A stretch of DNA of 64,000 bases from Kiritimatiellia bacterium (lineage in GTDB: Bacteria > Verrucomicrobiota > Kiritimatiellia > RFP12 > UBA1067). Where the stretch lies: positions 3,433-67,432 of the forward strand of contig JAGBZX010000006.1 in assembly GCA_017628025.1 (NCBI GenBank). Reading direction: 5' to 3'. Below are positions 1-64,000 of the stretch, piece by piece. Both the position numbers and the translations under genes were made by a program. The notes below the pieces were generated by a model that had not been told where the DNA came from, searched no databases, and worked only from the letters and a program-made list of their open reading frames with translations. Each line of letters starts with the position of its first letter. Within the stretch, counting starts at the first letter, position 1.

Positions 1-224
1 GCTATATCAGGCTCTTTTGCTTCTGCTCCAAAACCAACCATGCGAACTCTAAGCTGGCTATCAGGCGAATACCAACCAACGCCAAGCTTCTCACCCGTGA
101 ACGAAAATACTTCAACGGTTTCTCCGGCTTGTGCATCACAGGACTCAACTCCGCCTGAAAACACCCACGGATGCAAATTCTTAACGCTACGCTCTCTGCC
201 TTTTTTAAGGATTAGTTTCTTCAT
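1..224 (-). CDS. N-terminal part of an RlmI/YccW-like PUA-domain SAM-dependent rRNA methyltransferase (partial, continues past left edge)
   Basis: Not in the ORF track (no stop in window). Reverse complement from ATG at 222-224 reads MKKLILKKGRERSVKNLHPWVFSGGVESCDAQAGETVEVFSFTGEKLGVGWYSPDSQLRVRMVGF... and is open to position 1. KxGRExS..HPWVFSG is the typical N-terminus of this family. Start is 14 nt downstream of the queA stop. Confidence 0.5.
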   Translation of the reverse strand, partial: MKKLILKKGRERSVKNLHPWVFSGGVESCDAQAGETVEVFSFTGEKLGVGWYSPDSQLRVRMVGFGAEAKEPDI

Positions 225-238
225 TTTAAAACCTCTTT

Positions 239-1291
239 TTATACTATTAGCATACAATCGCCGTAACTGAAAAATCTATAATTACCTCTTACCGCCAAAG
301 CATACGCGCAAAGCATGCGCTGACGCCCGGCTAACGCAGAAACCATCATTAAAAGTGTAGATTGTGGAAGATGAAAATTAGTTAGCATGCAATCGCAAAC
401 TTTAAAATCATATGGCGGATAGATAAAAATATCGCTAGCCCCAGCACCTGCCACAACCTTGCCACCATTAGCCGCGGCAACCGTTTCAAGCGTTCGCACA
501 GTGGTAGAGCCAACACAAAAAACGCGCCCTCCTCGAGATTTGCACTCATTGATAGCATCTGCAGCTTCTGGCGTGACCTCAAACGCCTCGAAGTCCATTT
601 TATGATCTTCAATCTCGTCTGCCTTTACTGGTCTAAAAGTTCCAGGCCCGACATGAAGAGTAATCGACACCTTACGCACACCTTTTTTTTCAAGATTAGC
701 AAAAATCTCTTCTGTAAAGTGAAGTCCAGCAGTAGGCGCTGCAACAGAGCCAGTATTGCGAGCATAAATTGTCTGATAACGAAGGCGATCCTCGCGCTCT
801 TCTTCTATTGTTCCTTCGCGATGAACATAGGGTGGCACAGGAGTGCGGCCAAATTCATCTAAAAGCTCCATTAAATCTCGCTCACACTTAAACTCACAAA
901 GCCACGCTCCAATCCCTTCTAGCGGGCGAACTAAAGTCGCCAAAAGCTCACCATTTGGGCCAAATTGCGCCACCTGCCCTTCGCGGCACTTTCGCCCAGA
1001 GCCAACGATGCAATTCCAACCGCCTGCTGGATTTGGAGAAACTAAAAGTATCTCCACTGCTCCAGATGTATCTGGCCAGCAACCTATCAATCTAGCGGGA
1101 AAAACCTTTGTATCATTAACGACAAGTAAGTCATTAGCTGTTATATAATCAACTATATCAGCAATATGCTTATGCTCGATGATGCCACCGTCACGGTGTA
1201 ATACCATCATCTTCTCGGTACCGCGTTCTTCAACTGGGTGTTGAGCAATAAGACGTTGTGGTAATGGATAATAGAAAAGTGACGTTTTCAT
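239..1291 (-). CDS. queA: S-adenosylmethionine:tRNA ribosyltransferase-isomerase
   Basis: 350-aa ORF, ATG start. N-terminus (FYYPLPQRLIAQHP) and length/sequence throughout are typical of QueA. Confidence 0.93.
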   Translation of the reverse strand: MKTSLFYYPLPQRLIAQHPVEERGTEKMMVLHRDGGIIEHKHIADIVDYITANDLLVVNDTKVFPARLIGCWPDTSGAVEILLVSPNPAGGWNCIVGSGRKCREGQVAQFGPNGELLATLVRPLEGIGAWLCEFKCERDLMELLDEFGRTPVPPYVHREGTIEEEREDRLRYQTIYARNTGSVAAPTAGLHFTEEIFANLEKKGVRKVSITLHVGPGTFRPVKADEIEDHKMDFEAFEVTPEAADAINECKSRGGRVFCVGSTTVRTLETVAAANGGKVVAGAGASDIFIYPPYDFKVCDCMLTNFHLPQSTLLMMVSALAGRQRMLCAYALAVRGNYRFFSYGDCMLIV

Positions 1292-1300
1292 TGGTTGTAT

Positions 1301-1309
1301 AGTATATCA
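1301..1309 (-). promoter_or_regulatory. extended -10-like element TGATATACT upstream of queA
   Basis: Minus strand reads TGATATACT. Only 9 nt separate the hexamer from the queA ATG (1291) and there is no Shine-Dalgarno, so the mRNA would be (near) leaderless. Member of a recurrent motif family (see findings). Confidence 0.4.
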
Positions 1310-1334
1310 AATAACAAGGCTCTAAACCATATGA

Positions 1335-2315
1335 CTAAAGATTCCTAAGCCCTTTGCCAGAAAGGTAAACGATAAGTTCTGCTACATAATCAGACTGCAA
1401 CATAGTCGCGCCTTTCTCTAGCCACCAACCCCAATTACCATCTGGCTCAAGAAGAGCAGATTTGTCACTATGCTTTGCAGAAATGGAATCCCAAAGTGTA
1501 TTAACCCATATGCGCGGCTGATTGGGAGCTTCTTTAAGCATTTTTATGACCTCAGGAACTAATGATGGATCATTAAAACAAACCTCATACATTGAATTCT
1601 TACGAGGTTCTTCTGCAATAAATGACTTTAAGAACTTTATCTGATTATCTTTATTTTTTATTGTAAACGATACTATTGGCATATAAAGGAGTTCTCCAGA
1701 AACGACACTTTCCCAATACTTGCCAAACTGCTCCTTAGTCTTATCTAAAGAACTAGAAGACTTAACGAGAACCTCTTTCATCGCACCAACCGAAGAGACA
1801 ACATCAAGAATTTCTCGAGGATGTTTCGTAAACTTATCGATATTTACAAGTATTTTGCCACGAGTAATATCTAAGGCTTCTTCAAGCGTAAGCAAACTAT
1901 ATTCTGTAGGTCTACCTTTTTGATCTTTTAGTTTAAGTTTTTTAAGCTCTTCTAGTGTAAAATCAGAAACATTCCCCTTACCAGTCGTAGTCCGATTAAG
2001 CGTTGCATCGTGATTAAGAACAAACCTACCGTCCTTTGTTCTTTGAACATCTAATTCTACAATATCGGCTCCTAGTCTAATGGCAGATAGGATAGCTCCT
2101 TTAGAATTTTCTGGGAAATTGCGCCAATCCCCGCGGTGCATAGCAACAAATACATAAGTACGATCATTTGACGAAATTTTATTTCGTATGGCATCGGTTT
2201 TTGACTCTGCTCTAGCACTGGTAAGTATCAAAAGAATAACTACATGAAAGAAAATCTTCAAAAACATTTTCAAATCCTTTCTACCATTAAAAAAGGTTCT
2301 CAACACAACAATCAT
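1335..2315 (-). CDS. glycerophosphodiester phosphodiesterase (GDPD family), secreted
   Basis: HRGDWRNFPENS ... ELDVQRTKDG ... LNHD motifs of the GDPD family, with a hydrophobic signal-like N-terminus. ORF-track start 2324 is TTG. ATG at 2313-2315 overlaps the dnaE stop as ATGA. Alternative ATG at 2265-2267 (MFLKIFFHVVILLILTSARA) has an AAAGGA upstream. Confidence 0.8.
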   Translation of the reverse strand: MIVVLRTFFNGRKDLKMFLKIFFHVVILLILTSARAESKTDAIRNKISSNDRTYVFVAMHRGDWRNFPENSKGAILSAIRLGADIVELDVQRTKDGRFVLNHDATLNRTTTGKGNVSDFTLEELKKLKLKDQKGRPTEYSLLTLEEALDITRGKILVNIDKFTKHPREILDVVSSVGAMKEVLVKSSSSLDKTKEQFGKYWESVVSGELLYMPIVSFTIKNKDNQIKFLKSFIAEEPRKNSMYEVCFNDPSLVPEVIKMLKEAPNQPRIWVNTLWDSISAKHSDKSALLEPDGNWGWWLEKGATMLQSDYVAELIVYLSGKGLRNL

Positions 2316-5300
2316 CTCTCCCAATGACGTGTTTCTTGAGGCAAAATATAAACATCATCCGAGGGATTTAGTGAAAAACTCTTTTGCGGGACGATTTTGG
2401 AAAGATGCGACAAAAACTCCATCGACGGATTTACTTTACAGAAATCTCCTAAAGAGACATCTACTGTATGCCCATCTAAATAATTTATCGACAAAACGAC
2501 ATCTAACCTGCCAGGATACTTTTGCGCTAACGATTTGATCTGTAAAATGCGCTCTGCTAAAGATTGATCTTCATATTGTAGGCGTATTTTAATTCGCTTA
2601 CTAAGTTTCAGGACAGCATCTTCAAAAAGATGGGCTTCTTTTACCGTTATTGAGTAATCGCCTATCATGGGATTTTGTTTTGTGATTTTGTCCTCATCGG
2701 AATAATCAATACGGCGAGAAATCTCAGCAGAAACCATAACTAGCCTATCTACATTTCCTTCTAGATTTTCGCACTTTTCCCATGCCTTTGCAAAGCACAT
2801 CATTTCTTTTGTTTCTGTATCATCATCGATAGTAAGAATAGCCCATTTTTTAGGAGGCTTATCATTCTTTGGTCGCGTCAGCCTAACATTACACTGCGTT
2901 AACATACCTACGATGCGTACATCAAAGTGCTTAAGTGCCCTTTTGTCTGTGACATTTGGATTGCGATTTTTCTTCCACTCGTCCACTTTGAATGCAGCGT
3001 CAGAAAGTCTTTCATCTAAACGATCTGGGTATTTAAGCTCGCGAAGTTTAAAAGTAGATACTTCATTAACAGAATTAATTACTGGCTCCAACGGGGAAGC
3101 TGTTACATAAACTCCTAATAAATCTCGCTCGTTTTTCAAATCTTCTGTTGGCGAAAAAGACGGAACCTGAAAAAGTTCTTCATCGGTAAATTTCTCTTCA
3201 CCGCCAGCCATAGTGCCGAAGAAATCTAATTGCGAGCTAGCCTTCTCTTTTGAGCGTTGCTGCATCTTTTTAACAGCAAATTCGACATTAGAGAAATAAA
3301 GAGCTCTATTATTACCAAATGCTGAAAACGCACCTGCTCTAGAGAGATTTTCTAAAACGCGCTTATTAACTGCTGCTGTTCCAGAAAGGCGCATACAAAA
3401 ATCCAAAAATCCCTTATATGGGCCATTTACCTTACGCTCCTCAACGATAGCCTTTGCCGCAAGTTCTCCAACGCCCTTTATACCTCCTAATCCATATCGA
3501 ATACCTTTTGCATCCGATGTCGGCACAAATCGGGAATCTGACTCGTTTACATCAGGAAGCTTAAGCTCTAGCCCCATATCTTGCGCCTCAGCAACGAAGC
3601 CTGGTAGCTTATCAAAATTACCAATTTCTGACGATATCTGCGCACACATAAATTCTGCTGGATAATGTGCCTTTAGATATCCTGTTTGGTAAGCCACCCA
3701 TGCATAGCAAACTGAATGAGACTTATTAAAAGCGTAGGATGCAAAAGCCTCCCAGTCTTTCCAAATTTTATCTATTAACTCTCGAGCTTTTCGCTCATCT
3801 TTCCATTCATTAATCCTAAATTTCTCATTTTCAAGACACCCCTTAATAAACTGCTCTTTAAGCGCAGCCATAACATCAAGGAGTTTCTTACCCATTGCCT
3901 TACGCAATTTATCAGAATCGCCGCGCGAAAAATTCGCTAAATCGCGCGACAATAACATGACCTGTTCCTGATAAACGGTAATGCCATAAGTATCTTTTAG
4001 GCGGCAAGCCATCTCTGGATGATCATAATAGATATCCTCAACACCTTGCTTTCGCCTAATAAACGACGGAATGTAGGCCATAGGACCAGGGCGATACAAG
4101 GCATTCATTGCAACAAGGTCAGTAAGCTTCTCTGGCTTTAATTGCTTGAGATACTCCTTCATCCCATCTGATTCAAACTGGAATAGACCAGTAGTTTCTC
4201 CCCTGCCAAAAAGCTCATATGTCTCTTTGTCATCGTCTGGAATTTTATCTACATCAAGAAGCCCATCTGAGGAACGTAAAAACTCTGGAACACGCGGATT
4301 ATTAGAACCTAAAATAGCAACGCATTCTTTCTCAACTGTCAATGTCTTTAAGCCAAGAAAGTCCATCTTCAAAAGCCCTACAGGCTCTACAAAATGGCCA
4401 TCATATTGCGTAGTTAGTAGCTCTTCACCCTCCGTGGGCATAACAGGCAATGTCTCAATAAGAGGATCTCGAGAAATAATTACGCCGCAGGCATGAACAC
4501 CTGGCTGACGCATACCACCTTCTAGCCTGCGGGCTCTTGCCATAAGAGACTTTACAACGGGGTCTTTGGAATTAAACGCTTCTTCTAACCCAGGTGAATA
4601 ATCTTTATTTGGCTCTCCTTTTTTATCGAGTTTGGAAGTTGCAGACTTAAACGACACCTTCGGCGAGTCAGGCACAAGCTGAGCTAACTTATTCGTGTCT
4701 GCAAGCGGATAGCCCATAGCTCTACCAACGTCTTTAATAACGCTTTTTGCAGCCATCTGCCCGAATGTGACGATATGGGCGACATGATCTTGACCATACT
4801 TTTTAGTAACATAATCAAGAACCTTTGCTCTGCCATCAACGTCAAAGTCAACGTCAATATCAGGCATTGAAATACGATCAGGATTTAAGAATCGTTCAAA
4901 AAGCAGATCGTACTTCAATGGGTCAACATTTGTAATGCCTAGAGCATATGCAACTGCCGCGCCTGCCGCCGAACCACGACCTGGACCGACCCATACTCCC
5001 ATAGACCTAGCCGCCTGAATATAATCATTTACGATCAAAAAGTAGCCAGGAAAGCCCATCTGCTTAATAATATCAAGCTCAAAGTCTAGGCGTTCCTTTG
5101 TGCTTTCAGGAATATCCTCTCCCCAACGTTTCTTTGCACCTTTATAAACAAGATCAGCCAGATAGTCAGACTCAAATTTAATTCTAAGAACTTTATCTAG
5201 TCCTTTAAAGCGATCAAAATTCTTAAACTCCGCTCTTAGAGCGTCTTCTGTAAAACGCGCTTTATATTCTTCTTCTGTGCCAAAGCTCGCTGGTATCGGA

Positions 5301-6277
5301 AACTTCGGCATAATAGGATCGGCATTTAAGTCATACTCTTCAACTTTTGCCGCGACTTCAGCTGTTGCACTTATAACTTCTTGATTATCGCTGAAAAGCG
5401 CACGCATTTCTTCTTCTGTCTTGAAATATTCTTGACCAGTATAAATCATGCGCTTGGGGTCATCAAGTTTTGTCTGAGTAGAAAGCGCTAAAAGAACGTC
5501 ATGCGAATCATCATCTTCTTTATTTAAAAAATGAACGTCATTTGTAGCAACAACTCGAATACCTAGTTCTTTGCCTAATTCAAAAACTTTTGCCGCTACT
5601 TTTTTCTGTCGCTGATACAGCTTGTGCATATCTAAGACAGCCTCTTGGCTTATTCGCTCAATTACAGTACCGTCATTAGAACGAACCTCAGAAGGCACCT
5701 TCTCTGTCTTATGTAGCATCACCTCTAGTGAGTAATCATCACCAAAAAGGTTTTTATACCAAAGCGCTATTTCTTTTGCTTTATTAAAATCATGCCCACC
5801 ATCTTCAACATCATCATCTAAGAAATACTGTACTTCACCTGCAATACATGCCGAACTACACATTAATCCTTCATGATAGCGCTCAAGAAGAGTGTGGTCA
5901 ATTCGCGGATAATAATACCTACCGTTTACATGAGCTTCGGAGATTAGTTTAACTAAATTCCGATAGCCAGTTAAATTTTTAGCGTGCAAGCAAAGGTGAT
6001 ATCTCTTCTCCTTTAGACCAGGATGTGCTCTAAAATATTCGTGCCTTTCGCGATAATCATGATCAACGACATATGCCTCTACGCCTAAAATTGGTTTGAT
6101 TTTTTGCTTGCGACATTCATCATAAAAAGCCTTTAACGCAAAAAGATTACCGTGATCCGTAACCGCTAGCGCACTCATTCCTAACTCTTTGGCTTTAGCA
6201 ACTAGCGGCTTAATTTGACATTGCCCGTCTAGAAGCGAGAATGTTGAATGCAAATGAAGATGTACAAACTCTCCCAT
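2312..6277 (-). CDS. dnaE: DNA polymerase III alpha subunit
   Basis: About 1320 aa with a PHP domain (FVHLHLHSTFSLLDG), polymerase core (GPGRGSAAG, PDIDVDF) and an OB-fold tail. ORF-track start 6292 is TTG; first ATG (MGEFVHLHLHS) is at 6275-6277, 7 nt after the gspF stop. Confidence 0.95.
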   Translation of the reverse strand: MGEFVHLHLHSTFSLLDGQCQIKPLVAKAKELGMSALAVTDHGNLFALKAFYDECRKQKIKPILGVEAYVVDHDYRERHEYFRAHPGLKEKRYHLCLHAKNLTGYRNLVKLISEAHVNGRYYYPRIDHTLLERYHEGLMCSSACIAGEVQYFLDDDVEDGGHDFNKAKEIALWYKNLFGDDYSLEVMLHKTEKVPSEVRSNDGTVIERISQEAVLDMHKLYQRQKKVAAKVFELGKELGIRVVATNDVHFLNKEDDDSHDVLLALSTQTKLDDPKRMIYTGQEYFKTEEEMRALFSDNQEVISATAEVAAKVEEYDLNADPIMPKFPIPASFGTEEEYKARFTEDALRAEFKNFDRFKGLDKVLRIKFESDYLADLVYKGAKKRWGEDIPESTKERLDFELDIIKQMGFPGYFLIVNDYIQAARSMGVWVGPGRGSAAGAAVAYALGITNVDPLKYDLLFERFLNPDRISMPDIDVDFDVDGRAKVLDYVTKKYGQDHVAHIVTFGQMAAKSVIKDVGRAMGYPLADTNKLAQLVPDSPKVSFKSATSKLDKKGEPNKDYSPGLEEAFNSKDPVVKSLMARARRLEGGMRQPGVHACGVIISRDPLIETLPVMPTEGEELLTTQYDGHFVEPVGLLKMDFLGLKTLTVEKECVAILGSNNPRVPEFLRSSDGLLDVDKIPDDDKETYELFGRGETTGLFQFESDGMKEYLKQLKPEKLTDLVAMNALYRPGPMAYIPSFIRRKQGVEDIYYDHPEMACRLKDTYGITVYQEQVMLLSRDLANFSRGDSDKLRKAMGKKLLDVMAALKEQFIKGCLENEKFRINEWKDERKARELIDKIWKDWEAFASYAFNKSHSVCYAWVAYQTGYLKAHYPAEFMCAQISSEIGNFDKLPGFVAEAQDMGLELKLPDVNESDSRFVPTSDAKGIRYGLGGIKGVGELAAKAIVEERKVNGPYKGFLDFCMRLSGTAAVNKRVLENLSRAGAFSAFGNNRALYFSNVEFAVKKMQQRSKEKASSQLDFFGTMAGGEEKFTDEELFQVPSFSPTEDLKNERDLLGVYVTASPLEPVINSVNEVSTFKLRELKYPDRLDERLSDAAFKVDEWKKNRNPNVTDKRALKHFDVRIVGMLTQCNVRLTRPKNDKPPKKWAILTIDDDTETKEMMCFAKAWEKCENLEGNVDRLVMVSAEISRRIDYSDEDKITKQNPMIGDYSITVKEAHLFEDAVLKLSKRIKIRLQYEDQSLAERILQIKSLAQKYPGRLDVVLSINYLDGHTVDVSLGDFCKVNPSMEFLSHLSKIVPQKSFSLNPSDDVYILPQETRHWER

Positions 6278-6284
6278 GACGGCA

Positions 6285-7466
6285 TTATCCAAGCGAGGAG
6301 GAAACCTTAAAGACCGCCATCAAAATAGCAATTGCAACAAACCCAACTACGCCAGCAATAAGTACTATTAGAATAGGTTCTAGCGCATTAGTAAATACAG
6401 CAATATTTCTATCCATATCCTTCTGGTATCTCATACCAATATGTTCTAGCGAAGAAACCATATCGCCTGCTTGTTCTCCAACTGTAAGCATATCAGTCAT
6501 CATCTTCGGGAAAACACCGGAAGAAGCAAGAGGGCCAGAAATAGAAGTACCATCTGTTACGCGTTCGCGAGCAGTTTTAAGAGCTTTTGCGATAACGGCA
6601 TTGCCACAAGTTTCTTGGCAAATTTTAAGAGCGCCTAAGACATTGACACCATTAGCAAGCAGTGTCTTAAGCGTATAAGCTAATGATGAATAAGCACCTG
6701 CTGCAACAATGCCCTTTATAAGCGGCATTTTTAGCTTCCAGCCATCTATTTTCATCATGCCAATTTCAGTTGTTTTCCACTTTTTAAACCACAATGCGAA
6801 AAGAACAGCACCTATAGCTAGCGTCCAGCCATAGTTAATAAGAAACTCCGACATCGCAATTAGAATGCGAGTAGGAAGCGGCAAGGACGCACCCATTGAT
6901 TCGAAAACTTTTTTAAACTGGGGTATAATCCAAACTAAAGCGCCAATAACAGCTAGCACACCAAAAGATAGAACTATTATAGGATATGACATGGCGCTTT
7001 TTATTTTACCACGCATATTGTCATAGCGCTCAAAATGATCTACCAAACGACGCAAAACTTCAATCATCGCGCCAGATGCTTCGCCTGCCCTAATCATATT
7101 AATGTAGAGTGGCTCAAATGTCTTCGGGTGACAAGCAAGAGCATCTGAAAAATTCTCACCTGCAACAATGCGATCACAGAGATCCTGGCATATTTCTCGC
7201 TGAGGAGAGCCTTCCTCTCCTTGATTAGAAAGAGCTCTTAGAGCTGCGCCAAGTTTCATACCAGCTTCAAGAAGGTCTGCTAATTCGCTAGTTAAAAGTA
7301 AAACTTCAAGATTATTTAAATCAGTGCGCTTGCGGCCAAGTTCAAGTTGCCAAATAGACTTATTTGACTTGTTTTGGTTCGTCTCTAAGACTTTTTTACT
7401 TTGAGCCTTATTTACCACGCTGGAAGTGCGTGCATTAGACAATCTTGAACTCTTGGCATACCCCAT
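6285..7466 (-). CDS. gspF: type II secretion / type IV pilus platform protein (GspF/PilC family)
   Basis: 393 aa with a duplicated T2SF domain (IRAGEASGAM.. and LTVGEQAGDM..) and three hydrophobic TM segments. Confidence 0.85.
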   Translation of the reverse strand: MGYAKSSRLSNARTSSVVNKAQSKKVLETNQNKSNKSIWQLELGRKRTDLNNLEVLLLTSELADLLEAGMKLGAALRALSNQGEEGSPQREICQDLCDRIVAGENFSDALACHPKTFEPLYINMIRAGEASGAMIEVLRRLVDHFERYDNMRGKIKSAMSYPIIVLSFGVLAVIGALVWIIPQFKKVFESMGASLPLPTRILIAMSEFLINYGWTLAIGAVLFALWFKKWKTTEIGMMKIDGWKLKMPLIKGIVAAGAYSSLAYTLKTLLANGVNVLGALKICQETCGNAVIAKALKTARERVTDGTSISGPLASSGVFPKMMTDMLTVGEQAGDMVSSLEHIGMRYQKDMDRNIAVFTNALEPILIVLIAGVVGFVAIAILMAVFKVSSSLG

Positions 7467-7469
7467 AGA

Positions 7470-8039
7470 TTAGCGCATCTGCCCCTCTATTATTTTAACA
7501 ACTTGAGCCAACGCTCGCGCTCTATGAGAAATAGCATTTTTCTCATCCTCAGAAAGCTCTGCAAATGTGCGCTCATGCCCATCAGGAACAAAAAGCGGAT
7601 CATAACCAAAACCGCCATTACCAGCAGGTTGCGAAAGTATAACGCCATGACAACGCCCTTCAACAGTATGTATCGCTCCTGTTGGCTCAATAAGCGCCAT
7701 AGCACAAACGAAACTAGCGCGTCGATCTTCTACCTTTGACATATTCTCAAGTAGAAGCTTATTATTCGCAGGTGTATCACCATCTTTACCAGCATAACGG
7801 GCACTTCTAACACCCGGCTCACCGTTAAGAGCTACAACTTGAAGCCCCGAATCATCTGCAAGTATCCAATCCCCTTTGTATTTAGCGGCAAGCGCTTCTG
7901 CCTTGAGAAGCGCATTGCCAACAAAAGTAGCGGCAGTTTCTTCTGCCGCTGAATCTTCTGGCAAAATTTCAAATTGCGGGAGAATTTTTTTTATCTCCCG
8001 CACTTTGCCAGCGTTATGAGTAGCTAATCTTAGCCTCAT
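7470..8039 (-). CDS. rdgB: dITP/XTP pyrophosphatase (RdgB/HAM1)
   Basis: 189 aa with LATHNAGKVREI, DDSGL, FGYDP and SHRA motifs. ATGA overlap with the serA stop. Confidence 0.9.
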   Translation of the reverse strand: MRLRLATHNAGKVREIKKILPQFEILPEDSAAEETAATFVGNALLKAEALAAKYKGDWILADDSGLQVVALNGEPGVRSARYAGKDGDTPANNKLLLENMSKVEDRRASFVCAMALIEPTGAIHTVEGRCHGVILSQPAGNGGFGYDPLFVPDGHERTFAELSEDEKNAISHRARALAQVVKIIEGQMR

Positions 8040-9202
8040 TTTACAACTCTTACCCTAATGACTGCTTCAGAACTTGCTAACGCCTCAATAAGCTCAGGCG
8101 TAGTAGGCGAATCAATATCAATAAGTGTATAAGCGACATCCCCGCGGCTCTTATTTGCGATTGCATCGATATTTACCTTCGCATTACCAAGAATGGAGGT
8201 AAATGTACCTATCATATTAGCTTCGTTTCTGTGACAAATCGCAATACGACCAGCCTTGGTAGGAAGCCCAAGCGAGCATGCAGGATAGTTAACAGAGTTT
8301 ACAATATTGCCATTTTCAAGGAAGTCACGCATTTGCTTGACTGCCATAATAGCGCAGTTGTCTTCTGCCTCAGCAGTAGAAGCACCAAGGTGAGGAATTA
8401 CAAGACACCCCTTCTTGCCTGCAGTAGTTGAATTTGGGAAATCGGTCACGTACTTGCGAACCTTGCCGCTTTCAAGCGCTACGAGCATATCCTTTTCATT
8501 AACAAGAGCATCACGAGCTGCATTGATAATAATTACGCCGCGCTTCATCATAGCAATGGCATCGGCATTAATCATACCTTTTGTTGACTCTAGCGCTGGC
8601 ACATGAACAGTAATAAAATCGCAAGCGCTATAAATAGCCTCGACATTTTTGCAATGCTTTACAGATTGCTCAAGATTCCAAGCTGCGTCAACAGAAAGAT
8701 ATGGATCATAACCATAAACCTCCATGCCAAGTTGAACGGCGGCATTTGCAACCTTTTGACCAATCGCGCCAAGGCCAATAACACCAAGTTTCTTGCCTTG
8801 AATTTCTGTGCCTGCGAAAGCTTTCTTTGCTTTTTCAGCAGTCTTATTAATCGCTGGGTCATTAACATTCTCCTTAACCCAATCGATACCACCAACTATA
8901 TCACGGCTAGCTAAAAGCATCGCAGCGATAACAAGCTCTTTTACGCCATTGGCATTAGCACCAGGGGTATTAAAAACGACGATACCCTTATTTGCGTAAT
9001 CGGCATGAGGAATATTATTAACACCTGCGCCAGCGCGAGCGACAGCAAGAAGTTCTTCGCCAACTTCCATATCGTCCATTTTCGCGCTACGTACAAACGC
9101 AGCCTTCGCTTCTGTTAGTTTTTCTGTGCGAACATAATTGTCGCCAAGATTATTTAAACCGCAGTCCGCAATAGGATTGAGGCATGTATATGTGTATTTC
9201 AT
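8036..9202 (-). CDS. serA: D-3-phosphoglycerate dehydrogenase (short form with ACT-like C-terminus)
   Basis: 388 aa. 2-hydroxyacid dehydrogenase NAD-binding motif GVIGLGAIGQ, catalytic region and a C-terminal ACT-like domain. AAGGAAG ribosome-binding site upstream. Confidence 0.85.
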   Translation of the reverse strand: MKYTYTCLNPIADCGLNNLGDNYVRTEKLTEAKAAFVRSAKMDDMEVGEELLAVARAGAGVNNIPHADYANKGIVVFNTPGANANGVKELVIAAMLLASRDIVGGIDWVKENVNDPAINKTAEKAKKAFAGTEIQGKKLGVIGLGAIGQKVANAAVQLGMEVYGYDPYLSVDAAWNLEQSVKHCKNVEAIYSACDFITVHVPALESTKGMINADAIAMMKRGVIIINAARDALVNEKDMLVALESGKVRKYVTDFPNSTTAGKKGCLVIPHLGASTAEAEDNCAIMAVKQMRDFLENGNIVNSVNYPACSLGLPTKAGRIAICHRNEANMIGTFTSILGNAKVNIDAIANKSRGDVAYTLIDIDSPTTPELIEALASSEAVIRVRVVK

Positions 9203-9260
9203 AGTTTCTTCCTTAGAGTTTATCGTGGAATTTAGTCGTCACGCATGAAGACCAACGCAT

Positions 9261-9269
9261 AGTATATCA
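9261..9269 (-). promoter_or_regulatory. extended -10-like element TGATATACT upstream of serA
   Basis: Minus strand reads TGATATACT, 58 nt upstream of the serA ATG, in the 75-nt spacer after the preceding gene. Confidence 0.4.
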
Positions 9270-9277
9270 TATTTCGC

Positions 9278-11137
9278 TCATTCAAACTTAACATTCTTCG
9301 TTGGAGCATGAACTTCATATGACTTATTTGTTGAATTCCAACTTTCTATACCGATAAATGTTGAGTCGCAAATTGGACCATTTACGAAAACTGCCGTTCC
9401 GCCAGCGGATTTGACATTTTTTACATGTATATTATGCATTTCTCCCATCGCACATGGGCGAGTGCGGCTATAATGAGCATCTCCTATTCGCAGAACAGAT
9501 TTTGACTTGTTTTTATTCCCTTTTGCAGTTTCTTCGATATTTTCAATTGTTATATGGTGAATTTTAATGCCATCTGCACATAAAAGCCTTACGATATTAT
9601 GTCCTCCAGAGCATTTTGTATTAATATTTCTAATTGTCACATTGTAAATGTCATCTGCCTCACCTAAATAGGAGTTTCCCCCAACTTGCATACCTAATGG
9701 TTTTTGTACGCTAGGCGCATCACGGAGCGCCGTTAACGCCACTGTATCATCGCCAGTTTGACCTAATATATTCTCAATTAATATATCATGACATCCCTTT
9801 CGCAAATCAATGCCATCTTGATTAAGCATTAGATTACTTGAATTAAACACTATATCATGTAGATAGCCCTTTGCACAACGTTCTTGAGAAATTGCCCATG
9901 ATTGGGTCTCTTCGACAGAAAAACCGCCAATTTCATAATCAACTACATCACACAGTAAAATTCCAATTGAGCGCCAACCATTTGCGTCACCTGATCTTCT
10001 TGGCAGATAGTGGTTGCGCTTGCCACCACTTAAAATAGCGCCATTACGACCAATAATACGTATATTTCTATTTGTCACTAATCCACCTTGTGTTGCTCCT
10101 ACATTTCTAATAAGATTATCTTGAACTCTATCTGCAAGTTCAACGCGACAACCATCAAAAATTAACGTAAAATCATCTGGCACTACAATAGCTCTAGATA
10201 GTCTCCATACGCCATCGCTAGAAAGAGTATTTTTGCTTAATGTCAAAATCCTAGTTCCGTCATCACAAGAAGCCTTTATTCGCTTGTCAATTTCATCAGA
10301 ATAAACAGAAGATGATTTTTTAAGTTGGACATCTGCAAAATCCATAAATTTTTCCCAATCGCAAGGCTCTAGTCTATCTTTTTCTTGAACATGATACCCA
10401 ACACGCTCAGGCAACTTGTATGCCTTATAAATATCTGTAGCGGCATCAAGAGCAAGTTTCTCGTTTGGAGTAGAACTAGCTACATAAACTAAACGAGGAG
10501 CAATTAATCTTAATAAGTCACCTGCATTTTCTTTTAATTTAACATCATTAGAAAGAAACGATCCGCTCGCTACAGCCATCGCAAAGCGCTCATCTTTTGC
10601 TGCTATACAAAGCGCAAGTTTACTTGCTTGATTGTGACCAACTAAAGCAACACGAGTAGCATCTAATTCAGAGCGAGTTTTTATCCAGTCCATTATACGA
10701 GAATTACGATACATTAAGCTTTCAAAAACTTCACTTGAAAAAGAATGATTGTTTAGTTTTATAAAAGCGTAACCTCGCGAAGTTATCATATTTGTGGGCT
10801 GACTATCCCTGCCAGTGTAATCTAAGAGAACCATCACTGGAACTTTATTTTTATCACTTGATTCTTTAGGCACAAAGAACGCTTCAATTAAAGGCTCTTC
10901 TTCATTTAATACCGCAGTATAAAAGAATTTTTCGTGTATACTTTTAAATGCCTTATCGCGCTCAAGTATCTCCCATTTTTTAACAAATGGCGAAACTCCC
11001 CACCAAATCCTAGGTCTTGAACTTGGCCCGTCACCTGCTCTGACTCTAGCAGTGCAAGAGGGAGATACTTCAAAATCGATTGCAGAACAACTAAAACCAA
11101 CAACTATACAAGCAATAAAAAATACATTAATTTTCAT
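9278..11137 (-). CDS. secreted two-domain enzyme: N-terminal alpha/beta-hydrolase (esterase-like) fused to a C-terminal parallel beta-helix GH28-like glycosidase domain
   Basis: 619 aa with signal peptide MKINVFFIACIVVGFSCSA. The C-terminal half has pectin-lyase-fold repeats with GH28-like NQDGID, TGDDTVAL and GGHN motifs. The esterase call for the N-terminal half is weaker. Confidence 0.6.
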   Translation of the reverse strand: MKINVFFIACIVVGFSCSAIDFEVSPSCTARVRAGDGPSSRPRIWWGVSPFVKKWEILERDKAFKSIHEKFFYTAVLNEEEPLIEAFFVPKESSDKNKVPVMVLLDYTGRDSQPTNMITSRGYAFIKLNNHSFSSEVFESLMYRNSRIMDWIKTRSELDATRVALVGHNQASKLALCIAAKDERFAMAVASGSFLSNDVKLKENAGDLLRLIAPRLVYVASSTPNEKLALDAATDIYKAYKLPERVGYHVQEKDRLEPCDWEKFMDFADVQLKKSSSVYSDEIDKRIKASCDDGTRILTLSKNTLSSDGVWRLSRAIVVPDDFTLIFDGCRVELADRVQDNLIRNVGATQGGLVTNRNIRIIGRNGAILSGGKRNHYLPRRSGDANGWRSIGILLCDVVDYEIGGFSVEETQSWAISQERCAKGYLHDIVFNSSNLMLNQDGIDLRKGCHDILIENILGQTGDDTVALTALRDAPSVQKPLGMQVGGNSYLGEADDIYNVTIRNINTKCSGGHNIVRLLCADGIKIHHITIENIEETAKGNKNKSKSVLRIGDAHYSRTRPCAMGEMHNIHVKNVKSAGGTAVFVNGPICDSTFIGIESWNSTNKSYEVHAPTKNVKFE

Positions 11138-11921
11138 TTTTTGCTCCTTTTATCAAACTGCTAAATTCTTTAATCAACATCTTTACCCTCTGGGCGTCAC
11201 TAGCATCGACAAATCCCTTGATAAATATTACGCCTTTTTCATTTTCCCATGCAGGCGCACCATCAGTAGTAATTGCTAGCTTGCCATAAGCACGCGCTTC
11301 AGCGATTGCCAAGCCAAAATTTTCTGTTAATGTCGGCAAACATACTACATCACACCAATTAAAAAGGAAATCTTTTTCCTCGCCTTTTGCATTTGTAGCT
11401 ATTCTTAATTCTATATCAGAAGTTTTAGCTAACTCTTTAATAGCACTTTCTAATAGATGAACACCCTTTAATGGATGGCGCCTACCTATATACAAAACTT
11501 TTAGTTTCTTCTCTTGCAATAAAGAAGCTGCGCCCTCTCTTACCTTGAAAAACTTCTTTAAATCTAACATTTCAACTTTAGCCTTTGGTTCATACTCATG
11601 AACCCAATTTCTTTCCGCATCACAAGTAACAATAACTTTTGCAGCGCGGCGTAAGAGAAATCTCTCTAGAGGTTTAACTAAATGTTTTTTTATTTTACCC
11701 TTCTTTTTAATCGCAACTCTGCTATATGAGCCGTGAGAAACTCTTATAAAACTTTTACCTTTGAAAATAAGTTTAAACGCTTTAATCCAAAGTTTTACAT
11801 TCCACGCCCCATGAAGTATAAAAAAGCCCTTATACAAACCTTCCTTTTCTATTATGTCTGCCACTACAGACATACCATTAGCAACTTCGCCATAGCCTGG
11901 GCAGAAAAATCGCTTATTCAT
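11127..11921 (-). CDS. glycosyltransferase (GT4/GT1-like, compact)
   Basis: 264 aa. The C-terminal part (YIGRRHPLKGVHLL ... PTLTENFGLAIAEA) matches the GT1/GT4 Rossmann E-x7-E region, but the protein is shorter than typical members. 4-nt overlap with the upstream gene. Confidence 0.6.
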   Translation of the reverse strand: MNKRFFCPGYGEVANGMSVVADIIEKEGLYKGFFILHGAWNVKLWIKAFKLIFKGKSFIRVSHGSYSRVAIKKKGKIKKHLVKPLERFLLRRAAKVIVTCDAERNWVHEYEPKAKVEMLDLKKFFKVREGAASLLQEKKLKVLYIGRRHPLKGVHLLESAIKELAKTSDIELRIATNAKGEEKDFLFNWCDVVCLPTLTENFGLAIAEARAYGKLAITTDGAPAWENEKGVIFIKGFVDASDAQRVKMLIKEFSSLIKGAKNEN

Positions 11922-12715
11922 GACGGCATCCTTTTAACTTTGGGCCACGCAGTCAAAAGACGGGCTATATTTTCTAACATTGTCATATCTTCAACTGCCA
12001 TATTTCTAAAGCAACCTTCTTGATCTTTATTTAAAAGCCCTGACTTCAACGCATACGGCACAAGCCCTATCTTTTGTATTAACTCATCTAGTTTGTTGCT
12101 ATTATGCCCGAAGGGATAAGAAAATTTAGTAGGTCTTTTACCAGTCCACTCTTCTATTTTACTTTGTGCTAATTCTATCTCCTCTAGCACCTCATCTATC
12201 GGTCGACTTGTACAACTTATATGACTATAGGTATGATTTCCAAAATCAATTAGTGGATGATTTGAAAGCTTAATAATATCATCTATTGCAAGAAGTCCAC
12301 CCTTAGGAGTATCTTTTCCTTCTAAATACTTATAGCGCTCTTTAGCACTAAGTTTCATAAGTTCTTTAAACTCTGACCTTGTCAAAGAATTACTTGCGTA
12401 TTCTGCCCAATTATAAGAACGCTCAATTTCTCCTGGCGAAATAAACAAAACAGCTTTTTTATTGTGTTTTTCCAATACTTTTATACAGTCCTTAATTGGC
12501 GCTCTACCGTCATCAAATGTTACCTGAACATTCTCTAGCCCTACTAATTTATCAAGCCTTGTTAAAATCCCATCTAAAAACTCTGGCGTTGGCGAATGGA
12601 AAAGCACAGGAACTATCAACTCATTTTTCCTACATCTTTTAACAATTTGTCGCCTCTTTAATGACACCATATAAAAAAGCGCAGTTAAAAAACCGATCTG
12701 TCGCCTAAAAATCAC
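11918..12715 (-). CDS. polysaccharide deacetylase (NodB/CE4 family)
   Basis: 265 aa with NodB motifs TFDDG and HTYSH. 4-nt overlaps on both sides. Confidence 0.7.
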   Translation of the reverse strand: MIFRRQIGFLTALFYMVSLKRRQIVKRCRKNELIVPVLFHSPTPEFLDGILTRLDKLVGLENVQVTFDDGRAPIKDCIKVLEKHNKKAVLFISPGEIERSYNWAEYASNSLTRSEFKELMKLSAKERYKYLEGKDTPKGGLLAIDDIIKLSNHPLIDFGNHTYSHISCTSRPIDEVLEEIELAQSKIEEWTGKRPTKFSYPFGHNSNKLDELIQKIGLVPYALKSGLLNKDQEGCFRNMAVEDMTMLENIARLLTAWPKVKRMPS

Positions 12716-14202
12716 TTTATTGACCTCGAAGAGTTCTCTAAATATTTTCTTATTAGTTCAATAAGAAATTTATTTCTATCAGTTTCAACGATAGAAGCAC
12801 GAGCAATTTTATAATCAGCAAATATCAAATCTAAAACGCGTTGCTCTACTCCTTTCCCTGCTACGCGGCAACTAAAACACATCTCTTGAATTGTATTAGC
12901 ATTAAGTGAAATAAAGCCAACAGTTCCATAATCGCCATACTTGTCTTTTGCTGTGACTATAAAGGGTTTAGATTTGCTTATAAGTTCATCGAAACTGTCT
13001 AAAGAATAGCGTCGTGAAGAAATGTTAAGTAAATTCGTTCTATTTAACAACTCAAAAGCTCGGTCTCGATATTGGCAAGAATATTCTAATAAATTAACTT
13101 CTAAATGACTCTCTTCGATAAACGCACCTAAATCGCCAGCAAAATCTTGTTCTAAAACTTTTTTACGATGCATTTCATTTCTATACGAAATACGTCTTTG
13201 TGAGCCTTCAGCAGAAGCCTTAGCCGGCAAAAGAGACCTAATTAATGAGATTTCATTTTCGCTAAATGTTCTAACCCCTGGCGCATTAAGTTCAACTTCC
13301 TTCCTTTGCTCCAGCCTATCGTCAATAAAAGCAATTTGATCAAATGGAATATTAAGATTTGACGATATTCGCTTAATGGATTTACTTTTTGACTCCCACG
13401 ATATTTCAGGAAATACAAAATACTGTTCTATATCAAATGCCTTTAAAACCTCTATGGTAGTAGCATAATCATTTTTACTTGCAATAGAATTAACTACTCC
13501 TAAGGAATCAAGTTCTTTTAAAAATGATAAACTTTTGTTTTTTAATTTACACTTATCACTACCGTCTTCTGACAATATCCCTTCCCACATTGTCCCATCT
13601 AAATCCCAAACTAAACATTTAATTAACTTAGGCTTATCTGCGTAAACAATATTCTCATAAAAATTAATTTCACTTGTTGGCTCTCCATTTGCTGAAAAAA
13701 TACTAAATAGCGCTCCGTCTGGAACACACGCTGGAGAGAACGAGAAGCGCATTTCTGTATTAGCCTTTAAATTCATAGGCGCAAAAAAAAGCTCCTTTCC
13801 ACCTGGAGAAGTTATCTTTACTCTTAATTGCTCATCATTGCGACTTTTTAGTCTAATTTGCCAACTATGAAACGAAGCTTTTGAACCTAAATATGAAAAT
13901 AGACGCCACCTTATCGCTCTATGCTTAAACCCAATAAATGACCAAAGAGGAGTTAAAATACGATTTATAAATGTAGCTAACTTTGATAAGTTTTTTGAAA
14001 TTCCTCGCGAACGCCAAACAAGTTCCATCTTCCCCCAACGACGAAAAGCTACCTTACACTGACCTGTGGATGTTTCAACGAACGACTCTAATCTTTTACA
14101 CCTACCATGCCAAGCACACTCAAACATGGGACATTCGTCGTAACATTTAGGCATGGCACACTCTGTGCAATGCTCTTCCCAAAACGACGCTGCGATTTTC
14201 AT
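12712..14202 (-). CDS. FkbH-like HAD-IIIC family protein with N-terminal Cys-rich extension
   Basis: 496 aa. HAD motif I VWDLDGTMWEG and downstream FVFPEISWESKSKSIKRI ... FIDD are typical of HAD-IIIC/FkbH. The N-terminal roughly 200 aa are unassigned and include CTECAMPKCYDECPMFECAWHGRC. Confidence 0.65.
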   Translation of the reverse strand: MKIAASFWEEHCTECAMPKCYDECPMFECAWHGRCKRLESFVETSTGQCKVAFRRWGKMELVWRSRGISKNLSKLATFINRILTPLWSFIGFKHRAIRWRLFSYLGSKASFHSWQIRLKSRNDEQLRVKITSPGGKELFFAPMNLKANTEMRFSFSPACVPDGALFSIFSANGEPTSEINFYENIVYADKPKLIKCLVWDLDGTMWEGILSEDGSDKCKLKNKSLSFLKELDSLGVVNSIASKNDYATTIEVLKAFDIEQYFVFPEISWESKSKSIKRISSNLNIPFDQIAFIDDRLEQRKEVELNAPGVRTFSENEISLIRSLLPAKASAEGSQRRISYRNEMHRKKVLEQDFAGDLGAFIEESHLEVNLLEYSCQYRDRAFELLNRTNLLNISSRRYSLDSFDELISKSKPFIVTAKDKYGDYGTVGFISLNANTIQEMCFSCRVAGKGVEQRVLDLIFADYKIARASIVETDRNKFLIELIRKYLENSSRSIK

Positions 14203-14927
14203 TTTGCCCCCTTTATGAACGACTTCACTTTGAGAGCGGAATCAATGACCCACCTAAGCCCATGCCAACTCATCCATTGCATAAATTTTCTTAATGGGGA
14301 AGCCCAACTCATCTCATAATGATGCACTGCTACTGTATCTGAGGTTAAATGAAGCTTTCCTTTTAAATCTATTGGGCTTAAAATCTCAGGAGGAAGAATT
14401 TTTACATCATAGGCAACTTTCTCGAGCTTTTCATTAATCCATGGCATCATTTCCATAGATGGGTCAAACTTTAGTTTCGAATATTCTTCTAACATAAACC
14501 TAGCTACGTTACTACCTCTTTTTAGTCGTATTCCACAGCCAGGATTAAGCCACGAGCCTAGTTTCGTCCACTCTGAAGCAATCCACTCATCATGAGGAAG
14601 CTTATTGATATCATTAACAAGCTCAACATCGAAATCAAAATATGTCCCGCCTTCTTCATAGAGTGCCTTCATTCGAACCCAATCGCTAAGCATCGCCCAT
14701 TTTTTTCCGGCAAAAGCGCCTCTCACAAATGGCGGCAGTTCATTTAAGGAAGAGTTACAAAGCTCCTCTATCTCTTTATCCCATCTTTTAATTTTAAAAT
14801 TGGGTGCGTATTTTTCCCAACTTTTTAAACACTTTTGCGCCATTGGAGAGAGTTCTCCACCAAACCAACAACAATGTATTACTAGAGGCTTCAATAACTC
14901 TAAATTGTCTGTTGAATTTTGGCTCAT
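14199..14927 (-). CDS. glycosyltransferase with DXD motif (GT32 / Gly_transf_sug-like)
   Basis: 242 aa. IHCCWFGG ... SW ... LSDWVRMKALYEEGGTYFDFD pattern is typical of the capsular/OCH1-type sugar-binding region. Confidence 0.6.
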   Translation of the reverse strand: MSQNSTDNLELLKPLVIHCCWFGGELSPMAQKCLKSWEKYAPNFKIKRWDKEIEELCNSSLNELPPFVRGAFAGKKWAMLSDWVRMKALYEEGGTYFDFDVELVNDINKLPHDEWIASEWTKLGSWLNPGCGIRLKRGSNVARFMLEEYSKLKFDPSMEMMPWINEKLEKVAYDVKILPPEILSPIDLKGKLHLTSDTVAVHHYEMSWASPLRKFMQWMSWHGLRWVIDSALKVKSFIKGAK

Positions 14928-14933
14928 ACGCTC

Positions 14934-15668
14934 TTATGAAGCCATATACCCACCATCAACAGGTATATCTGCACCAGTAACAAATGACGAGTCTGAGGAA
15001 ATAAGAAAACGCACAACCTTCGCAACATCCTCTGGCTGACCAAACCCTAGAACTTGGCGTTTTTCTAATTCTGCGATTTGTTCTTTTGTCTTAAACGCCG
15101 TTAGATTATCAAGCATGGGAGTATGAATATTAGAGGGGCTAATCGCATTAACTCGAACTCCCCGCGGAGCCAACTCTAGAGCCATCGATCTAATGAGCGA
15201 AGAAATCGCTCCTTTACTAGCGCAGTATGCCGCTCCTCCTACCCAACCACGCATTGCAGAGACAGATGAAATCGCGACAGCAGAGAAAGGAGCTTTTAAT
15301 GATTTCTTCAAAATCAACAAACGGATAAATTCTTGAAACGCATAGCAATTAACGCGCATCATCGAATCAATAAATTCTGAATCGGTATGAGATATGGGGC
15401 AAGCCCGACAAACACCAGCAGCATGAACAAGACCATCAACTTCACCTCTTTCGAGAGCCTTATTAACCAACTCTTCTATAGCTAAATTATCTCTCAAATC
15501 GGAAAGAATAACTTCAGAATTTGGCGTTAACTTCGAGGTTTTGTTTAATTCATCTAAATTGCGTCCAACAAGCACTACATCATAACCGCTAGAACCTAGT
15601 AGTATGGCCGAAGCTCTACCTATACCAGATGAAGCTCCTGTAACTAATATCCTTTTGCGTTGTGACAT
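14934..15668 (-). CDS. short-chain dehydrogenase/reductase (SDR)
   Basis: 244 aa with TGASSGIG cofactor motif and YCASK catalytic motif. Confidence 0.85.
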   Translation of the reverse strand: MSQRKRILVTGASSGIGRASAILLGSSGYDVVLVGRNLDELNKTSKLTPNSEVILSDLRDNLAIEELVNKALERGEVDGLVHAAGVCRACPISHTDSEFIDSMMRVNCYAFQEFIRLLILKKSLKAPFSAVAISSVSAMRGWVGGAAYCASKGAISSLIRSMALELAPRGVRVNAISPSNIHTPMLDNLTAFKTKEQIAELEKRQVLGFGQPEDVAKVVRFLISSDSSFVTGADIPVDGGYMAS

Positions 15669-15677
15669 AATATTCCT

Positions 15678-16724
15678 TTACGAATTACGCCAATTACCAG
15701 AAGATGATTGCGCCGACTCATCTTCATTTGTAGCAATCGTGGGCTTAAATGTTTTACAACCAATCTCAGATAGCACTGATGAAAGTTTAGCAAATTGCTC
15801 TTCATCTTCATAAAGCCCAACTATCGCCCCACCTGAGCCAGCGAATTTCGCGCTTGCCCCAACACTTCTAGCGCGAGAGACCATAGCTTTATTTTCTTCG
15901 CTAATATTAAAAACTTTAGTCCTTAAATCGAAATTTAAATTAATAAGCTCATTAAGAGTCTTATAATCGCCCTGTAACAACGCGTCTCTACCATTTTGCG
16001 CGACATCTGCTAAAGAAGACATAACGCTTTTAACTTCGGCATTATCAGCCAAAAAGAGGTTTCTAACAGCTTTATGTGCTTTGCCGCTTTCTTCAGCTCT
16101 ATTTGGATCAAACGATAAATACAAATTAGGTACAGAAGCATCTAATTTTTCATATCTACCGTAGCCATTAAGCTCAAGATACGAACGCTCAAAATCCATA
16201 AAGATTAACCCATTATACATTTGAACTACTCTATCTTGAAGCCCACAGGCAATACCTAACTCGTCACGCTCTGCTCTTAAACAAATTGTTGGCGTCTCTT
16301 CTAATGGGATCTCAATATCGTAAAAGCGCATAAGCGCCTTTAACATCGCAGAACAGATTGCACTTGAGCCAGACAAACCAACTAAGCGTGGAATGTTAAT
16401 TTTATATTCTGCAGTAAAATTAATTTTTGGTAATTCTATAGAATGCTCAAAGCAATATTCAAAAAAAAGCTTAGCAACAGCCTTTAACATTCTCACGCCA
16501 CCATAATAACCATACAGTCGTAAGTTTCTAACCAAATCTGCCGCATTATCAAACGACGCATCATCCACTTCACCAGGTACAAAACGCAGTCGTGAGCTTT
16601 CTGTTAATTGTAATTCTACACAATACTCACGAAATGTAAAACTAAGAGTTTTGCCATAGTAACCATCACTAGGATTACCTAATAACCCTGCTCGTGCAAA
16701 ACTTTTAGTAAAAACACTTTTCAT
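15678..16724 (-). CDS. GHMP-family sugar-1-kinase, glucuronokinase-like
   Basis: 348 aa. GLLGNPSDGYYGK, YYGGVR, GLSGSSAICSA (GHMP motif II), GLQDRVVQMYNGLIFMDF, NLNFDLR and KFAGSGGA match my recollection of plant-type glucuronokinase rather than GalK/MvaK. Confidence 0.65.
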   Translation of the reverse strand: MKSVFTKSFARAGLLGNPSDGYYGKTLSFTFREYCVELQLTESSRLRFVPGEVDDASFDNAADLVRNLRLYGYYGGVRMLKAVAKLFFEYCFEHSIELPKINFTAEYKINIPRLVGLSGSSAICSAMLKALMRFYDIEIPLEETPTICLRAERDELGIACGLQDRVVQMYNGLIFMDFERSYLELNGYGRYEKLDASVPNLYLSFDPNRAEESGKAHKAVRNLFLADNAEVKSVMSSLADVAQNGRDALLQGDYKTLNELINLNFDLRTKVFNISEENKAMVSRARSVGASAKFAGSGGAIVGLYEDEEQFAKLSSVLSEIGCKTFKPTIATNEDESAQSSSGNWRNS

Positions 16725-16727
16725 TTT

Positions 16728-17459
16728 TTAACCTCTAAAAATTGTAAGAGCTTGATAATAACCATCAGGATTGCCTATATCACAGCGCTTACCATCATAA
16801 ACAAACCCTTTTACTTCGCCAAACTTCGCATCTCGCGCAGCCCTTGCTATCGCATCTGTCAATTGAATTTCACCATTTTTTCCAGGCGCTTGGTTAGCCA
16901 GAAGCTCAAATATCTCACGCTTTAAAAGATATCTGCCAGCAACTGCTAGATTACTTGGCGCTAATTCAGGAGATGGCTTTTCAATCATATCTCTAATAGT
17001 TACCACAGAACTATTAGTATCATGGTCATCACACTTTACAATCCCATAACGGCTAGTTTTTTCTAATGGCACGCGTTCTAAGCCAATAACGGAAGCAAAG
17101 TTATTTTCTTTAGAAATTTTTACCATCTCCGATGCTGCCGAACATCCATGCACTAACGCATCACCTAGTAACACTAACACATCATCATCTGTACGCGCCT
17201 GAAGAACAGCATGTCCTAAACCTAATTGCTCTTCTTGATATACAAAATCGATATCACTAGAAGAAGTAAAATAATCGCGAATCATTTCTTTTTGATGAGA
17301 GATTACGATTGTTATCCCATCAACACCAGCTAAGCGAGCTTCTTCGACAATTAGCTCAAGTGCTGGTTTTGAACCGATAGGAAGCATCTCCTTAGGAATA
17401 ATTTTAGAAACGGGAGCAAAACGCGTCCCTAAACCTGCTGCTGTGATAATGGCTTTCAT
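16728..17459 (-). CDS. sugar-1-phosphate nucleotidyltransferase (GalU/UTP-glucose-1-P uridylyltransferase-like)
   Basis: 243 aa. N-terminal AAGLGTRFAPVSKIIPKEMLPI is the GalU-type signature. Confidence 0.8.
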   Translation of the reverse strand: MKAIITAAGLGTRFAPVSKIIPKEMLPIGSKPALELIVEEARLAGVDGITIVISHQKEMIRDYFTSSSDIDFVYQEEQLGLGHAVLQARTDDDVLVLLGDALVHGCSAASEMVKISKENNFASVIGLERVPLEKTSRYGIVKCDDHDTNSSVVTIRDMIEKPSPELAPSNLAVAGRYLLKREIFELLANQAPGKNGEIQLTDAIARAARDAKFGEVKGFVYDGKRCDIGNPDGYYQALTIFRG

Positions 17460-18691
17460 TTACGTTTATTATACCACTTTTTCTTGCGTTTTTCACGCTT
17501 TTTATCTTCGGTGTGAACTTTCTTTACTTGAATAGTCTCTACTTCAGCAAATTTTGGTAGATTTTCTTTAAATGGAATAGTGCGTTTAATAAAATGTTCT
17601 ATACTCTTAAGAAGCTTTAATTCTTCTGAACAGACTAATGAATAAGCTATCCCTGCATCTCCTGCTCGAGCTGTTCTACCAATGCGGTGAACATAACTTT
17701 CCAACTCAAGCGGCAAATCATAATTAATTACGCAAGAAACACCCTGAACATCTATACCGCGAGATGCAATATCTGTAGCAACTAAAACTCTATTCTCACC
17801 ATTCTTAAATGCATCAAGCGCCCTAGTTCTTTGATTTTGCGTTTTATCCGAATGAATTGCCGCGCCCTTAATGCCGGCCTTCATTAATTTGCGCTGCACA
17901 CGATCTGCAGAGTGTCGCATTTTTACAAAAACAATAACTTTATCCCATGAGGGATTTTGTTTTAAAACATTTATCAGACTCTGACACTTTTCGGGACGCT
18001 CAACCTTAATTGCGAATTGGTCTATTTTTTCCACCGCAGGACTTTCAGGCGAAATTTCAATATGCTCAGGTTCTTTCACTAATTGCTCTGCCAATTTAAC
18101 CACTTGCGGCGGCATTGTAGCAGAGAAAAACATCGTCTGTCTCTTTAAGGGCAACTTTGACATTATCCGCTTGATATCGGGCAAAAACCCCATATCAAGC
18201 ATTCTGTCGGCCTCGTCAAGAACAAACGCCTCAACTTGATCTAAAAAAACCATCCCCTGGGTCATTAAATCAATAAGCCTACCGGGGCAGGCTATCATAA
18301 CTTCTGCCCCACGCTTAATATCCTTAACCTGACCGCCTTGCGAAACACCACCTATAAGACAGGCGACAGGAATATCGGCATACTTTAAATATAACTTCGT
18401 GTTGCGGGCTATTTGAACTGCCAACTCTCTAGTTGGAGAAATAACCAGCACCCTGGGCTTGCCTATGCGCCTGGGCTTACGAATACGGATTAAGAGATTA
18501 AGAACAGGCAACATAAACGCAGCGGTTTTACCAGTGCCAGTCTGAGCGGACGCGACAAGATCTTTTTGAGCCAAAAGAACTGGTATCGCTTTTTCTTGAA
18601 CAGGAGTAGGCGTTTTGTACGAAGCATCTAAAATAGCCTTCTGCAATATATTATCTAACCTACCGAAAACAGTGCCTTTATATATTTCCAT
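17456..18691 (-). CDS. DEAD-box ATP-dependent RNA helicase (RhlE/CsdA-like)
   Basis: 411 aa with Q-motif region, AQTGTGKT, DEAD, SAT and HRIGRTARAG motifs and a Lys-rich tail. The stop overlaps the downstream nucleotidyltransferase start as ATGA. Confidence 0.92.
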   Translation of the reverse strand: MEIYKGTVFGRLDNILQKAILDASYKTPTPVQEKAIPVLLAQKDLVASAQTGTGKTAAFMLPVLNLLIRIRKPRRIGKPRVLVISPTRELAVQIARNTKLYLKYADIPVACLIGGVSQGGQVKDIKRGAEVMIACPGRLIDLMTQGMVFLDQVEAFVLDEADRMLDMGFLPDIKRIMSKLPLKRQTMFFSATMPPQVVKLAEQLVKEPEHIEISPESPAVEKIDQFAIKVERPEKCQSLINVLKQNPSWDKVIVFVKMRHSADRVQRKLMKAGIKGAAIHSDKTQNQRTRALDAFKNGENRVLVATDIASRGIDVQGVSCVINYDLPLELESYVHRIGRTARAGDAGIAYSLVCSEELKLLKSIEHFIKRTIPFKENLPKFAEVETIQVKKVHTEDKKREKRKKKWYNKRK

Positions 18692-18717
18692 TTCTTACCT
18701 ACCGCTTATGACCTGTT

Positions 18718-18754
18718 AAGAAAATGCATCTGGACGCTAATAGCCCCCAGATGC
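18718..18754 (-). terminator. rho-independent terminator downstream of pnp
   Basis: Minus strand reads GCATCTGG-(13 nt loop)-CCAGATGC, a perfect 8-bp stem (18726-18733 / 18747-18754), followed by ATTTTCTT. Confidence 0.6.
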
Positions 18755-18779
18755 ACTTTATTATACATAACTCAGCGAA

Positions 18780-20882
18780 TTAAGCATCAAGCTCAGCGAG
18801 AGCCGCCTTGCGAGAGAGCTTAATTCTGCCGCGCTGTTCATCAATATCAATGCACTTGACCTTGATGATGTCTCCGACTTTACAGACGCCTTCCATTGAT
18901 TTGAGGAACTTGTCAGAAAATTCAGATATGTGGCAAAGACCTTCAAGTCCAGGGAGAATCTCGACAAATGCGCCAAAATCCTTGATGCTTACAACTTTAC
19001 CTTCATATGTTTTACCGACTTCGGCGACTGCAGATACCTTGCTGACTTCGAGCTTGGCCGCATCCATTGACTCTTTTGACGTAGCGAAAATCGAAACCTT
19101 GCCATCATCATCAATATCAATCTGGGCGCCAGTCATTTCGACAATTGCACGGATATTAGAGCCGCCGGGACCAATAAGCGCGCCAATCTTATCGACCGGA
19201 ATCTGCATCTCTTCAATCCTCGGCGCAAACTTATTAAGTTCCGCGCGGGGTGCCGGGATAACCGTTTCCATGTAATCGATAATTTTGAGTCTTGCGTCAC
19301 GGGCAGCCTTAATGGCATCCTCAACGAGATCCCATGAAAGACCACGAAGTTTAAGGTCTACCTGGAAGCCAGTTATACCCTGCTTTGTGCCGCCAATCTT
19401 AAAGTCCATATCGCCACAATGATCCTCCGCTCCGAGAATATCGGTAACGAGCACCTTCTGGCTTTGATCTGCATTCGTAAATAGACCGATTGAAATACCA
19501 GCAACAGTGCGCTTAAGCGGAACGCCAGCATCCATAAGAGCTAGGCAACCATTGCAGATAGACGCCATTGACGAAGAACCATTTGAACCCATAATCTCAG
19601 AAACAACGCGTATCGAGTATGGGAAATCATCTGGAAGGACTTCAGCAATTGAGCGCTCTGCAAGAGCACCGTGACCGATTTCTCTACGACCTGTTGAACC
19701 TAAGCGACCAACTTCACCCGTGCAGTAAGGCGGGAAGTTATAATGAAGCATGAAACGCTTTGAAGGTTCGCCACCAGTGACAGAGTCAAGCTCTTGTGCA
19801 TCTTTCTTTGTGCCGAGCGTAACAGCTGCGAACGACTGAGTTTCGCCGCGTGAGAAAATCGCACTACCATGAAGACGAGGAAGAATACCAACCTGAGCCG
19901 TCAAAGGACGAATTTCATGCTGTGCACGACCATCGATACGCTTGCCATGAACGAGAACGTTGTTACGAACGGTCTCAATTTCAAGAGCATCAAAGAGATG
20001 AACAAACTTAACCGCGTCAATTTCTGGCCACTTCTCAGAAACCTTCTTAAGGAGATCTTCCTTAATAGCAGAAACCTTACCCTGACGCTCAAGCTTACCC
20101 TTGATAAGAAGCGCAGCAGCGAGAGCCTCACCGCCCTCTTTGCGAATGAAATCCATCTGATCTTGTGGCTGCGGGACATCTACGATTTGCTTATCGGGCA
20201 AACCTAGAGAGCGGCGCATTTCAATCTGGAGATCAATAATCTTCTCAACTTCTTCGTGAGCACGCTTAAGAGCAGCAAGAAAATCTTCATCGCTAATTTC
20301 TGCAGCAGAGCCCTCCATCATAAGGAACTTACCACGGATACCAGCATAGAGTAGATCAATATCACTCTTTGCTTTCTGCTCGTGCGTAGGGTTAATTACC
20401 CACTCTCCTGCAATGCGACCGATACGGACGCACCCAATAGGTCCCATAAAAGGAATCTCGGAGATATGAAGCGCGGCAGATGAAGCATTAACAGCGAGGA
20501 AGTCTGCCTCACGTGTGCAGTCGCACTGAATTAATGTTGAATTAACCTGAACGTCATTATAATAACCATCAGGAAAGAGCGGACGAATCGGACGGTCGCA
20601 CATACGCGCCGTAAGAATCTCCTTCGACGTAGGACGAGCTTCACGCTTAAAGAACCCGCCAGGGAACTTGCCTGCGGCATAGAACTTCTCACGATATTCG
20701 CACTGAAGCGGGAAGAAGTCAATACCTTCACGCGGCGAGTCCGTATTTGTCACCGCTGTAAAAACGGTGTTGTCACCGTAACTAACCGTGACAGCTCCTG
20801 CCGCCTGAAGCGCCAAAAGCCCAGTCTCTATAACGAGGTCCGTCCCCGCTATATTGACTTTGAACTGCTTTGTACCTTGCAT
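18780..20882 (-). CDS. pnp: polynucleotide phosphorylase
   Basis: 700 aa with two RNase PH domains plus KH and S1 domains (C-terminal GKVVSIKDFGAFVEI). Classical rpsO-pnp arrangement. Confidence 0.97.
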   Translation of the reverse strand: MQGTKQFKVNIAGTDLVIETGLLALQAAGAVTVSYGDNTVFTAVTNTDSPREGIDFFPLQCEYREKFYAAGKFPGGFFKREARPTSKEILTARMCDRPIRPLFPDGYYNDVQVNSTLIQCDCTREADFLAVNASSAALHISEIPFMGPIGCVRIGRIAGEWVINPTHEQKAKSDIDLLYAGIRGKFLMMEGSAAEISDEDFLAALKRAHEEVEKIIDLQIEMRRSLGLPDKQIVDVPQPQDQMDFIRKEGGEALAAALLIKGKLERQGKVSAIKEDLLKKVSEKWPEIDAVKFVHLFDALEIETVRNNVLVHGKRIDGRAQHEIRPLTAQVGILPRLHGSAIFSRGETQSFAAVTLGTKKDAQELDSVTGGEPSKRFMLHYNFPPYCTGEVGRLGSTGRREIGHGALAERSIAEVLPDDFPYSIRVVSEIMGSNGSSSMASICNGCLALMDAGVPLKRTVAGISIGLFTNADQSQKVLVTDILGAEDHCGDMDFKIGGTKQGITGFQVDLKLRGLSWDLVEDAIKAARDARLKIIDYMETVIPAPRAELNKFAPRIEEMQIPVDKIGALIGPGGSNIRAIVEMTGAQIDIDDDGKVSIFATSKESMDAAKLEVSKVSAVAEVGKTYEGKVVSIKDFGAFVEILPGLEGLCHISEFSDKFLKSMEGVCKVGDIIKVKCIDIDEQRGRIKLSRKAALAELDA

Positions 20883-20904
20883 TTTAATTTTTCCTGTTTA
20901 TAAA

Positions 20905-21165
20905 TTAGCGGCGGATGCCGAGCTTCTTGATGAGCTCTAAATATTTAGCAGCATCTTCGCGCTTAAGATAATCAAGAAGGCTACGACGGTTCTGAACTTT
21001 ACGGAGAAGACCGAAGCGGCTGGAGTGGTCTTTCTTATTAACCTTGAGGTGCTCAGTAAGCGCAGCAATCTCCTTAGTGAGAATTGCGATTTGAACTTCG
21101 CTAGAACCTGTGTCACGGTCATGGCGTTGGAATTCATTCTTGATTGCTGCTTTATCGATTTTCAT
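20905..21165 (-). CDS. rpsO: 30S ribosomal protein S15
   Basis: [30 protein letters not shown]...LGIRR. Start set to the internal ATG at 21163-21165; the ORF-track start at 21222 would add 19 atypical residues. Confidence 0.92.
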
Positions 21166-21227
21166 GATTATTTTCTTTCTTTTATATGTACCACGAACTG
21201 GGAAACTCCCTACAAAACACACTACCT

Positions 21228-21236
21228 AGTGTATCA
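21228..21236 (-). promoter_or_regulatory. extended -10-like element TGATACACT upstream of rpsO (proximal)
   Basis: Minus strand reads TGATACACT, 62 nt upstream of the rpsO ATG. Confidence 0.35.
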
Positions 21237-21301
21237 TACGCCTCTATAATCAAGGCATCCGCAGCAGGGAAATCTCCTAAGACAGTCGCAGATTGGCTAG
21301 T

Positions 21302-21310
21302 ATTATATCA
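21302..21310 (-). promoter_or_regulatory. extended -10 element TGATATAAT upstream of rpsO (distal)
   Basis: Minus strand reads TTTTGATATAATAC, 136 nt upstream of the rpsO ATG. This 14-mer is shared with the argS and hisI upstream regions. Confidence 0.4.
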
Positions 21311-21474
21311 AAAACAGGCACACCAACGCAAGTTTAATATTTGCGGAAAATTAATCGGTTACTCGGTTGTGCGTAGTACATTGCGCCTGCGGCGCGAGCA
21401 ATAAAACCGTACCTTCTAACTTCAGACCTTGTACCTCGTACCTTAATTTTTGCGAGCAAAGGAGTTCTAAAAAA

Positions 21475-22398
21475 CTAAAAACCAGGTAAATTTAGCTGGC
21501 CAGAAACACAAACCTTACGCCCTTTAGCAAGCGTAGGATCAGATGTATCATAAACAACAAATTTGATACCTTCAAAACGCTTCGAAAGTTCTCGTTTAAT
21601 GTAATCCGACACAGCTCTAACATTGCCCGGATCATCATCAGAAAAACCAATTGATACTGGCCGAGACGCATTACCAGAACGTCTAAGCATATGATAAACA
21701 TGTTCAACAAAATCTCTTATCGCAAACTCTTTAGCTAACTCTGGCTTTGAAGCATTCGTGGCAGTTGCTAATTTTTCCTGATAAACAGGGTCTGCAGCCA
21801 TTCTATCTTTAAAATCTTGAAATGTTACTGCTGAGTAGCGACAAAGAGAAAGATATCTATCAAGTTCTTCGGCATCAGTTCCAAACGACTCAACCTTATC
21901 AAAACATTTGCGATATCCTCTTAAAGAAGACATCATTTGCTCTCTATCTTCTTCTGATAACGCATAACGAATAAATACCCTAACAGCCTTCTCTATTGTC
22001 TCTGGGCTATGCCCACGGGCAGTTACTATCGCAAATATTCTTCCCTCACGAAGCGTGCGTTTAAGAGCCTCGTAACTAGGGCCAGGAATCTCTCCATGCT
22101 CAACTCGTTCAAGAGCTGCAATAGTATCATCTAAAAAGTGATTCTTATTAGGCTCATCAGAGAACGACTTAAACGCCTCCTGCCACCCTCCTTTTGGCGG
22201 ACGATAATTAGCAGTATCTGTCCTAATAACAGCAAATGTCGAAGTTGAAAGCTCCACCGGGCGCCATATACCATCTTCTGACTTATGCTCCATGCGTATA
22301 CGCGTAGGCATATGAAGGATATTGTCATCCCAATCAAATATGTAATACTTCAAATCGCGGTCGATAACCGCTTCATTTACATAAGGAATTTCTGACAT
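21475..22398 (-). CDS. hypothetical protein, HAD-like hydrolase fold suspected
   Basis: About 307 aa. DWDDN (DxDx-type motif I), IVTARG (motif II-like) and GFSDDD (motif IV-like). ORF-track start 22401 is TTG; the ATG at 22396-22398 overlaps the upstream stop (TGATG). Confidence 0.5.
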   Translation of the reverse strand: MSEIPYVNEAVIDRDLKYYIFDWDDNILHMPTRIRMEHKSEDGIWRPVELSTSTFAVIRTDTANYRPPKGGWQEAFKSFSDEPNKNHFLDDTIAALERVEHGEIPGPSYEALKRTLREGRIFAIVTARGHSPETIEKAVRVFIRYALSEEDREQMMSSLRGYRKCFDKVESFGTDAEELDRYLSLCRYSAVTFQDFKDRMAADPVYQEKLATATNASKPELAKEFAIRDFVEHVYHMLRRSGNASRPVSIGFSDDDPGNVRAVSDYIKRELSKRFEGIKFVVYDTSDPTLAKGRKVCVSGQLNLPGF

Positions 22399-23291
22399 CA
22401 AAGAGACAATAAGCGTATCGCATTGCCTTTAGCGACTTTATAAAAGACTTCTTGTGAAATATCACCAGAGTCTCTTAAATCGCGTAAAAAAGGCGGCAAA
22501 ATCGCATGCCATGAGCGCTCTGCCATAGGCTGACAAAGATCAAGACCAAACATTAATCTATCTTGAAACTCGTTTAGAAACTTTATTGCGTATTCACGGT
22601 CGCGCTGAAGAGCTATCGCACCAGAATTGGCTGAAAGATCCCCATAAAGATTGGGGTATTTACGCATAAGCTGAGCTACTCGCCCTTCTTTTACTTTGCC
22701 AGTCGGGTAGCCACCGCGTAGACTAAGATCATCATATTCAGAAATCTCGCACCAAAAAGCCTGACTATGACCGAAAAACTTAAGGTTAGGAAACTCTTGG
22801 AGAGAACTTTCTAAACCTGGCAATCCTGGCTCATCTACGATACCATAGGTATTTTCGTAACGAGTTGCGATATGAAACGTCAGCGGAAGACCAGCCTTCT
22901 CAGTAGCTCTAAAAAGATTTCTAACTCTAGGATCTAAAAAAGAAAGATTATTACAAACCTCGCCAACTCCCTTACAACCTTTGTCTCTATAATACATTAT
23001 AGCATCATACAAAGGCGAATAAGGTGAATTATTGCAAGCACGAGCATCGATATTACAGAAAGGAATAAATCTATCTGGATTTTCTTTAGCCATGCGAAGA
23101 ACTTCTTCGTTGCCTTGAAGCTGAAAGTTTTCCGCATTACAAAGAGGCAATAACACGCCTTTTTCTACACCGTAAAGGTCGTAAAATCCAAGTAAATCTT
23201 TTACCTCGCACATAGGCTTAAGGCCGCGGTCATATCCCCACGCGGCCTCTTGCACACAATGTGCATGAATATCGATAAATTCGTTATTCAT
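22398..23291 (-). CDS. metal-dependent amidohydrolase (Amidohydro_2 / TIM-barrel hydrolase)
   Basis: 297 aa. N-terminal IDIHAHC metal-binding motif and later His/Asp positions are typical of the family. Confidence 0.7.
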   Translation of the reverse strand: MNNEFIDIHAHCVQEAAWGYDRGLKPMCEVKDLLGFYDLYGVEKGVLLPLCNAENFQLQGNEEVLRMAKENPDRFIPFCNIDARACNNSPYSPLYDAIMYYRDKGCKGVGEVCNNLSFLDPRVRNLFRATEKAGLPLTFHIATRYENTYGIVDEPGLPGLESSLQEFPNLKFFGHSQAFWCEISEYDDLSLRGGYPTGKVKEGRVAQLMRKYPNLYGDLSANSGAIALQRDREYAIKFLNEFQDRLMFGLDLCQPMAERSWHAILPPFLRDLRDSGDISQEVFYKVAKGNAIRLLSL

Positions 23292-23294
23292 ATA

Positions 23295-24293
23295 TTACTT
23301 TTTGCAGCACTTACCACAACCATTAAGGATAGGGGTAAGAATCATGTTCTTATAATCTGCATCTGAGTGGTCGCCCTGGATATACATAGGACCAGGAACA
23401 AACTCTCGCGCATCAATCGCACCTCCAGTAATGCCTACTACAGGAATAGTGTCATGAATAGTCTTGCCGTTCAAAACGACTGTAAGGTGGCGACGGAAGA
23501 GCGTAACTTCGACGTGCTGCCATTCACCTGCTGGCTTTTCTGCAGACACGGAAGGAGTGACGCGGCCATAATACGCAGCCATATTGTGGCAGTCAAGCTT
23601 CTTGCCGTAGCTATCAATCGTCTGGATTTCATAGCGGCCACGAAGATACACGCCTGAGTTGCACTTAGGAAGAACGCGAACATCATAAGAAAGCTTGAAG
23701 TCCATAAAATCTTCGCGCTTTGTAATTAAGTTAGCGTTTAAAACGCCCTTTTCTCTCTTGATGCGATTAGAAAGAACTCCATCTTTAAATGTCCAACCAA
23801 AATAGCGATTGGATTCCTTTGCGTACCAAGAATCAAGGCCACCAGCAAGCAAATCTATTGGCTCTCCAAATTTAGCCTCCTTCATATCAACGCCACCCAC
23901 AATCTCGGGGTTTCTCCAACCAGAGAATGGCTTGCTCTTATCTGTAAACAAACCAGTCTTTGGATCAAAACGAGTCATGTGACCTGAAATGGTATCGCCG
24001 ATAACTTGACCGGCATAGTACCACTTTGAATCCATAACCTTGAAAGAGAAACGATTGCCTTCAAACTTAACTTCTTTCGCCTTGACAGGTGAAGACCAAC
24101 GCGTTAGAACCAACGCTGAAGGCTCTCCTTTGCAATCACGGCTAAGAATCATGTGACCGGCGGAATATTCTTCAAAAGGTAATGCAATACCCCAATTACC
24201 TTCAATCGTTGAAAGTTGCTGATCTTTACAGCAATCAAACGCACAACAACCGCCAAGAAGGAATAAACTTCCGAGGAATAATTTTGAGTTCAT
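23295..24293 (-). CDS. DUF1080 (3-keto-disaccharide hydrolase-like) lipoprotein
   Basis: 332 aa with lipobox-like LLGGC. NSGVYLRGRYEIQTIDSYG ... GEWQHVEV ... IQGDH pattern is typical of DUF1080 jelly-roll domains. Confidence 0.7.
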   Translation of the reverse strand: MNSKLFLGSLFLLGGCCAFDCCKDQQLSTIEGNWGIALPFEEYSAGHMILSRDCKGEPSALVLTRWSSPVKAKEVKFEGNRFSFKVMDSKWYYAGQVIGDTISGHMTRFDPKTGLFTDKSKPFSGWRNPEIVGGVDMKEAKFGEPIDLLAGGLDSWYAKESNRYFGWTFKDGVLSNRIKREKGVLNANLITKREDFMDFKLSYDVRVLPKCNSGVYLRGRYEIQTIDSYGKKLDCHNMAAYYGRVTPSVSAEKPAGEWQHVEVTLFRRHLTVVLNGKTIHDTIPVVGITGGAIDAREFVPGPMYIQGDHSDADYKNMILTPILNGCGKCCKK

Positions 24294-24323
24294 ATTTCTG
24301 ATCCTTTTTATTAAGTTAATACT

Positions 24324-24758
24324 TTACTTAGCAGCAGGAGCTACTGGAGCAGGAGCTGCTGGAGCTACTGGAGCAGGCACAACAGGCGCCTGAGGTGTAG
24401 CTGGGGCAGCGGGAACTGCAGGAGTCTGGTCCTGAGGCAAATCAGTTAAACCTGGAAGCGAAGGAACTTCTTGAACAACTGCAGCAGGCTCTTCACCTGC
24501 CATGATTGAGCGAGCGTTTTTAACAGATGTCAATCTAGCTAAAAGAAGCGTGTTGCAAAGGAATATCGCACCTAGAATTGCAGTAGCCTTAATAAGAACA
24601 TTACCTGCATCAGCGCCAAGAGTCGACTCAAGCATACCGCCACTAATCGCACCGCCAAGGCCACCTTCTTTAGGCTTTTGAAGCATCACAACAAGAACCA
24701 AAAGCAAGCAAACTACAATTTCAACAACATAGAGTAAACCGATAAAAAACTGAGTCAT
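24324..24758 (-). CDS. secG: preprotein translocase subunit SecG with long Pro/Ala-rich tail
   Basis: The N-terminal 75 aa (LLVLVVMLQKPKEGGLGGAISGG ...) are SecG-like. The C-terminal roughly 45 aa are a P/A repeat. Confidence 0.8.
   Translation of the reverse strand: MTQFFIGLLYVVEIVVCLLLVLVVMLQKPKEGGLGGAISGGMLESTLGADAGNVLIKATAILGAIFLCNTLLLARLTSVKNARSIMAGEEPAAVVQEVPSLPGLTDLPQDQTPAVPAAPATPQAPVVPAPVAPAAPAPVAPAAK
24337..24377. repeat. 24-nt-period tandem duplication inside the secG tail
   Basis: ggagctactggagcagg occurs at 24337-24353 and 24361-24377 and encodes the APVAPAA repeat. Confidence 0.7.
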
Positions 24759-24782
24759 TCTTTTTTCCTTTCATTTTTGGAT

Positions 24783-24812
24783 ATTATAACCGATTTGACC
24801 TCTCAAAGTCAA
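24783..24812 (-). promoter_or_regulatory. sigma70-type promoter for secG (TTGACT-N18-TATAAT)
   Basis: Minus strand has TTGACT (24807-24812), an 18 nt spacer and TATAAT (24783-24788), 24 nt upstream of the secG ATG with AAAGGAAAA between. Confidence 0.55.
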
Positions 24813-24836
24813 TCAAATATTCTTACATACGATGCG

Positions 24837-26354
24837 TCACTTACTGATAAATGGGCCTAAAGGCAACGATCCTTCATTATAAACTGTGCCAGCTGTACGA
24901 TTTTTATAGAGATAGCGAACTTTGACAGGTTCTGGAACCTTAGTCGAAGAAACTGTTAACGTAACACCCTTTACTCTTCCACGGCTATCGATGTTTTCTA
25001 ATTTCGCCGCGTGCCACACACCGTCTTTGCCTGCAATTTCAAACGCAGGCTCTAATGACCAGTTGTTAGCGTAGACATACCACGACTGTGCGTTTTCAAA
25101 TGACATAATTGCTTTACCTTCTTTAAACTCAACACCTTTGAATAGTGGCGAAAGTGATTTAATAGTCGAAAACCCATAATCGTTTTTGAGAGCATGTAAC
25201 GAAAGTCGTTTAGCTATTACACGTTTATTATTTGGATGGATATCATCGAAATTACCTGCGTCGGTAAGAACAGAGATTTCTGCATTCTTTTGCTCTGAAA
25301 CAAATTTGTTTTGAGCTTGAGCTATTCCAACGAAATTTTCTTTCCATGGGGCGAGCTGAGAAAAATAAAGTTTAAAGTTAGGATTATTAAACTCTTTCGA
25401 CCAGCCATTGTAAAGAGCGTGCATTTTTGAACAGTAGCGCTCTGGCTCAAGACTATTATGGCAACCTTGATACCATATCAATCCGCGACACGCCATCGGC
25501 GCATAGGCAGCGACCAATCCATTCCAAAGTAAACTTGGCTGTTGGACATATACATTGTAAAGACGTTTGCCTTTATAGATACCTTTTTTCTGTGAAATTT
25601 CGAATTCTTCCTTTTCAAGACGAGGCAAACTAGCAATATCAGCCAACTCTGGAACATTCTCATATCCGCTTGGAGGAGTCCAGGCATCAATATTAGTTCC
25701 GCCCCACGAACTATCAACAATACCAATAGGTATATCTAAAGCATTTGCTAATTCAAGTGCAAAATAATAACCCATTGCTGACGGGAGCCTGACTTTATTT
25801 TTAAAAAGATCATACATTTCAGGTGTCATAGCTACCCATTTTGCTTTATACCCAGTGCGAGGCTTTGTGGAAGCTATGTGTTGATTTTTAACGAGCCTAA
25901 CAAATGGCTTATAAGTCGAAAGAATTATCATAGCGCCATCACCATCGCGATAACGAGGATCTCCTCCCCAAATCGGGCAATCTGTATTTGATTGCCCAGC
26001 GCACATCCAAACCTCTCCGACTAAAACATCTTTTATCTCTAAAGTATCTACTACATCATCAAAAAAGAATCCATCATCTACCTCGGTAATGCGCATAATG
26101 CGATTTTCTTTTGAAGCAACCATCGGTGGCAGTTCAACCTTCCATTTGCCTTCTTTTGAAACAAAGGTAGTAACTTTGTTATCTGCAAACTCAACTGTGA
26201 TTTTCTTACCAGGCTCAGCACTTCCCCAAATTGGTACTAATCTATCGCGTTGAAGAACTACACCATCATTAAAAGGCGTAGCAATATCAATTTTTGCAAA
26301 TGCCACAAAATTAGCTAACACAAAAGTAGCTGTGATAATTTTTTTGATGTTCAT
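24837..26354 (-). CDS. sialate O-acetylesterase (SASA/DUF303 family), secreted
   Basis: Start set to ATG at 26352-26354 (MNIKKIITATFVLANFVAFA signal peptide, GGGGGA upstream). GQSNTD catalytic-type motif and WGGTNI are present. Confidence 0.8.
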   Translation of the reverse strand: MNIKKIITATFVLANFVAFAKIDIATPFNDGVVLQRDRLVPIWGSAEPGKKITVEFADNKVTTFVSKEGKWKVELPPMVASKENRIMRITEVDDGFFFDDVVDTLEIKDVLVGEVWMCAGQSNTDCPIWGGDPRYRDGDGAMIILSTYKPFVRLVKNQHIASTKPRTGYKAKWVAMTPEMYDLFKNKVRLPSAMGYYFALELANALDIPIGIVDSSWGGTNIDAWTPPSGYENVPELADIASLPRLEKEEFEISQKKGIYKGKRLYNVYVQQPSLLWNGLVAAYAPMACRGLIWYQGCHNSLEPERYCSKMHALYNGWSKEFNNPNFKLYFSQLAPWKENFVGIAQAQNKFVSEQKNAEISVLTDAGNFDDIHPNNKRVIAKRLSLHALKNDYGFSTIKSLSPLFKGVEFKEGKAIMSFENAQSWYVYANNWSLEPAFEIAGKDGVWHAAKLENIDSRGRVKGVTLTVSSTKVPEPVKVRYLYKNRTAGTVYNEGSLPLGPFISK

Positions 26355-26376
26355 TTTTTGTCCCCCTTCAGTAATC

Positions 26377-28473
26377 TCATACGAGTTGAAAATCATATAT
26401 GCTTCCGCCCTTGTGCAATTTACCCATCTCAAGCATTGATTTTATTTTTTCTTTTGCTTGGGGCCCTTTGGCGATTATAAACATAAAACCTCCGCCACCA
26501 GCACCACAAAGAAACGCTGAACGCGTGTATGGGCTTATTCTCGCTAGAAGCGCTTCTACCGCGTCATTTGTGCTTCCTGGGTCTAACGCCTTTTTAAGTA
26601 GCCAATATTTATTTAGCATATCAGCAAAAGCGGAAAAATCCATTCTTTGCAAAGCTTCAAACGCAGAACCAGCTGTAAGCTTTAAATCTCTTACAATTTC
26701 TGACGCCGTAGCACCTGGGTTTTCTTTATAAAAAGAAATAACACCGCGCAAAATATTGCGAGCCATTCTTTTTTGACCAGTGAAATATAGTAGCGATCTT
26801 TGCTTAAGGAACTTCTCAAATTTTATTTCAATGTCTTTAGGTAAAAATTTAACTTCTGGTATCTGGTTGTCACCAGGACGAGTAGTCAAAAGCTTAACTC
26901 CTGGCAAAAGTCCACCATATTGATCTTGCCAGCCGCCGTGCGTACCCATCTCGTGTTCTAACGCTAATGTCAAAGAACCTATCCTGGTTGGCGAGGAATC
27001 GCGACCTCTTACTCGCTCTAGTGCTGTTAAAAGCGCCGCGCCAAGAAGAGAGCTTGTTCCCATTCCGCTCCCTTTAGGGACATCTGCTGAAATTGATATC
27101 TCAAGCCCTCCCTCATTAAACTCATATCCGACAACTGCAAGCGCGCTTTTTACTAGTGCACACCAATCAGATGGATCTTTCGTCGAATAAATTTCTTCGC
27201 GATTCCTTAAAACTGTAGATTTATGTAAATCCACACTTTTTACACGAAGCTCCTTAGCTTGAATTTTGCGCACTCTGGCTTTTACTGGTTTCTTACCAGA
27301 CAAAGTAACTGCCGCATTCAAAACTGTCCCACCTACATCATTGCATATAGGAGGCGTATCACTCCAGCCCCCAGCAAAGTCAATTCTTAGCGGCAAAGAA
27401 ACATTTACTTCATCTGCAAGTCGAAGCATCGCTTTTCTATCGGTTTTTGACATAATTTCATCCATAGAATGCTTTTGCCAAAGCCCATCAGACTTAAAAT
27501 CGTCTTCAACTCGATACTTAAGATACTTCCATTGGCCGTTTTTCAATGGAAACGCTGTTAAGCACTCTCCCTCTTTTAAATTAACCTCGCCATATTCTCG
27601 CGGTAAAAAGGTAACAACATTACGCCCCGCTAGCTTCATCTCTTCTACTCCAATAGCGCACGAATCTACCCACCTATCGCCGCCACCAAGACGCTCTAGT
27701 AACTCTCTGGTTGTGCCTATATGGAAGAAATCACACTCCTCAACTAAATTAGCCTCAAACCTTGCTTTAGAAGTAACTAGGTTTTGAGTATACTCTTCAT
27801 AAATATCCATCTGCTTCGGAGAACGCGTATTAAGATAGGGCAAATATTTTTTCATCATCCCATCTACCGCCTCTGGAGAAACATAAAGAATCCCAGTATC
27901 AATTGCAATCTCTCCATCCGCGCTTGTTTGAAGCGCTTCTTCTGGAGAAGGCTTTTGTAAAAAACCTTTAACGCGGCGACCTTCTAAAATATAAACGCCA
28001 TGTTTAGAGGCCCTTTGTTTATCACCCTTAAAAGCTACCCCTGTAACTCCTTTTGAAGCAAATTTGCATGAAGCAAAATCAAACTGAGGTGCAACATCGC
28101 CACAAACTACCAAAACTCCTTTTTTCGGAAGTTTAAGTTTTGACATATCAGAAACAATTTTTTCAAAAAGGCTCTCCCTTGCGCCATTTTTCGCGCAAAG
28201 AGGCACGAAAGCCTTGCCTATGGCAGCGTAAGAAGGTAATCTTTTGGAGTCTCCACCTGAATGACAAATTAATGTTAATTTGTTAGATATAACCCCACAT
28301 TTATTAAGAGCATTAACGGTAGCTAGTAATGAGCCTACTCTCTTGCCGCCAGGATCTGGCACTACAAAAATGCCCTCCTTCGGACTACATGATATGCGTT
28401 TTAAAACAGCGTTATAGCCTTCTGCTTGGCGTTTATTAGCAGAGGTAATTATAATCCTATCAAATGACGTCAT
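26377..28473 (-). CDS. L-fucokinase / fucose-1-phosphate guanylyltransferase-like bifunctional protein (Fkp-like, short)
   Basis: 698 aa. The N-terminal fucokinase-family nucleotidyltransferase region has HSGGDSKRLP..GKAF. The C-terminal part has GHMP kinase motif PKGSGMGTSSLLGAALL and GAGGGGF. Confidence 0.7.
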   Translation of the reverse strand: MTSFDRIIITSANKRQAEGYNAVLKRISCSPKEGIFVVPDPGGKRVGSLLATVNALNKCGVISNKLTLICHSGGDSKRLPSYAAIGKAFVPLCAKNGARESLFEKIVSDMSKLKLPKKGVLVVCGDVAPQFDFASCKFASKGVTGVAFKGDKQRASKHGVYILEGRRVKGFLQKPSPEEALQTSADGEIAIDTGILYVSPEAVDGMMKKYLPYLNTRSPKQMDIYEEYTQNLVTSKARFEANLVEECDFFHIGTTRELLERLGGGDRWVDSCAIGVEEMKLAGRNVVTFLPREYGEVNLKEGECLTAFPLKNGQWKYLKYRVEDDFKSDGLWQKHSMDEIMSKTDRKAMLRLADEVNVSLPLRIDFAGGWSDTPPICNDVGGTVLNAAVTLSGKKPVKARVRKIQAKELRVKSVDLHKSTVLRNREEIYSTKDPSDWCALVKSALAVVGYEFNEGGLEISISADVPKGSGMGTSSLLGAALLTALERVRGRDSSPTRIGSLTLALEHEMGTHGGWQDQYGGLLPGVKLLTTRPGDNQIPEVKFLPKDIEIKFEKFLKQRSLLYFTGQKRMARNILRGVISFYKENPGATASEIVRDLKLTAGSAFEALQRMDFSAFADMLNKYWLLKKALDPGSTNDAVEALLARISPYTRSAFLCGAGGGGFMFIIAKGPQAKEKIKSMLEMGKLHKGGSIYDFQLV

Positions 28474-28958
28474 GAAACGGACTTTTTAGTATTAAGAAAT
28501 TCTTTAAATTCGCTTACACCAACATGATGCCATGCATCTAACAGAATCTTTTCTGACTTAGTAAAAATAACTAATGTAGAGCGTTTTTCCCAATGGCTAT
28601 CATCTATCTTTGCGATATCTGAATACGTATATTTTTTGCCGTTATGCTCAAAACCTTCTTCAGACCAAGAAAATTTTAACAAAAAATTTCTTGTAAGCCT
28701 TGAAGCAACCACTAAAGAAGAGACAAACAAAAAAAGTGCAAAAATTTTCTGAGACTTTGTTTTTTGAGATTTAAATTTCTCTACATCATAACCAGCTGGA
28801 GGCTCTGCTCCTTCAATTGAGACATAAAGCTTAACTGCATCGGTTGCTGGATACTTTACAAAGCCATCATAAGCAAACCAACAACCTATACCTAAAAAAA
28901 CTAGAATTGAAAACACATGCCTACGCAAATATTCGCTATTGAGCTTAAGACTATTCAC
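28470..28958 (-). CDS. hypothetical membrane protein (2 TM plus small soluble C-domain)
   Basis: 162 aa, GTG start with an 8-nt overlap of the upstream gene and an ATGA overlap downstream. Two hydrophobic segments; no family recognised. Confidence 0.5.
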   Translation of the reverse strand: MNSLKLNSEYLRRHVFSILVFLGIGCWFAYDGFVKYPATDAVKLYVSIEGAEPPAGYDVEKFKSQKTKSQKIFALFLFVSSLVVASRLTRNFLLKFSWSEEGFEHNGKKYTYSDIAKIDDSHWEKRSTLVIFTKSEKILLDAWHHVGVSEFKEFLNTKKSVS

Positions 28959-29994
28959 TTTTTTTGCCTTTCAGATAGAACTCGCACATCACAGTTGTAC
29001 CTGTTGGTATTTTTGATTGAATATCAAATTTATCTGATACACGCTTGGAGTTGGCTAGTCCCATCCCAGCGCCAAAGCCCATTGAACGTATCCAATCATT
29101 GGCAGTAGACGTGCCGTCAATACAAGCCCATTCTACATCCTTAATACCAGGCCCACGATCCTTTGCAATAACAGTAGCTTTATCAGTATCGAGGATAAAT
29201 GTTATTGAACCACCTAACGAGTGAATACAGACGTTAATTTCCAACTCATACGCAGCAACTGCCACCCTACGAACTAACTTATTATCTAACCCAGCATCCT
29301 TCATCATTCTTTTGATTTCATTTGCCGCTTTACCAGCATTTTGAAGATCATTATGAACAACAACAAACTGGCGCATAGAATAATAAGGCAACGCTGTATC
29401 TCCTCGCGCTGAGGACTCTGTTTCTTTTACAGCCTTACCTTCTAAACGAACAAGTTCTTTTGTTAACTCATTCATCAATACTCGTGTCAAATCTCGCTGA
29501 GAAACGATGCCGACAAAATTCCGATCTTTATCTAGCACAGGAAAACGACCGAAAGAATAATTTTGAAAATGCTTAATAGCAAATGCTAGCGGCATATCTT
29601 CTTCAAGAACAACAAGATTAGTCGCCATTCGTTTTTGGACTTGATCTTGTATCCAACCGCCTTCAAGAGCCTTAATTATATCATTTACTGAAACAATTCC
29701 AAAAATTCTCTTATCTTCCAGTACAGGAACACCTGAAATATTATTTCGTTTCATTAAGTTCTGCGCAAACCTCATCGAGTCTGTTCGCACAACTGAAATA
29801 ATATTATGAGAACGCATCGCATCCTTTACCCTCAAACGTTGCAAAAGCTCCATCACAACGAGAGGTGATTCATCTGTCCCCGAAACACTCTTGCCGCTAG
29901 AGGAGTTATTTGGATGCTTAGCGTTGTGAGCGGCGATTATCTGGTCGTCGCTACGCTCTTCGCCGCCAGTTAAAATCGTCGGTTTGTGCTGCAT
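28951..29994 (-). CDS. CBS-pair protein fused to a histidine-kinase-like ATPase (RsbW/SpoIIAB-type HATPase_c) domain
   Basis: 347 aa with two CBS repeats (VPVLEDKRIFGIVSVNDI and FPVLDKDRNFVGIVSQRDL). The C-terminal part has DRGPGI and GFGAGMG ATP-lid motifs. Confidence 0.7.
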   Translation of the reverse strand: MQHKPTILTGGEERSDDQIIAAHNAKHPNNSSSGKSVSGTDESPLVVMELLQRLRVKDAMRSHNIISVVRTDSMRFAQNLMKRNNISGVPVLEDKRIFGIVSVNDIIKALEGGWIQDQVQKRMATNLVVLEEDMPLAFAIKHFQNYSFGRFPVLDKDRNFVGIVSQRDLTRVLMNELTKELVRLEGKAVKETESSARGDTALPYYSMRQFVVVHNDLQNAGKAANEIKRMMKDAGLDNKLVRRVAVAAYELEINVCIHSLGGSITFILDTDKATVIAKDRGPGIKDVEWACIDGTSTANDWIRSMGFGAGMGLANSKRVSDKFDIQSKIPTGTTVMCEFYLKGKKSE

Positions 29995-30002
29995 AGGAAT
30001 TA

Positions 30003-30350
30003 TCAGAGTGAATTTTTCTCTGCCTCAAGGAATTGCCAAACCCTTACGCAACTATCATACTTAGAAAGTGGCGAGGAGACAAGCGGTATCCCTAGCGAAT
30101 CAGCAACCTGGCACATAGTTTGAGGCAATGGTTTATCATTGTGAACGACAACGCACATTGCTCCAACTATGTTAGCCGTACGAATGGCTTGATCAGAAGC
30201 TAACGAAGTTAAAAGGAGTATATCTTCAGAGTCATTAAGAAGAACATCACTCATAAGATCATTAGCCACAACAGCGCCAACAGATCTATTAGATTGACCA
30301 CCTGCAACAAGTGTGCCATTAAGAGTTTTGATAATATCTGCTATTTTCAT
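30003..30350 (-). CDS. DRTGG domain protein
   Basis: 115 aa. DLMSDVL ... LLLTSLASDQAIRTA ... GIPLVSS pattern is typical of stand-alone DRTGG proteins. AGGAGAAG ribosome-binding site. Confidence 0.7.
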   Translation of the reverse strand: MKIADIIKTLNGTLVAGGQSNRSVGAVVANDLMSDVLLNDSEDILLLTSLASDQAIRTANIVGAMCVVVHNDKPLPQTMCQVADSLGIPLVSSPLSKYDSCVRVWQFLEAEKNSL

Positions 30351-30368
30351 ATTCTTCTCCTGCTCTTT

Positions 30369-31124
30369 TTATCTTTCGTATGGCGGCGGGGACACCTTCG
30401 CCTTGAAATCACCTTGCTGCCAGCTCCAACGAGAAGCTTCAGCTACGGCAATCAAATACTCTCGTTTGCTCTCTTGCCATATCATCCATGCAATAAGAGC
30501 TCGAATAAATAAAGAGCCACCTATTGGGAAAATCCAAATACTATTAATACCTAATAAAGGTAGCACGACAAGAGCAACTGCCAAAACCCTACCAACATAC
30601 ATAGCGATATAGGTAGACTTTACCTTGTCATACTTCAATCGTAAAAGCGACTTGAAAATGCGCCCGCCATCCATTGGCAATGCTGGCAATAGATTAAACA
30701 TACCAAGCATCATATTTAAGACACAAAGATAGTAAAACCAAGAATAAACTACTTCGTTTGCGATAGGTATTGTTGAAATAATTCCAAATGAAATAATCGC
30801 TAACGCAAAACTTACTAGCGGGCCAGCAATCGCTGTCATAAACTCCTGCCACGCCTTGCTAGGTAAGGCCATAAGCGAAGCACAACCTCCAACTAGCGAA
30901 ATAGTAATATCTCTAGTTTCAAATCCAAAAACTCGAGCCATCAGCGAATGCCCCAATTCATGAAGCACAACGGAGAATGCTAATAAAACTGCTAAGCAAA
31001 ACCCTGATATTATACTACCAGAATTAACTACAAATAGCAAAAGTAGTATAGCAAAGGAGATGTCGACATACATCGGTATGCCGAACATCTCGCATAATCG
31101 GAATTTTTTTGTTGAAACAATCAT
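30369..31124 (-). CDS. site-2 protease family (M50) membrane metalloprotease
   Basis: 251 aa with HELGH zinc motif, [11 protein letters not shown] second motif and multiple TM segments. Confidence 0.8.
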
Positions 31125-32923
31125 TGGCGATTAGTTGCGTAAAGTGGCCCAAAGTTTTTGCATGCACGATAATCTGCGCCAACAGGATCATCAGATGAAC
31201 CAAACAGTCCCCAGCAATGAGGTCTAAAGACCTTCTCCTCTTCAACATTATGCATCGCAACAGGAATACGAAGCATAGATGCCAATGTAATGAGATCTGC
31301 ACCAATGTGACCGTATGCTATAGCACCATGATTTGCTGCCCACGCATTCATAACAGAGTAAACATCTTTAAAGAAGCCCTTACCTGTTAAGCGAGGAGTG
31401 AACCACGTACATGGCCATTCTGGATTTGTGCGAAGCATAAGAGTTTCTTGCTGCTTTGCATCAAGAGTGACCGACCAACCTTCAGCGATTTGAAGAACTG
31501 GACCCTGTCCTTTTACGAGTGCTAAACGCATCATCGTCAAGGGGATGCCCTTTGGCGTGAGGAAGGAGCTGGAAAAACCACCACCTCTAAAATATTCAAC
31601 TCCAGCTGGAACCCATTTTGTAGCCTTAAGAGTTGAGTTAATATCTTTCTCTGTAACATCCCACCAATTCTTAAAGACACTCTTGCCTTTGTCCTTCATC
31701 TCACCTGCCGCATCAAGACAGCAGCTACCAGAATTTATAAGATGGATAATGCCAGCTTTTGCTTCCTTTGGTAGCCCCTTGCCCGTTGCGCGTTTAACAG
31801 ACTGCTCTGACCAATATGTACGCACATCAGCAAACATCGCAGCCTTATTCGTAAGAAGCCATTGGAAAAGCATGCAAACACCATTAAGAGCATCATTTTC
31901 AGTCGCCAAAATCTGTGGCATCTTTTTGCCGTTCCAGTCAAAGGAGCTGTTGCAAAAGGCCTCTGTTACATCGCCATTAGGCCAGTGATCTGTCCACTGG
32001 CGCTGCCCTTGAAAACCGCCAGCGATAGCATTTCTGCCGACAGCCTCTTCTCCAAAGCCCATTTCCTTAAGTTTGGGATTACCTACCATCATGTCGCGTA
32101 CAATTATCGACATTTTTGCGATAAATTCCCAATCTGCATCTTTTTGTTCGCGCGACTTTTGAATAGGCTTTGGGTTATAATCCTTGCCCTCTTTTAAGTT
32201 TTTCTTCATCCAACTTATCGCACGAGCATATTCGTCCTTGTCGTATATGCCTTCTTCCATACGGCGAAGAATCTCACACTCGTCCATGTTTTCTGTAGCA
32301 AGACCTAAATAATCCTGCATAAAATCAACATCAACAAAGCTACCAGCGATACCCATCGAGGAGGTACCAATTGAAAGATAGCTCTTACCTTTCATCATTG
32401 CTACAACTAAACCAGCTTTTGCAAATCTAAGAATTTTCTCTGCAACGTCATTTGGTATAGAAGTATCCTTTGCGTCTTGTACTTCATGACCATAAATCCC
32501 ATAAGCAGGCATACCACGTTGCGCATAGCCAGCAAGCATACATGCCAAATATACTGCTCCAGGGCGTTCAGTGCCATTAAAACCCCAGACAGCCTTTGGA
32601 ATGCCAACTTCCATATCCATCGTTTCAGTACCGTAGCACCAGCAAGGCGTTACTGAAAGAGATACACCAACATTATTGTCGCGGAATTTATTGGCACACA
32701 TTGCAGCTTCAAATCTGCCGCCAATCGTTGTATCGGCAATCACACACTCAACGCTAGAACCATCAGGATACTTGAGGTTTTCTGAGATGAGTTTTGCCGC
32801 ACTCTTGGCCATGTTCATCGTTTGGACTTCAAGAGATTCTCTTACGCCACGACGACGGCCATCAATAACTGGTCTAATACCAATTTTAGGGAACCCATTA
32901 TGAGTAAAAACAGTCTGATTCAT
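31121..32923 (-). CDS. fucI: L-fucose isomerase
   Basis: 600 aa, near-collinear with E. coli FucI as I recall it ([21 protein letters not shown], [25 protein letters not shown], RIPVxMHNVEE). Confidence 0.92.
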
Positions 32924-32952
32924 AGTTATTTCTTTTTTAGGTTAGAATATTA

Positions 32953-33717
32953 TTAAATGACAACATTAAAAGAACGATCTGCAAGATATTTTTTAAGTTC
33001 TGGTATCTTAATTATACCAAAATGGAAAACACTTGCACCGAGAAGTATATCTGCACCGGCTTGAGCTGCCTCAGCGAAATGCTCCATCGTGCCAGCACCA
33101 CCAGAGGCGACAATGTGTGCTTCTGGTGCAAGTTTGCGGAATTGGCGAATAAGCGGCAAATCATAGCCCGTGCGAGCACCATCAGTCGACTTACTTGTCG
33201 GCAGAAAAGTCCCCACTCCCGTGTCAAGCATTCTAGAAGCAAATTCTAAAGCGTCCGTTCCAGTAGCTGTGCGCCCACCATCAATAAAGACCTCGTATCC
33301 TGAAGCCATCGCACCATTTTGCGCTACGTCTATAGCGAGAGTAACTTTATCAACACCAAACTCACGCACCATCTCAGCGATAAGCTCTGGTTTGCGAAAT
33401 GCCGCAGAAGAAACTGAAAATTTATCTGCACCTGCAGAAAGGACAGCTTCTGCTGTTGTTGTATCTGAAATACCTCCACCCATTGTAAACGGAACACTTG
33501 CAACGTCTGCAACCTTCTTAGTTACCTCTACTAGTGTTTTACGTTTTTCAACAGTAGCAGTAATATCTAACATCGCCAATTCATCAGCACCAGCCTGGCA
33601 ATATGACTTGCAACATTCAACAGGGTCACCAGCATCTTTTATGTCAACAAAATTTACACCCTTTACAACTCTACCTGCTATCATATCCAAGCAAGGCATT
33701 ATCAATACTTTTTTCAT
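32953..33717 (-). CDS. hisF: imidazole glycerol phosphate synthase cyclase subunit
   Basis: 254 aa with PCLDMIAGRVVKGVNFVDIKDAGDPVE, LDITA and GGGI, canonical HisF motifs. Confidence 0.88.
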   Translation of the reverse strand: MKKVLIMPCLDMIAGRVVKGVNFVDIKDAGDPVECCKSYCQAGADELAMLDITATVEKRKTLVEVTKKVADVASVPFTMGGGISDTTTAEAVLSAGADKFSVSSAAFRKPELIAEMVREFGVDKVTLAIDVAQNGAMASGYEVFIDGGRTATGTDALEFASRMLDTGVGTFLPTSKSTDGARTGYDLPLIRQFRKLAPEAHIVASGGAGTMEHFAEAAQAGADILLGASVFHFGIIKIPELKKYLADRSFNVVI

Positions 33718-33745
33718 AATCTTATTTCCTTTAAATTACCTATCA

Positions 33746-35110
33746 TCATTTTGAACGTGGTCTAAAAGCCATTGCATAAGCAAACACAACGCTGAAGCAT
33801 ATTGCTGGGACAATGAACGAAGCTCTCAGCGACATCGATGAAGCATTTAGATTTTGATCTACAGTGCTATCAAACATCGGCACGAGGTTCGCCCAAAAAC
33901 CAGGATTATCAATTATAGAAGCCATCCAGGGAGTCAAGAGTGCTCCGCCTACGATTGCCATAATCAAACCTGCCGCGCCAAGTTTATGCGCTTTAGGATC
34001 AATGCCGCCAAGTCCAATACCATAAATCGTCGGGAACATAAGCGACATAAAGCCTGACATTGCACAAAGGGCTAGCACATTTGCCGAAAACGGCAATCCA
34101 GCAAATGTAAATAAAACAGTGCTATCAAGATACATCACACCGAAAGACGATGCTACTGCTAAAAGCGCGGAAACAGCCATCATTCTAGCAGGATCAAAGA
34201 ATTTCATAAGGTATGTGCAAATCCATCTGCAAACGATAAATAAACAAAGCGCTATAAAATAGTAATTAGCGGCCTTTGCAGGAGTAACTCCAAGCTCTTT
34301 TTGACAGTAAACATTCATCCATGTCCACGCTGCAATCTGAACGCCTACGTAAAAGACCTGCGCAACAACACCACAATACCACTTAGGAGATTTGAGTAAT
34401 ATTTTAAGCACATCCCTTATCTTCGTAGTTTCAATATCTGCCTTGTCTACTTCTGATGGGCGGGAGAAGAAGAAGAAAAGCCAAATCAAAAACGCTATTG
34501 CACAAAGCCCAACATATGGCACACAAACCCAAAACAGTTCATTATGAACTATTTTTGAAAGAACTTCTGGGCTCATCACTTTACGTTCTTCAATTGTAGC
34601 AGGATTTAAATTAGCCAAAATAAATTGCTGCGCTAGAACTATGCCCGCTAAAGAACCTAAGGGATTAAACATTTGTGCAAAGTTTAAGCGTCTTACTGCA
34701 GTAGACTCTTCTCCTAACGCCAAGACATAAGGATTACACGTAGTTTCTAATACTGCGCACCCACCTGCCACAACGAAAATGCCTACGATATATGTCCAAA
34801 AACTCTGCGTAATGCAAGCTGGAACATAAAGTAGCGCGCCTATCACATAAACTCCTAGCCCAACGAGAACGCCAATTCTATAACCTGCTCGCTGAATTAA
34901 AAACGAAGCCAAAAGTGCAATTACAGAATAAGCTCCGTAAAAAGAGATTTGCACAAATCCTGCTGTTGATTGACTCGTCATAAATATGCGCTGAAACGAC
35001 GGAACAAGATTGTCCGTCATGTTGTTCAATAGCCCCCAGAGAGCGAAACAACTTGTAAGTAGCGCAAAAACTACGAGATACTTTTTTGGAACTACCGGTG
35101 TTTTATTCAT
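33746..35110 (-). CDS. fucP: L-fucose:H+ symporter (MFS)
   Basis: 454 aa, 12-TM MFS. The N-terminal FALWGLLNNMTDNLVPSFQ resembles the FucP signature. Confidence 0.85.
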   Translation of the reverse strand: MNKTPVVPKKYLVVFALLTSCFALWGLLNNMTDNLVPSFQRIFMTSQSTAGFVQISFYGAYSVIALLASFLIQRAGYRIGVLVGLGVYVIGALLYVPACITQSFWTYIVGIFVVAGGCAVLETTCNPYVLALGEESTAVRRLNFAQMFNPLGSLAGIVLAQQFILANLNPATIEERKVMSPEVLSKIVHNELFWVCVPYVGLCAIAFLIWLFFFFSRPSEVDKADIETTKIRDVLKILLKSPKWYCGVVAQVFYVGVQIAAWTWMNVYCQKELGVTPAKAANYYFIALCLFIVCRWICTYLMKFFDPARMMAVSALLAVASSFGVMYLDSTVLFTFAGLPFSANVLALCAMSGFMSLMFPTIYGIGLGGIDPKAHKLGAAGLIMAIVGGALLTPWMASIIDNPGFWANLVPMFDSTVDQNLNASSMSLRASFIVPAICFSVVFAYAMAFRPRSK

Positions 35111-35113
35111 TTC

Positions 35114-37774
35114 TTATTCCTCTGGCTTTACATCGGAAAAATCAATATCAGGGAAAAATTCTGTAGCTAAGGATCTGTAAACTTCAAACTGGCGTACAGC
35201 CTCCTTTGCTATTTGCTCTCCTCTTACAGAGGCTGCTGGGTCGTCAGAACAAATAATACGCATTGTAAGCGCCGCGCCCATCATAGCTTCACTCCAATCT
35301 TTAGGGCGAAGTTTTGGCGTACCATTGCGCCTACCACGGACGATAAATGTATTAAATAACTCATTAAGATTACCATGGCATTCACGATAGAACTTTGGCC
35401 AATTCATCTTCATCGTCGACTTACCGTCTTTTTTAAGGATGCGCATCTCACGGTCGTCAACTTCAATGACCTTCATGCCGCGCAATGCCTTACCGCGCTC
35501 AAACTTGAAATCTTTGAGATTACGCTTAAGTATCTCCTGGACTAACTCCATCGCAGCGACTTTGCGAATTACTAAGTCTGCCGCGACAGCACCCTCTGCT
35601 GTTTCAAAGTCTCCCTTAAGAGCGTTTAACTGACGTTTAGCGCCCTTCCAGTCGAGTTGTCTAAATACACCAGCAGTAGCAAGCGCTTCAAACTTATCTT
35701 TAATAGCGGCAGTCTCTTCTTTTATTTTTTCAGCCTTACGTTGAGCCATTTCTTCTAGGCGTTTTTTCTCATCCTCAGCTTCTTTAATCTTTTTAAGGCG
35801 ACGCTCCTCTTCAAGACGCTCAGTGCGCAAACGCTTAACAGTTTCTGTGATGGTTCTACCACCGCGATCTTTGATATACGACTCTGATTTTTGAAGCTTG
35901 CTGTATTCTTCTGAGCTCTTTATAGCGTCGTATTCAGAGACTATTTCACGTGAGAAATCACTATATTCATCGAGCGTTGCTTTGTCTTGCCCTTGGAAAT
36001 TAGCATTATGAATTTTCTCAATCAATTTATCAATGCGATGATGTAAGATAATTGCACATGCCTTGCAGCTATAAGCGCGATTCCAAAGATCAACAATGAC
36101 CTTTGCCTCTTGAGGCATCTTTAACTCTGGAGCCTGAGCTTGCTCTGCTTCTCCTGCTTGCCCAGCTTCCCCTGCTGGAGCATCTGATTGTTGAGCAGCA
36201 CCTTGCTTAGCCTCCCACTCCTTTTTCTGTTTAAGGTAATCTTGTCCTTCGGGAGAATTCGCATCAAGTTCATCTCCCTGTGGAGGACGGAACGAGCTGC
36301 GCTTTGGCTGCGGCGCAGTTGGCGCTTGTTGTGCAGTAGTCTGAGGAGCTTCAACTTTATTTGGAGCATCGTTTGTGGACGCTTCGCCTTCTGTTTGCTC
36401 TTTAACGGACTCCATTGCATCTAACAATTCTTTTGAGGGTGGCGGCTTAAGCATGCTGGCAATTTCTGCAGAGAAAAGCTTGCCAAATTCATCTGTTATC
36501 CTTTGGCATTCGTTCATTGTTTTTTCTGCAAATGCGTCAGCGTTCTTCTGGCATTCATCAGCCATCTTTTCTGTTGTAGAAAGAACCTTACGAACCTCTT
36601 CGAAGCCTGTTTCAAGTTGAACACGCAATTCGGCTTCGCGAACTTTCTTATCGTGATGAACATACCAAGCCAAGAAAGCACTTACGGCGATTATGCCGCC
36701 GATAACAGCAAAAAGAACCTTACCAAGTTTACCTGAAGATTCATCTTCTTCCTCTGCAGGCTCTTCATATCTACGCTTTTTCATTCGAGAAGAAGATTTC
36801 GCCTCTTCTTCACCTTCATCTGAAGAAGAGGACGAGGTTACTTTAAAGCGCTTCTTTGTCGATTTTAGCTTAAGCTTAGGCTTGCCTGAACTTGATGACG
36901 AGGCTGACTCTAAAGTATCCGTAGTAGGAGCGGCACCTGCTTGAAGGCCAGTAGCCATAACATTTTTAAACTCAGCAAGCAACGCTTCAAAAGATGGAAA
37001 TCTCTTGGCTTTATCAAACTCAAGCATCTTCATTACTAGCGCGTCAATCTGGGGCGTAAGATCAGAACGTAACTGGCTAGGCTTTTTGCAAACCGTCTCA
37101 AAACGCTTGCGAACAACTTCATCAGCATCAGCGCCCTCAAAAGGAGCCACTCCCGTAAGTGCATGATAGAGAGTACCACCTAATGAATACATATCAGCAC
37201 GGAAATCGGGAATCTCTTTATTTACCTTTTCTGGCGCAATATAATAAGGAGTGCCCCAAATTTCAGAGGTATCCTTCTGCATTGCTGCCAAACCGAAATC
37301 GACTAACTTAGCATTGCCATTAGCATCAAGAAGAATATTTTCTGGCTTAATATCACCATGCACCACACCTTGGTCAGAAGCACATCTCAAAGCTTGTGCA
37401 ACTTGCTCGCATATCTTCATAACGCGAGGCACGTCAGTTTGACCAGAGTTAGACATGAGAGTGTAAAGTGATCCGCCTGCCACAAGCTCCATCGCGATAT
37501 AAGGCATGCCGTCAGAAATGCCATAAGAATAAACTTGTGCGATATTAGGATGAATGAGCCTAGCAGCTGACTGTGCTTCGCGTTTGAATTTTTCAACGAA
37601 TTGCTGGTCTGAGCCATACTCTTTAAGCATTACCTTAACAGCGACTGGACGATCGAGCATCTTATCTCTGCCCATATAAACGCCACCCATACCGCCGCGA
37701 CCTAATTCGCGCTCAAGTAAAAGGTTGCCAGTCTCGCCGAAAACGCATGGCGTTTGAATCAACTGTTCACTCAT
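35114..37774 (-). CDS. membrane Ser/Thr protein kinase with large C-terminal coiled-coil/low-complexity region
   Basis: Hanks motifs GRGGMGGVY, VAVK, HGDIKPEN, DFG and GTPYYIAPE, with one TM (VLFAVIGGIIAVSAFLAWYV). Start set to ATG 37772-37774 (GGAGGA 7 nt upstream, ATGA overlap with the lepB stop); the ORF-track start is 37789. Confidence 0.88.
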   Translation of the reverse strand: MSEQLIQTPCVFGETGNLLLERELGRGGMGGVYMGRDKMLDRPVAVKVMLKEYGSDQQFVEKFKREAQSAARLIHPNIAQVYSYGISDGMPYIAMELVAGGSLYTLMSNSGQTDVPRVMKICEQVAQALRCASDQGVVHGDIKPENILLDANGNAKLVDFGLAAMQKDTSEIWGTPYYIAPEKVNKEIPDFRADMYSLGGTLYHALTGVAPFEGADADEVVRKRFETVCKKPSQLRSDLTPQIDALVMKMLEFDKAKRFPSFEALLAEFKNVMATGLQAGAAPTTDTLESASSSSSGKPKLKLKSTKKRFKVTSSSSSDEGEEEAKSSSRMKKRRYEEPAEEEDESSGKLGKVLFAVIGGIIAVSAFLAWYVHHDKKVREAELRVQLETGFEEVRKVLSTTEKMADECQKNADAFAEKTMNECQRITDEFGKLFSAEIASMLKPPPSKELLDAMESVKEQTEGEASTNDAPNKVEAPQTTAQQAPTAPQPKRSSFRPPQGDELDANSPEGQDYLKQKKEWEAKQGAAQQSDAPAGEAGQAGEAEQAQAPELKMPQEAKVIVDLWNRAYSCKACAIILHHRIDKLIEKIHNANFQGQDKATLDEYSDFSREIVSEYDAIKSSEEYSKLQKSESYIKDRGGRTITETVKRLRTERLEEERRLKKIKEAEDEKKRLEEMAQRKAEKIKEETAAIKDKFEALATAGVFRQLDWKGAKRQLNALKGDFETAEGAVAADLVIRKVAAMELVQEILKRNLKDFKFERGKALRGMKVIEVDDREMRILKKDGKSTMKMNWPKFYRECHGNLNELFNTFIVRGRRNGTPKLRPKDWSEAMMGAALTMRIICSDDPAASVRGEQIAKEAVRQFEVYRSLATEFFPDIDFSDVKPEE

Positions 37775-38517
37775 CTTATTATCCTCCATCCACTAAAAGG
37801 CCAAAAAACGACGCTTGCTACGCCGCATAAATTCTTTTGGGGGACAACACCCCAATATCTACTATCGAAACTATTATTGAAATTATCTCCACAAGCATAA
37901 TACTCGCCCTCTCTCATCGTGACACTTAATGGCGAGCCAGGAACTGGATGCTCTAATTTATAAGTCTGACCGGGCGATGCCTTCATACGTTTTATATAAT
38001 GAATCCCTTGGGCTAAACCATCGATCCCTGTAGTAGAAAATATCATGACCTCGCCAGTACGAGGACGCATAAAATTCCAACGCCAGCGATTAACAAATAT
38101 AAAATCGCCAGTTGTAACATAGCCCTTCCAAACTGTTTCCCCCTTGCGAAAAGAACGCCCCGCAATCTCTGCGCACGCGTCAGTCGGGAGTTTAAAGGAG
38201 TCTCTAGAAAGGCCTACTCGAACATTTGCAAAGCCATCGTTGCGCGGTTCAACTCGAGCTATCCCCGCAGAAGGCGCTTTACACTCCACATAACGCGAAC
38301 CTGTCCACACCCACTTAAGCGCAGAAAGCGGAAATGTGTCCCACGTTGTCTTTTCTGATACCTGCTTAGTGTGATATCCCCACAGTGTAGGTTGCATCGA
38401 CCCTGTGGGGATATTAAACGGTTCATAGAAATAAGCGCGGAAACACATCGCCACGCTTATTGCTACTACAAGCGTATCAAGCCATTCTTTGCCGTAATCG
38501 GAAAATGTTTTTTTCAT
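37771..38517 (-). CDS. lepB: signal peptidase I
   Basis: S26 motifs PTGSMQPTL and GDNFNNSFDSRYWG. ATG at 38515-38517 overlaps the guaB stop (TGATG); ORF-track start 38520 is TTG. Confidence 0.85.
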   Translation of the reverse strand: MKKTFSDYGKEWLDTLVVAISVAMCFRAYFYEPFNIPTGSMQPTLWGYHTKQVSEKTTWDTFPLSALKWVWTGSRYVECKAPSAGIARVEPRNDGFANVRVGLSRDSFKLPTDACAEIAGRSFRKGETVWKGYVTTGDFIFVNRWRWNFMRPRTGEVMIFSTTGIDGLAQGIHYIKRMKASPGQTYKLEHPVPGSPLSVTMREGEYYACGDNFNNSFDSRYWGVVPQKNLCGVASVVFWPFSGWRIIR

Positions 38518-40022
38518 CAAGTACGGTAATTAGGCGCTTCTTTCGTTATTGTAATATCGTGCGGACGCGCCTCACGTTGACCAGCGGCAGTAACACGATA
38601 GAACTTGCCTTTCTTCTGAAGCTGCTCTATCGTTTTCGCGCCGCAATAGCCTAAAGACGCTCTAAGACCACCACAGAACTGAGTCATGATGCTCTTGACA
38701 TGGCCAGAATAAGGCACCATACCCTCAATACCCTGAGGTACCAAGCTATCATCATCCTCGTTATCTTGGAAATAACGCGCACGTGAGCCCTTGCCGTTTT
38801 TCAACGCAGCCATTGAACCCATACCACGATAGACGACATATTGTCGACCATTTGAATAGATTTTTTCACCAGGACTTTCTTCAGTTCCTGCAAGAACAGA
38901 ACCGAGCATCACAGAATCAGCGCCAGCAACAATAGCCTTAGGAACGTCGCCAGAAAGCTTTATGCCACCATCGGCAATCACCGCTACACCTGATCCGCGA
39001 AGAGCTTTTGCTGCTTCATAAACTGCCGTAAGCTGCGGAATACCAACGCCACAAACGACGCGAGTAGTGCAAATAGAACCTGGACCAATACCTACTTTAA
39101 CAGCATGAGCGCCTGCTTTTGCAAGAGCCTTTGCAGCTTCGCCTGTAGCGATATTACCTGCAATTACATCGATATTTGGATAATGCTTAACGATGTACTT
39201 AGTCATATCCATAATACCTTTGGTGTGGCCGTGAGCAGAATCTACTACCACTACATCGACACCAGCCTCGGCAAGTTTCTCCATTCTAGAGAGGTCTCCC
39301 TTGCCACCAGAGACAGAGGCACTAACACGCAAGCGAAAATCTGAGTCAAGGTTGTAACTGGAATCTGAGTTCTCAACAATACGTCTAACATCAGTAAAAC
39401 TATAAAGACCAGCAACACGATTGCGCTTATCTACAATTGGCAACTTACCAATCTTATGATGACGCATAATCTCATAAGCTTGAGCAAGCGTAGTGCCAGG
39501 CTTAGCAGTGACAAGATTTTTCTGCATCACATCTCTAAGCTTTGCCGCATTCATCGGCGCAAAACGCATATCGGACGATGTTATCATACCGACGAGATGT
39601 TCCTCTGCATCAAGCACTGGGAAACCGCTGAAAGCAAGTTTCCTGCGAGACTTCTCGCTTCTAAGATAACCGATATCATCATCTTCGTGGAAGCATACGG
39701 GATCAGCAATAAGACCGCTAAGATGTTTTTTAACTATCTTAACTTGGGCGGCCTGTTCATCCTCTTCAAGATTTTTATGAATAACACCAATTCCTCCAGA
39801 CAGCGCCATTGCAATTGCCATAGGCGCCTCTGTTACTGTATCCATCGCAGCGGAGATAAAAGGAATTTTCATTTTAACTCGGCTCGTAAGCTTTGTATCT
39901 AGCTTTGTATCATCTGGAAGAAAATCTGCGTATTGAGTAACTAACGTAACATCATCATACGTTAGCCCCTCATACGGAAAAGTCTTCATAAATGCGTCAA
40001 GGTACTTATTCGTGCTATTCAT
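38517..40022 (-). CDS. guaB: IMP dehydrogenase
   Basis: 501 aa. TIM barrel with an inserted CBS pair, catalytic [11 protein letters not shown] loop and [11 protein letters not shown]. Confidence 0.95.
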
Positions 40023-40055
40023 TCAGCCTCCAAAGTTTTATATGTGCTTTTCCTT

Positions 40056-40068
40056 GTGTATTATACAC
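40056..40068 (-). promoter_or_regulatory. candidate guaB -10 (TATAAT) embedded in a 13-nt palindrome
   Basis: gtgtattatacac is a 6+1+6 palindrome. The minus strand reads GTGTATAATACAC with TATAAT 37 nt upstream of the guaB ATG, and GGAGG lies between. Confidence 0.4.
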
Positions 40069-40100
40069 GAAAAAATAGGTAAAATCAACTAACTAAAATA

Positions 40101-40109
40101 TGATACACT
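40101..40109 (+). promoter_or_regulatory. extended -10-like element TGATACACT upstream of tcdA
   Basis: The plus strand reads TGATACACT, 7 nt before the ATG at 40117. This is the same motif family as on the minus strand but correctly flipped for the only plus-strand gene. It implies a leaderless mRNA. Confidence 0.45.
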
Positions 40110-40116
40110 ATAAAAC

Positions 40117-40845
40117 ATGCAAAACGAAATATTTTCTAGAGCTAGGCAGTTACTTGGTGATAAGACTATTGCCGTCTTATCAGAGGCTAAAATACTAATT
40201 GTTGGTACCGGCGGAGTTGGTAGCTGGTGCGCAGAAACGCTAGTAAGAACTAGTGCTATTAACGTAACTCTCGTTGATTGCGACATTGTCGCGCCTTCAA
40301 ATATTAATCGCCAGGCTATGGCAAAGCCTAGCACAATTGGCGAGCCAAAAGTTTTTGCACTAAAAAAACATTTACTTGAGATTTCTCCAAATGCTAAAAT
40401 TGAAGCATATAATTTGAAATATGAAGTAGGATCCGCTGGGCATCCTCCCTTTGTATTTTCAAACTATGACTATGTTATTGACGCAATTGACTCTGTTGAC
40501 TCAAAAGTATCTCTAATAATTTCTGCTTTATCATCTGAAAATACGACTCTTTTCTCTTCTATGGGAGCAGCTTTAAGAACAGATCCAAGTCGCGTAAAAA
40601 GTTCTGATTTCAAAAAAGTAACCGGCGATGGTCTAGCAAGAGCCATTAGAGGAAGATTTAAAAAAAATCAAAGCTGGCCTAGCCGCTCCTTTACAGCCGT
40701 TTGGTCTGACGAAACACCTGTCGTTCAAGGCGTAGACGCGCTAGCAAGAGGCTCATTAATGCAAGTAACCGCCGCATTTGGGCTTAAACTAGCACAGCTT
40801 GTAATCTCTTCTGCGCAGCAAAAAGGCGCACAACACAAAGCTTAA
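40117..40845 (+). CDS. tcdA: tRNA threonylcarbamoyladenosine dehydratase (ThiF/E1-like, TcdA/CsdL)
   Basis: 242 aa with GTGGVGSW nucleotide-binding motif and DxD..SNINRQ, typical of TcdA. Confidence 0.8.
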   Translation: MQNEIFSRARQLLGDKTIAVLSEAKILIVGTGGVGSWCAETLVRTSAINVTLVDCDIVAPSNINRQAMAKPSTIGEPKVFALKKHLLEISPNAKIEAYNLKYEVGSAGHPPFVFSNYDYVIDAIDSVDSKVSLIISALSSENTTLFSSMGAALRTDPSRVKSSDFKKVTGDGLARAIRGRFKKNQSWPSRSFTAVWSDETPVVQGVDALARGSLMQVTAAFGLKLAQLVISSAQQKGAQHKA

Positions 40846-40846
40846 A

Positions 40847-41932
40847 TTATTCAAGTCTCGACTTCTGCCGCGGATCAAAGGCATCTCTTAAGCCTTCTCC
40901 AATTAAAACGGCAAGCATCATAACCACAAACAAAGCGATAGCAGGAAAAACAACTAACCACCAAGCCTCGGGGTGTTGCTGCGCCTGAAATAGCAACTCG
41001 CCACAGCTTGGCGTCATTGGTGGCAAGCCAAACCCTAGGAAGTCTAACGCCGAAAGCGACGCCACAGCACCAAGCAAAAGAAATGGAAACAATGTTATTA
41101 ACGGCGTAAGCGCATTAGGCAAAATCTCCTTAAAAATTATATGCAACGTACCAAAGCCTTGAACACGAGCTGCTTCAACAAATTGACGCGTACGAAGGCG
41201 CAAAAACTCTGCTCTCATATAATAAGAAACTGCAATCCAATTAAAAACTCCATAGCAAACAAGAAGCACTGTAAATGACCTACCTACCGTTGAACCAATA
41301 AACGTCATCACATAAATAAACGGCATCGCACTCCATATCTCTGTCAAACGCTGAAATACTATATCTATTCTTCCACCAAAATACCCTTCAATAGCCCCAA
41401 TAATAAGCCCAAAAAAAAGCCCCGATAGCGCAAGCGCAGTTGCAAACAACAAAGCGATTCTCAACGCATGAACTATTCGAGAATACACGTCTCTTCCTGA
41501 CGAATCTAGCCCAAAGTAATGACCAGGGCAAGGACGAAATGGAAAAGAAACTTTTTCTTTTCCTATTTTATGTTCGATTACGTTTGGTTGTTCTTTATGC
41601 TCCATAAATACGCGAACATATCCTTCTTTTTGTGTTTGCGTAATTTTATAATCATCTTTATTTATTGACTCTAACGGCCCTTCTACATCAAAAATCTCAC
41701 CAGATGGCAATTGTGAATAGCGAACAGTTTTAATATCATACTCGTTTCTAACAACATCCTTTAGATATGGCTCTAATTCGCCAACAGGAGTTATGCGATG
41801 TGGACTATAAGGACAAACAAAATCTGCTAATAAGCAAAAAACAAATAGCCCAATAAAACAAAGAAGCGACCACCATGCGCGGCGAATTCGCATAAATGAG
41901 GCTATACGTTTTTTTGTTATAGAAGAAATCAC
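40847..41932 (-). CDS. ABC transporter permease (YejE/OppC-like)
   Basis: 361 aa. Binding-protein-dependent transport inner-membrane component with an EAA-like loop (EAARVQGFG). GTG start overlapping the upstream stop. Confidence 0.8.
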   Translation of the reverse strand: MISSITKKRIASFMRIRRAWWSLLCFIGLFVFCLLADFVCPYSPHRITPVGELEPYLKDVVRNEYDIKTVRYSQLPSGEIFDVEGPLESINKDDYKITQTQKEGYVRVFMEHKEQPNVIEHKIGKEKVSFPFRPCPGHYFGLDSSGRDVYSRIVHALRIALLFATALALSGLFFGLIIGAIEGYFGGRIDIVFQRLTEIWSAMPFIYVMTFIGSTVGRSFTVLLVCYGVFNWIAVSYYMRAEFLRLRTRQFVEAARVQGFGTLHIIFKEILPNALTPLITLFPFLLLGAVASLSALDFLGFGLPPMTPSCGELLFQAQQHPEAWWLVVFPAIALFVVMMLAVLIGEGLRDAFDPRQKSRLE

Positions 41933-42891
41933 GATTTTGAACTGAAACTTATTCGAGGGTCCACAACTACATACAGAACATCTGAAACTAAATTACCAAA
42001 AAGCTGAAAGACGGCAGTTAACGATAGTAGGCCAAGAAATACAGCGTAGTCTCGCGCTATAAGTGCGTCCCATGACAAGCGCCCCATTCCAGGAATCTCA
42101 AAAATAGTTTCTACTATAATTGAGCCGGCAAATAACAGCGAAAAGACTGATCCTAAGCCAGTTACTAAAGGTATCATAGCATTTCTAAATGCGTGCATCC
42201 AAATAGCGCGAGTGCGACTGGCACCTTTTGCTATTACTGTTCGAACATAGTCAGAAGAAATTTGATCTAATAGAGAGTTCTTCATCAACAAACTCAACAT
42301 TGCAAAAGAGCCTGCCACATAGCACGCTAATGGCGCAAACATTGACTCCTCTGATGACGGCATGAGAGTTTTAAGCATCATACCTAGCGCAAATGTAGGA
42401 ATTGCATACGATGCAAAAACTATTAACGATGAAGCTGCATCGAAAAATTGTCGGTGTTTTAGAGCCTTAATAACTCCTAACGGGATACAAATTAAATAAG
42501 TTAAAAAGAACGATGTTAACCCAAAAAGAACAGAAATGGGGATTCTTCTTTTGATAAGCTGCCAAACAGTTTTTTCTGGATGATCATAACTTGGCAGCAT
42601 AAGCCCCATTTTATTTACAACTAAGTAATTGTAGTATTGGACAAAAAAAGGCTTATCAAAACCAAATTGCGCTTCAAGTTCTTTGCGATATGTTTCTGAG
42701 ACGCCCTGTGCTGATGTCTGCATAGTTTGAGCAGATTCTCCTCCCGCTCCAATACCCTTCATTCTCATTAAACGAAGTTCAATTGGCCCACCTGGGAGAA
42801 ATCTCGTTAAAGCAAAGCAGACTAATGTAATACCGAGAAATGTCGGCACTATTAAGAGTATTCTTCTAAGTATATAAACGAGATGTTCCAT
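41929..42891 (-). CDS. ABC transporter permease (YejB/OppB-like)
   Basis: 320 aa with N-terminal ILRRILLIVPTFLGITLV and an EAA-like loop (YVRTVIAKGAS). Confidence 0.8.
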   Translation of the reverse strand: MEHLVYILRRILLIVPTFLGITLVCFALTRFLPGGPIELRLMRMKGIGAGGESAQTMQTSAQGVSETYRKELEAQFGFDKPFFVQYYNYLVVNKMGLMLPSYDHPEKTVWQLIKRRIPISVLFGLTSFFLTYLICIPLGVIKALKHRQFFDAASSLIVFASYAIPTFALGMMLKTLMPSSEESMFAPLACYVAGSFAMLSLLMKNSLLDQISSDYVRTVIAKGASRTRAIWMHAFRNAMIPLVTGLGSVFSLLFAGSIIVETIFEIPGMGRLSWDALIARDYAVFLGLLSLTAVFQLFGNLVSDVLYVVVDPRISFSSKS

Positions 42892-43376
42892 TAAAACGTC
42901 CGCTGAATACCGATAGAAAGACTATATACTACAGAAGTGTCTTCATTAAGTGCTAGTAAAGAACTCCCTTCAAACCTAATCGCCCAAAAATCACTTAAAT
43001 AATAATAAGCTCCCACTCCTGCACTAGGCCCGTACTGTCCACCATTAAACCAACCAGCCGCGCCAAATGTAAAAAATGGGTCAAATCTCTCACAACCGAA
43101 AAGCAAATCAAACTCTTCCCATGCACCAAAGTGACACAAGGAGCGGACTGCTAAAGACGGCTTATCTTCATATATACCTGTCTCTAACTCTAGCGCAAAT
43201 CTCTCTGTAAGATAGACACCAAAACTAATTGTCGAACCAACTTTATGCCGCATATGAGAAGAGTCTCTAGGCAAAATCGCACTAGCACTTATCGTTGTAT
43301 AATAAGTATTATCAAACTCAAATGCACTTAAATTTAAGGCACCTAGCAAACTAATAATAAGAATAAACTTTTTCAT
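42891..43376 (-). CDS. small outer-membrane beta-barrel protein (OmpA-like / OmpW-like barrel)
   Basis: 161 aa with a signal peptide, alternating hydrophobic beta-strand pattern and C-terminal ...LSIGIQRTF aromatic terminus. Confidence 0.55.
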   Translation of the reverse strand: MKKFILIISLLGALNLSAFEFDNTYYTTISASAILPRDSSHMRHKVGSTISFGVYLTERFALELETGIYEDKPSLAVRSLCHFGAWEEFDLLFGCERFDPFFTFGAAGWFNGGQYGPSAGVGAYYYLSDFWAIRFEGSSLLALNEDTSVVYSLSIGIQRTF

Positions 43377-43387
43377 ATACCTTTAGT

Positions 43388-43396
43388 AGTATATCA
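43388..43396 (-). promoter_or_regulatory. extended -10-like element TGATATACT upstream of the OMP gene
   Basis: The minus strand reads TGATATACT. It overlaps the ybeY stop codon and leaves 11 nt (containing AAAGG) before the ATG at 43376. Confidence 0.35.
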
Positions 43397-43843
43397 TATA
43401 TTTCTTTCAAGGTCTCTTATCCATTTTAATTCGCGCCTACGCATCCTCATCGCATCAGACAAATTAGAATCATCTGCTCCAGAGAGATGATCCATACCAT
43501 GAGCTATATACAAAAGAAGTTCTTTCTCTGCCGTCCACGCTCCCTTTGAGCGCTGTAAAGCACGCTCACAGTTTACATATAACTCGCCGTAAACGCCGTC
43601 CGCTTCGCCAGGCATTGGATCATAAGGCTGAGTTATCACATCCGTAGCTCCCTCAACATCCATTATCGCGATATGAGCCTGATTAGAAAGTTCATCATCT
43701 TGAAGGATAATCGTTACTTGCTGCATAAGAAAGCCGCCCCTTCTAGCAGAACGTTCTGCAAAATATTTTGCATACTCTTTAAGTTCTTTTCGCGTTAAAT
43801 TAAACGCCTTAGGAAGCGCTCCATCTATTATGATTTGTGCCAT
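43394..43843 (-). CDS. ybeY: rRNA maturation endoribonuclease YbeY (variant metal motif)
   Basis: ATDVITQPY and HGMDHLSGADD correspond to the YbeY PTDVLSFP and HGxLHLxGYDH motifs. Start uncertain: ATG 43841-43843 is used here; the ORF track gives 43897. Confidence 0.7.
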   Translation of the reverse strand: MAQIIIDGALPKAFNLTRKELKEYAKYFAERSARRGGFLMQQVTIILQDDELSNQAHIAIMDVEGATDVITQPYDPMPGEADGVYGELYVNCERALQRSKGAWTAEKELLLYIAHGMDHLSGADDSNLSDAMRMRRRELKWIRDLERNI

Positions 43844-44487
43844 TTGCAAAACCTCTTTATCGGACAATCTTCGCATTTCGGTCTTTGACCACCACAACGC
43901 GTTTGGCCAAATGAAACAAGATAACTATTCCATGTTTTCCAATATCTTATTGGCAACACTTTTCGAAGCGCCATTTCTGTTTCATAAGGAGTTTTTGTTT
44001 TAACTAACTCTAGTCTATTTGATATTCGATGAACATGAACATCAACACAAATCGCGGGCAAATCAAAGCCAATAGCCACAGTAAGATTAGCCGTTTTACG
44101 ACCAACACCTGGTAAATTACATAATTCTTCAACAGTTGATGGCAGAACCCCACCAAAAAGCTCATCCAAAACAACTGGTAACTTTTTTAAATGGACAGCC
44201 TTTGCCCTATAAAACCCAACAGGATAAATAAGCTTTTCAATTTGCTTTGTAGTCAGACGTCTTAAATCATTTGGCGTAATCTTACCTGGAGTTTCTCCAT
44301 GAGAAAAAAGACGCTTGACAGCTCCTGCTGTGCAAGCATCTTTTGTGCGAGAGGAAAGAATCGTTCCTACTAATACAGAAAAAGGGTCGTCTGTCTGCGC
44401 TTTAATAAGCTCTATAATCGGCGCATTTGCGGAAATAAATTCCTTTTTAAGCGCTCTATTTACCTCTGGAATATCAGACGTCGTCAT
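43828..44487 (-). CDS. nth: endonuclease III
   Basis: 219 aa with HhH-GPD (LPGVGRKTAN, VDVHVHR) and a C-terminal C-x6-C-x2-C-x5-C iron-sulfur cluster motif. Confidence 0.9.
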   Translation of the reverse strand: MTTSDIPEVNRALKKEFISANAPIIELIKAQTDDPFSVLVGTILSSRTKDACTAGAVKRLFSHGETPGKITPNDLRRLTTKQIEKLIYPVGFYRAKAVHLKKLPVVLDELFGGVLPSTVEELCNLPGVGRKTANLTVAIGFDLPAICVDVHVHRISNRLELVKTKTPYETEMALRKVLPIRYWKTWNSYLVSFGQTRCGGQRPKCEDCPIKRFCKWHKS

Positions 44488-45674
44488 TATCTGACGACGC
44501 CTTTACCAGTAATAATATACTTATAAGTTGTAAGCTCCTCTAGCCCCATGGGTCCGCGCGCATGAAGCTTATCTGTCGATATGCCTATCTCCGCACCCAT
44601 TCCGAACTCTGCTCCATCTGTAAAACGAGTAGAGACATTATGATATACACTGGAGGAATCAACACCGGCTAAGAATTTTGCCGCTGCTACTTCATCCATT
44701 GTGACGATACAATCGGAATGACCCGATGAATTTTTATTTATAAACTCAATAGCGTCATCAAGGCTAGAAACTGTTTCAACATTTATATCTAAAGAAAGAT
44801 ACTCCGTCCCCGCTTGACCAGCATGAAGGGTAACGCCCTTCTTGCTAGCCCAATCATTTACCATCGGCATAAAAGAAGACGCTACTGCCTCATGCACAAG
44901 CAAACACTCTGCGGCATTACACACTCCAGGGCGCTGGGTTTTGGCATTGTCGAGAATCTTTAGCGCCATATCTAAATCAGCGTTTTTATCAACATAAATA
45001 TGGCAAATACCTTTGTAATGTTTCAACACGGGCACGAGCGAAGCCTCGCAGACAGCGCGGATAAGACGCTCTCCTCCTCTAGGTATAGCCATATCAACTA
45101 AACCTGTGGCGCGAACAATCTCCGCAACTGCTTCATGCTCAAGACGCTCTACAAATTGTACTGCATCGCCTGTCACGTCTTTAATGCATTCATAAAGCGC
45201 GGCATTAGTGCAAATCGCTTCCTTGCCACCACGCAAAATAATCGCATTACCCGCTTTTAAACAAAGAGCAGCCGTATCAATAAAGACATTTGGTCTAGAC
45301 TCGAATATCACCGCAATAACACCAAATGGTACGCGGCGCTTTTCAATCTTAATACCTGTAGGCCTATCTCTAGTCCAGATTACATCACCAACTGGATCTT
45401 TAAGTGATTTAATAAGCCTAACACCTTCAACCATAGAATCGAAACGAGACTTTGTAAGCTCTAGTCTATCAAGCATCGCACCAGATATACCGGCTTTTTT
45501 AGCGGCTTGAATATCTTGCTTATTTGCACTTGAAATCTTATCAAAGTTTGCCTCAAGCTTATTGGCAAGCGCTTCAAGCATTAAATCTTTCTGTTCTGTT
45601 GAAAGAAGAGCTATTTTATGAGAAGCGCTACGCGCTTTTTGAGCCATCTCAAGAATATAAGATTTGATATCCAT
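44487..45674 (-). CDS. proA: gamma-glutamyl phosphate reductase
   Basis: 395 aa aldehyde-dehydrogenase-fold protein with typical ProA sequence (VIFESRPN, catalytic Cys in NAAECLLVH). Confidence 0.9.
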   Translation of the reverse strand: MDIKSYILEMAQKARSASHKIALLSTEQKDLMLEALANKLEANFDKISSANKQDIQAAKKAGISGAMLDRLELTKSRFDSMVEGVRLIKSLKDPVGDVIWTRDRPTGIKIEKRRVPFGVIAVIFESRPNVFIDTAALCLKAGNAIILRGGKEAICTNAALYECIKDVTGDAVQFVERLEHEAVAEIVRATGLVDMAIPRGGERLIRAVCEASLVPVLKHYKGICHIYVDKNADLDMALKILDNAKTQRPGVCNAAECLLVHEAVASSFMPMVNDWASKKGVTLHAGQAGTEYLSLDINVETVSSLDDAIEFINKNSSGHSDCIVTMDEVAAAKFLAGVDSSSVYHNVSTRFTDGAEFGMGAEIGISTDKLHARGPMGLEELTTYKYIITGKGVVR

Positions 45675-45687
45675 TTCAATGCCCTCC

Positions 45688-47391
45688 TTAAATGCGACGG
45701 GGAGTTTCTATTCCTAGCAATGCTAGGCCAGTGCCGAGAACGCGCGCAAATAACGCACAAAGTGAAAGCCTAGCAATCTTGACGCTTTCCTCACTCTTAA
45801 GAATTGGAGAGTTTTGATAAAAGCTAGAATAAAGCTGTGCAAGTTGAAAAAGATAATCAGCCAATAACGAAGGCTTATATGCCTCTGCTGCTCTAACGAC
45901 AACGTTAGGAAATTCTAGTAACTGCAACGCAAGTCGCTTCTCAGAAGGCTGAGCTACTGCAAACGTGTTAGTAAGAGAGCTCTCTTCCACTTCTGCCTTA
46001 TCCATTAGCGAACAAACTCTAGCATAAGCATATTGCAAATACGGCCCAGAATTACCCTCAAGAGCTAGAGCCTTATCCCAATCAAAGTCGATTGCTGTGG
46101 CAGGGTCATGAGAAAGATCTGCATATTTAACTGCTCCATAGCCGATTTGCTCAGCAAGTTTTTCTGTATCAGCAAGATTTTCTATACTACCAGCATTTCT
46201 ATTTGAAACGATTTCTAGCGCGCGGCGTTTAGCCTCTGCAAGCAAATCATCGAGGCGTATAAGATTACCCTCGCGAGTAGAAATAGCCTTACCTTGGAAA
46301 GACATTAGCCCAAATGGCACATGCACAAGCTTTACATCAGCAAAGCCCGTTTTTGCTGCTATAGAGAAGAATTGTCTAAAGTGTAGCTTTTGCCTATCAT
46401 CAGTAACATAAATTATACGCTCTGGATTGTATTCTGCCACACGGCTTTCTACGCAAGCTAAATCACTAGTAGTATAATTATATCCGCCATCTGACTTTCT
46501 TACTATCGCTACTCCTAGCTTCTCTTCTGCCAAATCTACAATTAATGCCCCTTCACTTTCTTTGGCCAAACCCACTTTAAGAAGTTTTTCAACTACACCA
46601 GGCATCATTGAATTATAAAAAGATTCGCCGCGGTACGTGTCAAACTTAACGCCGAGCTTGGCGTACATGCGCTCAAACTCGCCAATAGAGATATCTATAA
46701 AGCGTTTCCAGAGTTCAGTGTTGGCCTCGTCGCCCTGTTGCAACTTAACGAGTTCCGCTCGGCAGGCATCCTTCCACAGACCATCTTCTTCTTTGGCTTT
46801 TGCTGCAGAAAGAACATAGCACTTTTCGAGATTTGCTACTGTAAGATTTTCTCTTTCTTCGTCGGTTAAACATTCGCGATAACCCTTAATAAGAATGCCA
46901 AACTGCGTCCCCCAGTCTCCTAGGTGATTATCTGCAATAACTTCATAACCAAGCGAGCGAAAAATCCTATCAATCGCACAACCAATTACAGTTGAACGGA
47001 TATGACCAATATGCATCTGCTTTGCGGCATTGGGAGAAGAGTAGTCTATAACTATTTTTTTACCTGCCCCAATCGCTGGAATAAGACAAGACTTAGAATA
47101 ACAAAGTTCTCTAAGCCTTCCTGAAAGCCATTGTGAGCCTACTGTGAGATTTAAAAACCCAGGACCAGCAACTTCAACCTTCTCAAATACTTTTTCGTCT
47201 TTAAGCTGTTCTGCCACGTCAGAGCCTACCTGACGAGGATTTAGCTTATTCATCTTTGCATACTTAAGAGCATCATTACATTGATAATCGCCAAACTTTG
47301 CATCTGTAGCTGGAACTACGCGAACCCATGAAAAATCAACACCTGGATAAGCACGCTGAAATGCAGACTGAATTATTTCGTCTAGACTCAT
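45688..47391 (-). CDS. argS: arginine--tRNA ligase
   Basis: 567 aa with a class I HIGH motif (PNAAKQMHIGH) and C-terminal DALR anticodon-binding domain. Confidence 0.95.
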   Translation of the reverse strand: MSLDEIIQSAFQRAYPGVDFSWVRVVPATDAKFGDYQCNDALKYAKMNKLNPRQVGSDVAEQLKDEKVFEKVEVAGPGFLNLTVGSQWLSGRLRELCYSKSCLIPAIGAGKKIVIDYSSPNAAKQMHIGHIRSTVIGCAIDRIFRSLGYEVIADNHLGDWGTQFGILIKGYRECLTDEERENLTVANLEKCYVLSAAKAKEEDGLWKDACRAELVKLQQGDEANTELWKRFIDISIGEFERMYAKLGVKFDTYRGESFYNSMMPGVVEKLLKVGLAKESEGALIVDLAEEKLGVAIVRKSDGGYNYTTSDLACVESRVAEYNPERIIYVTDDRQKLHFRQFFSIAAKTGFADVKLVHVPFGLMSFQGKAISTREGNLIRLDDLLAEAKRRALEIVSNRNAGSIENLADTEKLAEQIGYGAVKYADLSHDPATAIDFDWDKALALEGNSGPYLQYAYARVCSLMDKAEVEESSLTNTFAVAQPSEKRLALQLLEFPNVVVRAAEAYKPSLLADYLFQLAQLYSSFYQNSPILKSEESVKIARLSLCALFARVLGTGLALLGIETPRRI

Positions 47392-47427
47392 AACTTTAAG
47401 GCTCCCTATCTTAAAAAATTTTATTGT

Positions 47428-47436
47428 ATTATATCA
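47428..47436 (-). promoter_or_regulatory. extended -10 element TGATATAAT upstream of argS
   Basis: The minus strand reads TTTTGATATAATAC, 36 nt upstream of the argS ATG with AGGGAG between. Confidence 0.5.
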
Positions 47437-47444
47437 AAATTAAG

Positions 47445-47588
47445 CTACTTTTGCGAAGTATCTTCATTTTTAACAGGAGAATGGGTATCTTTTTTAATGC
47501 TAGATTGACGAATTTCTTTAATGATTCGTCTTAAGCGTGCTAGTTCCATCTCTCTTGGGCCGCGCCGCTCGTATGTTCCATCAGCCAT
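47445..47588 (-). CDS. possible small basic protein (47 aa)
   Basis: MADGTYERRGPREMELARLRRIIKEIRQSSIKKDTHSPVKNEDTSQK. The ATG lies 1 nt after the radical-SAM gene stop (TAAAATG). No clear ribosome-binding site and no recognisable family. Confidence 0.25.
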   Translation of the reverse strand: MADGTYERRGPREMELARLRRIIKEIRQSSIKKDTHSPVKNEDTSQK

Positions 47589-47589
47589 T

Positions 47590-49122
47590 TTAGAAGAAAA
47601 GATCTCTTTGCCCGCGTGAAGTAGCTTCGTACTGCTTCTCAACAGCTGGATAAAACTTAGGTAGCCACTCTTTGATTTCAGCAAGTTCTTTTTTAATGAG
47701 CTCATCTCCAATTTTGCGAGTTTCTTCACTAGCAAAATCATCAAGCCACTCCCTAAACGTAAGAACTGCATTAATCTTACAGAATTTACCTTCGCGCCCA
47801 GTTTTCAAAGCGTCCATTATGCAGCCACCAGTGCGACCACATCTGTAGCCAGCGGTGCAAAAACTAGTAATTGTGCCGCGTGAGGCTAAATAACGAACCA
47901 TCTCATCAATTGAACGAGAATCGCCCAACATAAATTGCTGGCGTTCCTTATCCTGCTCTGACTCATGAGCAAAATCGCTATACCCTTTTATTGCGATATT
48001 TGATGAGCAATCAAGCTGTGTCATTCCGTAATCTAGAACTCGATTGCGACTCTCTGCCGATTCTCTAGCCGTCACTATAATACCAGTATAAGGAACTGCT
48101 AGACGAGCTATCACAATAATTCTAGCAAATGTCTCGTCATCTATTAACCAAGGCGAACGCTCAGGAACATCTGTCCCCGAGGCTGGCTCAAGGCGCGGGA
48201 AGGAAAGCGTATGAGGGCCAATATTAAACCATCTCTCCAAATCTCTGGCATGCATCACTGTCGCAAGAAGCTCGTAGCGCCAATCGCAAAGCCCATAGAG
48301 AACACCAAAGCCTACGTCATCAACTCCCGCCTCTAAACAGCGATGAAAACATGTAACCCGCCAATCATAATCGCCTTTGACGCTCCACTTTGGATGCATC
48401 GACTCATAAAGTTTGCGATTATAAGTTTCTTGAAAAACTTGAAAAGTACCAATACCGACGCTTCTTAAAACTTTAAGATCTTCTATCGGCAATGGGGCAG
48501 CATTAACGTTTACTCTACGAATACCAACCTTGCATCCACTCTTTGGCGCTGGCACTTGTCTTGAATAACAATTTTCAATAGTCTCAGCAATGTATTTAGT
48601 AGATGTATCTGGATGCTCGCCATAAACAGCAATAACACGCTTATGACCTATTCTGCCAGCTAACACATCAAGCTCCTCATTGAGCTCATCCATCGTTAGC
48701 TTACGACGCACTTGTAATGAATTGCCTTCTCTAAATCCGCAGTATTTGCACCCATTTACACATAAGTTCGACATGTATAAAGGAGCAAAAACAACTATAC
48801 GATTATCATAAACTTTTTTCTTAATGCGCAATGCTGCCGCGCGCATTTCAGAGAAAAGCCCTTCGTCCTTAACTTGCATAAGAACTCCCACCTCTTCAGG
48901 TGATAGAGTTTCACAAGTTGATTCACTCTTTGCGATTATCTCGCGCACTCTTACTGGATCAACTTCACTTGAGTCAATCTGCGAGATAATCCTCTGAATC
49001 TCGGCGTCGTCAATAAAGTGACGACCGCCGGGAAGGAATTTGTTTATCTCGGAGCGGATGATGAAATTTGTACGATAATCATCCGCTCCGCTAAACTTGC
49101 GGATCTTTGAGCAGTCAGCCAT
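47590..49122 (-). CDS. radical SAM enzyme of the ThiH/HydG (tyrosine lyase) family
   Basis: 510 aa with a CVNGCKYCGF radical SAM cluster motif. Overall length and a Cys-containing C-terminal domain (SFCTAGYRCGRTGGC...FCKINAVLTF) resemble HydG more than ThiH. Confidence 0.75.
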   Translation of the reverse strand: MADCSKIRKFSGADDYRTNFIIRSEINKFLPGGRHFIDDAEIQRIISQIDSSEVDPVRVREIIAKSESTCETLSPEEVGVLMQVKDEGLFSEMRAAALRIKKKVYDNRIVVFAPLYMSNLCVNGCKYCGFREGNSLQVRRKLTMDELNEELDVLAGRIGHKRVIAVYGEHPDTSTKYIAETIENCYSRQVPAPKSGCKVGIRRVNVNAAPLPIEDLKVLRSVGIGTFQVFQETYNRKLYESMHPKWSVKGDYDWRVTCFHRCLEAGVDDVGFGVLYGLCDWRYELLATVMHARDLERWFNIGPHTLSFPRLEPASGTDVPERSPWLIDDETFARIIVIARLAVPYTGIIVTARESAESRNRVLDYGMTQLDCSSNIAIKGYSDFAHESEQDKERQQFMLGDSRSIDEMVRYLASRGTITSFCTAGYRCGRTGGCIMDALKTGREGKFCKINAVLTFREWLDDFASEETRKIGDELIKKELAEIKEWLPKFYPAVEKQYEATSRGQRDLFF

Positions 49123-49153
49123 TTTTTTGTTGACGCTGGTCTCCCAACATCAA

Positions 49154-50656
49154 TTAATTGCAGCAAAGCTTATAAAGAACACCTGCAACAACAGCCGAAC
49201 CGATAACGCCAGAAACGTTCGGGCCCATCGCCTGCATCAATAGGAAGTTCGTTGGGTCGTTAGAAAGGGAAACCTTGTTAACGACACGTGCTGCCATAGG
49301 AACAGCTGAAACACCTGCCGCACCGATAAGGGGGTTGATCTTCTGCTTAGAGAAGAGATTCATAAGCTTGCCCATAAGAACGCCAGCTGCAGTACCAACG
49401 CAGAACGCAATAAGTCCCAAAGCAAGAATGCCGAGCGTTGTGCCAGAAAGGAACTTCTCGCAAGCAAGCTTGGAACCGACTGAAAGACCAAGCATAATCG
49501 TGATGATATTAATTAGAGAATTTGACATCGTATCGGAAATGCGAACTACCGACGCGCCAGCTTCTTTTGCGAGGTTACCAAGCATAAGAGCACCAATCAA
49601 AGGCACTGCAGATGGCAACAATACAGCGCAAAGAAGAAGTACGACTAATGGGAAGCAAATTTTTTCAATCTTCGTAACCTCACGAAGCGGAGGCATCTTG
49701 ATAAGACGTTCTTCTTTCGTCGTCAAAGCCTTCATGATTGGCGGCTGAATAATTGGCACTAATGCCATATAAGAGTATGCAGCAACTGCAATCGCGCCCA
49801 AAAGGTCAGGTGCAAGACGAGATGTGAGCCAAATTGCTGTAGGACCGTCAGCACCACCAATAATACCAATCGAAGCAGCCGCCTTAACTGGATCGACACC
49901 ACCGAAATAATCTGCACCAAAAAGCGCGGCAAGACCAAGCGCACCAAAGAGTGCGAAGAAAATGCCGAACTGTGCCGCACCACCCAATAGAGCCATCTTG
50001 GGGTTAGCAATAAGTGGACCGAAGTCTGTCATCGCGCCAACACCCATAAAGATCATAATGGGGAAGATGCCCGTGTCAATACCAAACGAGAAGAAGTAAT
50101 ACAAGAAGCCACCAGGCTCAACTATACCAGCCGACATAACAGGCACTCCACTTTCCAAGAAAGAGATGACGCCAGAATGCATCATTGCAGGAGCTGTCAC
50201 ACCAGAAAGCGGGCAGTTCGCGAGAAGTCCGCCAAAGCCAATCGGCAAAAGAAGAAGCGGTTCAAAGCCCTTAACAAGAGCTAGGTAAATCATCAATAAA
50301 CACAAAGGAATCATGATGAGCTGCCCTAAACCATAGGACATTCCCAAAAGCATCTTTACGGGATGACCTTCTACGAACGCACCACTATCTTTAAAATAAC
50401 CGCCGTGCCATTTTAAATCCTTGTCATAATAACCATTACGGTTAGCGCTGAAAGGTTTCTTTTCTGGACGATCAGCCTCGGCGAAATCACCAGTGATATA
50501 AGCTGGTGCGCTTGACTGAATAAAGCCAGCAATACCAGTCTCACCGATAAGGCCCTTAGTTTTATTAAGAGTTTGGAGCCACTTTGGCGTTTCATCGGCG
50601 GCAAACGCACCGAAAGAAAACGCTAAGGCGAATAACGCTGTTATTAAATGTTTCAT
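49154..50656 (-). CDS. oadB: Na+-translocating oxaloacetate decarboxylase beta subunit (with N-terminal extension)
   Basis: 500 aa polytopic protein with OadB/GcdB/MmdB-type sequence ([18 protein letters not shown]). It follows oadG-oadA. Confidence 0.88.
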
Positions 50657-50681
50657 CTTATTTCCCTTAAACTTCTAAAGT

Positions 50682-52502
50682 TTAGCCAATAACTGCGAGC
50701 GTGTCGCCCGTTGCAACCTTATCGGTGGCATTTACTGTAATAGTAACAGTACCATCGCAAGTAGCCGTAACAGGCGTCTCCATCTTCATAACGTCCATAA
50801 CGAGAATTTCGTCACCCTTTGAAACTCTCTGGCCATTGGTAGCTGTAACGCGAAGGATTGTTCCAGGAACTGGGGCTTTGATTTCTTCGCCACCAGCAGG
50901 AGCTGCTGCCGCCGCAGGAGCGGCCTTAAGACCAGCCTCAGCCTTGAAGGCAACTTCCTTGCCATTGACAACTGCCTTATCGCCCTTAATTTCAACGCCA
51001 TAAGCCTTGCCGTTAATCGTAACAGTAACAGCACCGCCCTTAGCAGCTGCAGGCTTTTCTTCTTCTGCGAAACGGCAGCCCATTGGAGCCTTTGAAGGAT
51101 CCTTAAGGAAGAGAATGCCCTTTTCAAGGCAAGAAGCTGCGATAAAGATATTCTCGTCGGTGACAGGAAGTCCAGCATCTTCAAGCATCTTCTTAGCAAC
51201 TGCGCCGCCCTTCTTAGGGTCAGCGTCGTTCATCTCAAGAACCGTCTTCGTGGTAGGCTCGCTGTATGCTTTATTAAGATCACTTGAAGCCATAAATTCA
51301 GAAGCCTTCTTAACGATCTCTGGGTCTGGTGGAACAGGAGTCTTGCCAAAGTAGCCAAGAACCATCTTCGCATAACCAGGGGCAAACTTCTTGAACTTGC
51401 CGAACATGACGTTCTGAATAGCCTGTTGAGCATAGAACTGGGAGACAGGAGTTACAGAAGTGCCGAAGCCGCCAAGACGGACACAATCGTACATTTCTGC
51501 AATCATGTCATCATACTTATCCATCATATTGTTGTCACGAAGCATTTGAGTATTGGCGGTAAGAGCACCACCAGGCATCGGGCTCCAAACAATCTGAGGA
51601 TTGACGTTCATAGCTTCTGGCGGGAGGAAGTATTTCTTCATCGCGTTCTTGAAGCTATCCTCAGCCTTCTTGACCTTGTTGATATCAAAGTCGAAACCGA
51701 AATCTGGATCGCCATCAAGGCAGTGCCACATCGTAATGATGTCGGGCTGGCAAGTTCCGCCGGACATCGGCGCCATCGAAAGGTCGATACCATCAGCGCC
51801 GCCCTGAAGAGCCGCCACATAGCAAGCAACACCATTACCGGCCGTCTCGTGACTGTGGAACTGAATGTGGATATCATTACCAAGAAGCTGACGAGCAAGC
51901 TTCATCGTATTGTAAACGGTAGCAGGCGTCGCGGTACCAGAAGCATCCTTAAAGCAGACGCGATCGAAAGGAATACCAGCGTCCATAATGAGTTTCAAGC
52001 GATCGCGATAGAACTCAGGCGTGTGCGTACCCTGATTGTCAATTCCAGGAGGAAGGCCCATCATCGTGACGGTAACTTCGTGGTTAAGACCAGCGTCATG
52101 AATACACTGGCCAGACCACTTGAGGTTATTGACGTCATTTAAAGCATCAAAGTTACGAATTGAGCTCATGCCATGCTTCTTGAACATATCAGCATGAAGC
52201 TTAATCATATCAGAACTCTGAGACTCAAGCCCTACGACGTTAACACCGCGAGAGAGCGTCTGAAGGTCTGCTTCAGGAGCTGCCTTACGGAAAGCGTCCA
52301 TTACATCGAAAGCGTCTTCTTGGCAGTAGAAATAGCAGCTCTGGAAACGCGCACCGCCACCAGCCTCAAACCAGCGGATACCAGCGTCATAAGCCTCCTC
52401 AACGCATGGGAGGAAATCTTTGGAGAGAACGCGCGCACCGACAACACTCTGGAAACCGTCGCGGAACGCAGTGAGCATGAACTTAACGTTTTTCTTAGCC
52501 AT
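50682..52502 (-). CDS. oadA: oxaloacetate decarboxylase alpha subunit (carboxyltransferase plus biotinyl domain)
   Basis: 606 aa with an N-terminal HMGL-like carboxyltransferase TIM barrel, an Ala/Pro linker and a C-terminal biotinyl domain with VMKMET. Confidence 0.88.
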   Translation of the reverse strand: MAKKNVKFMLTAFRDGFQSVVGARVLSKDFLPCVEEAYDAGIRWFEAGGGARFQSCYFYCQEDAFDVMDAFRKAAPEADLQTLSRGVNVVGLESQSSDMIKLHADMFKKHGMSSIRNFDALNDVNNLKWSGQCIHDAGLNHEVTVTMMGLPPGIDNQGTHTPEFYRDRLKLIMDAGIPFDRVCFKDASGTATPATVYNTMKLARQLLGNDIHIQFHSHETAGNGVACYVAALQGGADGIDLSMAPMSGGTCQPDIITMWHCLDGDPDFGFDFDINKVKKAEDSFKNAMKKYFLPPEAMNVNPQIVWSPMPGGALTANTQMLRDNNMMDKYDDMIAEMYDCVRLGGFGTSVTPVSQFYAQQAIQNVMFGKFKKFAPGYAKMVLGYFGKTPVPPDPEIVKKASEFMASSDLNKAYSEPTTKTVLEMNDADPKKGGAVAKKMLEDAGLPVTDENIFIAASCLEKGILFLKDPSKAPMGCRFAEEEKPAAAKGGAVTVTINGKAYGVEIKGDKAVVNGKEVAFKAEAGLKAAPAAAAAPAGGEEIKAPVPGTILRVTATNGQRVSKGDEILVMDVMKMETPVTATCDGTVTITVNATDKVATGDTLAVIG

Positions 52503-52538
52503 TTTTATTTTTCCTTTATTATAAAACCAACAACAAAC

Positions 52539-52763
52539 TTAAATACCCTTCATCGCAACGGCGATAGCAACAGCGATGTTTTCGTCATCGTTTGACGCAA
52601 CCTTCGCAGGAGACTTCTTAGGCGCATCCTTAGGGAAAATTGAGTCAAAAGGCACAAGCGCCTTACAAGCTACGTTTGTAACTAAAATAAGAATGCCTAA
52701 AAAGAGATAAACAATACCCATGCCCGCAATGAGCAACACCAATCCCTGTCCTAACTCTGCCAT
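52539..52763 (-). CDS. oadG: oxaloacetate decarboxylase gamma subunit
   Basis: 74 aa with one N-terminal TM and an OadG-like tail (AVAIAVAM). Position immediately upstream of oadA. Confidence 0.7.
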   Translation of the reverse strand: MAELGQGLVLLIAGMGIVYLFLGILILVTNVACKALVPFDSIFPKDAPKKSPAKVASNDDENIAVAIAVAMKGI

Positions 52764-52802
52764 TTTTTAACTTCCTTAATATTTAATTTTAAAATCAAAC
52801 CC

Positions 52803-53246
52803 TTACTCATCAATATTGATAAGTTCAAGCGTATCGAAATTTATTTTACGGTAATAACAATTTCTGGGTTCTCCTGCCTTGTTCTTTGTATGGCAAATAC
52901 CACCGCGGCAAGGACGCACTAAATATAAAAGCGAATTTTGCTCGCAGTTGACATACGCCTCAATAAGGTCGAATGTTTCACCAGAAGTTTCACCCTTGAA
53001 CCAAATTTTATTGCGGCTGGTGGACCAAAGGATAAGTTTGCGCTTAGCAAAAGACTCTTTCATTGCGTGTTCATTCGTGTACGCAACGAGTATAACTTCT
53101 TTGGTATCAATATTTTGAATAGCTACTGGAATTACGCCTGGATCAATCTCGACACCAGATGCGCGCGAATCTGCGACTTGTTTGCCAACTTTCTCGAGTT
53201 TTGTAAAATCGAGAGTTAAATTCAACGATTCTTCAAGTTGCCCCAT
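52803..53246 (-). CDS. hisI: phosphoribosyl-AMP cyclohydrolase (monofunctional)
   Basis: 147 aa. WSTSRNKIWFKGETSGETFDLIEAYVNCEQNSLLYLVRPCRGGICHT matches the HisI core. Confidence 0.85.
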   Translation of the reverse strand: MGQLEESLNLTLDFTKLEKVGKQVADSRASGVEIDPGVIPVAIQNIDTKEVILVAYTNEHAMKESFAKRKLILWSTSRNKIWFKGETSGETFDLIEAYVNCEQNSLLYLVRPCRGGICHTKNKAGEPRNCYYRKINFDTLELINIDE

Positions 53247-53277
53247 AATTTTACCTAATTTGTGTTAATATTTGCGT

Positions 53278-53286
53278 ATTATATCA
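53278..53286 (-). promoter_or_regulatory. extended -10 element TGATATAAT upstream of hisI-oadGAB
   Basis: The minus strand reads TTTTTGATATAATAC, 31 nt upstream of the hisI ATG. Confidence 0.5.
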
Positions 53287-53359
53287 AAAAATATGTTCAT
53301 AATCCAGCAAATTTCACGCGGATTTTGATTCCAAAAATTGTACAATTAAATGAGTCAAA

Positions 53360-53750
53360 TCGGAAAGGCAAGGTGGCGAGGTGGCAAGGTGAAGAGAGGA
53401 TAGTTTGAGTGAGGGAGTTAGGGAGTGCAAGGTGAAGACTAAAGGTGAAGGTGAACAATGGAGAGTTAAAAGTTTGAGTTCGAGAGCGGAATAGTAAAAA
53501 AACGTACATTCTCTAACTCGAAACTCCAACTAATCTTAATCTTGTTTTTATTTCTTTGCTTTCGCTTCTTGGAGATTTGGAGTTTTGGAGGGATTGCGCA
53601 AGGCGGTAATGAAATCCACTCTTCACCTTCGCCTTCACCTCAAACTTTCTAAACCTCCTTAACCTAACTCAAGCTTTGCGTAAATCTCCAATTCTACTCT
53701 CCAACTCCCTCACTTCATCACTCATAACTCTCAACTCATAACTAGCCCCT
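53360..53750. repeat. approximately 390-bp imperfect, strand-asymmetric palindrome built from short words (GGTGAAG, GAGTT, GAGGGAG, AAAGTTTGAG)
   Basis: The plus strand is purine-rich and nearly C-free at 53365-53500 and pyrimidine-rich at 53608-53745. The reverse complement of the right arm is roughly collinear with the left arm (shared gtgagggagtt, aaagtttgag, ggtgaagg blocks). A nested inner pair lies at 53508-53530 / 53568-53592 around an AT-rich centre near 53550. Confidence 0.75.
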
Positions 53751-53761
53751 GAGCATCCTGT

Positions 53762-54718
53762 CTATTTCCAGCTGACCGTGCCGCTCTCGGAGATGCTCAC
53801 TTCGCGGAAGAAGTCAATGAGGTAGCTCTTGGCGCAGTGTCCATATGGATAGCCCGCAAACACAGGGCAGTCGAGCGTCTGCGCATAGACCGGCAGAAAG
53901 GCATCGAGCGCCTTGCGCTCCTCGCCTGCGTGGCGGAAATCCGCGAACACGACTGCGGCGGCATCCCTCAGGTAGCCGCTGTCGCGCATCGTCTCGAGGA
54001 ACTTCTTCAGGTCAGCCGCCGGATAGTGCGCCGTGCACTCGATGAACACCACCCTTCCCGCCGCAGAAGGCGCGAACTTCGTGGCGGTGGCGAGCCTGTG
54101 CACCCTTTCGAGGTGTCCGCCCATTGGCAGACCCTTCGCCGCGCCCGCCTTGAGCACCTTCACCTTCACTGGCTTGAGTGGCGCGCCTTCGAGCATCGCC
54201 CTGAACCACTTGGCGGAGGCCGCGTCCCATTGCGAAAACGACGAGATCATCGACCCAGAATACGGATGCCCCGCCTTCTGCGAAAGCATCGTGTTCACGA
54301 TAAGCGTTATGTCGCTGAATCCGACGACGCGCATCTCGCGCGAACGAAGCTTCTCCCAGTCAATCTTGCCAATAAGGTCGATGGCGCCCGACCCGCCGCG
54401 TGCCATGACGATGATGTCCACCTCTGGATCCAGCCACATCTTCTCGAAGTCCTTCACGCGGTCCTCGGCCGCCGCCCGCTCCTTCACGCGCACGAAGTCG
54501 CCGAGCTTCACCTTGTACCCGGCCTCCTCGAGCATCTGCACGCCCCTGTCGAGCATCCGGCGCTCCGGCACCGACGCCGGCGCCAGGATTCCCACCGTCT
54601 TCACGTCCTCGGGGAACAGCCCCTTCACGGACGACAATCTTCTCGCGGCGGGCTTGTCCGCTCCCATCGCAGTGCAGCAAAGCACCGCCCCGTACACCAA
54701 ACCTATCAACTTGACCAC
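53762..54718 (-). CDS. LD-carboxypeptidase / MccF-like serine peptidase (S66), apparently with signal peptide
   Basis: 318 aa with VGILAPAS, nucleophile motif GFSDIT and GYPYGH. The GTG start (54716-54718, AGGGG 10 nt upstream) gives a hydrophobic N-terminus VKLIGLVYGAVLCCTAMGA. About 62% GC. Confidence 0.8.
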   Translation of the reverse strand: MVKLIGLVYGAVLCCTAMGADKPAARRLSSVKGLFPEDVKTVGILAPASVPERRMLDRGVQMLEEAGYKVKLGDFVRVKERAAAEDRVKDFEKMWLDPEVDIIVMARGGSGAIDLIGKIDWEKLRSREMRVVGFSDITLIVNTMLSQKAGHPYSGSMISSFSQWDAASAKWFRAMLEGAPLKPVKVKVLKAGAAKGLPMGGHLERVHRLATATKFAPSAAGRVVFIECTAHYPAADLKKFLETMRDSGYLRDAAAVVFADFRHAGEERKALDAFLPVYAQTLDCPVFAGYPYGHCAKSYLIDFFREVSISESGTVSWK

Positions 54719-54748
54719 TGACTACTGACCCCTAAGGACCATTAAGGA

Positions 54749-57700
54749 CTATCTCACCGTAAGAATGAATCCGCCGCGGTACCACTCTATTCCACCAAGT
54801 TCTCCGCCTGTATTTATCTTGCCTGACGAAACTCTCGATGCATAATCGCCGCCAGTCCAACCTTTGCCGTCGTTATGAGAAAGCGACATTACACGAATTT
54901 TAGTGTTATAGAAATAAAAATAAGAATCGGACGATTCAAAAATAATATCTTTAACTTTCATGATTGCGCCGTCGCCAAACGACGATCCATCGTTAATCAT
55001 GCGTACATAAGCGCCCGATCCAATAACAAGCGTCGCTTTTTTGTAAGCAACCCTTGGATCACCGTCTGCCACCATCGGCAGCTGAGTAAGCCCTGTGCCA
55101 TAATTTGTATAGATGTACTGCCTGCCCTCGATGTAGATCGTGCCACCGTGGTGGCCGTCGCCAGGGAGTTCCTTGTAGATTGTACCGCCATGTGTGCCGT
55201 CGTTGTCGTTGTTCTGCGTTGTGATCGTAAGCGACGCAGAAGGAGACCAATCCGCCCCGGTGCGCTGGTAGATGGCGATTCTCCCCGCTCCGCCCTTCCA
55301 GCAGGTAAGCGGCTTTGTCGAAGATGTGGGGGCCGGTGCGGCAGTCACAAGGCCAGAGCCCTTCAGTGTCCCGACCTTGAGGCAGATCGCGCCAGGGGCA
55401 CCACATGCATTTGTGCCGCGATGCGAGCGCACGTTTATCTCCCCGTCAACCGTGAGGTCGCCGACGACATCGAGATATACCGCTCCCGCGCCGCCGCTCG
55501 CTCCGCCGGCGCCAGGTAGTATCGGCTCAAAGATGGAGTCGTTGCACGGCACATAGGTGCTGTTATATGAAATCGTACTGCCGTGCCCGCCACCGTTGGT
55601 GTTGCCGGCATTGTTCTTGGTGTTGTTCTTCGGCCCATACTGCGACTCAAAGCCAAGGCCAGAGAGTGCAATCTTCGCCCCTGCATCAATAGCCATGTCA
55701 CCGCCTACGGTCATGTAGATCCTGTACGAGAAGGATTTGCCGTTCGACGCGTGTTTCATCTCAGAGCCGCTCTGCATCCAGACATTGCCGCCAACGGCAT
55801 TAGGAGTATTCATGGAGCTCAAGGTTGCCGTCGCGCCGTTGCACAGGACGAAGTCCCCCGACATCGAAATCGGATATGCGGAGGTCAATGCCGCCTTGCC
55901 GCCATCCGCACCACCAAGGGTAATCGAACGGACGTTCACGTTTGCCGTCGAGCCGACAGTCACAGTGACAGTGCCTGACGTGGGGGCGATATAGACCTCG
56001 TCGTTCTCGCCGGGGACCTCGCCCGTCGACCAGTTCTCGGCCGTTCCCCAGCTGCCGCTGCCAGGCGCGATCCACTCCACGATGTTGCAGCCGAAGTTCC
56101 AGTTCTTGGTGTTGCTGCCAGTGCCGGTAGCCTTCACCTCCGCGCCGCTCAAGGCGTCGCTGTCGCTCACGGTCACGTTGCGGACGCGCTGCCTTGCCGT
56201 AAGGGCGAGCGCCCACTGCTCGCCGGGAACCGTGCTTCGTAGGATGTGCGGGTCATTCCCGCGAGACTCGATGTTGCACTGCGCGAACCCGAACTCCTCG
56301 CCGGCGCCGAAGGCGAACGTAATCGCGTCTGGAACAACGCAGTAGAACTTGTCCGCCACAAATCCGGTCGGGAGCGTCAAAGTGCCGCCCGCCTTCTCGA
56401 CATAGACGTTCTCCGCCGTCCCCGAGGCAATGTCAAGTACAGTGTCGCCGTCGCCAAACACCCCGATCCTGTTGCCGCCGTAAACTATCGTTCCGGCCGA
56501 ATAGAAGGCGTTCGAAACGAGGAGACTGGAGCCGCTGAGCGTAATTGTCGCCCCCGCCTCGTTCGTAATGGAACACATGTAATAGTCCGCGCCCTCGAAC
56601 ACGGGGTAGTTGGCAAGCCCGGACGGGATCCGCAGGCGATCGCCGTTACGGGGCGCGATGCCGACATCCCAGTTGGCGGGATTGTTCCAGCGCGTGTCAG
56701 AGCCGCCGGTCCACGTAAACAACGTGCCTTCGGGTATCTCGCCCGAAATGAAGCCCCAGTTGTCGTTGCCGCCGAGATTCGCTGAGCGAAGCGCGGTCGG
56801 CGAAACGCCGGTGGCAAGGCTGTTGCTGACCGCAACGTACTCGAAGTTCGCGAGATCTGCATACGGGCCCACGATGTTCATTGTCCACGTGCCGTTCGGC
56901 GTATCAGGCTGGAGGATAAGAGGCTTCTCCTCCGTTCCGCGAAACTCGACGGACCCGTTCTCGAGGTTGCGAATCTCTGAGCCCGCGGCAAACGAAATCG
57001 TCGCGCCCGGCGAGTTCGTGCAGAAGATGCTGTATGCCTTTACAAGCCCCTCGACGGAGAACGAGCCGTCTTCGCCGGGCATTATCTCGATCGCGCCGCC
57101 ACCCGCGACAGTGTGGAAGTCGCCATTGCCCGTCACACTTATGCCCTTCTCGACCTTGAGCGTGACGCCCGATGGGATTTCAAGGCGAGCGTAGTTCTTC
57201 ACTGAGACCTTGCCGAACGGCACATCTATGTCGACTATGGCGTCGTCGAGGCGGCACGCCATTCCCGCATAGGCGGAAATAGAGTCATAGCCCTGGGCAA
57301 TCAACTCGCCCCTGTCCTCGGCGTCGTTCGCGTTCTCGACATAGATCGATCCAACAGAATGATAGCCGTTGTATTGCTCGCTCAGCACGGGATTGCGCCC
57401 GGCGCGCATTAGCCCGGTGTACGCCGAAATGTCGTTCGCGACATACTGCCTCACGGCTATTCGCCCACCGCCGCCGTGCGAATAGTTCGTTGCCCTGCCG
57501 GCGCATGCGTTGATTTCGCCATACCCGACAAGCGTTCCGCACTCAATCCAGACGCTTCCGCCAGCAGGAGAGGAATGGGTAGTGTTGCCGCCGTTTGCGG
57601 AGACAGATCCGTTCAGCGTAAAGGTCCCGTTCGTGGCCGAGATGTGCACTACGCCGCCGCCGTAGTTGTAGGAGCCGCTGTATCCGCCGCCGCTTCCAGG

Positions 57701-60532
57701 CTCGTCTGGGCGGCGGATGGACCCAAAGCACTTCCTCGGGGAAATGGCGTATGTCGACGACGAATAGCCGCCCTGCGACGTGCCGCCATACCCCGCTCCC
57801 ATGTATGCAGTACCTTCAGCAGGCATTGGCCCCATGCCGTAGTAGTAGCCCTTCGCAGTCACGTTGATCGACGCGCCCTCTTCTATCGTCACGTCCCCAC
57901 CGACTTCGAGGTTAAGCGCATACTTCTTTGCGTTGTCGGCGGTGCCGTGGCATGTGTGCGTAAGCGTTGCCCCCTCGCGCAGGATGACGTCGCCGGAGAC
58001 TTTGTTCGTGGCGAGGCCGCAGGCGAACTCAATCGCAATTGAGCCCTCGCCGGGGCCGAAGCCGACTTCAAGCCCTGCAAGTTCAAGCGCATTCGTCACG
58101 TTGACCGTCACACTCACGCCTTCTGGCGGGCGCGTGACTACGACTGCGCTTCCGGGAGAGGGAAGTATGCCGCCCTGCCAGTAGGTCTCGTCGTAGAAAT
58201 CGACTATGCTGGAGGTCTCGCACGTGAAAATGCAGTCGGAGGCGCCGCCGAAACGCGCGCTGAACGAAGCGGGCGAATCGACCTCGAACGAAAACTCGTC
58301 TTCAAAGATGTCGCCGACGAGCGAGATATCGCCTTCCCACTGCGTGAAGCGGCCCTGTGCGGTAGGAACCGCCGTCACCGTCAGCATAGCGCCGTCATCT
58401 TGCCAGCCATTGCCGGTAACAGATCCGAGAAACGCGTCGGAGGAAACAACGGAGATGTACGACTGCGTCTTCCAGTGCCACGAGAGGACACCGAAGCCCG
58501 AGGGCGTCACAATGCAGGTGGTGTCGTCCTCGCCGGAGATTGGCGTTGTCGAATCACGCACGACGACGCCATCCATCGAAAGCGTCCATCCGGTGCAGAC
58601 CGCCCTTCTCCCTTCCGAGATGACGACTGTGGCGGGCGCGGTGTACGTCTTCGGCGTCCCCGCGACAACGTCATCGTCATATCCGTACGCAATCTCGCCG
58701 GAGCCGTATTCAACACCCGCGTCAGTCACCACCTGGACGACGGTCGAAAGCGCCGTTGAGCCGTCTACCCTTATGAAGTTTGCGTTGTTCATCGAGTCGT
58801 ATTCGGCCTTGACCCACTTGGCAGACCGTGGGATGCGCGTAATGCGGGCTTCGTCTACCTGAAGAGGCATCGCCTCCCCGCCAAACTTGAACGCAGCAGA
58901 CGCCTTCCCTATCGAATCATATGGTTTAGAGATGGTGTTTGTGCTTTTGCTTGCACCGTTAACATACGCCGCTATAGTATTGTTGGCGGCAACATAGACC
59001 AGATAGTTCCAGTTGGCGACAAAGCTCGGACAGCTGTCTGCATTAAGGGCGGCGGAACTGCTGGCCTTGCTGTTGCCATAGTATAGCTTCATGTAGTTGA
59101 CTCTTGTGTCGTATATCTGCTCGACGTAACCGCATCTCAGGGATGCGCTCCCGTAGTTGGCAAACTTGCGCATGATGCTGTTGTAGGACCCTACGCCATC
59201 CGGCTTCTTGAACCAGCAGGAGATGGTCAGGCTGTCGGGGAGCCCGTTCGTCGGGTGGATCATGTAGTCGTCGTAGTTTGCGCCTTCAAGCCCGCGGGTG
59301 AGGTGCAATGCATTGCCGCAGAACGGGGAGTTTGTCAGGGTCGTCACGGAATACCCGGTCGTGGAGTTGTAGATGTTCGTCACGTTCCAGCCGTGCCCCG
59401 TCTCGTCCGCGACACCCGTCTCGGGGTCGTAGGAATTCATGTGCCAGACGCCAACGTATTCCGACCAGACCTCTGTCGAAGCAGGCCTCGCGGCAGCGAC
59501 GCCGGAACCCCAGAACATGTAAAACTTCGTGTCCGTTCCGGAAATCTCGGGCATCTTCACCCAGACGAGCGAGGTGCCGTCCGTATCCCAAAGCTCGATG
59601 TCGCAGGCAAGACGGTTGAGGCCGTCTGCGTCAGTGGCGAAAAAGACGTCCGCGCCGCCCGCAAGGCACTTCGAATAGCTGAATGCGGTTATCGTCTCGG
59701 GCGAAACCCTCACGAGCACAGGCAACCTCTTCTGCACTTCATCGCCGCCCGCATAGCCCGCAACGGTAAGCTCCGTCCTGAATCCGGCCTCGGGCATCGT
59801 GGTTGTCGGGTACACGCTCGATGTCCTCGGGCCCGCCTTGAAAGGGCGGTCGCCGAGGCTGCCGTAGAAGACTTCATTCTCAGTGTCAAACATGCCGACC
59901 GCGCCGTCTGAATCGCGAATGGCCGGCACAAAGTTGCGGTAGTAGGAGCTGTCGGAGCTCTTTTGTATAGTAAAGCCGTAGATCATGAGCGCCGCCTTGA
60001 TATACGAGGCAGACCCCCCATTTGGTCCGCTCATCCACGCGATGTAGATGTTGTTTGTCGAAGTATACGTCTTTGCAGACAGAGTGGAAAGACCCAGGGA
60101 TGTCGAGCCGCCTACGGAAAACGTGCCGTTGTTGCACTTCCATATCATGCGGCTGTGCAGATTGCGGCCAGTGCCTATTCCAATGCTGGTGGAAGATCCG
60201 GTGGTGTAGTTGCCCAATTTGTTGTAATGAAAGCGCATCACGTTCCATTTCTCGCCATTCTGCCTTGTCGTGATGGCAACCGGGTTTACGTTGTGCCCAT
60301 CGTCAGCGCCTCCGAAAAGGGCCTGTTTAGGGTCGTTGCTCAGAAGCCGCATGTCGGCCGAGACTATAAGCCCGGACTGCGCCTTGATACCCGTGTCGAT
60401 GTATTGATGGCCGTTCGACTCGATCCACTCAAGCTGGGTATAGCCAGTTGGCAGGTCCGCAAACGCGGCAAAACCGAGAAAAACAAACACACCAGCAATG
60501 ACTGCCGCCATCTTTCCAATAAGACTCTTCAT
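54749..60532 (-). CDS. giant secreted multi-domain surface protein (lectin-like jelly-roll, DUF2341-like, LamG, B-repeat-like, Gly-rich beta-helix modules)
   Basis: 1927 aa, ATG start, signal peptide MKSLIGKMAAVIAGVFVFLGFAAFA. Domains by aa position: 26-235 YTQLEWIESNGHQYIDTG ... FVPAIR..GMFD..FYG module; 250-345 DUF2341-like (LPVLVRVS ... DIELWDTDGTSLVWVKMP ... FYMFWGS); 355-590 LamG-like (LTISCWFK ... RSAKWVKAEYDS). There are two 185-200 aa Gly-rich modules ending in GGGGRIAVRQY and GGAGRIAIYQR. Confidence 0.85.
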   Translation of the reverse strand: MKSLIGKMAAVIAGVFVFLGFAAFADLPTGYTQLEWIESNGHQYIDTGIKAQSGLIVSADMRLLSNDPKQALFGGADDGHNVNPVAITTRQNGEKWNVMRFHYNKLGNYTTGSSTSIGIGTGRNLHSRMIWKCNNGTFSVGGSTSLGLSTLSAKTYTSTNNIYIAWMSGPNGGSASYIKAALMIYGFTIQKSSDSSYYRNFVPAIRDSDGAVGMFDTENEVFYGSLGDRPFKAGPRTSSVYPTTTMPEAGFRTELTVAGYAGGDEVQKRLPVLVRVSPETITAFSYSKCLAGGADVFFATDADGLNRLACDIELWDTDGTSLVWVKMPEISGTDTKFYMFWGSGVAAARPASTEVWSEYVGVWHMNSYDPETGVADETGHGWNVTNIYNSTTGYSVTTLTNSPFCGNALHLTRGLEGANYDDYMIHPTNGLPDSLTISCWFKKPDGVGSYNSIMRKFANYGSASLRCGYVEQIYDTRVNYMKLYYGNSKASSSAALNADSCPSFVANWNYLVYVAANNTIAAYVNGASKSTNTISKPYDSIGKASAAFKFGGEAMPLQVDEARITRIPRSAKWVKAEYDSMNNANFIRVDGSTALSTVVQVVTDAGVEYGSGEIAYGYDDDVVAGTPKTYTAPATVVISEGRRAVCTGWTLSMDGVVVRDSTTPISGEDDTTCIVTPSGFGVLSWHWKTQSYISVVSSDAFLGSVTGNGWQDDGAMLTVTAVPTAQGRFTQWEGDISLVGDIFEDEFSFEVDSPASFSARFGGASDCIFTCETSSIVDFYDETYWQGGILPSPGSAVVVTRPPEGVSVTVNVTNALELAGLEVGFGPGEGSIAIEFACGLATNKVSGDVILREGATLTHTCHGTADNAKKYALNLEVGGDVTIEEGASINVTAKGYYYGMGPMPAEGTAYMGAGYGGTSQGGYSSSTYAISPRKCFGSIRRPDEPGSGGGYSGSYNYGGGVVHISATNGTFTLNGSVSANGGNTTHSSPAGGSVWIECGTLVGYGEINACAGRATNYSHGGGGRIAVRQYVANDISAYTGLMRAGRNPVLSEQYNGYHSVGSIYVENANDAEDRGELIAQGYDSISAYAGMACRLDDAIVDIDVPFGKVSVKNYARLEIPSGVTLKVEKGISVTGNGDFHTVAGGGAIEIMPGEDGSFSVEGLVKAYSIFCTNSPGATISFAAGSEIRNLENGSVEFRGTEEKPLILQPDTPNGTWTMNIVGPYADLANFEYVAVSNSLATGVSPTALRSANLGGNDNWGFISGEIPEGTLFTWTGGSDTRWNNPANWDVGIAPRNGDRLRIPSGLANYPVFEGADYYMCSITNEAGATITLSGSSLLVSNAFYSAGTIVYGGNRIGVFGDGDTVLDIASGTAENVYVEKAGGTLTLPTGFVADKFYCVVPDAITFAFGAGEEFGFAQCNIESRGNDPHILRSTVPGEQWALALTARQRVRNVTVSDSDALSGAEVKATGTGSNTKNWNFGCNIVEWIAPGSGSWGTAENWSTGEVPGENDEVYIAPTSGTVTVTVGSTANVNVRSITLGGADGGKAALTSAYPISMSGDFVLCNGATATLSSMNTPNAVGGNVWMQSGSEMKHASNGKSFSYRIYMTVGGDMAIDAGAKIALSGLGFESQYGPKNNTKNNAGNTNGGGHGSTISYNSTYVPCNDSIFEPILPGAGGASGGAGAVYLDVVGDLTVDGEINVRSHRGTNACGAPGAICLKVGTLKGSGLVTAAPAPTSSTKPLTCWKGGAGRIAIYQRTGADWSPSASLTITTQNNDNDGTHGGTIYKELPGDGHHGGTIYIEGRQYIYTNYGTGLTQLPMVADGDPRVAYKKATLVIGSGAYVRMINDGSSFGDGAIMKVKDIIFESSDSYFYFYNTKIRVMSLSHNDGKGWTGGDYASRVSSGKINTGGELGGIEWYRGGFILTVR

Positions 60533-60569
60533 GCCTACACCATGCCTCCTATCGACTATATTTTAAGCA

Positions 60570-60598
60570 ATTATATACAATTTTGCGCAGGAAGTCAA
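60570..60598 (-). promoter_or_regulatory. consensus sigma70 promoter TTGACT-N17-TATAAT for the 1927-aa gene
   Basis: The minus strand has TTGACT at 60593-60598 and TATAAT at 60570-60575 with a 17-nt spacer, in an AT-rich patch of the 127-nt intergenic region. GGAGG lies downstream. Confidence 0.6.
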
Positions 60599-60659
60599 CC
60601 AAAAAGCCAGAAAAGGCAGTGTCGCAAACCGCCCAACTACCTAACCACCAGGCTGCGAC

Positions 60660-62963
60660 TTACTTAAGAAATATCACGAGCCCGGGAGCGGCGGTGGCAG
60701 TGAACTTGCCGTCCTCGCCCTCCGCCACCCTGTAGCGCTTGGCAAACGTCAGCGCGCCGTCGGGGTCGAAATCGGTCACGAGCCGCCCGACTCCATAGAC
60801 GGAGAACACGCCTGTGTACGTGCCGCCGAGAAGCGTCAGTCTGCCGCGGACGGCGAACGGAGCCGCGACCGTGCGCCCCGCGGCGCGCAGGGTAAGGGAA
60901 TCTCCCGCCGATATGGTGTAGCTCCCGGAATCGACGTCCTCGTACAGCCAGAGGCTGTCGCCGGCGACGTGGGCGGCCATTGCATCGGCAAAAGCCGGAT
61001 AGAAGACGTTCCCTATGCGCGCGGCGCTTCCGCTTTCCGCCACAATGCTGCGCCCGTCGTCCCATTCGTACTTCGAGTAGCCGCTCGCTATGAACTCGTC
61101 GGGGGCTACGCCGTGTATTCCGCCGGAGATGTATATGTTGCCGTACTTCCCGCTTGTCGAGGTCTTTTCACTCGCGTGGCTCCTGTTTGAATACGTGCCG
61201 GTGTTTTTCATCGAACCCAACTTGAAATCACCCCCCGAGATGTACATCTTGGCAGTTGACGAGCCGCTCGACTGCGAAATCATTGAAAGAATCGTCGACC
61301 CGAAGAATTGCCCGCCTGTGACGTAGAACTGCGTATTATGGCTTCTCTCAACCGAAGCCGACGAGACGCACGACATCTTGCAGTTCCAGAATTTGCCCCC
61401 GTATATCCGCCCCGTCGCCTCCCCGTTATATTTGGTGCCTGAGCCGCTGTGCCCGCTCCATGAGCAGATGTCGCAGTTGAAGAACGTCGGGACCTTCTCC
61501 GGATCCTGCCCGATATGCCATGTGGATGAATAGTTGTAGGCTTCCACAAGCGTATTTCGGAACGTCCCGCCGCGAATTTCGATAAGCCCGCTCCATATGG
61601 GGAGAATCATGGAGTATTCGAATTTCCCGCCCTCGACGATGATGTTCGCCGCAGGCGAGACGCCGCGGGCTTCGTGATATGAGGCGGAAAGGTAGACATT
61701 GTAGAAGTTGCCGTCCTGAATGGTAAGGGAGCCGCCGACCGTGTTGGCGTTTACCCTGAATAGACCGCCATTGGAAACAAATATCCCCTTCTCCCCGCAG
61801 GAAAGCGTTATCTCCCTTGCCCCAATGTCTATGGTCTGGGAATCGGCTATGTAAAGGTCGCGCAGGAGGGTGATCGTGGCCGCCGACGAAGTGGGGATTG
61901 CCGCCACGGCGTCAGCAAAAGTGGCATACGTCTCGTTGCCCACTGCAAACGGGTTGGAAGAGTCGTCGAAGTTGAGAAGCCCCTCAGCGTTGACTATCGA
62001 GCCGCCCTTGAGCGCACCGCCGCTGCAGTCCGCGTCAAACGTGCCGCCAAGGACGTTGATCACGGCAGTGGAGCCTTTGTTGTATGCTTCGGTGGAGACA
62101 TCGCCAAAGAACTTCGACTTGGCGAAAGTGCCGCCGTGCATGTTTATGGTCGAAATGGAATTATTGCCCATGGTGCCGCTGTCCGTCGGATAGCACGTCG
62201 ACTCGAAGAAAACGCCGTCAAAGGAGCCGCCGTAGATGTCTATTGTAGGCAGATGCTTGGGCCCCGAGCCTGTCGTGACCGTCGTAAAGAACTTTCCTCC
62301 TGAATACGTACCGGAATAGACCTTGATGTATCCATACTGATTCCCAGAAGACGGGTTTTTGTTTGCGAACTGGGCGCGCGACTCGAACGTGCAGTCGGTG
62401 CAAGCAGGGCCAGTCGGCGAGCCGTCCGCCCCCATCGTGAGAGTGCAGTCGTAGTTCTGCGAAAGGAACGTGCACCGATCAAACGCCCCTTGCGATACTT
62501 CCGTCATTGCCGCGTTGAAGTCGCTAAACGACGAGTCTGCGAAGCTGCCGCCGGAGATGTAGATCCTTGCGCTATTGTAGGTGCTGCAGGTGACTTTTGA
62601 ATAGTCTCCGCCTTCCACATACAGGCGCGTCGAGCTGCCGTCCAGCTTCATGCTCATTCCGGAGAATTTCCCGCTGCGCACGCGAAGCTGGCCCGTCTTC
62701 AAAAGGGTAAAACCCTTCCCAGAAACACTGAAAGCACCGCCTTCCAGATATATGACCTTGGAGTTGTTCGTGATGTTGATGTCGAGGGCGCAGTCGCCGA
62801 GAAGCTCGATAGTCTGGCCGGTCGTGGCGGCGGTGAACGCGGCGGGGAGCGTATCGTACTGGGCCCCCGTCTCAGATATCCTCGCTACATCGGCGGCATG
62901 CGCCAGGGGCGACACGCCGACAAAGAGAATCCCGACAACGAACCATACCGCCGCATTGCGCAT
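60660..62963 (-). CDS. secreted beta-helix repeat protein with three-fold modular organisation and GGxF rungs
   Basis: Start set to ATG 62961-62963 (MRNAAVWFVVGILFVGVSPLAHA signal peptide, GGTAGGA upstream); ORF-track start 62990 is TTG. It has at least 14 h-GG-x-(F/Y) motifs and three modules opening with IG..xY.TFADA.AA....TI.LL.D-like segments. Confidence 0.8.
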   Translation of the reverse strand: MRNAAVWFVVGILFVGVSPLAHAADVARISETGAQYDTLPAAFTAATTGQTIELLGDCALDINITNNSKVIYLEGGAFSVSGKGFTLLKTGQLRVRSGKFSGMSMKLDGSSTRLYVEGGDYSKVTCSTYNSARIYISGGSFADSSFSDFNAAMTEVSQGAFDRCTFLSQNYDCTLTMGADGSPTGPACTDCTFESRAQFANKNPSSGNQYGYIKVYSGTYSGGKFFTTVTTGSGPKHLPTIDIYGGSFDGVFFESTCYPTDSGTMGNNSISTINMHGGTFAKSKFFGDVSTEAYNKGSTAVINVLGGTFDADCSGGALKGGSIVNAEGLLNFDDSSNPFAVGNETYATFADAVAAIPTSSAATITLLRDLYIADSQTIDIGAREITLSCGEKGIFVSNGGLFRVNANTVGGSLTIQDGNFYNVYLSASYHEARGVSPAANIIVEGGKFEYSMILPIWSGLIEIRGGTFRNTLVEAYNYSSTWHIGQDPEKVPTFFNCDICSWSGHSGSGTKYNGEATGRIYGGKFWNCKMSCVSSASVERSHNTQFYVTGGQFFGSTILSMISQSSGSSTAKMYISGGDFKLGSMKNTGTYSNRSHASEKTSTSGKYGNIYISGGIHGVAPDEFIASGYSKYEWDDGRSIVAESGSAARIGNVFYPAFADAMAAHVAGDSLWLYEDVDSGSYTISAGDSLTLRAAGRTVAAPFAVRGRLTLLGGTYTGVFSVYGVGRLVTDFDPDGALTFAKRYRVAEGEDGKFTATAAPGLVIFLK

Positions 62964-63045
62964 TTTCCTACCTGCTGCTTGCATAATCAAATCCTCTCCG
63001 CTAACTATTTATCGCATCAAAAGAATACCTCCTTTGAATCATTGT

Positions 63046-63073
63046 ATTTTACCAAAAGTTCCCGAAATGTCAA
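63046..63073 (-). promoter_or_regulatory. sigma70-type promoter TTGACA-N16-TAAAAT for the 767-aa gene
   Basis: The minus strand has TTGACA at 63068-63073 and TAAAAT at 63046-63051, with GGAGG downstream. The -35 overlaps one arm of a 7-bp inverted repeat (TGTCAAC / GTTGACA at 63068-63074 and 63094-63100). Confidence 0.5.
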
Positions 63074-63259
63074 CGCCCGACAGTTATCCAAAAGTTGACA
63101 GGGAACACGGCATCATTTTTCATAAGCATAACACCACATCTCCCGCATTCAGATCCAATACAGACCCTATACCAGCAAAGGAACCCGAAAAAGTGAAGAC
63201 CCTGCGAAGCCCAATAAAATCGGGGGTGTTGTGGGGTCTGGCACCAAAAGGGTCTACAC

Positions 63260-64000
63260 CTACCGCCAAATAGGAACAAAGAGGATGTCTACGCTCGTTC
63301 CTTCCTTTGGATCGCGTTCGTATCTGAAGAATCGCCAGAGGAAGGACGTTTTCGTATATCCGTTCGCCTTCGAGTCATAGGTAAAGCCTGGGAACACGTC
63401 GAGCGAAACATCACCGTTCTCCTCTTCCCAGTCCCAGAGCTTCAAAAGTACCTTCCTGTTCGCGTAACTCTTGTTCGTCATGCGATCATGCTCATGTGAC
63501 GCGTTGTAAAGGAAGAAGAATAAAGACGATTCACCTTCTTCAATGTCTGAAATTTTCTTACGCGTGCTTATGTCGAAAGTAACTTCACGCTCGCCTTCAT
63601 ATCTGTATGCGAGACGATTGCCCTGATTGTGTTCATACGTGATTTTATACTCCTTCCCCTTCCAGGGAAGTCTGCCCGACACAATACGGTCATTATCGGA
63701 TACAAGACACAAATCGGCTTTGTTATATGCATAAAAATATGTACCATCCCTCCTCGGCTCGATCGACTCAATTTCACAACACTTCTTCTTGACGTTCCAT
63801 GTCCAGTTTGTATAGACCGAATCCCAAATTTTTATCTCTTCAGGCAGTTTATCCATGTCGAGACAAGCGTACTTCCTGTCATAATTCGCATCCTTCTTCT
63901 TATTGTAGAACGGGAAGAGCCACCATCCGGTTTTACGCCCCGAGCGCTTGCCGGCAAGAGAAAGTGCGTAATAACTGTTGGTCTGACTCGTCCCGCCGCC
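63260..64000 (-). CDS. hypothetical protein (C-terminal part; ORF open to the right edge)
   Basis: The frame of the 198-aa ORF stays open upstream of its first ATG through position 64000 (..GGGTSQTNSYYALSLAGKRSGRKTGWWLFPFYNKKKDANYDRKYACLDMDKLPEE..), so the gene probably starts outside the window. No family recognised. Confidence 0.6.
   Translation of the reverse strand, partial: GGGTSQTNSYYALSLAGKRSGRKTGWWLFPFYNKKKDANYDRKYACLDMDKLPEEIKIWDSVYTNWTWNVKKKCCEIESIEPRRDGTYFYAYNKADLCLVSDNDRIVSGRLPWKGKEYKITYEHNQGNRLAYRYEGEREVTFDISTRKKISDIEEGESSLFFFLYNASHEHDRMTNKSYANRKVLLKLWDWEEENGDVSLDVFPGFTYDSKANGYTKTSFLWRFFRYERDPKEGTSVDILFVPIWR

Follow-up and report, generated by a model that had tools for sequence, protein, structure and literature searches.

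How did a 390-bp imperfect palindrome, made of short words that are rich in G on one side and rich in C on the other, come to lie between a peptidase gene and a hisI-oad gene cluster, and does it serve a purpose there? The window, which is the whole stretch of 64,000 nucleotides that was analysed and belongs to a Kiritimatiellia bacterium of gut or rumen, has all its long ORFs on the minus strand, with 40117-40845 (plus strand) as the sole exception. Its GC content is ~41% up to ~53750, ~58% from 53760 to ~63000, and lower again beyond. The element adjoins the GC jump at 53760 (from ~41% to 58%), which is the edge of a 9-kb high-GC island, and occupies most of a 515-nt intergenic gap. In the direction of transcription, its surroundings are as follows.

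53762 to 54718, minus strand: LD-carboxypeptidase gene (Peptidase_S66 N- and C-terminal domains), TAG stop codon at 53764-53762; the last gene of the ~58% GC segment
53276 to 53286, minus strand: TGATATAATAC, probable extended -10 promoter of hisI-oadGAB
52803 to 53246, minus strand: PRA-CH (hisI-like) gene, 147 aa, downstream of the element; the first gene of the hisI-oadG-oadA-oadB cluster

The element starts 17 nt past the peptidase stop codon and ends ~80 nt ahead of the probable -10. The 11-mer TGATATAATAC also precedes two other genes of the window (at 21300 and 47426), and it is for this reason that the hisI-oad promoter is placed downstream of the element. A promoter scan gave a sole promoter-like match, which lies inside hisI and on the wrong strand. 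Judged from the promoter position, and if no terminator comes earlier, the element would be the 3′ tail of the peptidase mRNA, provided that it is transcribed at all.

Two arms of opposite base bias and a centre can be distinguished, and tandem arrays are found in all three parts.

53365 to 53500: left arm, G/A-rich and C-poor on the plus strand (G54 A49 T25 C8, i.e. 8 C in 136 nt)
53501 to 53607: AT-rich centre between the arms
53608 to 53745: right arm, C/T-rich and G-poor on the plus strand (C50 T42 A40 G6, i.e. 6 G in 138 nt)
53367 to 53391, plus strand: tandem 8-mer array GGCAAGGT, 3.1 copies (aggtggcg/aggtggca/aggtgaag), found by TRF with period 8
53407 to 53427, 53429 to 53455, 53569 to 53590, 53621 to 53640 and 53715 to 53743: further arrays of period 6 to 8 (TRF)

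An earlier description, made from the sequence alone and here called the sequence-only reading, had pointed to the purine/pyrimidine asymmetry of the arms. The base counts bear this out, and so does a sliding scan of the whole 64-kb window, in which all eight of the most G-skewed 120-nt segments and six of the eight most C-skewed ones, including the top five, lie in or beside the arms. The left arm is built from the words GGTG(G/A), GAGGGAG, GAGTT and AAGGTGAAG; read on the minus strand, which is the transcribed one, it becomes C-rich and lies downstream. The centre carries a C-rich word block at 53507-53530 (CTAACTC, AACTCCAAC), predicted to pair with the left arm, and a G-rich array of TTGGAG(A/T)TT (2.8 copies, 53569-53590), predicted to pair with the right arm.

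The tandem 8-mer run that had been noticed by eye is recovered by TRF, as listed above. In total, TRF reports six arrays of period 6-8 in the 390 nt of the element, compared to 24 arrays, whatever their period, in the remaining 63.6 kb. All of them are short (2.6-4.3 copies each), and in the longest, with 4.3 copies, the words are mixed and match at 72%. Repeated words include GGTGAAG (three times), GGAG (six) and CTCC (five). The sequence-only reading had counted GGTGAAG at least four times forward and three times inverted, which is corrected to three forward copies and two of CTTCACC; ACTCATAACT does occur twice. ORFs of 41-71 aa run across the element and overlap each other, in line with the view that none is credible.

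The right arm had also been described as a collinear inverted partner of the left one. When the left arm is aligned with the reverse complement of the right arm, the local score is 32, compared to 18.7 +/- 2.9 for composition-matched arms that were shuffled separately (n=1000; two of 1000 reach the score), and the global score is 25, compared to 9.8 +/- 2.9 (one of 1000). The collinearity thus withstands comparison with 998-999 of 1000 shuffles. However, a control with a reversed arm already scores 25 and 20, so that shared word content explains part of the signal and collinearity explains the rest.

Folded as RNA, the plus strand reaches -121.1 kcal/mol (z = -4.0) and the minus strand -115 kcal/mol (z = -2.8); folded as DNA, the element has a z of -2.2. 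Instead of the single hairpin of ~150 bp that had been envisaged, the fold is predicted to be branched, with a mismatched outer stem and two inner hairpins. A nested inner inverted pair, which had also been proposed, is not supported, as the inner blocks are predicted to pair mostly with the outer arms and not with each other. The G-rich words are predicted to be paired rather than exposed in loops. Other nucleic acid structures were tried and rejected: the longest pure purine run has only 10 nt, which argues against a triplex (H-DNA), and there is no G3 motif for a G-quadruplex, with two weak two-tetrad motifs in the element compared to 27 in the whole window.

Inverted arms of this kind might be produced by the assembly process, as a fold-back chimera or a collapsed repeat. 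Several short contigs from other samples (L007-L010, L012) indeed stop exactly at or within the arrays, although breaks of this sort are also to be expected from a mixture of alleles or from repeated k-mers. On 12 contigs, the exact hisI protein is encoded. The junction of island, element and hisI is identical in five assemblies from different samples (L001, L002, L003, L005, L006), and the same element with both junctions occurs in assemblies from at least six samples; the assemblies stem from more than one pipeline (ENA scaffolds, a MEGAHIT k141 contig, an NCBI MAG). As these assemblies contain three coherent alleles, an artefact, which would have undone the sequence-only reading, is effectively refuted, and we regard its probability as negligible.

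The strains which share the identical hisI protein carry three structural alleles of the element. One of them, L004 (NCBI MAG contig, GCA_045646825.1), is island-less and has the element beside a different upstream gene, which codes for a protein kinase.

Window-type allele: L002, L005, L006
L001/L003-type allele: 8 nt, 29 nt and 228 nt added relative to the window
L004-type allele: extra units kept, the window's AT-rich centre missing, homology stops at ~53663
53581 to 53582: 8-nt indel of one unit; L001, L003 and L004 carry an extra CTCCGAAT unit (hisI orientation)
53422 to 53423: 29-nt indel; L001, L003 and L004 carry extra CTCACTCC-type units
53430 to 53457: 28-nt word block AGGTGAAGACTAAAGGTGAAGGTGAACA; one copy in the window allele, two in L001/L003
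53663 to 53664: end of homology with the island-less L004, inside the right arm

In L001/L003 the two copies of AGGTGAAGACTAAAGGTGAAGGTGAACA flank the 228 extra nt, which include a unique segment of 191 nt. A near-identical copy (97%) of most of this unique segment is present in L004. The segment added in L001 contains a called ORF of 57 aa, which was dismissed as spurious since it has a frameshift in L004. The region 53664-53750 is found only in the island-bearing lineage. Strains differ at this locus in the number of word units and by an indel at the duplicated 28-nt block; in addition, synteny with L004 breaks within the right arm, beyond which the DNA is replaced.

The stability of the predicted fold differs between the alleles. 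Relative to shuffled sequence it is highest in L001 (z = -8.9, although from 20 shuffles only) and intermediate in the window (z between -2.8 and -4.0), whereas L004, an allele without the outer G-rich arm, is no more stable than its shuffles (z = -1.8). The extra CTCCCAA unit of L001 has an apparent match in TTGGGAG, which is not used in the predicted fold. The alleles are too few for covariation between the arms to be assessed.

The age of the element can be estimated from the hisI locus of relatives. In a scan with one genome per species, hisI relatives with 82-90% identity were found in 80 genomes, mostly titled Kiritimatiellia (or Lentisphaerae/Verrucomicrobia) MAGs and obtained from rumen and gut samples. 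In none of the 80 species is a skewed element present upstream of hisI. Closer lineages were found via the protein database: L093 and L095, with 97% identical hisI, have a divergent PepSY gene and a plain spacer of 176 nt, and L094 (92%) has an unrelated spacer of 400 nt; the element is absent from all three. What these close lineages have in common with the window is only the promoter-proximal 55-65 nt, and a 26-mer from this conserved flank had no match in a metagenome scan. Judged from these comparisons, the element is young and species-specific. Across the close lineages, hisI has four different upstream neighbours, which marks this position as a rearrangement hotspot.

A conserved structured ncRNA, which was among the roles proposed earlier, is difficult to reconcile with the absence of the element next to a 97% identical hisI and with an allele that folds like its shuffles. 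Rfam covariance models gave no match at the gathering score in the window and nothing at E <= 1 in the L001 and L004 alleles, and a permissive Rfam search of 53200-53800 gave only eukaryotic matches at chance level (E >= 0.2). A tRNA scan found none.

The inverted arms, the position exactly at the GC jump, the break of synteny with L004 inside the right arm and the four upstream neighbours would all fit a mobile or integration element, i.e. a MITE, a REPIN-like element or the attachment-site scar of the high-GC island. Against this, neither the 64-kb window nor any of the fetched loci contains the arms a second time, and matches there are limited to isolated 10-mers. Comparison of the two island ends (53247-53800 and 62900-64000) revealed no direct repeat above chance, and neither Pfam nor NCBIfam detects an integrase, transposase or RAYT-like gene among the island proteins. 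Furthermore, the island-less L004 already holds most of the element, and the sister lineages (L093-L095) do not provide a clean empty site. We consider mobilization of the element or of the island through it as quite improbable. Of the corresponding earlier proposals, that of a recombination scar or junction has support, in so far as homology to L004 ends at ~53663 and a 228-nt indel coincides with the duplicated 28-nt block. That of a genome-wide repeat family lacks support for the sequence of the element itself, for which the window and the fetched loci hold no second copy, and applies clade-wide to a looser class of word arrays that is described below.

The repeated words might also act as binding sites, be it as iterons, as an array for a nucleoid protein, as a CsrA-type GGA sponge or as a Shine-Dalgarno/anti-Shine-Dalgarno mimic for the ribosome. 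Such a function would be in accordance with the recurrence of GGTGAAG, GGAG and CTCC, with the likeness of TAAGGAGGT and CACCTC to Shine-Dalgarno and 16S-tail sequences, and with the protein binding that has been proposed for TAACTGA heptamer repeats (PMC4679880). The words are, however, degenerate and irregularly spaced, their number varies among strains, and the G-rich ones are predicted to be paired. Iteron arrays consist of regular repeats of ~17-22 bp close to a replication initiator gene or an origin. The words of the element have only 6-8 nt, its neighbours code for a peptidase and a PRA-CH, and no replication gene is nearby, so that the iteron array suggested earlier is not supported. 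No CsrB/Rsm or other Rfam family was matched. The suspicion that the likeness to the 16S tail is a coincidence appears justified: it looks compositional, since the analogues in relatives are built of unrelated words (CGAATG, GTTAGTC, TTAGAC, CTGAAC) that resemble neither GGA motifs nor Shine-Dalgarno sequences. A binding array is thus a highly unlikely explanation.

Two further assignments were checked. CRISPR-type repeats (identical units of 24-48 nt with unique spacers) were found neither by repeat search nor by TRF, in agreement with the earlier view that the element is not CRISPR-like. The element does show the hallmarks of simple sequence repeats, which are head-to-tail units of 1-11 nt above chance and unit-sized polymorphism between strains. 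It does not qualify as a classical long simple sequence repeat (LSSR), i.e. a long uninterrupted array of a single unit, as its arrays are short, degenerate and composed of mixed words; it is instead a degenerate compound locus.

Similar word arrays are widespread in the clade. In 43.75 kb of crudely defined intergenic DNA from the 80 species, arrays with at least 2.8 copies and a period of 7, 8 or 9 were counted 19, 14 and 14 times, respectively, compared to ~0.2 each in 20 dinucleotide-preserving shuffles. Arrays of period 7 and 8 number 44 in 56.8 kb of non-coding DNA and only 17 in 491 kb of coding DNA; a preference for co-directional over divergent gaps is weak (19% vs 12.5%). The array unit differs by species and by locus and is unrelated to the words of the window.

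Arrays in relatives: GTTAGTC (9 copies), CATTCTAA (9.5), CATTCCAA (6), TCCAAACC (6), CTTCCACN (10)
Further array units in relatives: GAATGATC, GACCATTC
Complementary words in relatives: TTAGAC with GTCTAA; GTTGGAG with CTCCAAC

In many relatives the spacer consists of a G-rich array which is followed by its complement. Inverted array pairs were encountered in L017, L044/L082, L046 (two), L057, L061 (two), L071 (two), L085 and L090, and also in L092, where five 29-nt repeats based on GTTCAG are located upstream of hisI and are followed by inverted CTGAAC arrays (z = -10). Spacer length at the same operon junction ranges from 10 to 258 nt across relatives, and the GTTAGTC spacers of five related species measure 94, 95, 95, 101 and 108 nt, which is close to steps of 7 nt, i.e. 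one unit. The element of the window is one instance of a process that is typical for this lineage. No description of such arrays in Kiritimatiellia was found among the open-access full texts that were searched.

It has been mentioned that the element may be transcribed as the end of the peptidase mRNA, and this raises the question whether its predicted hairpin is under selection, either to insulate the hisI-oad promoter or to protect the upstream mRNA from 3′ exonucleases. Such a hairpin would resemble REP/BIME elements or the intergenic stem-loops that are involved in selective RNA processing and stabilisation. Its placement, 17 nt past the stop codon and ~80 nt before the probable -10, is suitable, and two of the three alleles fold at a z of -2.8 to -8.9. 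A scan of both strands from 53100 to 53900 detected no terminator-like stem with a U-tract, so that there is no canonical terminator between the two genes; the earlier statement that the element is not a simple terminator is upheld. The oad operons of relatives have word-based hairpins between their cistrons: 27 of 46 non-redundant spacers with a length of at least 60 nt fold at z < -2, among them all 11 distinct long oadA-oadB spacers (z <= -2.7), and stem-loops which set subunit ratios are documented for the cellulosome (cip-cel) operon of Clostridium cellulolyticum (PMC4423207).

Other observations do not agree with selection for a hairpin. The closest sister lineages do not have the element, L004 shows neither the outer G-rich arm nor the excess stability, and the U-tract is lacking in an organism that uses ordinary intrinsic terminators elsewhere, e.g. 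downstream of the gene ending at 18780. In the spacers of relatives, RNA-specific structure, with a sense strand that is more stable due to G-U pairs, was not seen; sense and antisense fold equally well (19 vs 26). The analogue in L092 is located between divergent genes and hence cannot be a 3′ tail. Taken together, we regard a selected hairpin at this position as unlikely, though with enough in its favour to be kept in mind.

The order of the arms deserves a separate comment. A G-rich arm that comes first and a C-rich arm that comes second look the same on both strands, and the order is therefore uninformative with respect to the direction of transcription. In the predicted stems of relatives' spacers, pairs with G on the 5′ side outnumber those with C on the 5′ side (384 vs 229), which is a crude count over spacers that are not independent. 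If this bias is real, avoidance of exposed C-rich RNA would be one explanation, which is speculation at present.

This leads to Rho-dependent termination, as C-rich and G-poor RNA is the classic composition of a rut site. On the minus strand, RNA from 53500-53365 contains 54 C and 8 G; this C-rich stretch of 136 nt, which shortly precedes the hisI promoter, might serve as a rut site that is masked by an anti-rut, namely the G-rich arm transcribed earlier. The excess of pairs with G on the 5′ side would fit. However, the folds predicted for the window and L001 alleles have the C-rich arm in base pairs, contrary to what a rut site requires, and the element is not conserved in the sister lineages. 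We rate a role of Rho, for which base composition is the basis, as very improbable.

We consider it probable, if with some reserve, that the element is a compound, degenerate simple-sequence quasi-palindrome which was made and is remodelled by mutation, and whose effect, if any, would be that of a passive hairpin at the 3′ end of the peptidase mRNA. The words of 6-8 nt (GGTGAAG, GGAGTT, TTGGAG and the complementary ones) form several short arrays within one locus; on either strand, the G-rich words occupy the 5′ half and the words complementary to them the 3′ half, which results in a quasi-palindrome. Replication slippage may have amplified the words, inverted duplication or template switching may have produced the complementary arrays, and recombination between repeated words may have deleted or reshuffled segments. 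The same process would scatter unrelated 7-9-mer arrays, often as inverted pairs, over the intergenic DNA of the clade. The element is neither a conserved RNA gene nor a mobile element nor the product of misassembly, and we infer that it has no sequence-specific function. If the peptidase mRNA extends into it, its branched hairpin may passively hinder read-through or 3′ decay; according to the predicted folds this effect would depend on the allele, and it is unlikely to be the reason for the existence of the element.

A purely mutational origin does not account for everything. The inverted layout is clearly non-random, and the operon junctions of many relatives show it as well; together with the folding of all 11 oadA-oadB spacers this recurrence hints at selection for structure. 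The excess of G-first pairs (384 vs 229) calls for an explanation, too. Hence it is conceivable, if on the doubtful side, that self-complementary word arrays form intergenic hairpins throughout the gut and rumen Kiritimatiellia in a manner not described so far, with the structure being selected while the word is free to change by slippage. If so, such hairpins might set subunit ratios in operons such as oadGAB or might hide C-rich RNA from Rho; the latter would account for the usual position of the G-rich arm ahead of the C-rich one. The element of the window would then represent the recent birth of a hairpin at a gene-promoter junction.

It remains to compare the element to repeats that are known from other bacteria. 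LSSRs have units of 5-11 nt with heptamers as the most common type, are mostly non-coding, vary in copy number between strains and are attributed to slippage (Mrazek et al. 2007, via PMC4679880). The element and the arrays of the clade share with them the head-to-tail short units, the preference for heptamers and their neighbours, the non-coding location and the strain-variable number. LSSRs are described as direct repeats, whereas the arrays of the element have only 2.6-4.3 copies, are degenerate with mixed words and form an inverted pair.

Cyanobacterial STRRs are intergenic heptamer repeats. Intergenic TAACTGA repeats are known from Beggiatoaceae, Cyanobacteria and Bacteroidetes, where in one genome 169 sets are direct and a single one is indirect (PMC4679880), and GGGNATC repeats with G-quadruplex potential from Xanthomonas and Nostoc (PMC4692102). 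Common to these and to the arrays reported here are intergenic words that are typical for a lineage, often just past stop codons or before start codons, in variable copy number. The known systems use one unit genome-wide, whereas in Kiritimatiellia the unit is specific for locus and species and inverted pairs are common. In contrast to GGGNATC repeats, the element lacks a quadruplex motif with three-G runs.

REP, BIME and REPIN elements of proteobacteria are dispersed multi-copy families which are mobilised by RAYT transposases and whose RNA hairpins stabilise upstream mRNA. The element is likewise an imperfect intergenic palindrome past a stop codon, with hairpin potential and a species-specific sequence, but it is single-copy in the 64-kb window and the fetched loci and is built of tandem words. 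Quasi-palindromes that are remodelled by template switching are known from mutagenesis in E. coli as hotspots for indels and for mutations that change complementarity. The element resembles them as an imperfect inverted repeat with indels, with template switching being our suggestion for this locus; the E. coli work concerns a mutational mechanism and not a described class of genomic elements. Intergenic stem-loops for selective RNA processing and stabilisation occur in operons for multi-subunit complexes (PMC4423207, PMC10311766). The predicted hairpins between the oadGAB cistrons of relatives are comparable to the cip-cel type, but the element of the window is located upstream of an operon promoter and not between cistrons.

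The element itself is ordinary in its mechanism, which is that of simple sequence repeats; this accounts for the odd sequence and for the breaks in metagenome assemblies of this species. It points, however, to a clade-wide pattern. The intergenic DNA of Kiritimatiellia stands out by its wealth of 7-9-nt arrays and inverted array pairs. The pattern shows how an intergenic hairpin can develop de novo from microsatellite-like arrays and how such hairpins are gained, altered and lost in the course of a species' history. If selection keeps the structure and not the sequence, this would be a natural system to study the origin and evolution of intergenic RNA hairpins and the tuning of operons, and rearrangements as well as broken MAG assemblies would be expected to concentrate at such loci. 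As a minor observation, three spaced AAGGTGAAG words were matched by at least 120 unrelated contigs in a metagenome scan; many of the match lengths fit gaps in multiples of three, and these matches may be coding repeats.

A conserved and odd pairing is that of a gene for PRA-CH with the oxaloacetate decarboxylase operon. At least 55 of the 80 related species have this stand-alone, hisI-like gene immediately upstream of oadG. It scores 82.5 bits, under the NCBIfam HisI cut-off of 126.

Window 52803-53246: PRA-CH (hisI-like) gene, with counterparts in L013-L092, the loci of the related species.

A 12-bp perfect palindrome, AATTGTACAATT (window 53336-53347), lies some 50 nt upstream of the probable hisI -10 element and is invariant across all alleles with sequence extending that far. 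It may represent an operator site. The 11-mer TGATATAATAC occurs upstream of three genes (window 21300, 47426 and 53276, minus strand), among them the rpsO-like and argS-like genes, and is probably the extended -10 promoter consensus of this organism.

The 65-nt hisI-oadG spacer of one relative (L043, 4445-4509) does not contain a single G and is built from the words CTCCAAAC / CTTCCAAAC; a Shine-Dalgarno sequence is absent between the stop codon and the next ATG. Further downstream in the operon, the junction between oadA and oadB is just 10-30 nt in many species. Long spacers (at least 60 nt) occur at this position in others, and all 11 of the non-redundant set from L013-L092 fold strongly, with z, the fold energy relative to shuffled sequences, ranging from -2.7 to -9.4. 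Their sequences are unrelated to one another. Such spacers could tune oad subunit ratios. Examples are:

L046 6666-6775: oadA-oadB spacer
L061 6886-7028: oadA-oadB spacer
L069 6609-6693: oadA-oadB spacer

The element between the LD-carboxypeptidase gene and hisI contains, in some strains, a unique segment of 191 nt which is missing from the window.

L001 5570-5760: copy of the 191-nt segment
L003 5570-5760: copy of the 191-nt segment
L004 2587-2763: copy of most of the 191-nt segment, in the island-less strain

Several small hairpins are found in this segment (CCGTAT...ATACGG, GGGGTCTGTCCCC, GCGCATATTTGCGC), and the 13-nt GGGGTCTGTCCCC hairpin is also present upstream of hisI in L094, a contig with a 92% identical hisI. 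The segment has neither an Rfam match nor a second copy, and the 57-aa ORF predicted there is disrupted by a frameshift in L004.

The adjoining high-GC island (window 53760-63000) comprises about 9.2 kb at about 58% GC, set in a genome of about 41% GC, and was found in five assemblies. Its gene products are:

LD-carboxypeptidase
1927-aa LamG/DUF2341 protein
776-aa protein without family match

At the hisI-proximal junction of L004, other upstream DNA takes the place of the island; it has a GC content of 52% and includes a gene for a protein kinase. Neither an integrase nor a tRNA was detected for the island, and direct repeats at its flanks were not found either. Its second boundary (window 63000-63260) carries inverted GGGTCT / AGACCC words, which lie within a gap of 270 nt and have no sequence kinship to the element.

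Upstream of hisI in L092, with divergent genes on either side, five 29-nt tandem repeats (GTTCAGTTGTTCAGGGCGCTTCGCGCT) precede inverted arrays of CTGAAC and a GC-rich hairpin (3660-3940); the predicted fold energy of this stretch is -155 kcal/mol (z = -10). A small array of AAGGTAC words (window 21395-21450, minus strand), located directly past the stop codon of a gene ending at 21475 and followed by the rpsO-like ORF, is a weaker case, within the window's own genome, of the clade's habit of carrying intergenic word arrays.

Follow-up and report, generated by a model that had tools for sequence, protein, structure and literature searches.

The GC-rich three-gene block at positions 53762-62990 of the window, i.e. 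of the whole stretch of 64,000 nt analyzed here, is very probably a genuine part of the chromosome of a ~42% GC Kiritimatiellae species from the gut or rumen, imported from classmates with 58-64% GC. It represents an ordinary yet unusually well documented gene transfer and no new kind of system. The features of the block and of its borders are compiled in Table 1.

Table 1. Features of the GC-rich block and its borders (window positions).
Feature	Positions	Strand	Remarks
Long imperfect purine/pyrimidine inverted repeat, ~380 nt	53370..53752		Left border of the block; flanked by hisI and the S66 gene
Peptidase S66 (LD-carboxypeptidase-like), 318 aa	53762..54718	-	GC 0.62, GC3 0.83; signal-peptide-like N-terminus
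Giant secreted protein, 1927 aa	54749..60532	-	GC3 0.72
Low-GC conversion tract, 3' end of the giant gene	54767..55075	-	About the last 105 codons minus the final 6
AT-richer spacer with the promoter-like site of the giant gene	60533..60659	-	TTGACT-17-TATAAT at 60598-60570; AGGAGG ribosome-binding site
Near-orphan secreted protein, 767 aa (ATG at 62963) or 776 aa (TTG at 62990)	60660..62990	-	GC3 0.74
Right border of the imported DNA, with the promoter-like site of the 767-aa gene	62991..63075	-	TTGACA-16-TAAAAT, 63073-63046
Right-flank gene, 3' part (354-415 aa in related contigs, no family)	63260..64000	-	GC3 0.54-0.59; outside the high-GC block

A GC-rich block within a backbone of ~40% GC had been proposed from hand counts in a preliminary description, and the computed values bear this out. 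The block has 58.6% GC versus 41.9% in the backbone (positions 1-53000), and all five hand counts are exact (40.0% at 30001-30060, 61.7% at 54001-54060 and at 55141-55200, 63.3% at 61021-61080 and 21.7% at 54901-54960). For 1-kb windows of the backbone, the mean GC fraction is 0.419 (sd 0.034, maximum 0.491), and the nine block windows range from 0.545 to 0.625, which corresponds to z = 3.7-6.0 relative to the backbone. Likewise, the genes for the S66 peptidase, the 1927-aa and the 767-aa protein have GC3 values of 0.83, 0.72 and 0.74 compared to 0.24-0.50 in 44 backbone ORFs, and tetranucleotide z-scores of the block correlate with those of its own backbone at 0.39-0.41 as opposed to 0.71 between the two backbone halves. 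The sliding GC, GC3 and tetranucleotide profiles that had been suggested as a check are not flat and show a clear discontinuity, and by all three measures the block has the composition of a horizontally acquired genomic island. Long antisense ORFs do crowd the block in the ORF listing, as had been stated; they are an expected by-product of the high GC content. The three genes all lie on the minus strand, the prevailing strand of the host, with spacings of 30 and 127 nt, and the block borders coincide with gene ends. It had also been considered that the unit may run on rightward, but the high-GC block stops at ~63.0-63.1 kb. GC drops to 40-48% beyond the promoter-like site at the right edge, and the 5.9 kb to the right of the block correlate in tetranucleotide usage at r 0.58 with the backbone and 0.22 with the block, GC3 being intermediate.

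The block is situated between the 415-aa gene and the inverted repeat upstream of the hisI-oadGAB operon, at a site that is non-syntenic and strain-variable. On the plus strand, the repeat lacks C at 53370-53502 and G at 53607-53752. A MAG contig of the same species (L008, 98.5% flank identity) carries a different, partly GC-rich cargo at this site, and homology to it stops at ~53663, inside the inverted repeat. Comparison of the interval from hisI to the right flank in relatives, another recommended check, found the block genes at this place in none of the 56 relatives whose sequences extend 5 kb or more upstream of hisI. Their presence is hence patchy: at least two strains, the window type and L004/L006, carry the block, which is absent from this site in L008 and from the hisI-upstream region of these 56 related species. 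Across 80 species-level genomes, labelled almost without exception as Kiritimatiellae, Verrucomicrobia or Lentisphaerae, HisI identity amounts to 82-90%, and the hisI flanks in these genomes mostly have 55-70% GC. Signatures of mobility are lacking, in agreement with the preliminary description: neither an integrase nor a transposase is encoded within ~10 kb on either side of the block, a tRNA search at the block found none that could serve as a target, and no direct repeat or target duplication was found at its edges. Rfam scans of the block and of a longer inverted-repeat variant yielded nothing credible (one Chlorobi-1 match, E = 0.93). A defense or phage reading of the block was dismissed, given zero PADLOC matches and a single match to PHROGs, i.e. 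of the S66 protein to one unnamed family. Outside the window, 5.3 kb past its end, a 100-nt repeat upstream of a TetR gene matches the hisI-upstream element. As a boundary of the high-GC block this repeat was rejected, since TetR and the MFS gene are backbone-like in composition and have 76-81% homologues near hisI in one relative.

The nearest homologues of each block gene sit in housekeeping contigs of uniformly 58-64% GC. The 767-aa protein has a homologue in L107 (uniformly 60% GC) with 90% aa and 92% nt identity, the giant matches P0129/P0130 (contigs L103-L105, uniformly 62% GC) at 86-87% (aa) and 87% (nt) identity, and the nearest non-self homologues of the S66 protein (75-78% aa, 78-81% nt) are found in the housekeeping contigs L098-L102 and L109, with 58-64% GC. 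Moreover, the tetranucleotide signature of the block correlates with that of the non-homologous flanks of L103/L105 at r = 0.76. In the comparison of the window with L105, IMPDH (88% aa) and the S26 (signal) peptidase (74% aa) display four-fold-site identities of 0.28 and 0.30, respectively, and are thus saturated, while the giant (87% aa) reaches 0.73; it is therefore closer to this other lineage than the core genes are. The corresponding values are 0.89 for the 767-aa gene versus L107 and 0.55-0.59 for the S66 gene versus its nearest homologue. The donor-type lineage is placed by its IMPDH, 88% identical to that of the window, and its DHDPS, 88% identical to that of the hisI-linked relative locus L051. 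These sequences support high-GC members of the same class, Kiritimatiellae, as the donors, the nearest ones sampled being only 92% (767-aa gene), 87% (giant gene) and 81% (S66 gene) identical at the nucleotide level. GC3 of the block genes is only 0.01-0.04 below that of the donor-type homologues, and hence little amelioration has occurred. Polarized substitution counts were discarded as evidence of amelioration, the GC-to-AT:AT-to-GC ratio of 2.6:1 on the window branch being indistinguishable from 2.1:1 in the controls. A literature search on Kiritimatiellae, GC content and horizontal gene transfer yielded nothing relevant.

The giant gene additionally bears a trace of the recipient genome. 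The 22% GC dip at 54901-54960 falls within a tract of ~310 nt that is ~97% identical to a native low-GC paralogue, with 245 nt identical in one strain. In a sliding comparison, giant residues ~1810-1927 are 98% identical to this paralogue, L106b, and 57-68% identical to the high-GC homologues, and upstream thereof the relation is reversed. The breakpoints are sharp in the nucleotide alignment, at CCGATGG and CGCGGCGGATTC, and the six SNPs between the window and strain L001/L094 are precisely the sites at which the window departs from L106b. Native low-GC paralogues of the giant adjoin rpmH-yidC in L106 and have GC3 values of 0.29-0.32. The alignments show the tract to be a gene-conversion patch, and it shows that the import and the host paralogue reside in one genome, L106 being assigned to this genome by sample, composition and the identical tract only. 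Once the block had entered, ectopic gene conversion from the resident low-GC paralogue replaced these ~310 nt. A role of the converted C-terminal module as a shared sorting domain found no support, as the module is found only in the giant family and the two host paralogues differ there (54% identity).

Of the two origins offered in the preliminary description, recent acquisition from a high-GC donor stands by virtue of the four-fold sites compared with core genes, and the chimeric metagenomic join does not, because the junctions recur across samples and assemblers, block and flank co-diverge and the giant gene holds the native-paralogue conversion tract. In such a join, an assembler would have stitched contigs of a high-GC organism into a low-GC contig. 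Both kinds of organism do occur in the same samples, e.g. high-GC L101 in the sequencing project of window-like contigs, many contigs stop within the inverted repeat, and the assembly of one sample breaks in the giant gene at ~55.9 kb, with a 31-nt tip at the start of L001 that has no match among the sequences compared. Yet, the entire block and both of its junctions were assembled repeatedly, from at least four samples and by three assemblers. L005/L094 (46-kb scaffold) spans the block and both flanks, whereas L004 (71-kb scaffold, reaching 2.7 kb past p776) and L006 (MEGAHIT, separate ENA assembly record) include the block and its left flank. The left junction is present in L001, L002 and L007 and the right junction in L095, L096 and L097, and the gene-to-gene joints are covered by the Logan contigs L003 and L097. 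An artifact would thus need to repeat four composition switches (53.76, 54.77, 55.08 and 63.0 kb) identically in at least four samples, in metaSPAdes-type scaffolds, MEGAHIT k141 contigs and Logan contigs alike. It would also have to reproduce the equal strain divergence of block and flank, which amounts to 0.77-0.80% between the L004/L006 strains and the window in both parts (2-10 SNPs per kb in the block, 0-6 in the flank). Furthermore, the high-GC giant gene and its low-GC paralogue are only ~70% identical and therefore share no long k-mers for graph switching. The block is not a misjoin, its linkage being seen in assemblies only, several of which possibly belong to one BioProject, and stitching is very improbable. 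Just as hard to credit is vertical inheritance, in which three ancestral genes would have stayed GC-rich by selection or biased gene conversion while the genome drifted toward AT. A high ancestral GC content is plausible in a mostly high-GC family, and the block proteins belong to Kiritimatiellae families, but four-fold identity to high-GC genomes is 0.59-0.89 for the block genes, as opposed to 0.23-0.33 when core genes from these lineages are compared. In addition, the low GC3 of the native giant paralogues means that this family was not shielded from AT drift, and the block genes are missing at the site in the same-species MAG and the 56 relatives.

With horizontal import as the preferred reading, the number of entries is to be considered. 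Most likely, the three genes would have entered as one donor segment, since they are co-oriented and separated only by gaps of 30 and 127 nt, which contain no host DNA. Entry would probably have proceeded via illegitimate or microhomology-mediated recombination, because no dedicated recombinase is evident. Stepwise capture of separate arrivals, possibly from different donors, at a recombination hotspot by the inverted repeat is the less likely course, albeit one with several observations in its favor. In the sampled high-GC genomes, the three genes occupy three separate native neighborhoods, their divergence from the nearest homologue is unequal at four-fold sites, homology to each relative ends at or near gene ends, L008 carries other cargo at the same site, and the hisI-upstream region is non-syntenic family-wide. 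However, three insertions would have had to fall head-to-tail in one orientation at such short distances without intervening host DNA, and neither a recombinase nor a common boundary motif was found. Uneven donor sampling could account for the unequal divergence, and given the fluid gene order in the family, an unsampled donor may keep the trio together. A still more speculative proposal, which we consider improbable in its combined form, is that the site at the inverted repeat serves as a recombinase-independent capture hotspot and that imported giants are domesticated at their C-terminus. If so, breakage at the fragile repeat would let the low-GC lineage acquire promoter-bearing surface-protein genes from co-resident high-GC relatives, the cargo would vary by strain, and the last ~105 residues of the giants would be converted to the version of the host paralogue for compatibility with export or anchoring.

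Irrespective of the number of entries, the genes seem to have brought their own expression signals. The near-consensus sigma-70 promoters noted before each large gene were recovered as two 11/12 matches on the minus strand (63073-63046 and 60598-60570). L103 features TTGACA-17-TATAAT at the position equivalent to the site of the giant gene, and the -10 region of the 767-aa gene is alignable in part with L107. Because their position is conserved in high-GC homologues, the promoters probably came in together with their genes. With blastn-short, neither promoter patches of host origin nor boundary motifs in common were detected.

With regard to the encoded proteins, the S66 protein passes both Pfam models (PF02016, 88.3 bits, cut-off 25; PF17676, 50.4 bits, cut-off 23.7). 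In alignments with S66 enzymes of solved structure, the Ser of GFSDIT, the Glu of FIEC and the His of YGHC fall on the catalytic residues, pairing with GHSDFT / FVED / FGH of 6UUK and likewise with the 4H1H/4INJ pair, in which 4INJ has GFADIT where 4H1H has GFSDIT. These alignments show the catalytic triad to be intact in the block gene. The protein does not attain the LdcA equivalog level (NCBIfam NF008424, 70 bits versus a cut-off of 378). The two other proteins had been described as very large secreted repeat proteins; they are large, but BLASTP self-comparison detected no significant internal repeats in either. Both are rich in Gly, Ser, Thr and Ala, and a PDB sequence search gave no match for either. 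The N-terminal part of the giant comprises an apparent signal peptide (judged by eye), DUF2341 and LamG-like and InlB B-repeat-like regions, and is followed by Gly-rich, beta-rich C-terminal two-thirds. DUF2341 scores above the Pfam cut-off (24.7 versus 23.4), and Laminin_G_3 (27.1 versus 27.6) and Flg_new_2 (22.7 versus 23.6) fall slightly short of theirs; in precomputed annotation, homologues of the giant contain both DUF2341 and LamG-like domains. More than 200 large proteins with the DUF2341 and LamG pair were found, and the only two of these with a source name are labelled Kiritimatiellae. An AlphaFold model of the last 350 residues is beta-rich (pLDDT 78), and a Foldseek search with this C-terminal model against the PDB gave nothing below E = 0.2, the weak matches being beta-solenoids. 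The giant was also considered as an autotransporter (type V) adhesin, for which a C-terminal beta-barrel translocator domain would be expected; this was rejected given these non-significant matches and no autotransporter Pfam match. For the 767-aa protein, Pfam, NCBIfam, PADLOC and PHROG gave no match, and only two families match it among 1.84 billion representatives, with 30-31% identity. In L107, its homologue is flanked by a Y1 transposase-like gene on one side and by a GH28 gene on the other.

Taken together, the cassette may equip its host with a further variant of a fast-evolving surface or adhesin-like family, with another surface protein and with an exported peptidase acting on peptidoglycan peptides, and would thereby alter the cell envelope that is shown to host, glycans or phages. 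The case documents an exchange of large, putatively cell-surface proteins between gut Kiritimatiellae that lie ~20 GC points apart. Being dated by composition, with almost no amelioration, it lends itself to work on the integration of imported envelope genes. More generally, an abrupt jump in GC along a metagenomic contig can be authentic, and this is testable without reads, namely by recurrence among independent assemblies, parallel divergence of block and flank from strain to strain, synonymous sites relative to core genes of the same genome pair, and a paralogue-derived conversion tract as an internal marker.

Compositionally atypical genomic islands resemble the block in their sharp GC, GC3 and tetranucleotide step, strain-variable distribution, surface-protein content, donor-lineage signature and incongruence with core genes. 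Unlike typical islands, it comprises three genes only, lacks mobility genes (integrase, transposase) as well as a tRNA target and direct repeats at its flanks, and derives from a classmate of very different GC rather than from a distant phylum. Integron-type gene cassettes, which are promoterless and bounded by attC sites in a system with an IntI integrase and an attI site, are an improbable model, there being no integrase nearby and no common boundary motif, and the two large genes having promoters of their own. Within the S66 family (LdcA, MccF), the block protein shares both Pfam domains and Ser-Glu-His as in 6UUK, 1ZRS and 4H1H. Compared to the murein tetrapeptide LD-carboxypeptidase LdcA, which is cytoplasmic in E. 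coli, it scores far below the equivalog level and has a signal-peptide-like N-terminus. The giant resembles the DUF2341/LamG giant secreted proteins of PVC bacteria in DUF2341, in an apparent signal peptide at its N-terminus and in a candidate concanavalin-like (LamG) domain, and differs from this wider set in its C-terminal 1200 residues, which have full-length homologues only in ~19 clusters. Finally, mosaic genes arise by recombination between diverged alleles, as in pneumococcal pbp and Neisseria penA, and the giant gene likewise has abrupt breakpoints between ancestries within one preserved reading frame. Its segments are 20 GC points apart and ~70% identical, which makes classical homologous recombination unlikely. 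In contrast to the pbp and penA mosaics, the tract comes from a paralogue resident in the same genome and was received by a freshly imported xenologue.

The three-gene block at 53762-62990 differs from the remainder of the window in its composition. GC of 1-kb windows lies at 0.34-0.49 between 1 and 53 kb (0.419 on average, sd 0.034), compared with 0.545-0.625 between 53.8 and 62.8 kb, corresponding to z = 3.7-6.0. At 200-nt resolution, it passes from 0.39-0.47 to more than 0.6 no farther than ~200 nt from the stop codon of the S66 gene (53762) and returns from 0.6 to 0.40-0.47 just past 62990. GC3 amounts to 0.83, 0.72 and 0.74 in the block genes versus 0.24-0.50 in 44 other window ORFs, so the shift is mutational and synonymous and not an amino-acid effect. 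The GC step of the preliminary description is thus real and sharp; every one of its 60-nt hand counts was reproduced exactly, and the many long antisense ORFs that it reported are present because of the high GC content. The block genes share their orientation with nearly all genes of the window.

Features of the block, its left edge and two core-gene controls, with identities of the window genes to those of the high-GC contig L105
Feature	Window position	Strand	Description	Amino acid identity	Four-fold-site identity
Inverted repeat	53370-53752 (L004 9230-10000; L008 2385-2960)		Long, imperfect, purine/pyrimidine; between S66 gene and hisI		
Gene 1	53762-54718	Minus	Two-domain S66 peptidase		
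Gene 2 (giant)	54749-60532	Minus	1927 aa; signal peptide, DUF2341, near-threshold LamG-like and near-threshold InlB B-repeat domains	87%	0.73
Gene 3	60660-62963/62990	Minus	767/776 aa; no family		
IMPDH orthologue	38517-40022		Core control	88%	0.28
S26 signal peptidase orthologue	37771-38520		Core control	74%	0.30

The product of gene 1 has a signal-peptide-like N-terminus and Ser, Glu and His positions that align with those of solved S66 enzymes, while scoring far below the LdcA equivalog cut-off. In the giant protein, the N-terminal domains are followed by 1200 Gly-rich residues without family assignment. A PDB sequence search returned nothing significant for it, nor did Foldseek with a model of its last 350 residues (pLDDT 78), where the weak matches were beta-solenoid adhesins and lyases. 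Gene 3 has no family match in any profile library searched, and a search against 1.84 billion representatives matched just two families, with 30-31% identity. Both large proteins had been called repeat proteins, yet BLASTP self-comparison detected no significant internal repeats in either. The near-consensus sigma70 sites proposed ahead of their genes correspond to two 11/12 sigma-70-like matches. As such sites also precede the homologues in high-GC genomes at equivalent positions, the large genes probably brought their AT-rich promoter patches with them. The extreme C-termini of both large proteins consist of a short hydrophobic beta-strand and a basic residue (GGFILTVR and PGLVIFLK, window 54749-54775 and 60660-60690), and their homologues have like ends (MTIHVR, FSIRVK); this may represent a C-terminal signal.

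The closest non-self homologues of each block gene reside in uniformly high-GC contigs that carry many housekeeping genes with a GC3 of 0.8-0.9. For the giant gene, these are L103-L105 (62% GC; 86-87% amino acid and 87% nucleotide identity), in which the homologue sits between the genes for an M48 peptidase and a 1333-aa HEAT-repeat protein, with L31, RF1, IMPDH and signal peptidase nearby, as well as L108 (80%), in which it adjoins rpsA and L28. The 767-aa gene is 90% (amino acid) and 92% (nucleotide) identical to its homologue in L107 (60% GC), flanked by a Y1-transposase-like gene and GH28. The S66 gene shares 75-78% amino acid identity with homologues in L098-L102 and L109 (58-64% GC), three of which have a BPL_N-like gene upstream. 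Moreover, the tetranucleotide signature of the block correlates with non-homologous flanks of L103/L105 at r = 0.76 versus 0.39-0.41 with its own backbone.

The IMPDH and signal peptidase genes of L105 have orthologues in the window and provide a control within the same pair of genomes (see Table). These core genes are synonymously saturated and the giant gene is not; hence, its shared ancestor with the high-GC lineage is much more recent than that of the genomes. Four-fold-site identity is 0.89 for the 767-aa gene against L107 and 0.55-0.59 for the S66 gene against its best relatives. As the composition of the giant gene is native in the high-GC lineage and foreign in the window, transfer proceeded from the former to the latter. 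GC3 of the three genes is merely 0.01-0.04 below that of their homologues, so amelioration has barely begun. Parsimony counts of substitution direction gave GC-to-AT over AT-to-GC ratios of 2.6:1 on the window branch and 2.1:1 on the control branches, too close to tell apart. Four-fold sites and composition thus support the recent acquisition from a high-GC donor suggested earlier and narrow the donor to a high-GC lineage of the same class. As to the recipient, HisI, encoded 0.5 kb left of the block, has homologues of 82-90% identity in 80 species-level genomes, almost all of them from the gut of ruminants, horses, humans or chickens and labelled as Kiritimatiellae, Verrucomicrobia or Lentisphaerae. 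Since their hisI neighbourhoods mostly have 55-70% GC (a few 43-52%), the window belongs to an unusually low-GC lineage inside a mainly high-GC group.

Of 56 related species for which 5 kb or more lies upstream of hisI, none has the block genes there, and this region is non-syntenic across the family. The left edge of the block is the distal end of the inverted repeat, whose left arm is C-free and right arm G-free on the plus strand. The repeat occurs once within the window, has an RNA fold z of -2.9 and no Rfam match, and short-read contigs often terminate within its arms. In L004 and L006 (another strain) and L008 (a same-species MAG contig), it contains an extra ~220 nt (+29 nt) with the 28-nt direct repeat TGTTCACCTTCACCTTTAGTCTTCACCT on both sides. 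A 100-nt element, a pyrimidine tract followed by TTGACTCATTTAATTGTACAA, is located upstream of hisI (53332-53427) and, about 4.3 kb past the right end of the window, upstream of TetR (L095 556-656). The two copies are 89% identical and equally oriented; they may represent a dispersed intergenic repeat that bears a promoter.

Over 6.5 kb of flank (hisI-oad-rSAM), L008 (GCA_045646825.1, JAZRLH010000120.1) matches the window at 98.5% identity. It keeps the inverted repeat to about window 53663, followed by other cargo (L008 1-2750), which comprises one gene for a protein kinase (GC3 0.67), one for a lipoprotein-like product of 153 aa (GC3 0.38) and an incomplete ORF of 174 aa. At its other end (9329-10716), an ArgRS gene cut at 166 aa is fused to a non-window ABC permease. 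L008 may be a real rearranged strain or, as it deviates at that end too, a mosaic or misassembled contig. In the low-GC relative L039 (75-9668; hisI side ~43-45% GC), a 3197-aa ORF with 52% GC and GC3 0.56 lies directly upstream of hisI, a hint that other species, too, have large surface genes of higher GC at this site. In agreement with the earlier description, no integrase or transposase occurs within ~10 kb of the block, and no tRNA was found; nor were repeats or shared boundary motifs found at its edges. The three genes occupy three separate neighbourhoods in the sampled high-GC genomes; in the window, they have a single orientation and spacings of 30 and 127 nt. Entry as one unsampled donor arrangement appears reasonably probable and is favoured over three adjacent captures, which we regard as unlikely.

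A chimeric metagenomic join had been put forward as an alternative to acquisition. Exact-protein look-ups recovered the region from several assemblies. A 46-kb scaffold (L005/L094) holds the entire block with both flanks; the block with its left flank is found on L004, a scaffold of 71 kb, and on L006, a MEGAHIT k141 contig that belongs to a separate ENA assembly record. L001, L002 and L007 contain the S66/inverted-repeat/hisI junction, and L095, L096 and L097 the right junction; of the Logan contigs, L003 spans giant-3'/S66 and L097 flank/767-aa/giant-5'. Compared with the window, L004 and L006 show 99.23% identity in the block and 99.20% in the flank, and the number of SNPs per kb is similar in the two regions, so block and flank diverged together.

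Further evidence comes from L106 (ERZ28653808 scaffold_85, 42% GC), a contig from one of the same samples with two tandem native giant-gene paralogues (3844-15769; 1982 and 1922 aa, GC3 0.29-0.32, 53-58% amino acid identity to the window giant) directly upstream of rpmH-yidC; more large Flg_new_2-type proteins are encoded on their far side. Across most of residues 30-1800, the window giant shares 85-100% identity with the high-GC type, whereas its last ~110 residues are 98% identical to one paralogue, L106b, exactly where GC drops to 0.38-0.41. The nucleotide alignment has two sharp breakpoints at short shared motifs (~55075 and ~54767), ~310 nt apart, which enclose the low-GC dip noted earlier within the giant gene. 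Inside this tract, the window departs from L106b at six sites, and exactly these are the sites of the six SNPs between the window and strain L001/L094; L001, from the same sample as L106, is identical to L106 over ~245 nt of it. De Bruijn graph switching is ruled out as the source, since the genes are otherwise just ~70% identical. The alignments are most simply read as ectopic gene conversion between import and resident paralogue in one cell, the giant gene having been partly converted after import. The tract is independent evidence that the block resides in the low-GC genome. Together with the recurring junctions and the shared divergence, it leads us to reject the chimeric join. A functional "compatibility swap" is only speculation, as the converted module is restricted to proteins of the giant's family and is not alike in the two paralogues of the host.

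The suggestion that the unit continues rightward is not upheld for the high-GC block: the right flank (415-aa, alpha/beta-hydrolase-like, MFS and TetR genes; L095 1-5900) has 46-51% GC, GC3 0.48-0.60 and a k-mer signature that resembles the backbone more than the block. One relative encodes homologues of TetR and MFS (76-81%) at a distance of 8 kb from hisI, and the four-fold identity of TetR and MFS to a 61% GC relative is 0.43-0.48 versus 0.23-0.33 for hisI/oadA. This flank may be native or an older, partly ameliorated import. One of its genes (63260-64000; L094 2473-3537; L095 4443-5690) has no family but carries an FLWRFFRYERD-type motif. It is hypervariable among strains (62 mismatches/kb between L094 and the window, 0-6/kb elsewhere); called 354 or 415 aa in related contigs, it is interrupted in the window to a 198-aa ORF. 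In oadA (51000-52000), a strain SNP cluster (26 mismatches/kb in L004/L006 versus 0-6/kb in adjacent flank) may mark a short stretch of recombination within a core gene. Within the giant gene, the SAMN15830153 assembly breaks at ~55895-55910, where L001 (scaffold_144) begins with a 31-nt tip (positions 1-31) without match among the contigs compared, and scaffold_5267 and the MEGAHIT contig L095 stop after 15 nt of overlap. The pattern indicates a branch in the graph, i.e. a variant or second copy; three other assemblies continue through this point.

The block is a compositional genomic island with surface proteins and as such of a well-known kind. Two details are of moderate interest, namely the mosaic of xenologue and paralogue, and the strain-variable site, free of mobility genes, beside a long inverted repeat.

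Follow-up and report, generated by a model that had tools for sequence, protein, structure and literature searches.

Described systems come close to the large surface protein considered here, P0001, in one part or another. For its stalk, the top fold neighbours, although non-significant, are type V autotransporter adhesins (Ag43, pertactin, Hap and EspC) and TPS exoproteins (EtpA and HMW1), with which P0001 would share, on the evidence of its predicted structure, a long stalk of beta-helix type, export and an adhesin character. It differs from them in having no barrel translocator, no TPS domain and no Pfam match, in carrying its lectin modules N-terminal to the stalk, and in ending in an 8-residue tail that takes the place of the barrel. 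For its head, the pair of domains DUF2341 (PF10102) and LamG (PF13385), both marginal matches in P0001, is found in very large secreted proteins from Kiritimatiellia and other members of the PVC group, which mostly end in the same short C-terminal tail as P0001. The first of its head modules matches, as a model, the jelly-roll sandwich of the LamG/pentraxin/ConA-like superfamily (agrin LG3, 1pz7; PTX3, 8pvq; CBM66, 4b1m). At the other end of the protein, the PEP-CTERM/exosortase signal, the T9SS CTD, LPXTG and the OMP beta-signal are all extreme C-terminal signals of exported proteins, in the position occupied here by a short tag. Another C-terminal device is the ‘plug’ of PilC/PilY1 in type 4a pili, a disordered tail of ~12 residues that docks a large Sec-exported adhesin onto a minor pilin by beta-strand augmentation (Denic et al. 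2026, bioRxiv 10.64898/2026.09.18.752573).

Here, we describe P0001 from an uncultured ruminant-gut bacterium of the Kiritimatiellia, whose gene lies in a 64,000-nucleotide stretch of contig JAGBZX010000006.1, the whole of which is referred to below as the window. The protein is most likely an exported lectin-on-a-stalk surface protein, which varies a well-known adhesin design. The fuller reading, namely a Sec-exported, non-enzymatic, multi-lectin surface protein with the build, the role of the tail and the imported origin proposed below, we consider reasonably probable. Its features, in the direction of transcription, are as follows.

60570..60598, minus strand: promoter-like site TTGACT-17-TATAAT (11/12, a consensus match only), its spacer free of a poly-G tract
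54749..60532, minus strand: P0001 open reading frame, 1927 aa, stop codon included (open reading frame list and translation)
60458..60532, minus strand: signal peptide, aa 1-25, with cleavage placed between AFA and D by eye from the translation
59819..60457, minus strand: N-terminal module (N-module), a LamG/pentraxin-like jelly roll, aa 26-238 (family HMM, E 1.8e-68)
59483..59653, minus strand: DUF2341 (PF10102), aa 294-350 (Pfam, 24.7 bits, cut-off 23.4)
58811..59272, minus strand: LamG-like domain, Laminin_G_3 (PF13385), aa 421-574 (Pfam, 27.1 bits, cut-off 27.6)
58250..58426, minus strand: InlB-type B-repeat, Flg_new_2 (PF18998), aa 703-761 (Pfam, 22.7 bits, cut-off 23.6)
57254..58189, minus strand: Gly-rich beta-helix module A, aa 782-1093, with a degenerate entry motif and GGGGRIAV (BLASTP, hhalign and model)
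56618..56716, minus strand: entry motif W-T-G...W..P.NW...P...D..I, aa 1273-1305, heading the middle module (translation and hhalign)
55085..56041, minus strand: Gly-rich beta-helix module C, aa 1498-1816, with GGAGRIAIY, a paralogue of A (hhalign)

The promoter-like site is followed by AGGAGG, 12 nt 5' of the ATG. A poly-G promoter switch was considered and rejected, since the promoter-like site of the neighbouring gene P0002, like that of P0001, contains no poly-G tract. The N-terminus is a Sec-type signal sequence, MKSLIGKMAAVIAGVFVFLGFAAFA followed by DLP, recognised by inspection of the sequence rather than with a predictor, and the LPxGY of the N-module consensus begins immediately after it. 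Both the signal peptide and the order of modules proposed in the initial annotation (signal peptide, unassigned module, DUF2341, LamG, B-repeat and long beta-helix) are borne out. No single well-described adhesin or autotransporter family in Pfam or NCBIfam spans the protein, and an NCBIfam search with the entire sequence matched no family. There are 17 full-length homologues, at 33-87% identity, and the complete architecture of N-module, DUF2341-LamG, B-repeat and duplicated Gly-rich beta-helix is common to 19 proteins only, which sets P0001 apart from the wider group of DUF2341-LamG giants. More than 100 proteins of that group match it with E 1e-36 to 6e-76, over 5-41% of the query (mostly 16-30%).

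In the build that we propose, three binding-type modules, the LamG/pentraxin-like N-module, DUF2341 and LamG, would form an N-terminal head, with at least one Ig-like B-repeat behind it as a spacer and then a stalk of ~1,150 residues of beta-helix type. The stalk would hold the lectin head off the cell, and the head may bind a glycan or a surface ligand present in the gut, an adhesive or glycan-binding role that is suggested by the types of domain present. The three Pfam matches behind this build are all marginal, at or slightly under the cut-off. DUF2341 exceeds its gathering score by little and covers 57 of the 84 model positions, within or near the region earlier called DUF2341-like (aa 250-345). 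Laminin_G_3, at E 5e-6 but with a score just under the cut-off, spans model positions 4-150 of 151 inside the region called LamG-like (aa 355-590), and PF13385 is also precomputed on close homologues of P0001. Two B-repeats had been claimed: the second corresponds to the marginal Flg_new_2 unit, PF18998 being precomputed on most of the full-length homologues, whereas the supposed first (CTGWTL, aa ~592-692) has no Pfam match and no similarity to the second unit.

The N-module covers the whole of its family HMM (positions 1-212) and carries a signature that starts LPxGYTxLEYIESxGxQYIDTG and ends RDFxPC..xxGxxGLYDxVxxxFYxNxGxGxF, in P0001 LPTGYTQLEWIESNGHQYIDTG ... RNFVPAIRDSDGAVGMFDTENEVFYGSLGDRPF. 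It has no sequence match in Pfam, NCBIfam, PHROG or the PDB, including searches of the PDB with profiles of the module and of the family. It had been read as a jelly-roll-like module (aa 26-235) assignable to no named family, together with the suggestion that homologues be sought to see whether it defines one. The guess at its fold agrees with the AlphaFold model described below, but the module is no orphan, since it has thousands of relatives: the homologue search returned 6,306 clusters (at 50% identity) at E≤1e-3, with at most 13 matched stretches in any one protein, and 1,311 clusters at E≤1e-10. The family HMM finds 554 domain copies in 154 proteins, with as many as 10 tandem copies per protein. 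A search with the consensus gave 51 loci in gut and rumen MAGs (Bacilli, Clostridia, Christensenella, Alphaproteobacteria/Enterousia and Onthoplasma), and contigs of IMG/VR contributed 223 matches, some in genes adjoining portal and collagen-like tail-fibre genes and some fused to a Hoc-like head-decoration domain; tblastn of the module and its consensus against deposited phage genomes (INPHARED) gave no match. The N-module is thus a very large unannotated family, shared with phages and with gut bacteria of several phyla.

The AlphaFold model of the N-module is a jelly roll (pLDDT 77.7, pTM 0.82). Against the PDB its matches have a probability of ~1.0 but are weak in E and TM (best E 3.4e-3, TM 0.45-0.55), and the fold neighbours are all of one kind, namely agrin LG3, pentraxins, laminin LG and CBM66. 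Against BFVD the model matches uncharacterised gut Siphoviridae proteins (E 2e-14, TM 0.74). Unlike the LamG/pentraxin/ConA-like superfamily, the N-module shows no similarity to any Pfam member and has signature motifs of its own, and, unlike the superfamily entries compared, it is found repeated in tandem and on virion proteins of phages; nor is it related in sequence to the LamG domain of P0001 itself (hhalign probability 0.05). Its N- and C-terminal strands are conserved and confidently modelled while its middle is variable and of low pLDDT, the pattern that a binding frame with variable loops would be expected to show. The N-module may be a new, very large ligand-binding, probably glycan-binding, family, with a conserved jelly-roll frame and a hypervariable middle, which bacteria of the gut, from four or more phyla, and their phages may have traded and multiplied as a plug-in receptor-binding unit.

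Behind the head, the stalk contains two segments that had been called paralogous, with nucleotide coordinates that are both correct, and a self-alignment had been named as the test of their kinship. BLASTP between the two gives 27% identity at E 4e-11, and hhalign of aa 782-1093 against aa 1498-1816, using profiles from the 17 full-length homologues, aligns 290 columns with a probability of 100% and E 2.8e-42. The duplication is family-wide and far above chance. The entry motif thought to precede each paralogue needs some correction: the copy at aa 1273-1305 heads a separate middle module, and what precedes the first paralogue is a degenerate copy at aa 782-803, in which W785 corresponds to W1501 and P791 to P1507 in the alignment. 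The region of the middle-module motif matches aa 1483-1595 weakly (hhalign probability 68%, E 4.6e-5), and the motif is also found directly after the signal peptide in the paralogues of P0001 encoded in its own genome. The stalk would then have originated by an old internal duplication of a Gly-rich module of ~310 residues, with a third, different module between the copies.

The model of the C-terminal 1,148 residues is confident (pLDDT 86.5) and consists almost entirely of short beta strands. Searched as a whole with Foldseek against the PDB it gives only non-significant matches (best E 0.066, probability ≤0.2), nearly all of them beta-helix proteins, namely Ag43, IgA1 protease, EspC, pertactin, PL6 lyases, HxuA and tailspikes. 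With no significant Foldseek match, the term beta-helix rests on the secondary structure and on the kind of protein among the weak matches; the ~1150 residues of beta-helix claimed from the translation accord with this confidently all-beta model and its weak neighbours of parallel beta-helix type. None of the three beta-helix modules has a Pfam match even at E≤10, and the same is true of the neighbouring gene product P0002, introduced below. A barrel translocator (PF03797) or a TPS domain is absent from P0001 at E≤0.1 in Pfam and NCBIfam, and from its last 416 aa at E≤10.

As the weak neighbours of the stalk include PL6 alginate lyases, a beta-1,3-glucanase and phage tailspikes, the beta-helix part could instead be an enzyme (a polysaccharide lyase, a glycosidase or a tailspike-like depolymerase), with the lectin modules as its carbohydrate-binding modules and the whole as a degradative exoenzyme. 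A C-x-x-S-I-x-x-P...G-S-G-G motif is kept in both Gly-rich modules, and module C has an invariant His, Cys and Glu; such conserved residues, for example H1650, C1663 and E1669, might belong to an active site and not to a scaffold. The window also contains fucose-utilisation, sialate esterase-like and GH28-like genes, which point to a glycan-degrading lifestyle. We nevertheless regard an enzyme as unlikely: no catalytic family of Pfam or NCBIfam falls on any part of P0001, even at E≤10, the fold matches of the stalk are all of probability ≤0.2, with autotransporter adhesin passengers ranking level with the lyases, and the GAGHGG of the family reads GAGYGG in P0001, so that this His is not conserved.

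In the lectin-on-a-stalk reading, the manner of attachment is given a candidate by the extreme C-terminus, where one further feature is found.

54752..54775, minus strand: C-terminal tag GGFILTVR-COOH, lineage motif G-[FLM]-x-[LIV]-x-[IV]-[RK] (motif counts)

The absence of a recognisable anchor noted in the initial annotation holds for the known anchors, as models of LPXTG, PEP-CTERM (PF07589/TIGR02595), the T9SS CTD (PF18962/TIGR04183) and the autotransporter barrel in Pfam and NCBIfam do not match P0001, but this conserved tag had been overlooked. Its form is that of a short tag at the exact C-terminus, G/S/A followed by ~5 mostly hydrophobic residues and R/K, on a protein with a signal peptide and in a genome in which such ends are enriched. 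The strict pattern occurs in 21 ORFs of the genome against 2.0 expected, and the relaxed pattern in 21 genes, where truncation controls average 4.45; ~15 of these 21 relaxed-pattern genes encode large tag-family proteins and 13 a signal-peptide-like start. All the own-genome paralogues of P0001, as well as P0002, terminate in the motif, and 54 of 120 DUF2341/LamG homologues carry the strict form directly behind differing last domains. Compared with the known C-terminal signals, the tag is only ~7-8 residues long and has no PEP motif, transmembrane helix, folded CTD or terminal aromatic residue. The genome also has an exosortase and seven canonical PEP-CTERM proteins, which are small and do not include P0001, and the tag is therefore a separate signal.

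How the protein is anchored is probably answered by this short tag, which numerous, otherwise unrelated exported proteins encoded in the genome have in common. P0001 would end in a free tail of ~8 residues, a Gly, a short hydrophobic strand and a terminal Arg, that attaches the protein to the cell envelope or sorts it there, probably through a beta strand added to a partner. For so short a docking tail the plug of PilC/PilY1 is a precedent, by analogy only, and P0001, unlike PilY1, has no beta-propeller. Prepilin-type proteins number at least 16 in the genome, seven of them clustered ~3 kb from a tagged paralogue, and a cluster of minor pilins lies at C29:51100-59160. It could also be that the tag is a mere shared structural end, the last strand of a common fold with no part in sorting or docking, and that P0001 is released or forms an S-layer-like lattice. 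The Caulobacter S-layer protein RsaA is indeed among the weak fold neighbours of the stalk, and the ~100 residues ahead of the tag are likewise conserved within the P0001 family. That the tag stands behind unrelated last domains (a LamG end plus a short linker in homologues of ~1,280 aa, P0002, and other proteins on contigs C3 and C34) makes such a protein improbable, as does the model of the P0001 C-terminus, whose end is a small cap with a loose tail: the tail is its least confident part (the last block has a pLDDT of 52, and residues 1146-1148 fall below 50) and is not packed as a strand.

The gene that encodes this tagged protein belongs to a compositional island, itself a mosaic, whose features are as follows.

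53762..62990, minus strand: high-GC island of three genes, GC 0.56-0.62 and GC3 0.72-0.83 (composition and gene list)
60660-62990, minus strand: P0002, a 776-aa tagged beta-solenoid-like protein (gene list)
53762-54718, minus strand: LD-carboxypeptidase S66 (gene list)
54767..55070, minus strand: gene-conversion patch of ~300 nt, low in GC, within P0001 (identity comparison)

The island is 9.5 kb long and ~60% GC in a genome of 43% GC, and the GC3 of its genes compares with 0.24-0.50 in the rest of the window; the resident paralogues of P0001 have a low GC3. A genome of 62% GC from the same GTDB genus carries a copy to which P0001 is 86% identical in both DNA and protein, and the two genomes are just 80% identical in ArgRS; across the genus, GC at the ArgRS locus ranges over 42-67%. 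Most likely P0001 was acquired horizontally, together with the rest of the island, from a congeneric species of high GC. The three island genes lie apart from one another in the closest high-GC genome, which also lacks a close homologue of P0002. A search of the low-GC relative G002 for an empty site identified none, the synteny there being different, and neither the left junction of the island nor the mosaic junction turned up when JGI metagenomes were scanned for exact matches. A prophage origin of the island was considered and rejected, there being no phage genes around it and no tRNA gene in the window.

The patch inside P0001 is ~97% identical to a resident low-GC paralogue (P0010, G000:C2) and 47-72% identical to the high-GC relative. 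After the import, this paralogue most likely overwrote a 300-nt stretch, which codes for the domain immediately ahead of the tail. The abrupt shifts of GC at either end of the island, and the occurrence of close relatives of P0001 in high-GC genomes from similar samples, might suggest an assembly or binning chimera of two co-occurring species, with P0001 foreign to the 43% GC genome, a reading that is largely refuted and that we give very little credence, given that contigs of 46 kb and 71 kb from two other samples, at 99.2-99.6% identity and hence from different strains, assemble the same order across both junctions, at ~53.3-53.8 kb and ~63.0-63.3 kb of the window (P0002, P0001, the S66 peptidase, hisI, the oad genes and ArgRS), and that the high-GC gene contains the patch of the resident paralogue, at whose 5' switch the parental sequences share only about a dozen identical bases and no long stretch, too little for an assembler jump.

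With the island taken as a genuine import, the last ~100 residues of P0001 and its 8-residue tail may constitute a host-specific docking cassette. Joining this to the N-module, so that an exchanged ligand-binding family would stand at one end of the protein and a host-specific docking cassette at the other, gives a picture that we put forward only tentatively, judging it rather doubtful as a whole. If the overwriting of the cassette is true, it is a natural experiment, in which the tail region must match the recipient's own sorting machinery, and the patch, placed immediately ahead of the tag, hints at the part that has to fit the host. The island further offers a clean case of recent gene flow between congeners ~20 GC points apart, which makes it useful for studies of dating and amelioration. 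P0001 itself is a well-documented carrier of, and a handle on, the short C-terminal tag of gut Kiritimatiellia, and naming the N-module, together with its structure and ligand, would annotate many surface and virion proteins now listed as ‘hypothetical’.

The 1927-aa protein under study (P0001) is probably of a familiar kind, with lectin modules carried on a beta-helix stalk, and the initial annotation, which had read it as a secreted mosaic and likely adhesin or glycan-binding surface protein, was largely right in its observations and reasonable, yet incomplete, in its interpretation. Its N-terminus reads as a typical Sec signal sequence, MKSLIGKMAAVIAGVFVFLGFAAFA, with D after the cleavage site, and a promoter-like site (TTGACT-17-TATAAT) with AGGAGG lies directly upstream of the gene. 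The features recognized in P0001 and its neighbour, P0002, are as follows.

54749..60532, minus strand: P0001 open reading frame, 1927 aa, uninterrupted in translation
P0001 aa 294-350: DUF2341 (Pfam, 24.7 bits, cut-off 23.4; marginal)
P0001 aa 421-574: Laminin_G_3 (Pfam, 27.1 bits, cut-off 27.6; marginal)
P0001 aa 703-761: Flg_new_2, an InlB B-repeat (Pfam, 22.7 bits, cut-off 23.6; marginal)
60660-62990: P0002, 776-aa exported protein directly upstream of P0001, ending in PGLVIFLK

Two B-repeat-like units had been proposed, of which one may correspond to the marginal match listed here, and the other, at about aa 592-692, found no confirmation. NCBIfam gave no match to P0001, no Pfam model matched its final 1,150 residues at E<=10, and no solved relative was found by sequence with the family profile. 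P0002 consists of about ten GGxFxxxxF repeat units behind a promoter-like site of its own (TTGACA-16-TAAAAT at 63046-63073); Pfam returned nothing for it at E<=10, and 40 relatives gave weak partial matches only (27-51% identity over 39-392 residues).

The internal duplication described for the stalk was borne out, both by BLASTP between the two segments originally named (27% identity over 242 columns, E 4e-11) and by profiles built from 17 aligned full-length homologues, which match aa 782-1093 to aa 1498-1816 with a probability of 100% (E 2.8e-42); in a windowed self-comparison, the paralogy reaches aa 785-1085 versus 1501-1807. The duplication is therefore old and common to the whole family. 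An entry motif had been placed before each paralogue. For the second this is right (copy at aa 1486-1517), but the clear motif at aa 1273-1305 opens a separate module, unlike the other two and lying between them, which matches aa 1483-1595 weakly (profile comparison, probability 68%); what heads the first paralogue is a degenerate copy (aa 782-803). The motif also follows the signal peptide in several paralogues from the same genome, and looks like a usual beta-helix start in this lineage. An AlphaFold2 model of the stalk (aa 780-1927, 25 aligned sequences) consists almost entirely of short strands, with a mean pLDDT of 86.5, lowest confidence at the last residues, and a pTM of 0.55, which would be expected of a long multi-module rod. 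Foldseek returned no significant match to the whole model (best E 0.066), its weak, non-significant list being made up mostly of right-handed beta-helix proteins (Ag43, IgA1 protease, EspC, pertactin, HxuA, PL6 lyases, tailspikes and TPS exoproteins), and we read the modelled stalk as probably of the beta-helix class without an assignable family.

The N-terminal module (aa 26-238), which the initial annotation could not assign, is widespread. An exhaustive HMMER search with aa 26-240 recovered 6,306 cluster representatives at E<=1e-3 (1,311 at E<=1e-10), many of them matched in several stretches (13 at most), and an HMM from the best 150 matches identified 554 full-length copies among 154 proteins, a single protein having as many as 10 in tandem. 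Their signature begins with LPxGYTQLEYIESTGTQYIDTG, ends with LVRDFxPC..xxGxxGLYDxVxxxFYxNxGTGxF and varies in the middle. No Pfam domain covered the module in any of 10 members tested, none of four sequences tested matched a PHROG, and the module profile found no sequence match in the PDB. The earlier guess of a jelly-roll-like module fits its AlphaFold model (46 sequences; all beta, pLDDT 77.7, pTM 0.82), given fold neighbours in the PDB (agrin LG3, pentraxins, laminin LG domains, CBM66 and galectins; probability about 1.0, TM 0.45-0.55) and in BFVD, where uncharacterised gut Siphoviridae proteins came first (E 2e-14, TM 0.74), followed by phage ConA-like/LamG proteins. On this model, the module is predicted to be a new sequence family within the ConA-like/LamG superfamily. 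Its frame is conserved and confidently modelled and its centre variable and of low confidence, which in sequence and model would be the pattern of a receptor-binding domain.

Full copies occur three times in the genome under study (P0001, the resident paralogue on contig C12 and a 1,572-aa protein on C43; C17 holds a short fragment match), and also in gut and rumen MAGs labelled Bacilli, Clostridia, Christensenella, Butyricicoccus, Alphaproteobacteria/Candidatus Enterousia and Candidatus Onthoplasma. IMG/VR viral contigs hold 223 stretches with the module; in the three inspected, its gene adjoins portal, minor-head and collagen-like tail-fibre genes, and in two it is fused to a Hoc-like head-decoration domain.

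L060:5995-7368 (IMG/VR): N-module with Hoc-like domain (phrog_10993), directly after a collagen-like tail-fibre gene
L070:5995-7344 (IMG/VR): N-module with Hoc-like domain (phrog_10993), near a portal gene

Because of these fusions, the module appears to be displayed on virions; none was found in deposited phage genomes at tblastn sensitivity. Three viral copies each carry one in-frame stop (L058:6001-6597, TGA; L080:6001-6579, TAA; L122:6001-6576, TAG), which could reflect gene decay, sequencing error or stop-codon recoding.

It had been stated that P0001 lacks a recognizable anchor, which holds for known anchors (none in Pfam or NCBIfam, with the last 1,150 residues also searched at E<=10) but overlooks a C-terminal tag, G-hydrophobic-R/K-COOH, common to other proteins. 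The same terminal residues (such as GFSLVIR, GFQVMIR, GLVIFLK and GFILTVR) end all stalk paralogues of the genome, P0002 and several unrelated proteins. In its strict form, the tag ends 21 ORFs genome-wide against 2.0 expected from the internal frequency of the motif, 17 of them 428-1937 aa long; relaxed, it ends 21 genes against a mean of 4.45 in a control with truncated C-termini. Of 120 metagenomic DUF2341/LamG homologues, 54 end in the strict tag and most of the rest in a looser form; the tag often sits directly behind a LamG domain and a short linker, so it would seem to be modular rather than the end of one particular fold. That it is the lineage's version of PEP-CTERM was rejected, since the genome has seven canonical PEP-CTERM proteins and one exosortase of its own. 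Six of the seven are paired on three short contigs, and all seven coexist with short-tag proteins.

G000:C21, C42 and C28 (e.g. C21:1683-1751, 1844-1912): seven canonical PEP-CTERM proteins, 186-216 aa
G000:C29:851-1600: exosortase gene, on the same contig as the prepilin cluster
G000:C29:45486-48074: tagged 862-aa beta-helix-stalk paralogue, about 3 kb from the prepilin cluster
G000:C29:51100-59160: cluster of seven prepilin-type (N_methyl) genes

A tail this short has its closest precedent in the plug of PilC/PilY1, whose docking to a minor pilin proceeds by beta-strand augmentation (bioRxiv 10.64898/2026.09.18.752573). Prepilin-type genes number at least 16 in the genome, and the cluster of seven near a tagged paralogue is a possible lead on how the tag works, not evidence.

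P0001 lies in an island, at roughly 53.7-63.2 kb of the window, where GC rises from about 0.42 to about 0.60 in an assembly of 43% GC. GC3 is 0.83 for the S66 LD-carboxypeptidase, 0.72 for P0001 and 0.74 for P0002, with other window genes sampled at 0.24-0.50. To the extent that assemblies can show it, a chimera is excluded: two other samples yielded contigs (46 kb and 71 kb) that match the window at 99.2-99.6% identity over 19 kb and keep its gene order through the two junctions (P0002, P0001, S66 peptidase, hisI, oad genes, radical SAM, ArgRS). At the left edge, AT-rich intergenic DNA (53360-53740) holds four copies of purine-rich, GGCAAGGTGGCGAG-like direct repeats and several imperfect inverted repeats (13-25 nt, 72-94% complementary, arms 150-280 nt apart), which together resemble a long imperfect hairpin or what is left of a small element at the junction.

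P0001 is 86-87% identical (DNA 86%) to proteins on uniformly 60-63% GC contigs and only 52-67% identical to the full-length resident copy, which spans two contigs, running off the end of C12 and continuing from the start of C2; over the 1.7 kb that were compared, its C2 portion does not differ from the gene of P0010, a low-GC paralogue on a 42% GC contig (ENA). The genome has at least 10 stalk paralogues, every one of low GC3. One high-GC genome with a close P0001 relative belongs to the same GTDB genus, its ArgRS only 80% identical to that of the window. Across 30 genomes of the genus (loci L012-L041), ArgRS is 71-80% identical despite a GC range of 42-67% at this locus; the genome under study, at the low end, and one relative (G002) are the low-GC outliers and the assembly is among the smallest (1.45 Mb, 71% completeness), which points to a recent move of the lineage towards low GC. 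The S66 peptidase of the island shares 74% identity with its counterpart in the high-GC congener, the resident copy on C26 being 42% identical, and the right-flank gene, closer to the low-GC relative (83% identity) than to the high-GC one (54%), is native. In the low-GC strain (L004:3844-15769), P0014 and P0010, the two resident paralogues of full length (53% and 58% identity to P0001), lie in tandem beside rpmH-yidC; the family therefore expanded by tandem duplication ahead of the import.

The 3' end of the P0001 gene is a mosaic. GC3 falls to 0.44 over roughly the last 127 codons. A patch lying between about 322 and about 19 nt from the gene end has about 97% DNA identity to the resident paralogue, against 47-72% to the high-GC relative; upstream of this patch the values are about 60% and 73-98%, respectively. 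An assembler jump was rejected and the gene is a recombinant molecule, because at the 5' switch the parental sequences have no long identical stretch, sharing just a dozen or so bases. A recent transfer of P0001 from one congener to another with a very different GC content, and subsequent gene conversion, are well supported. The patch encodes a small domain immediately ahead of the tag, and the final six residues are unlike both parents, yet tag-compatible; we infer that it may have given the imported gene a resident anchoring end. Of wider interest are this recent transfer and conversion across so large a difference in GC, the tag as an undescribed short C-terminal signal of the lineage, and the N-terminal module as a very large unnamed domain family that phages share.
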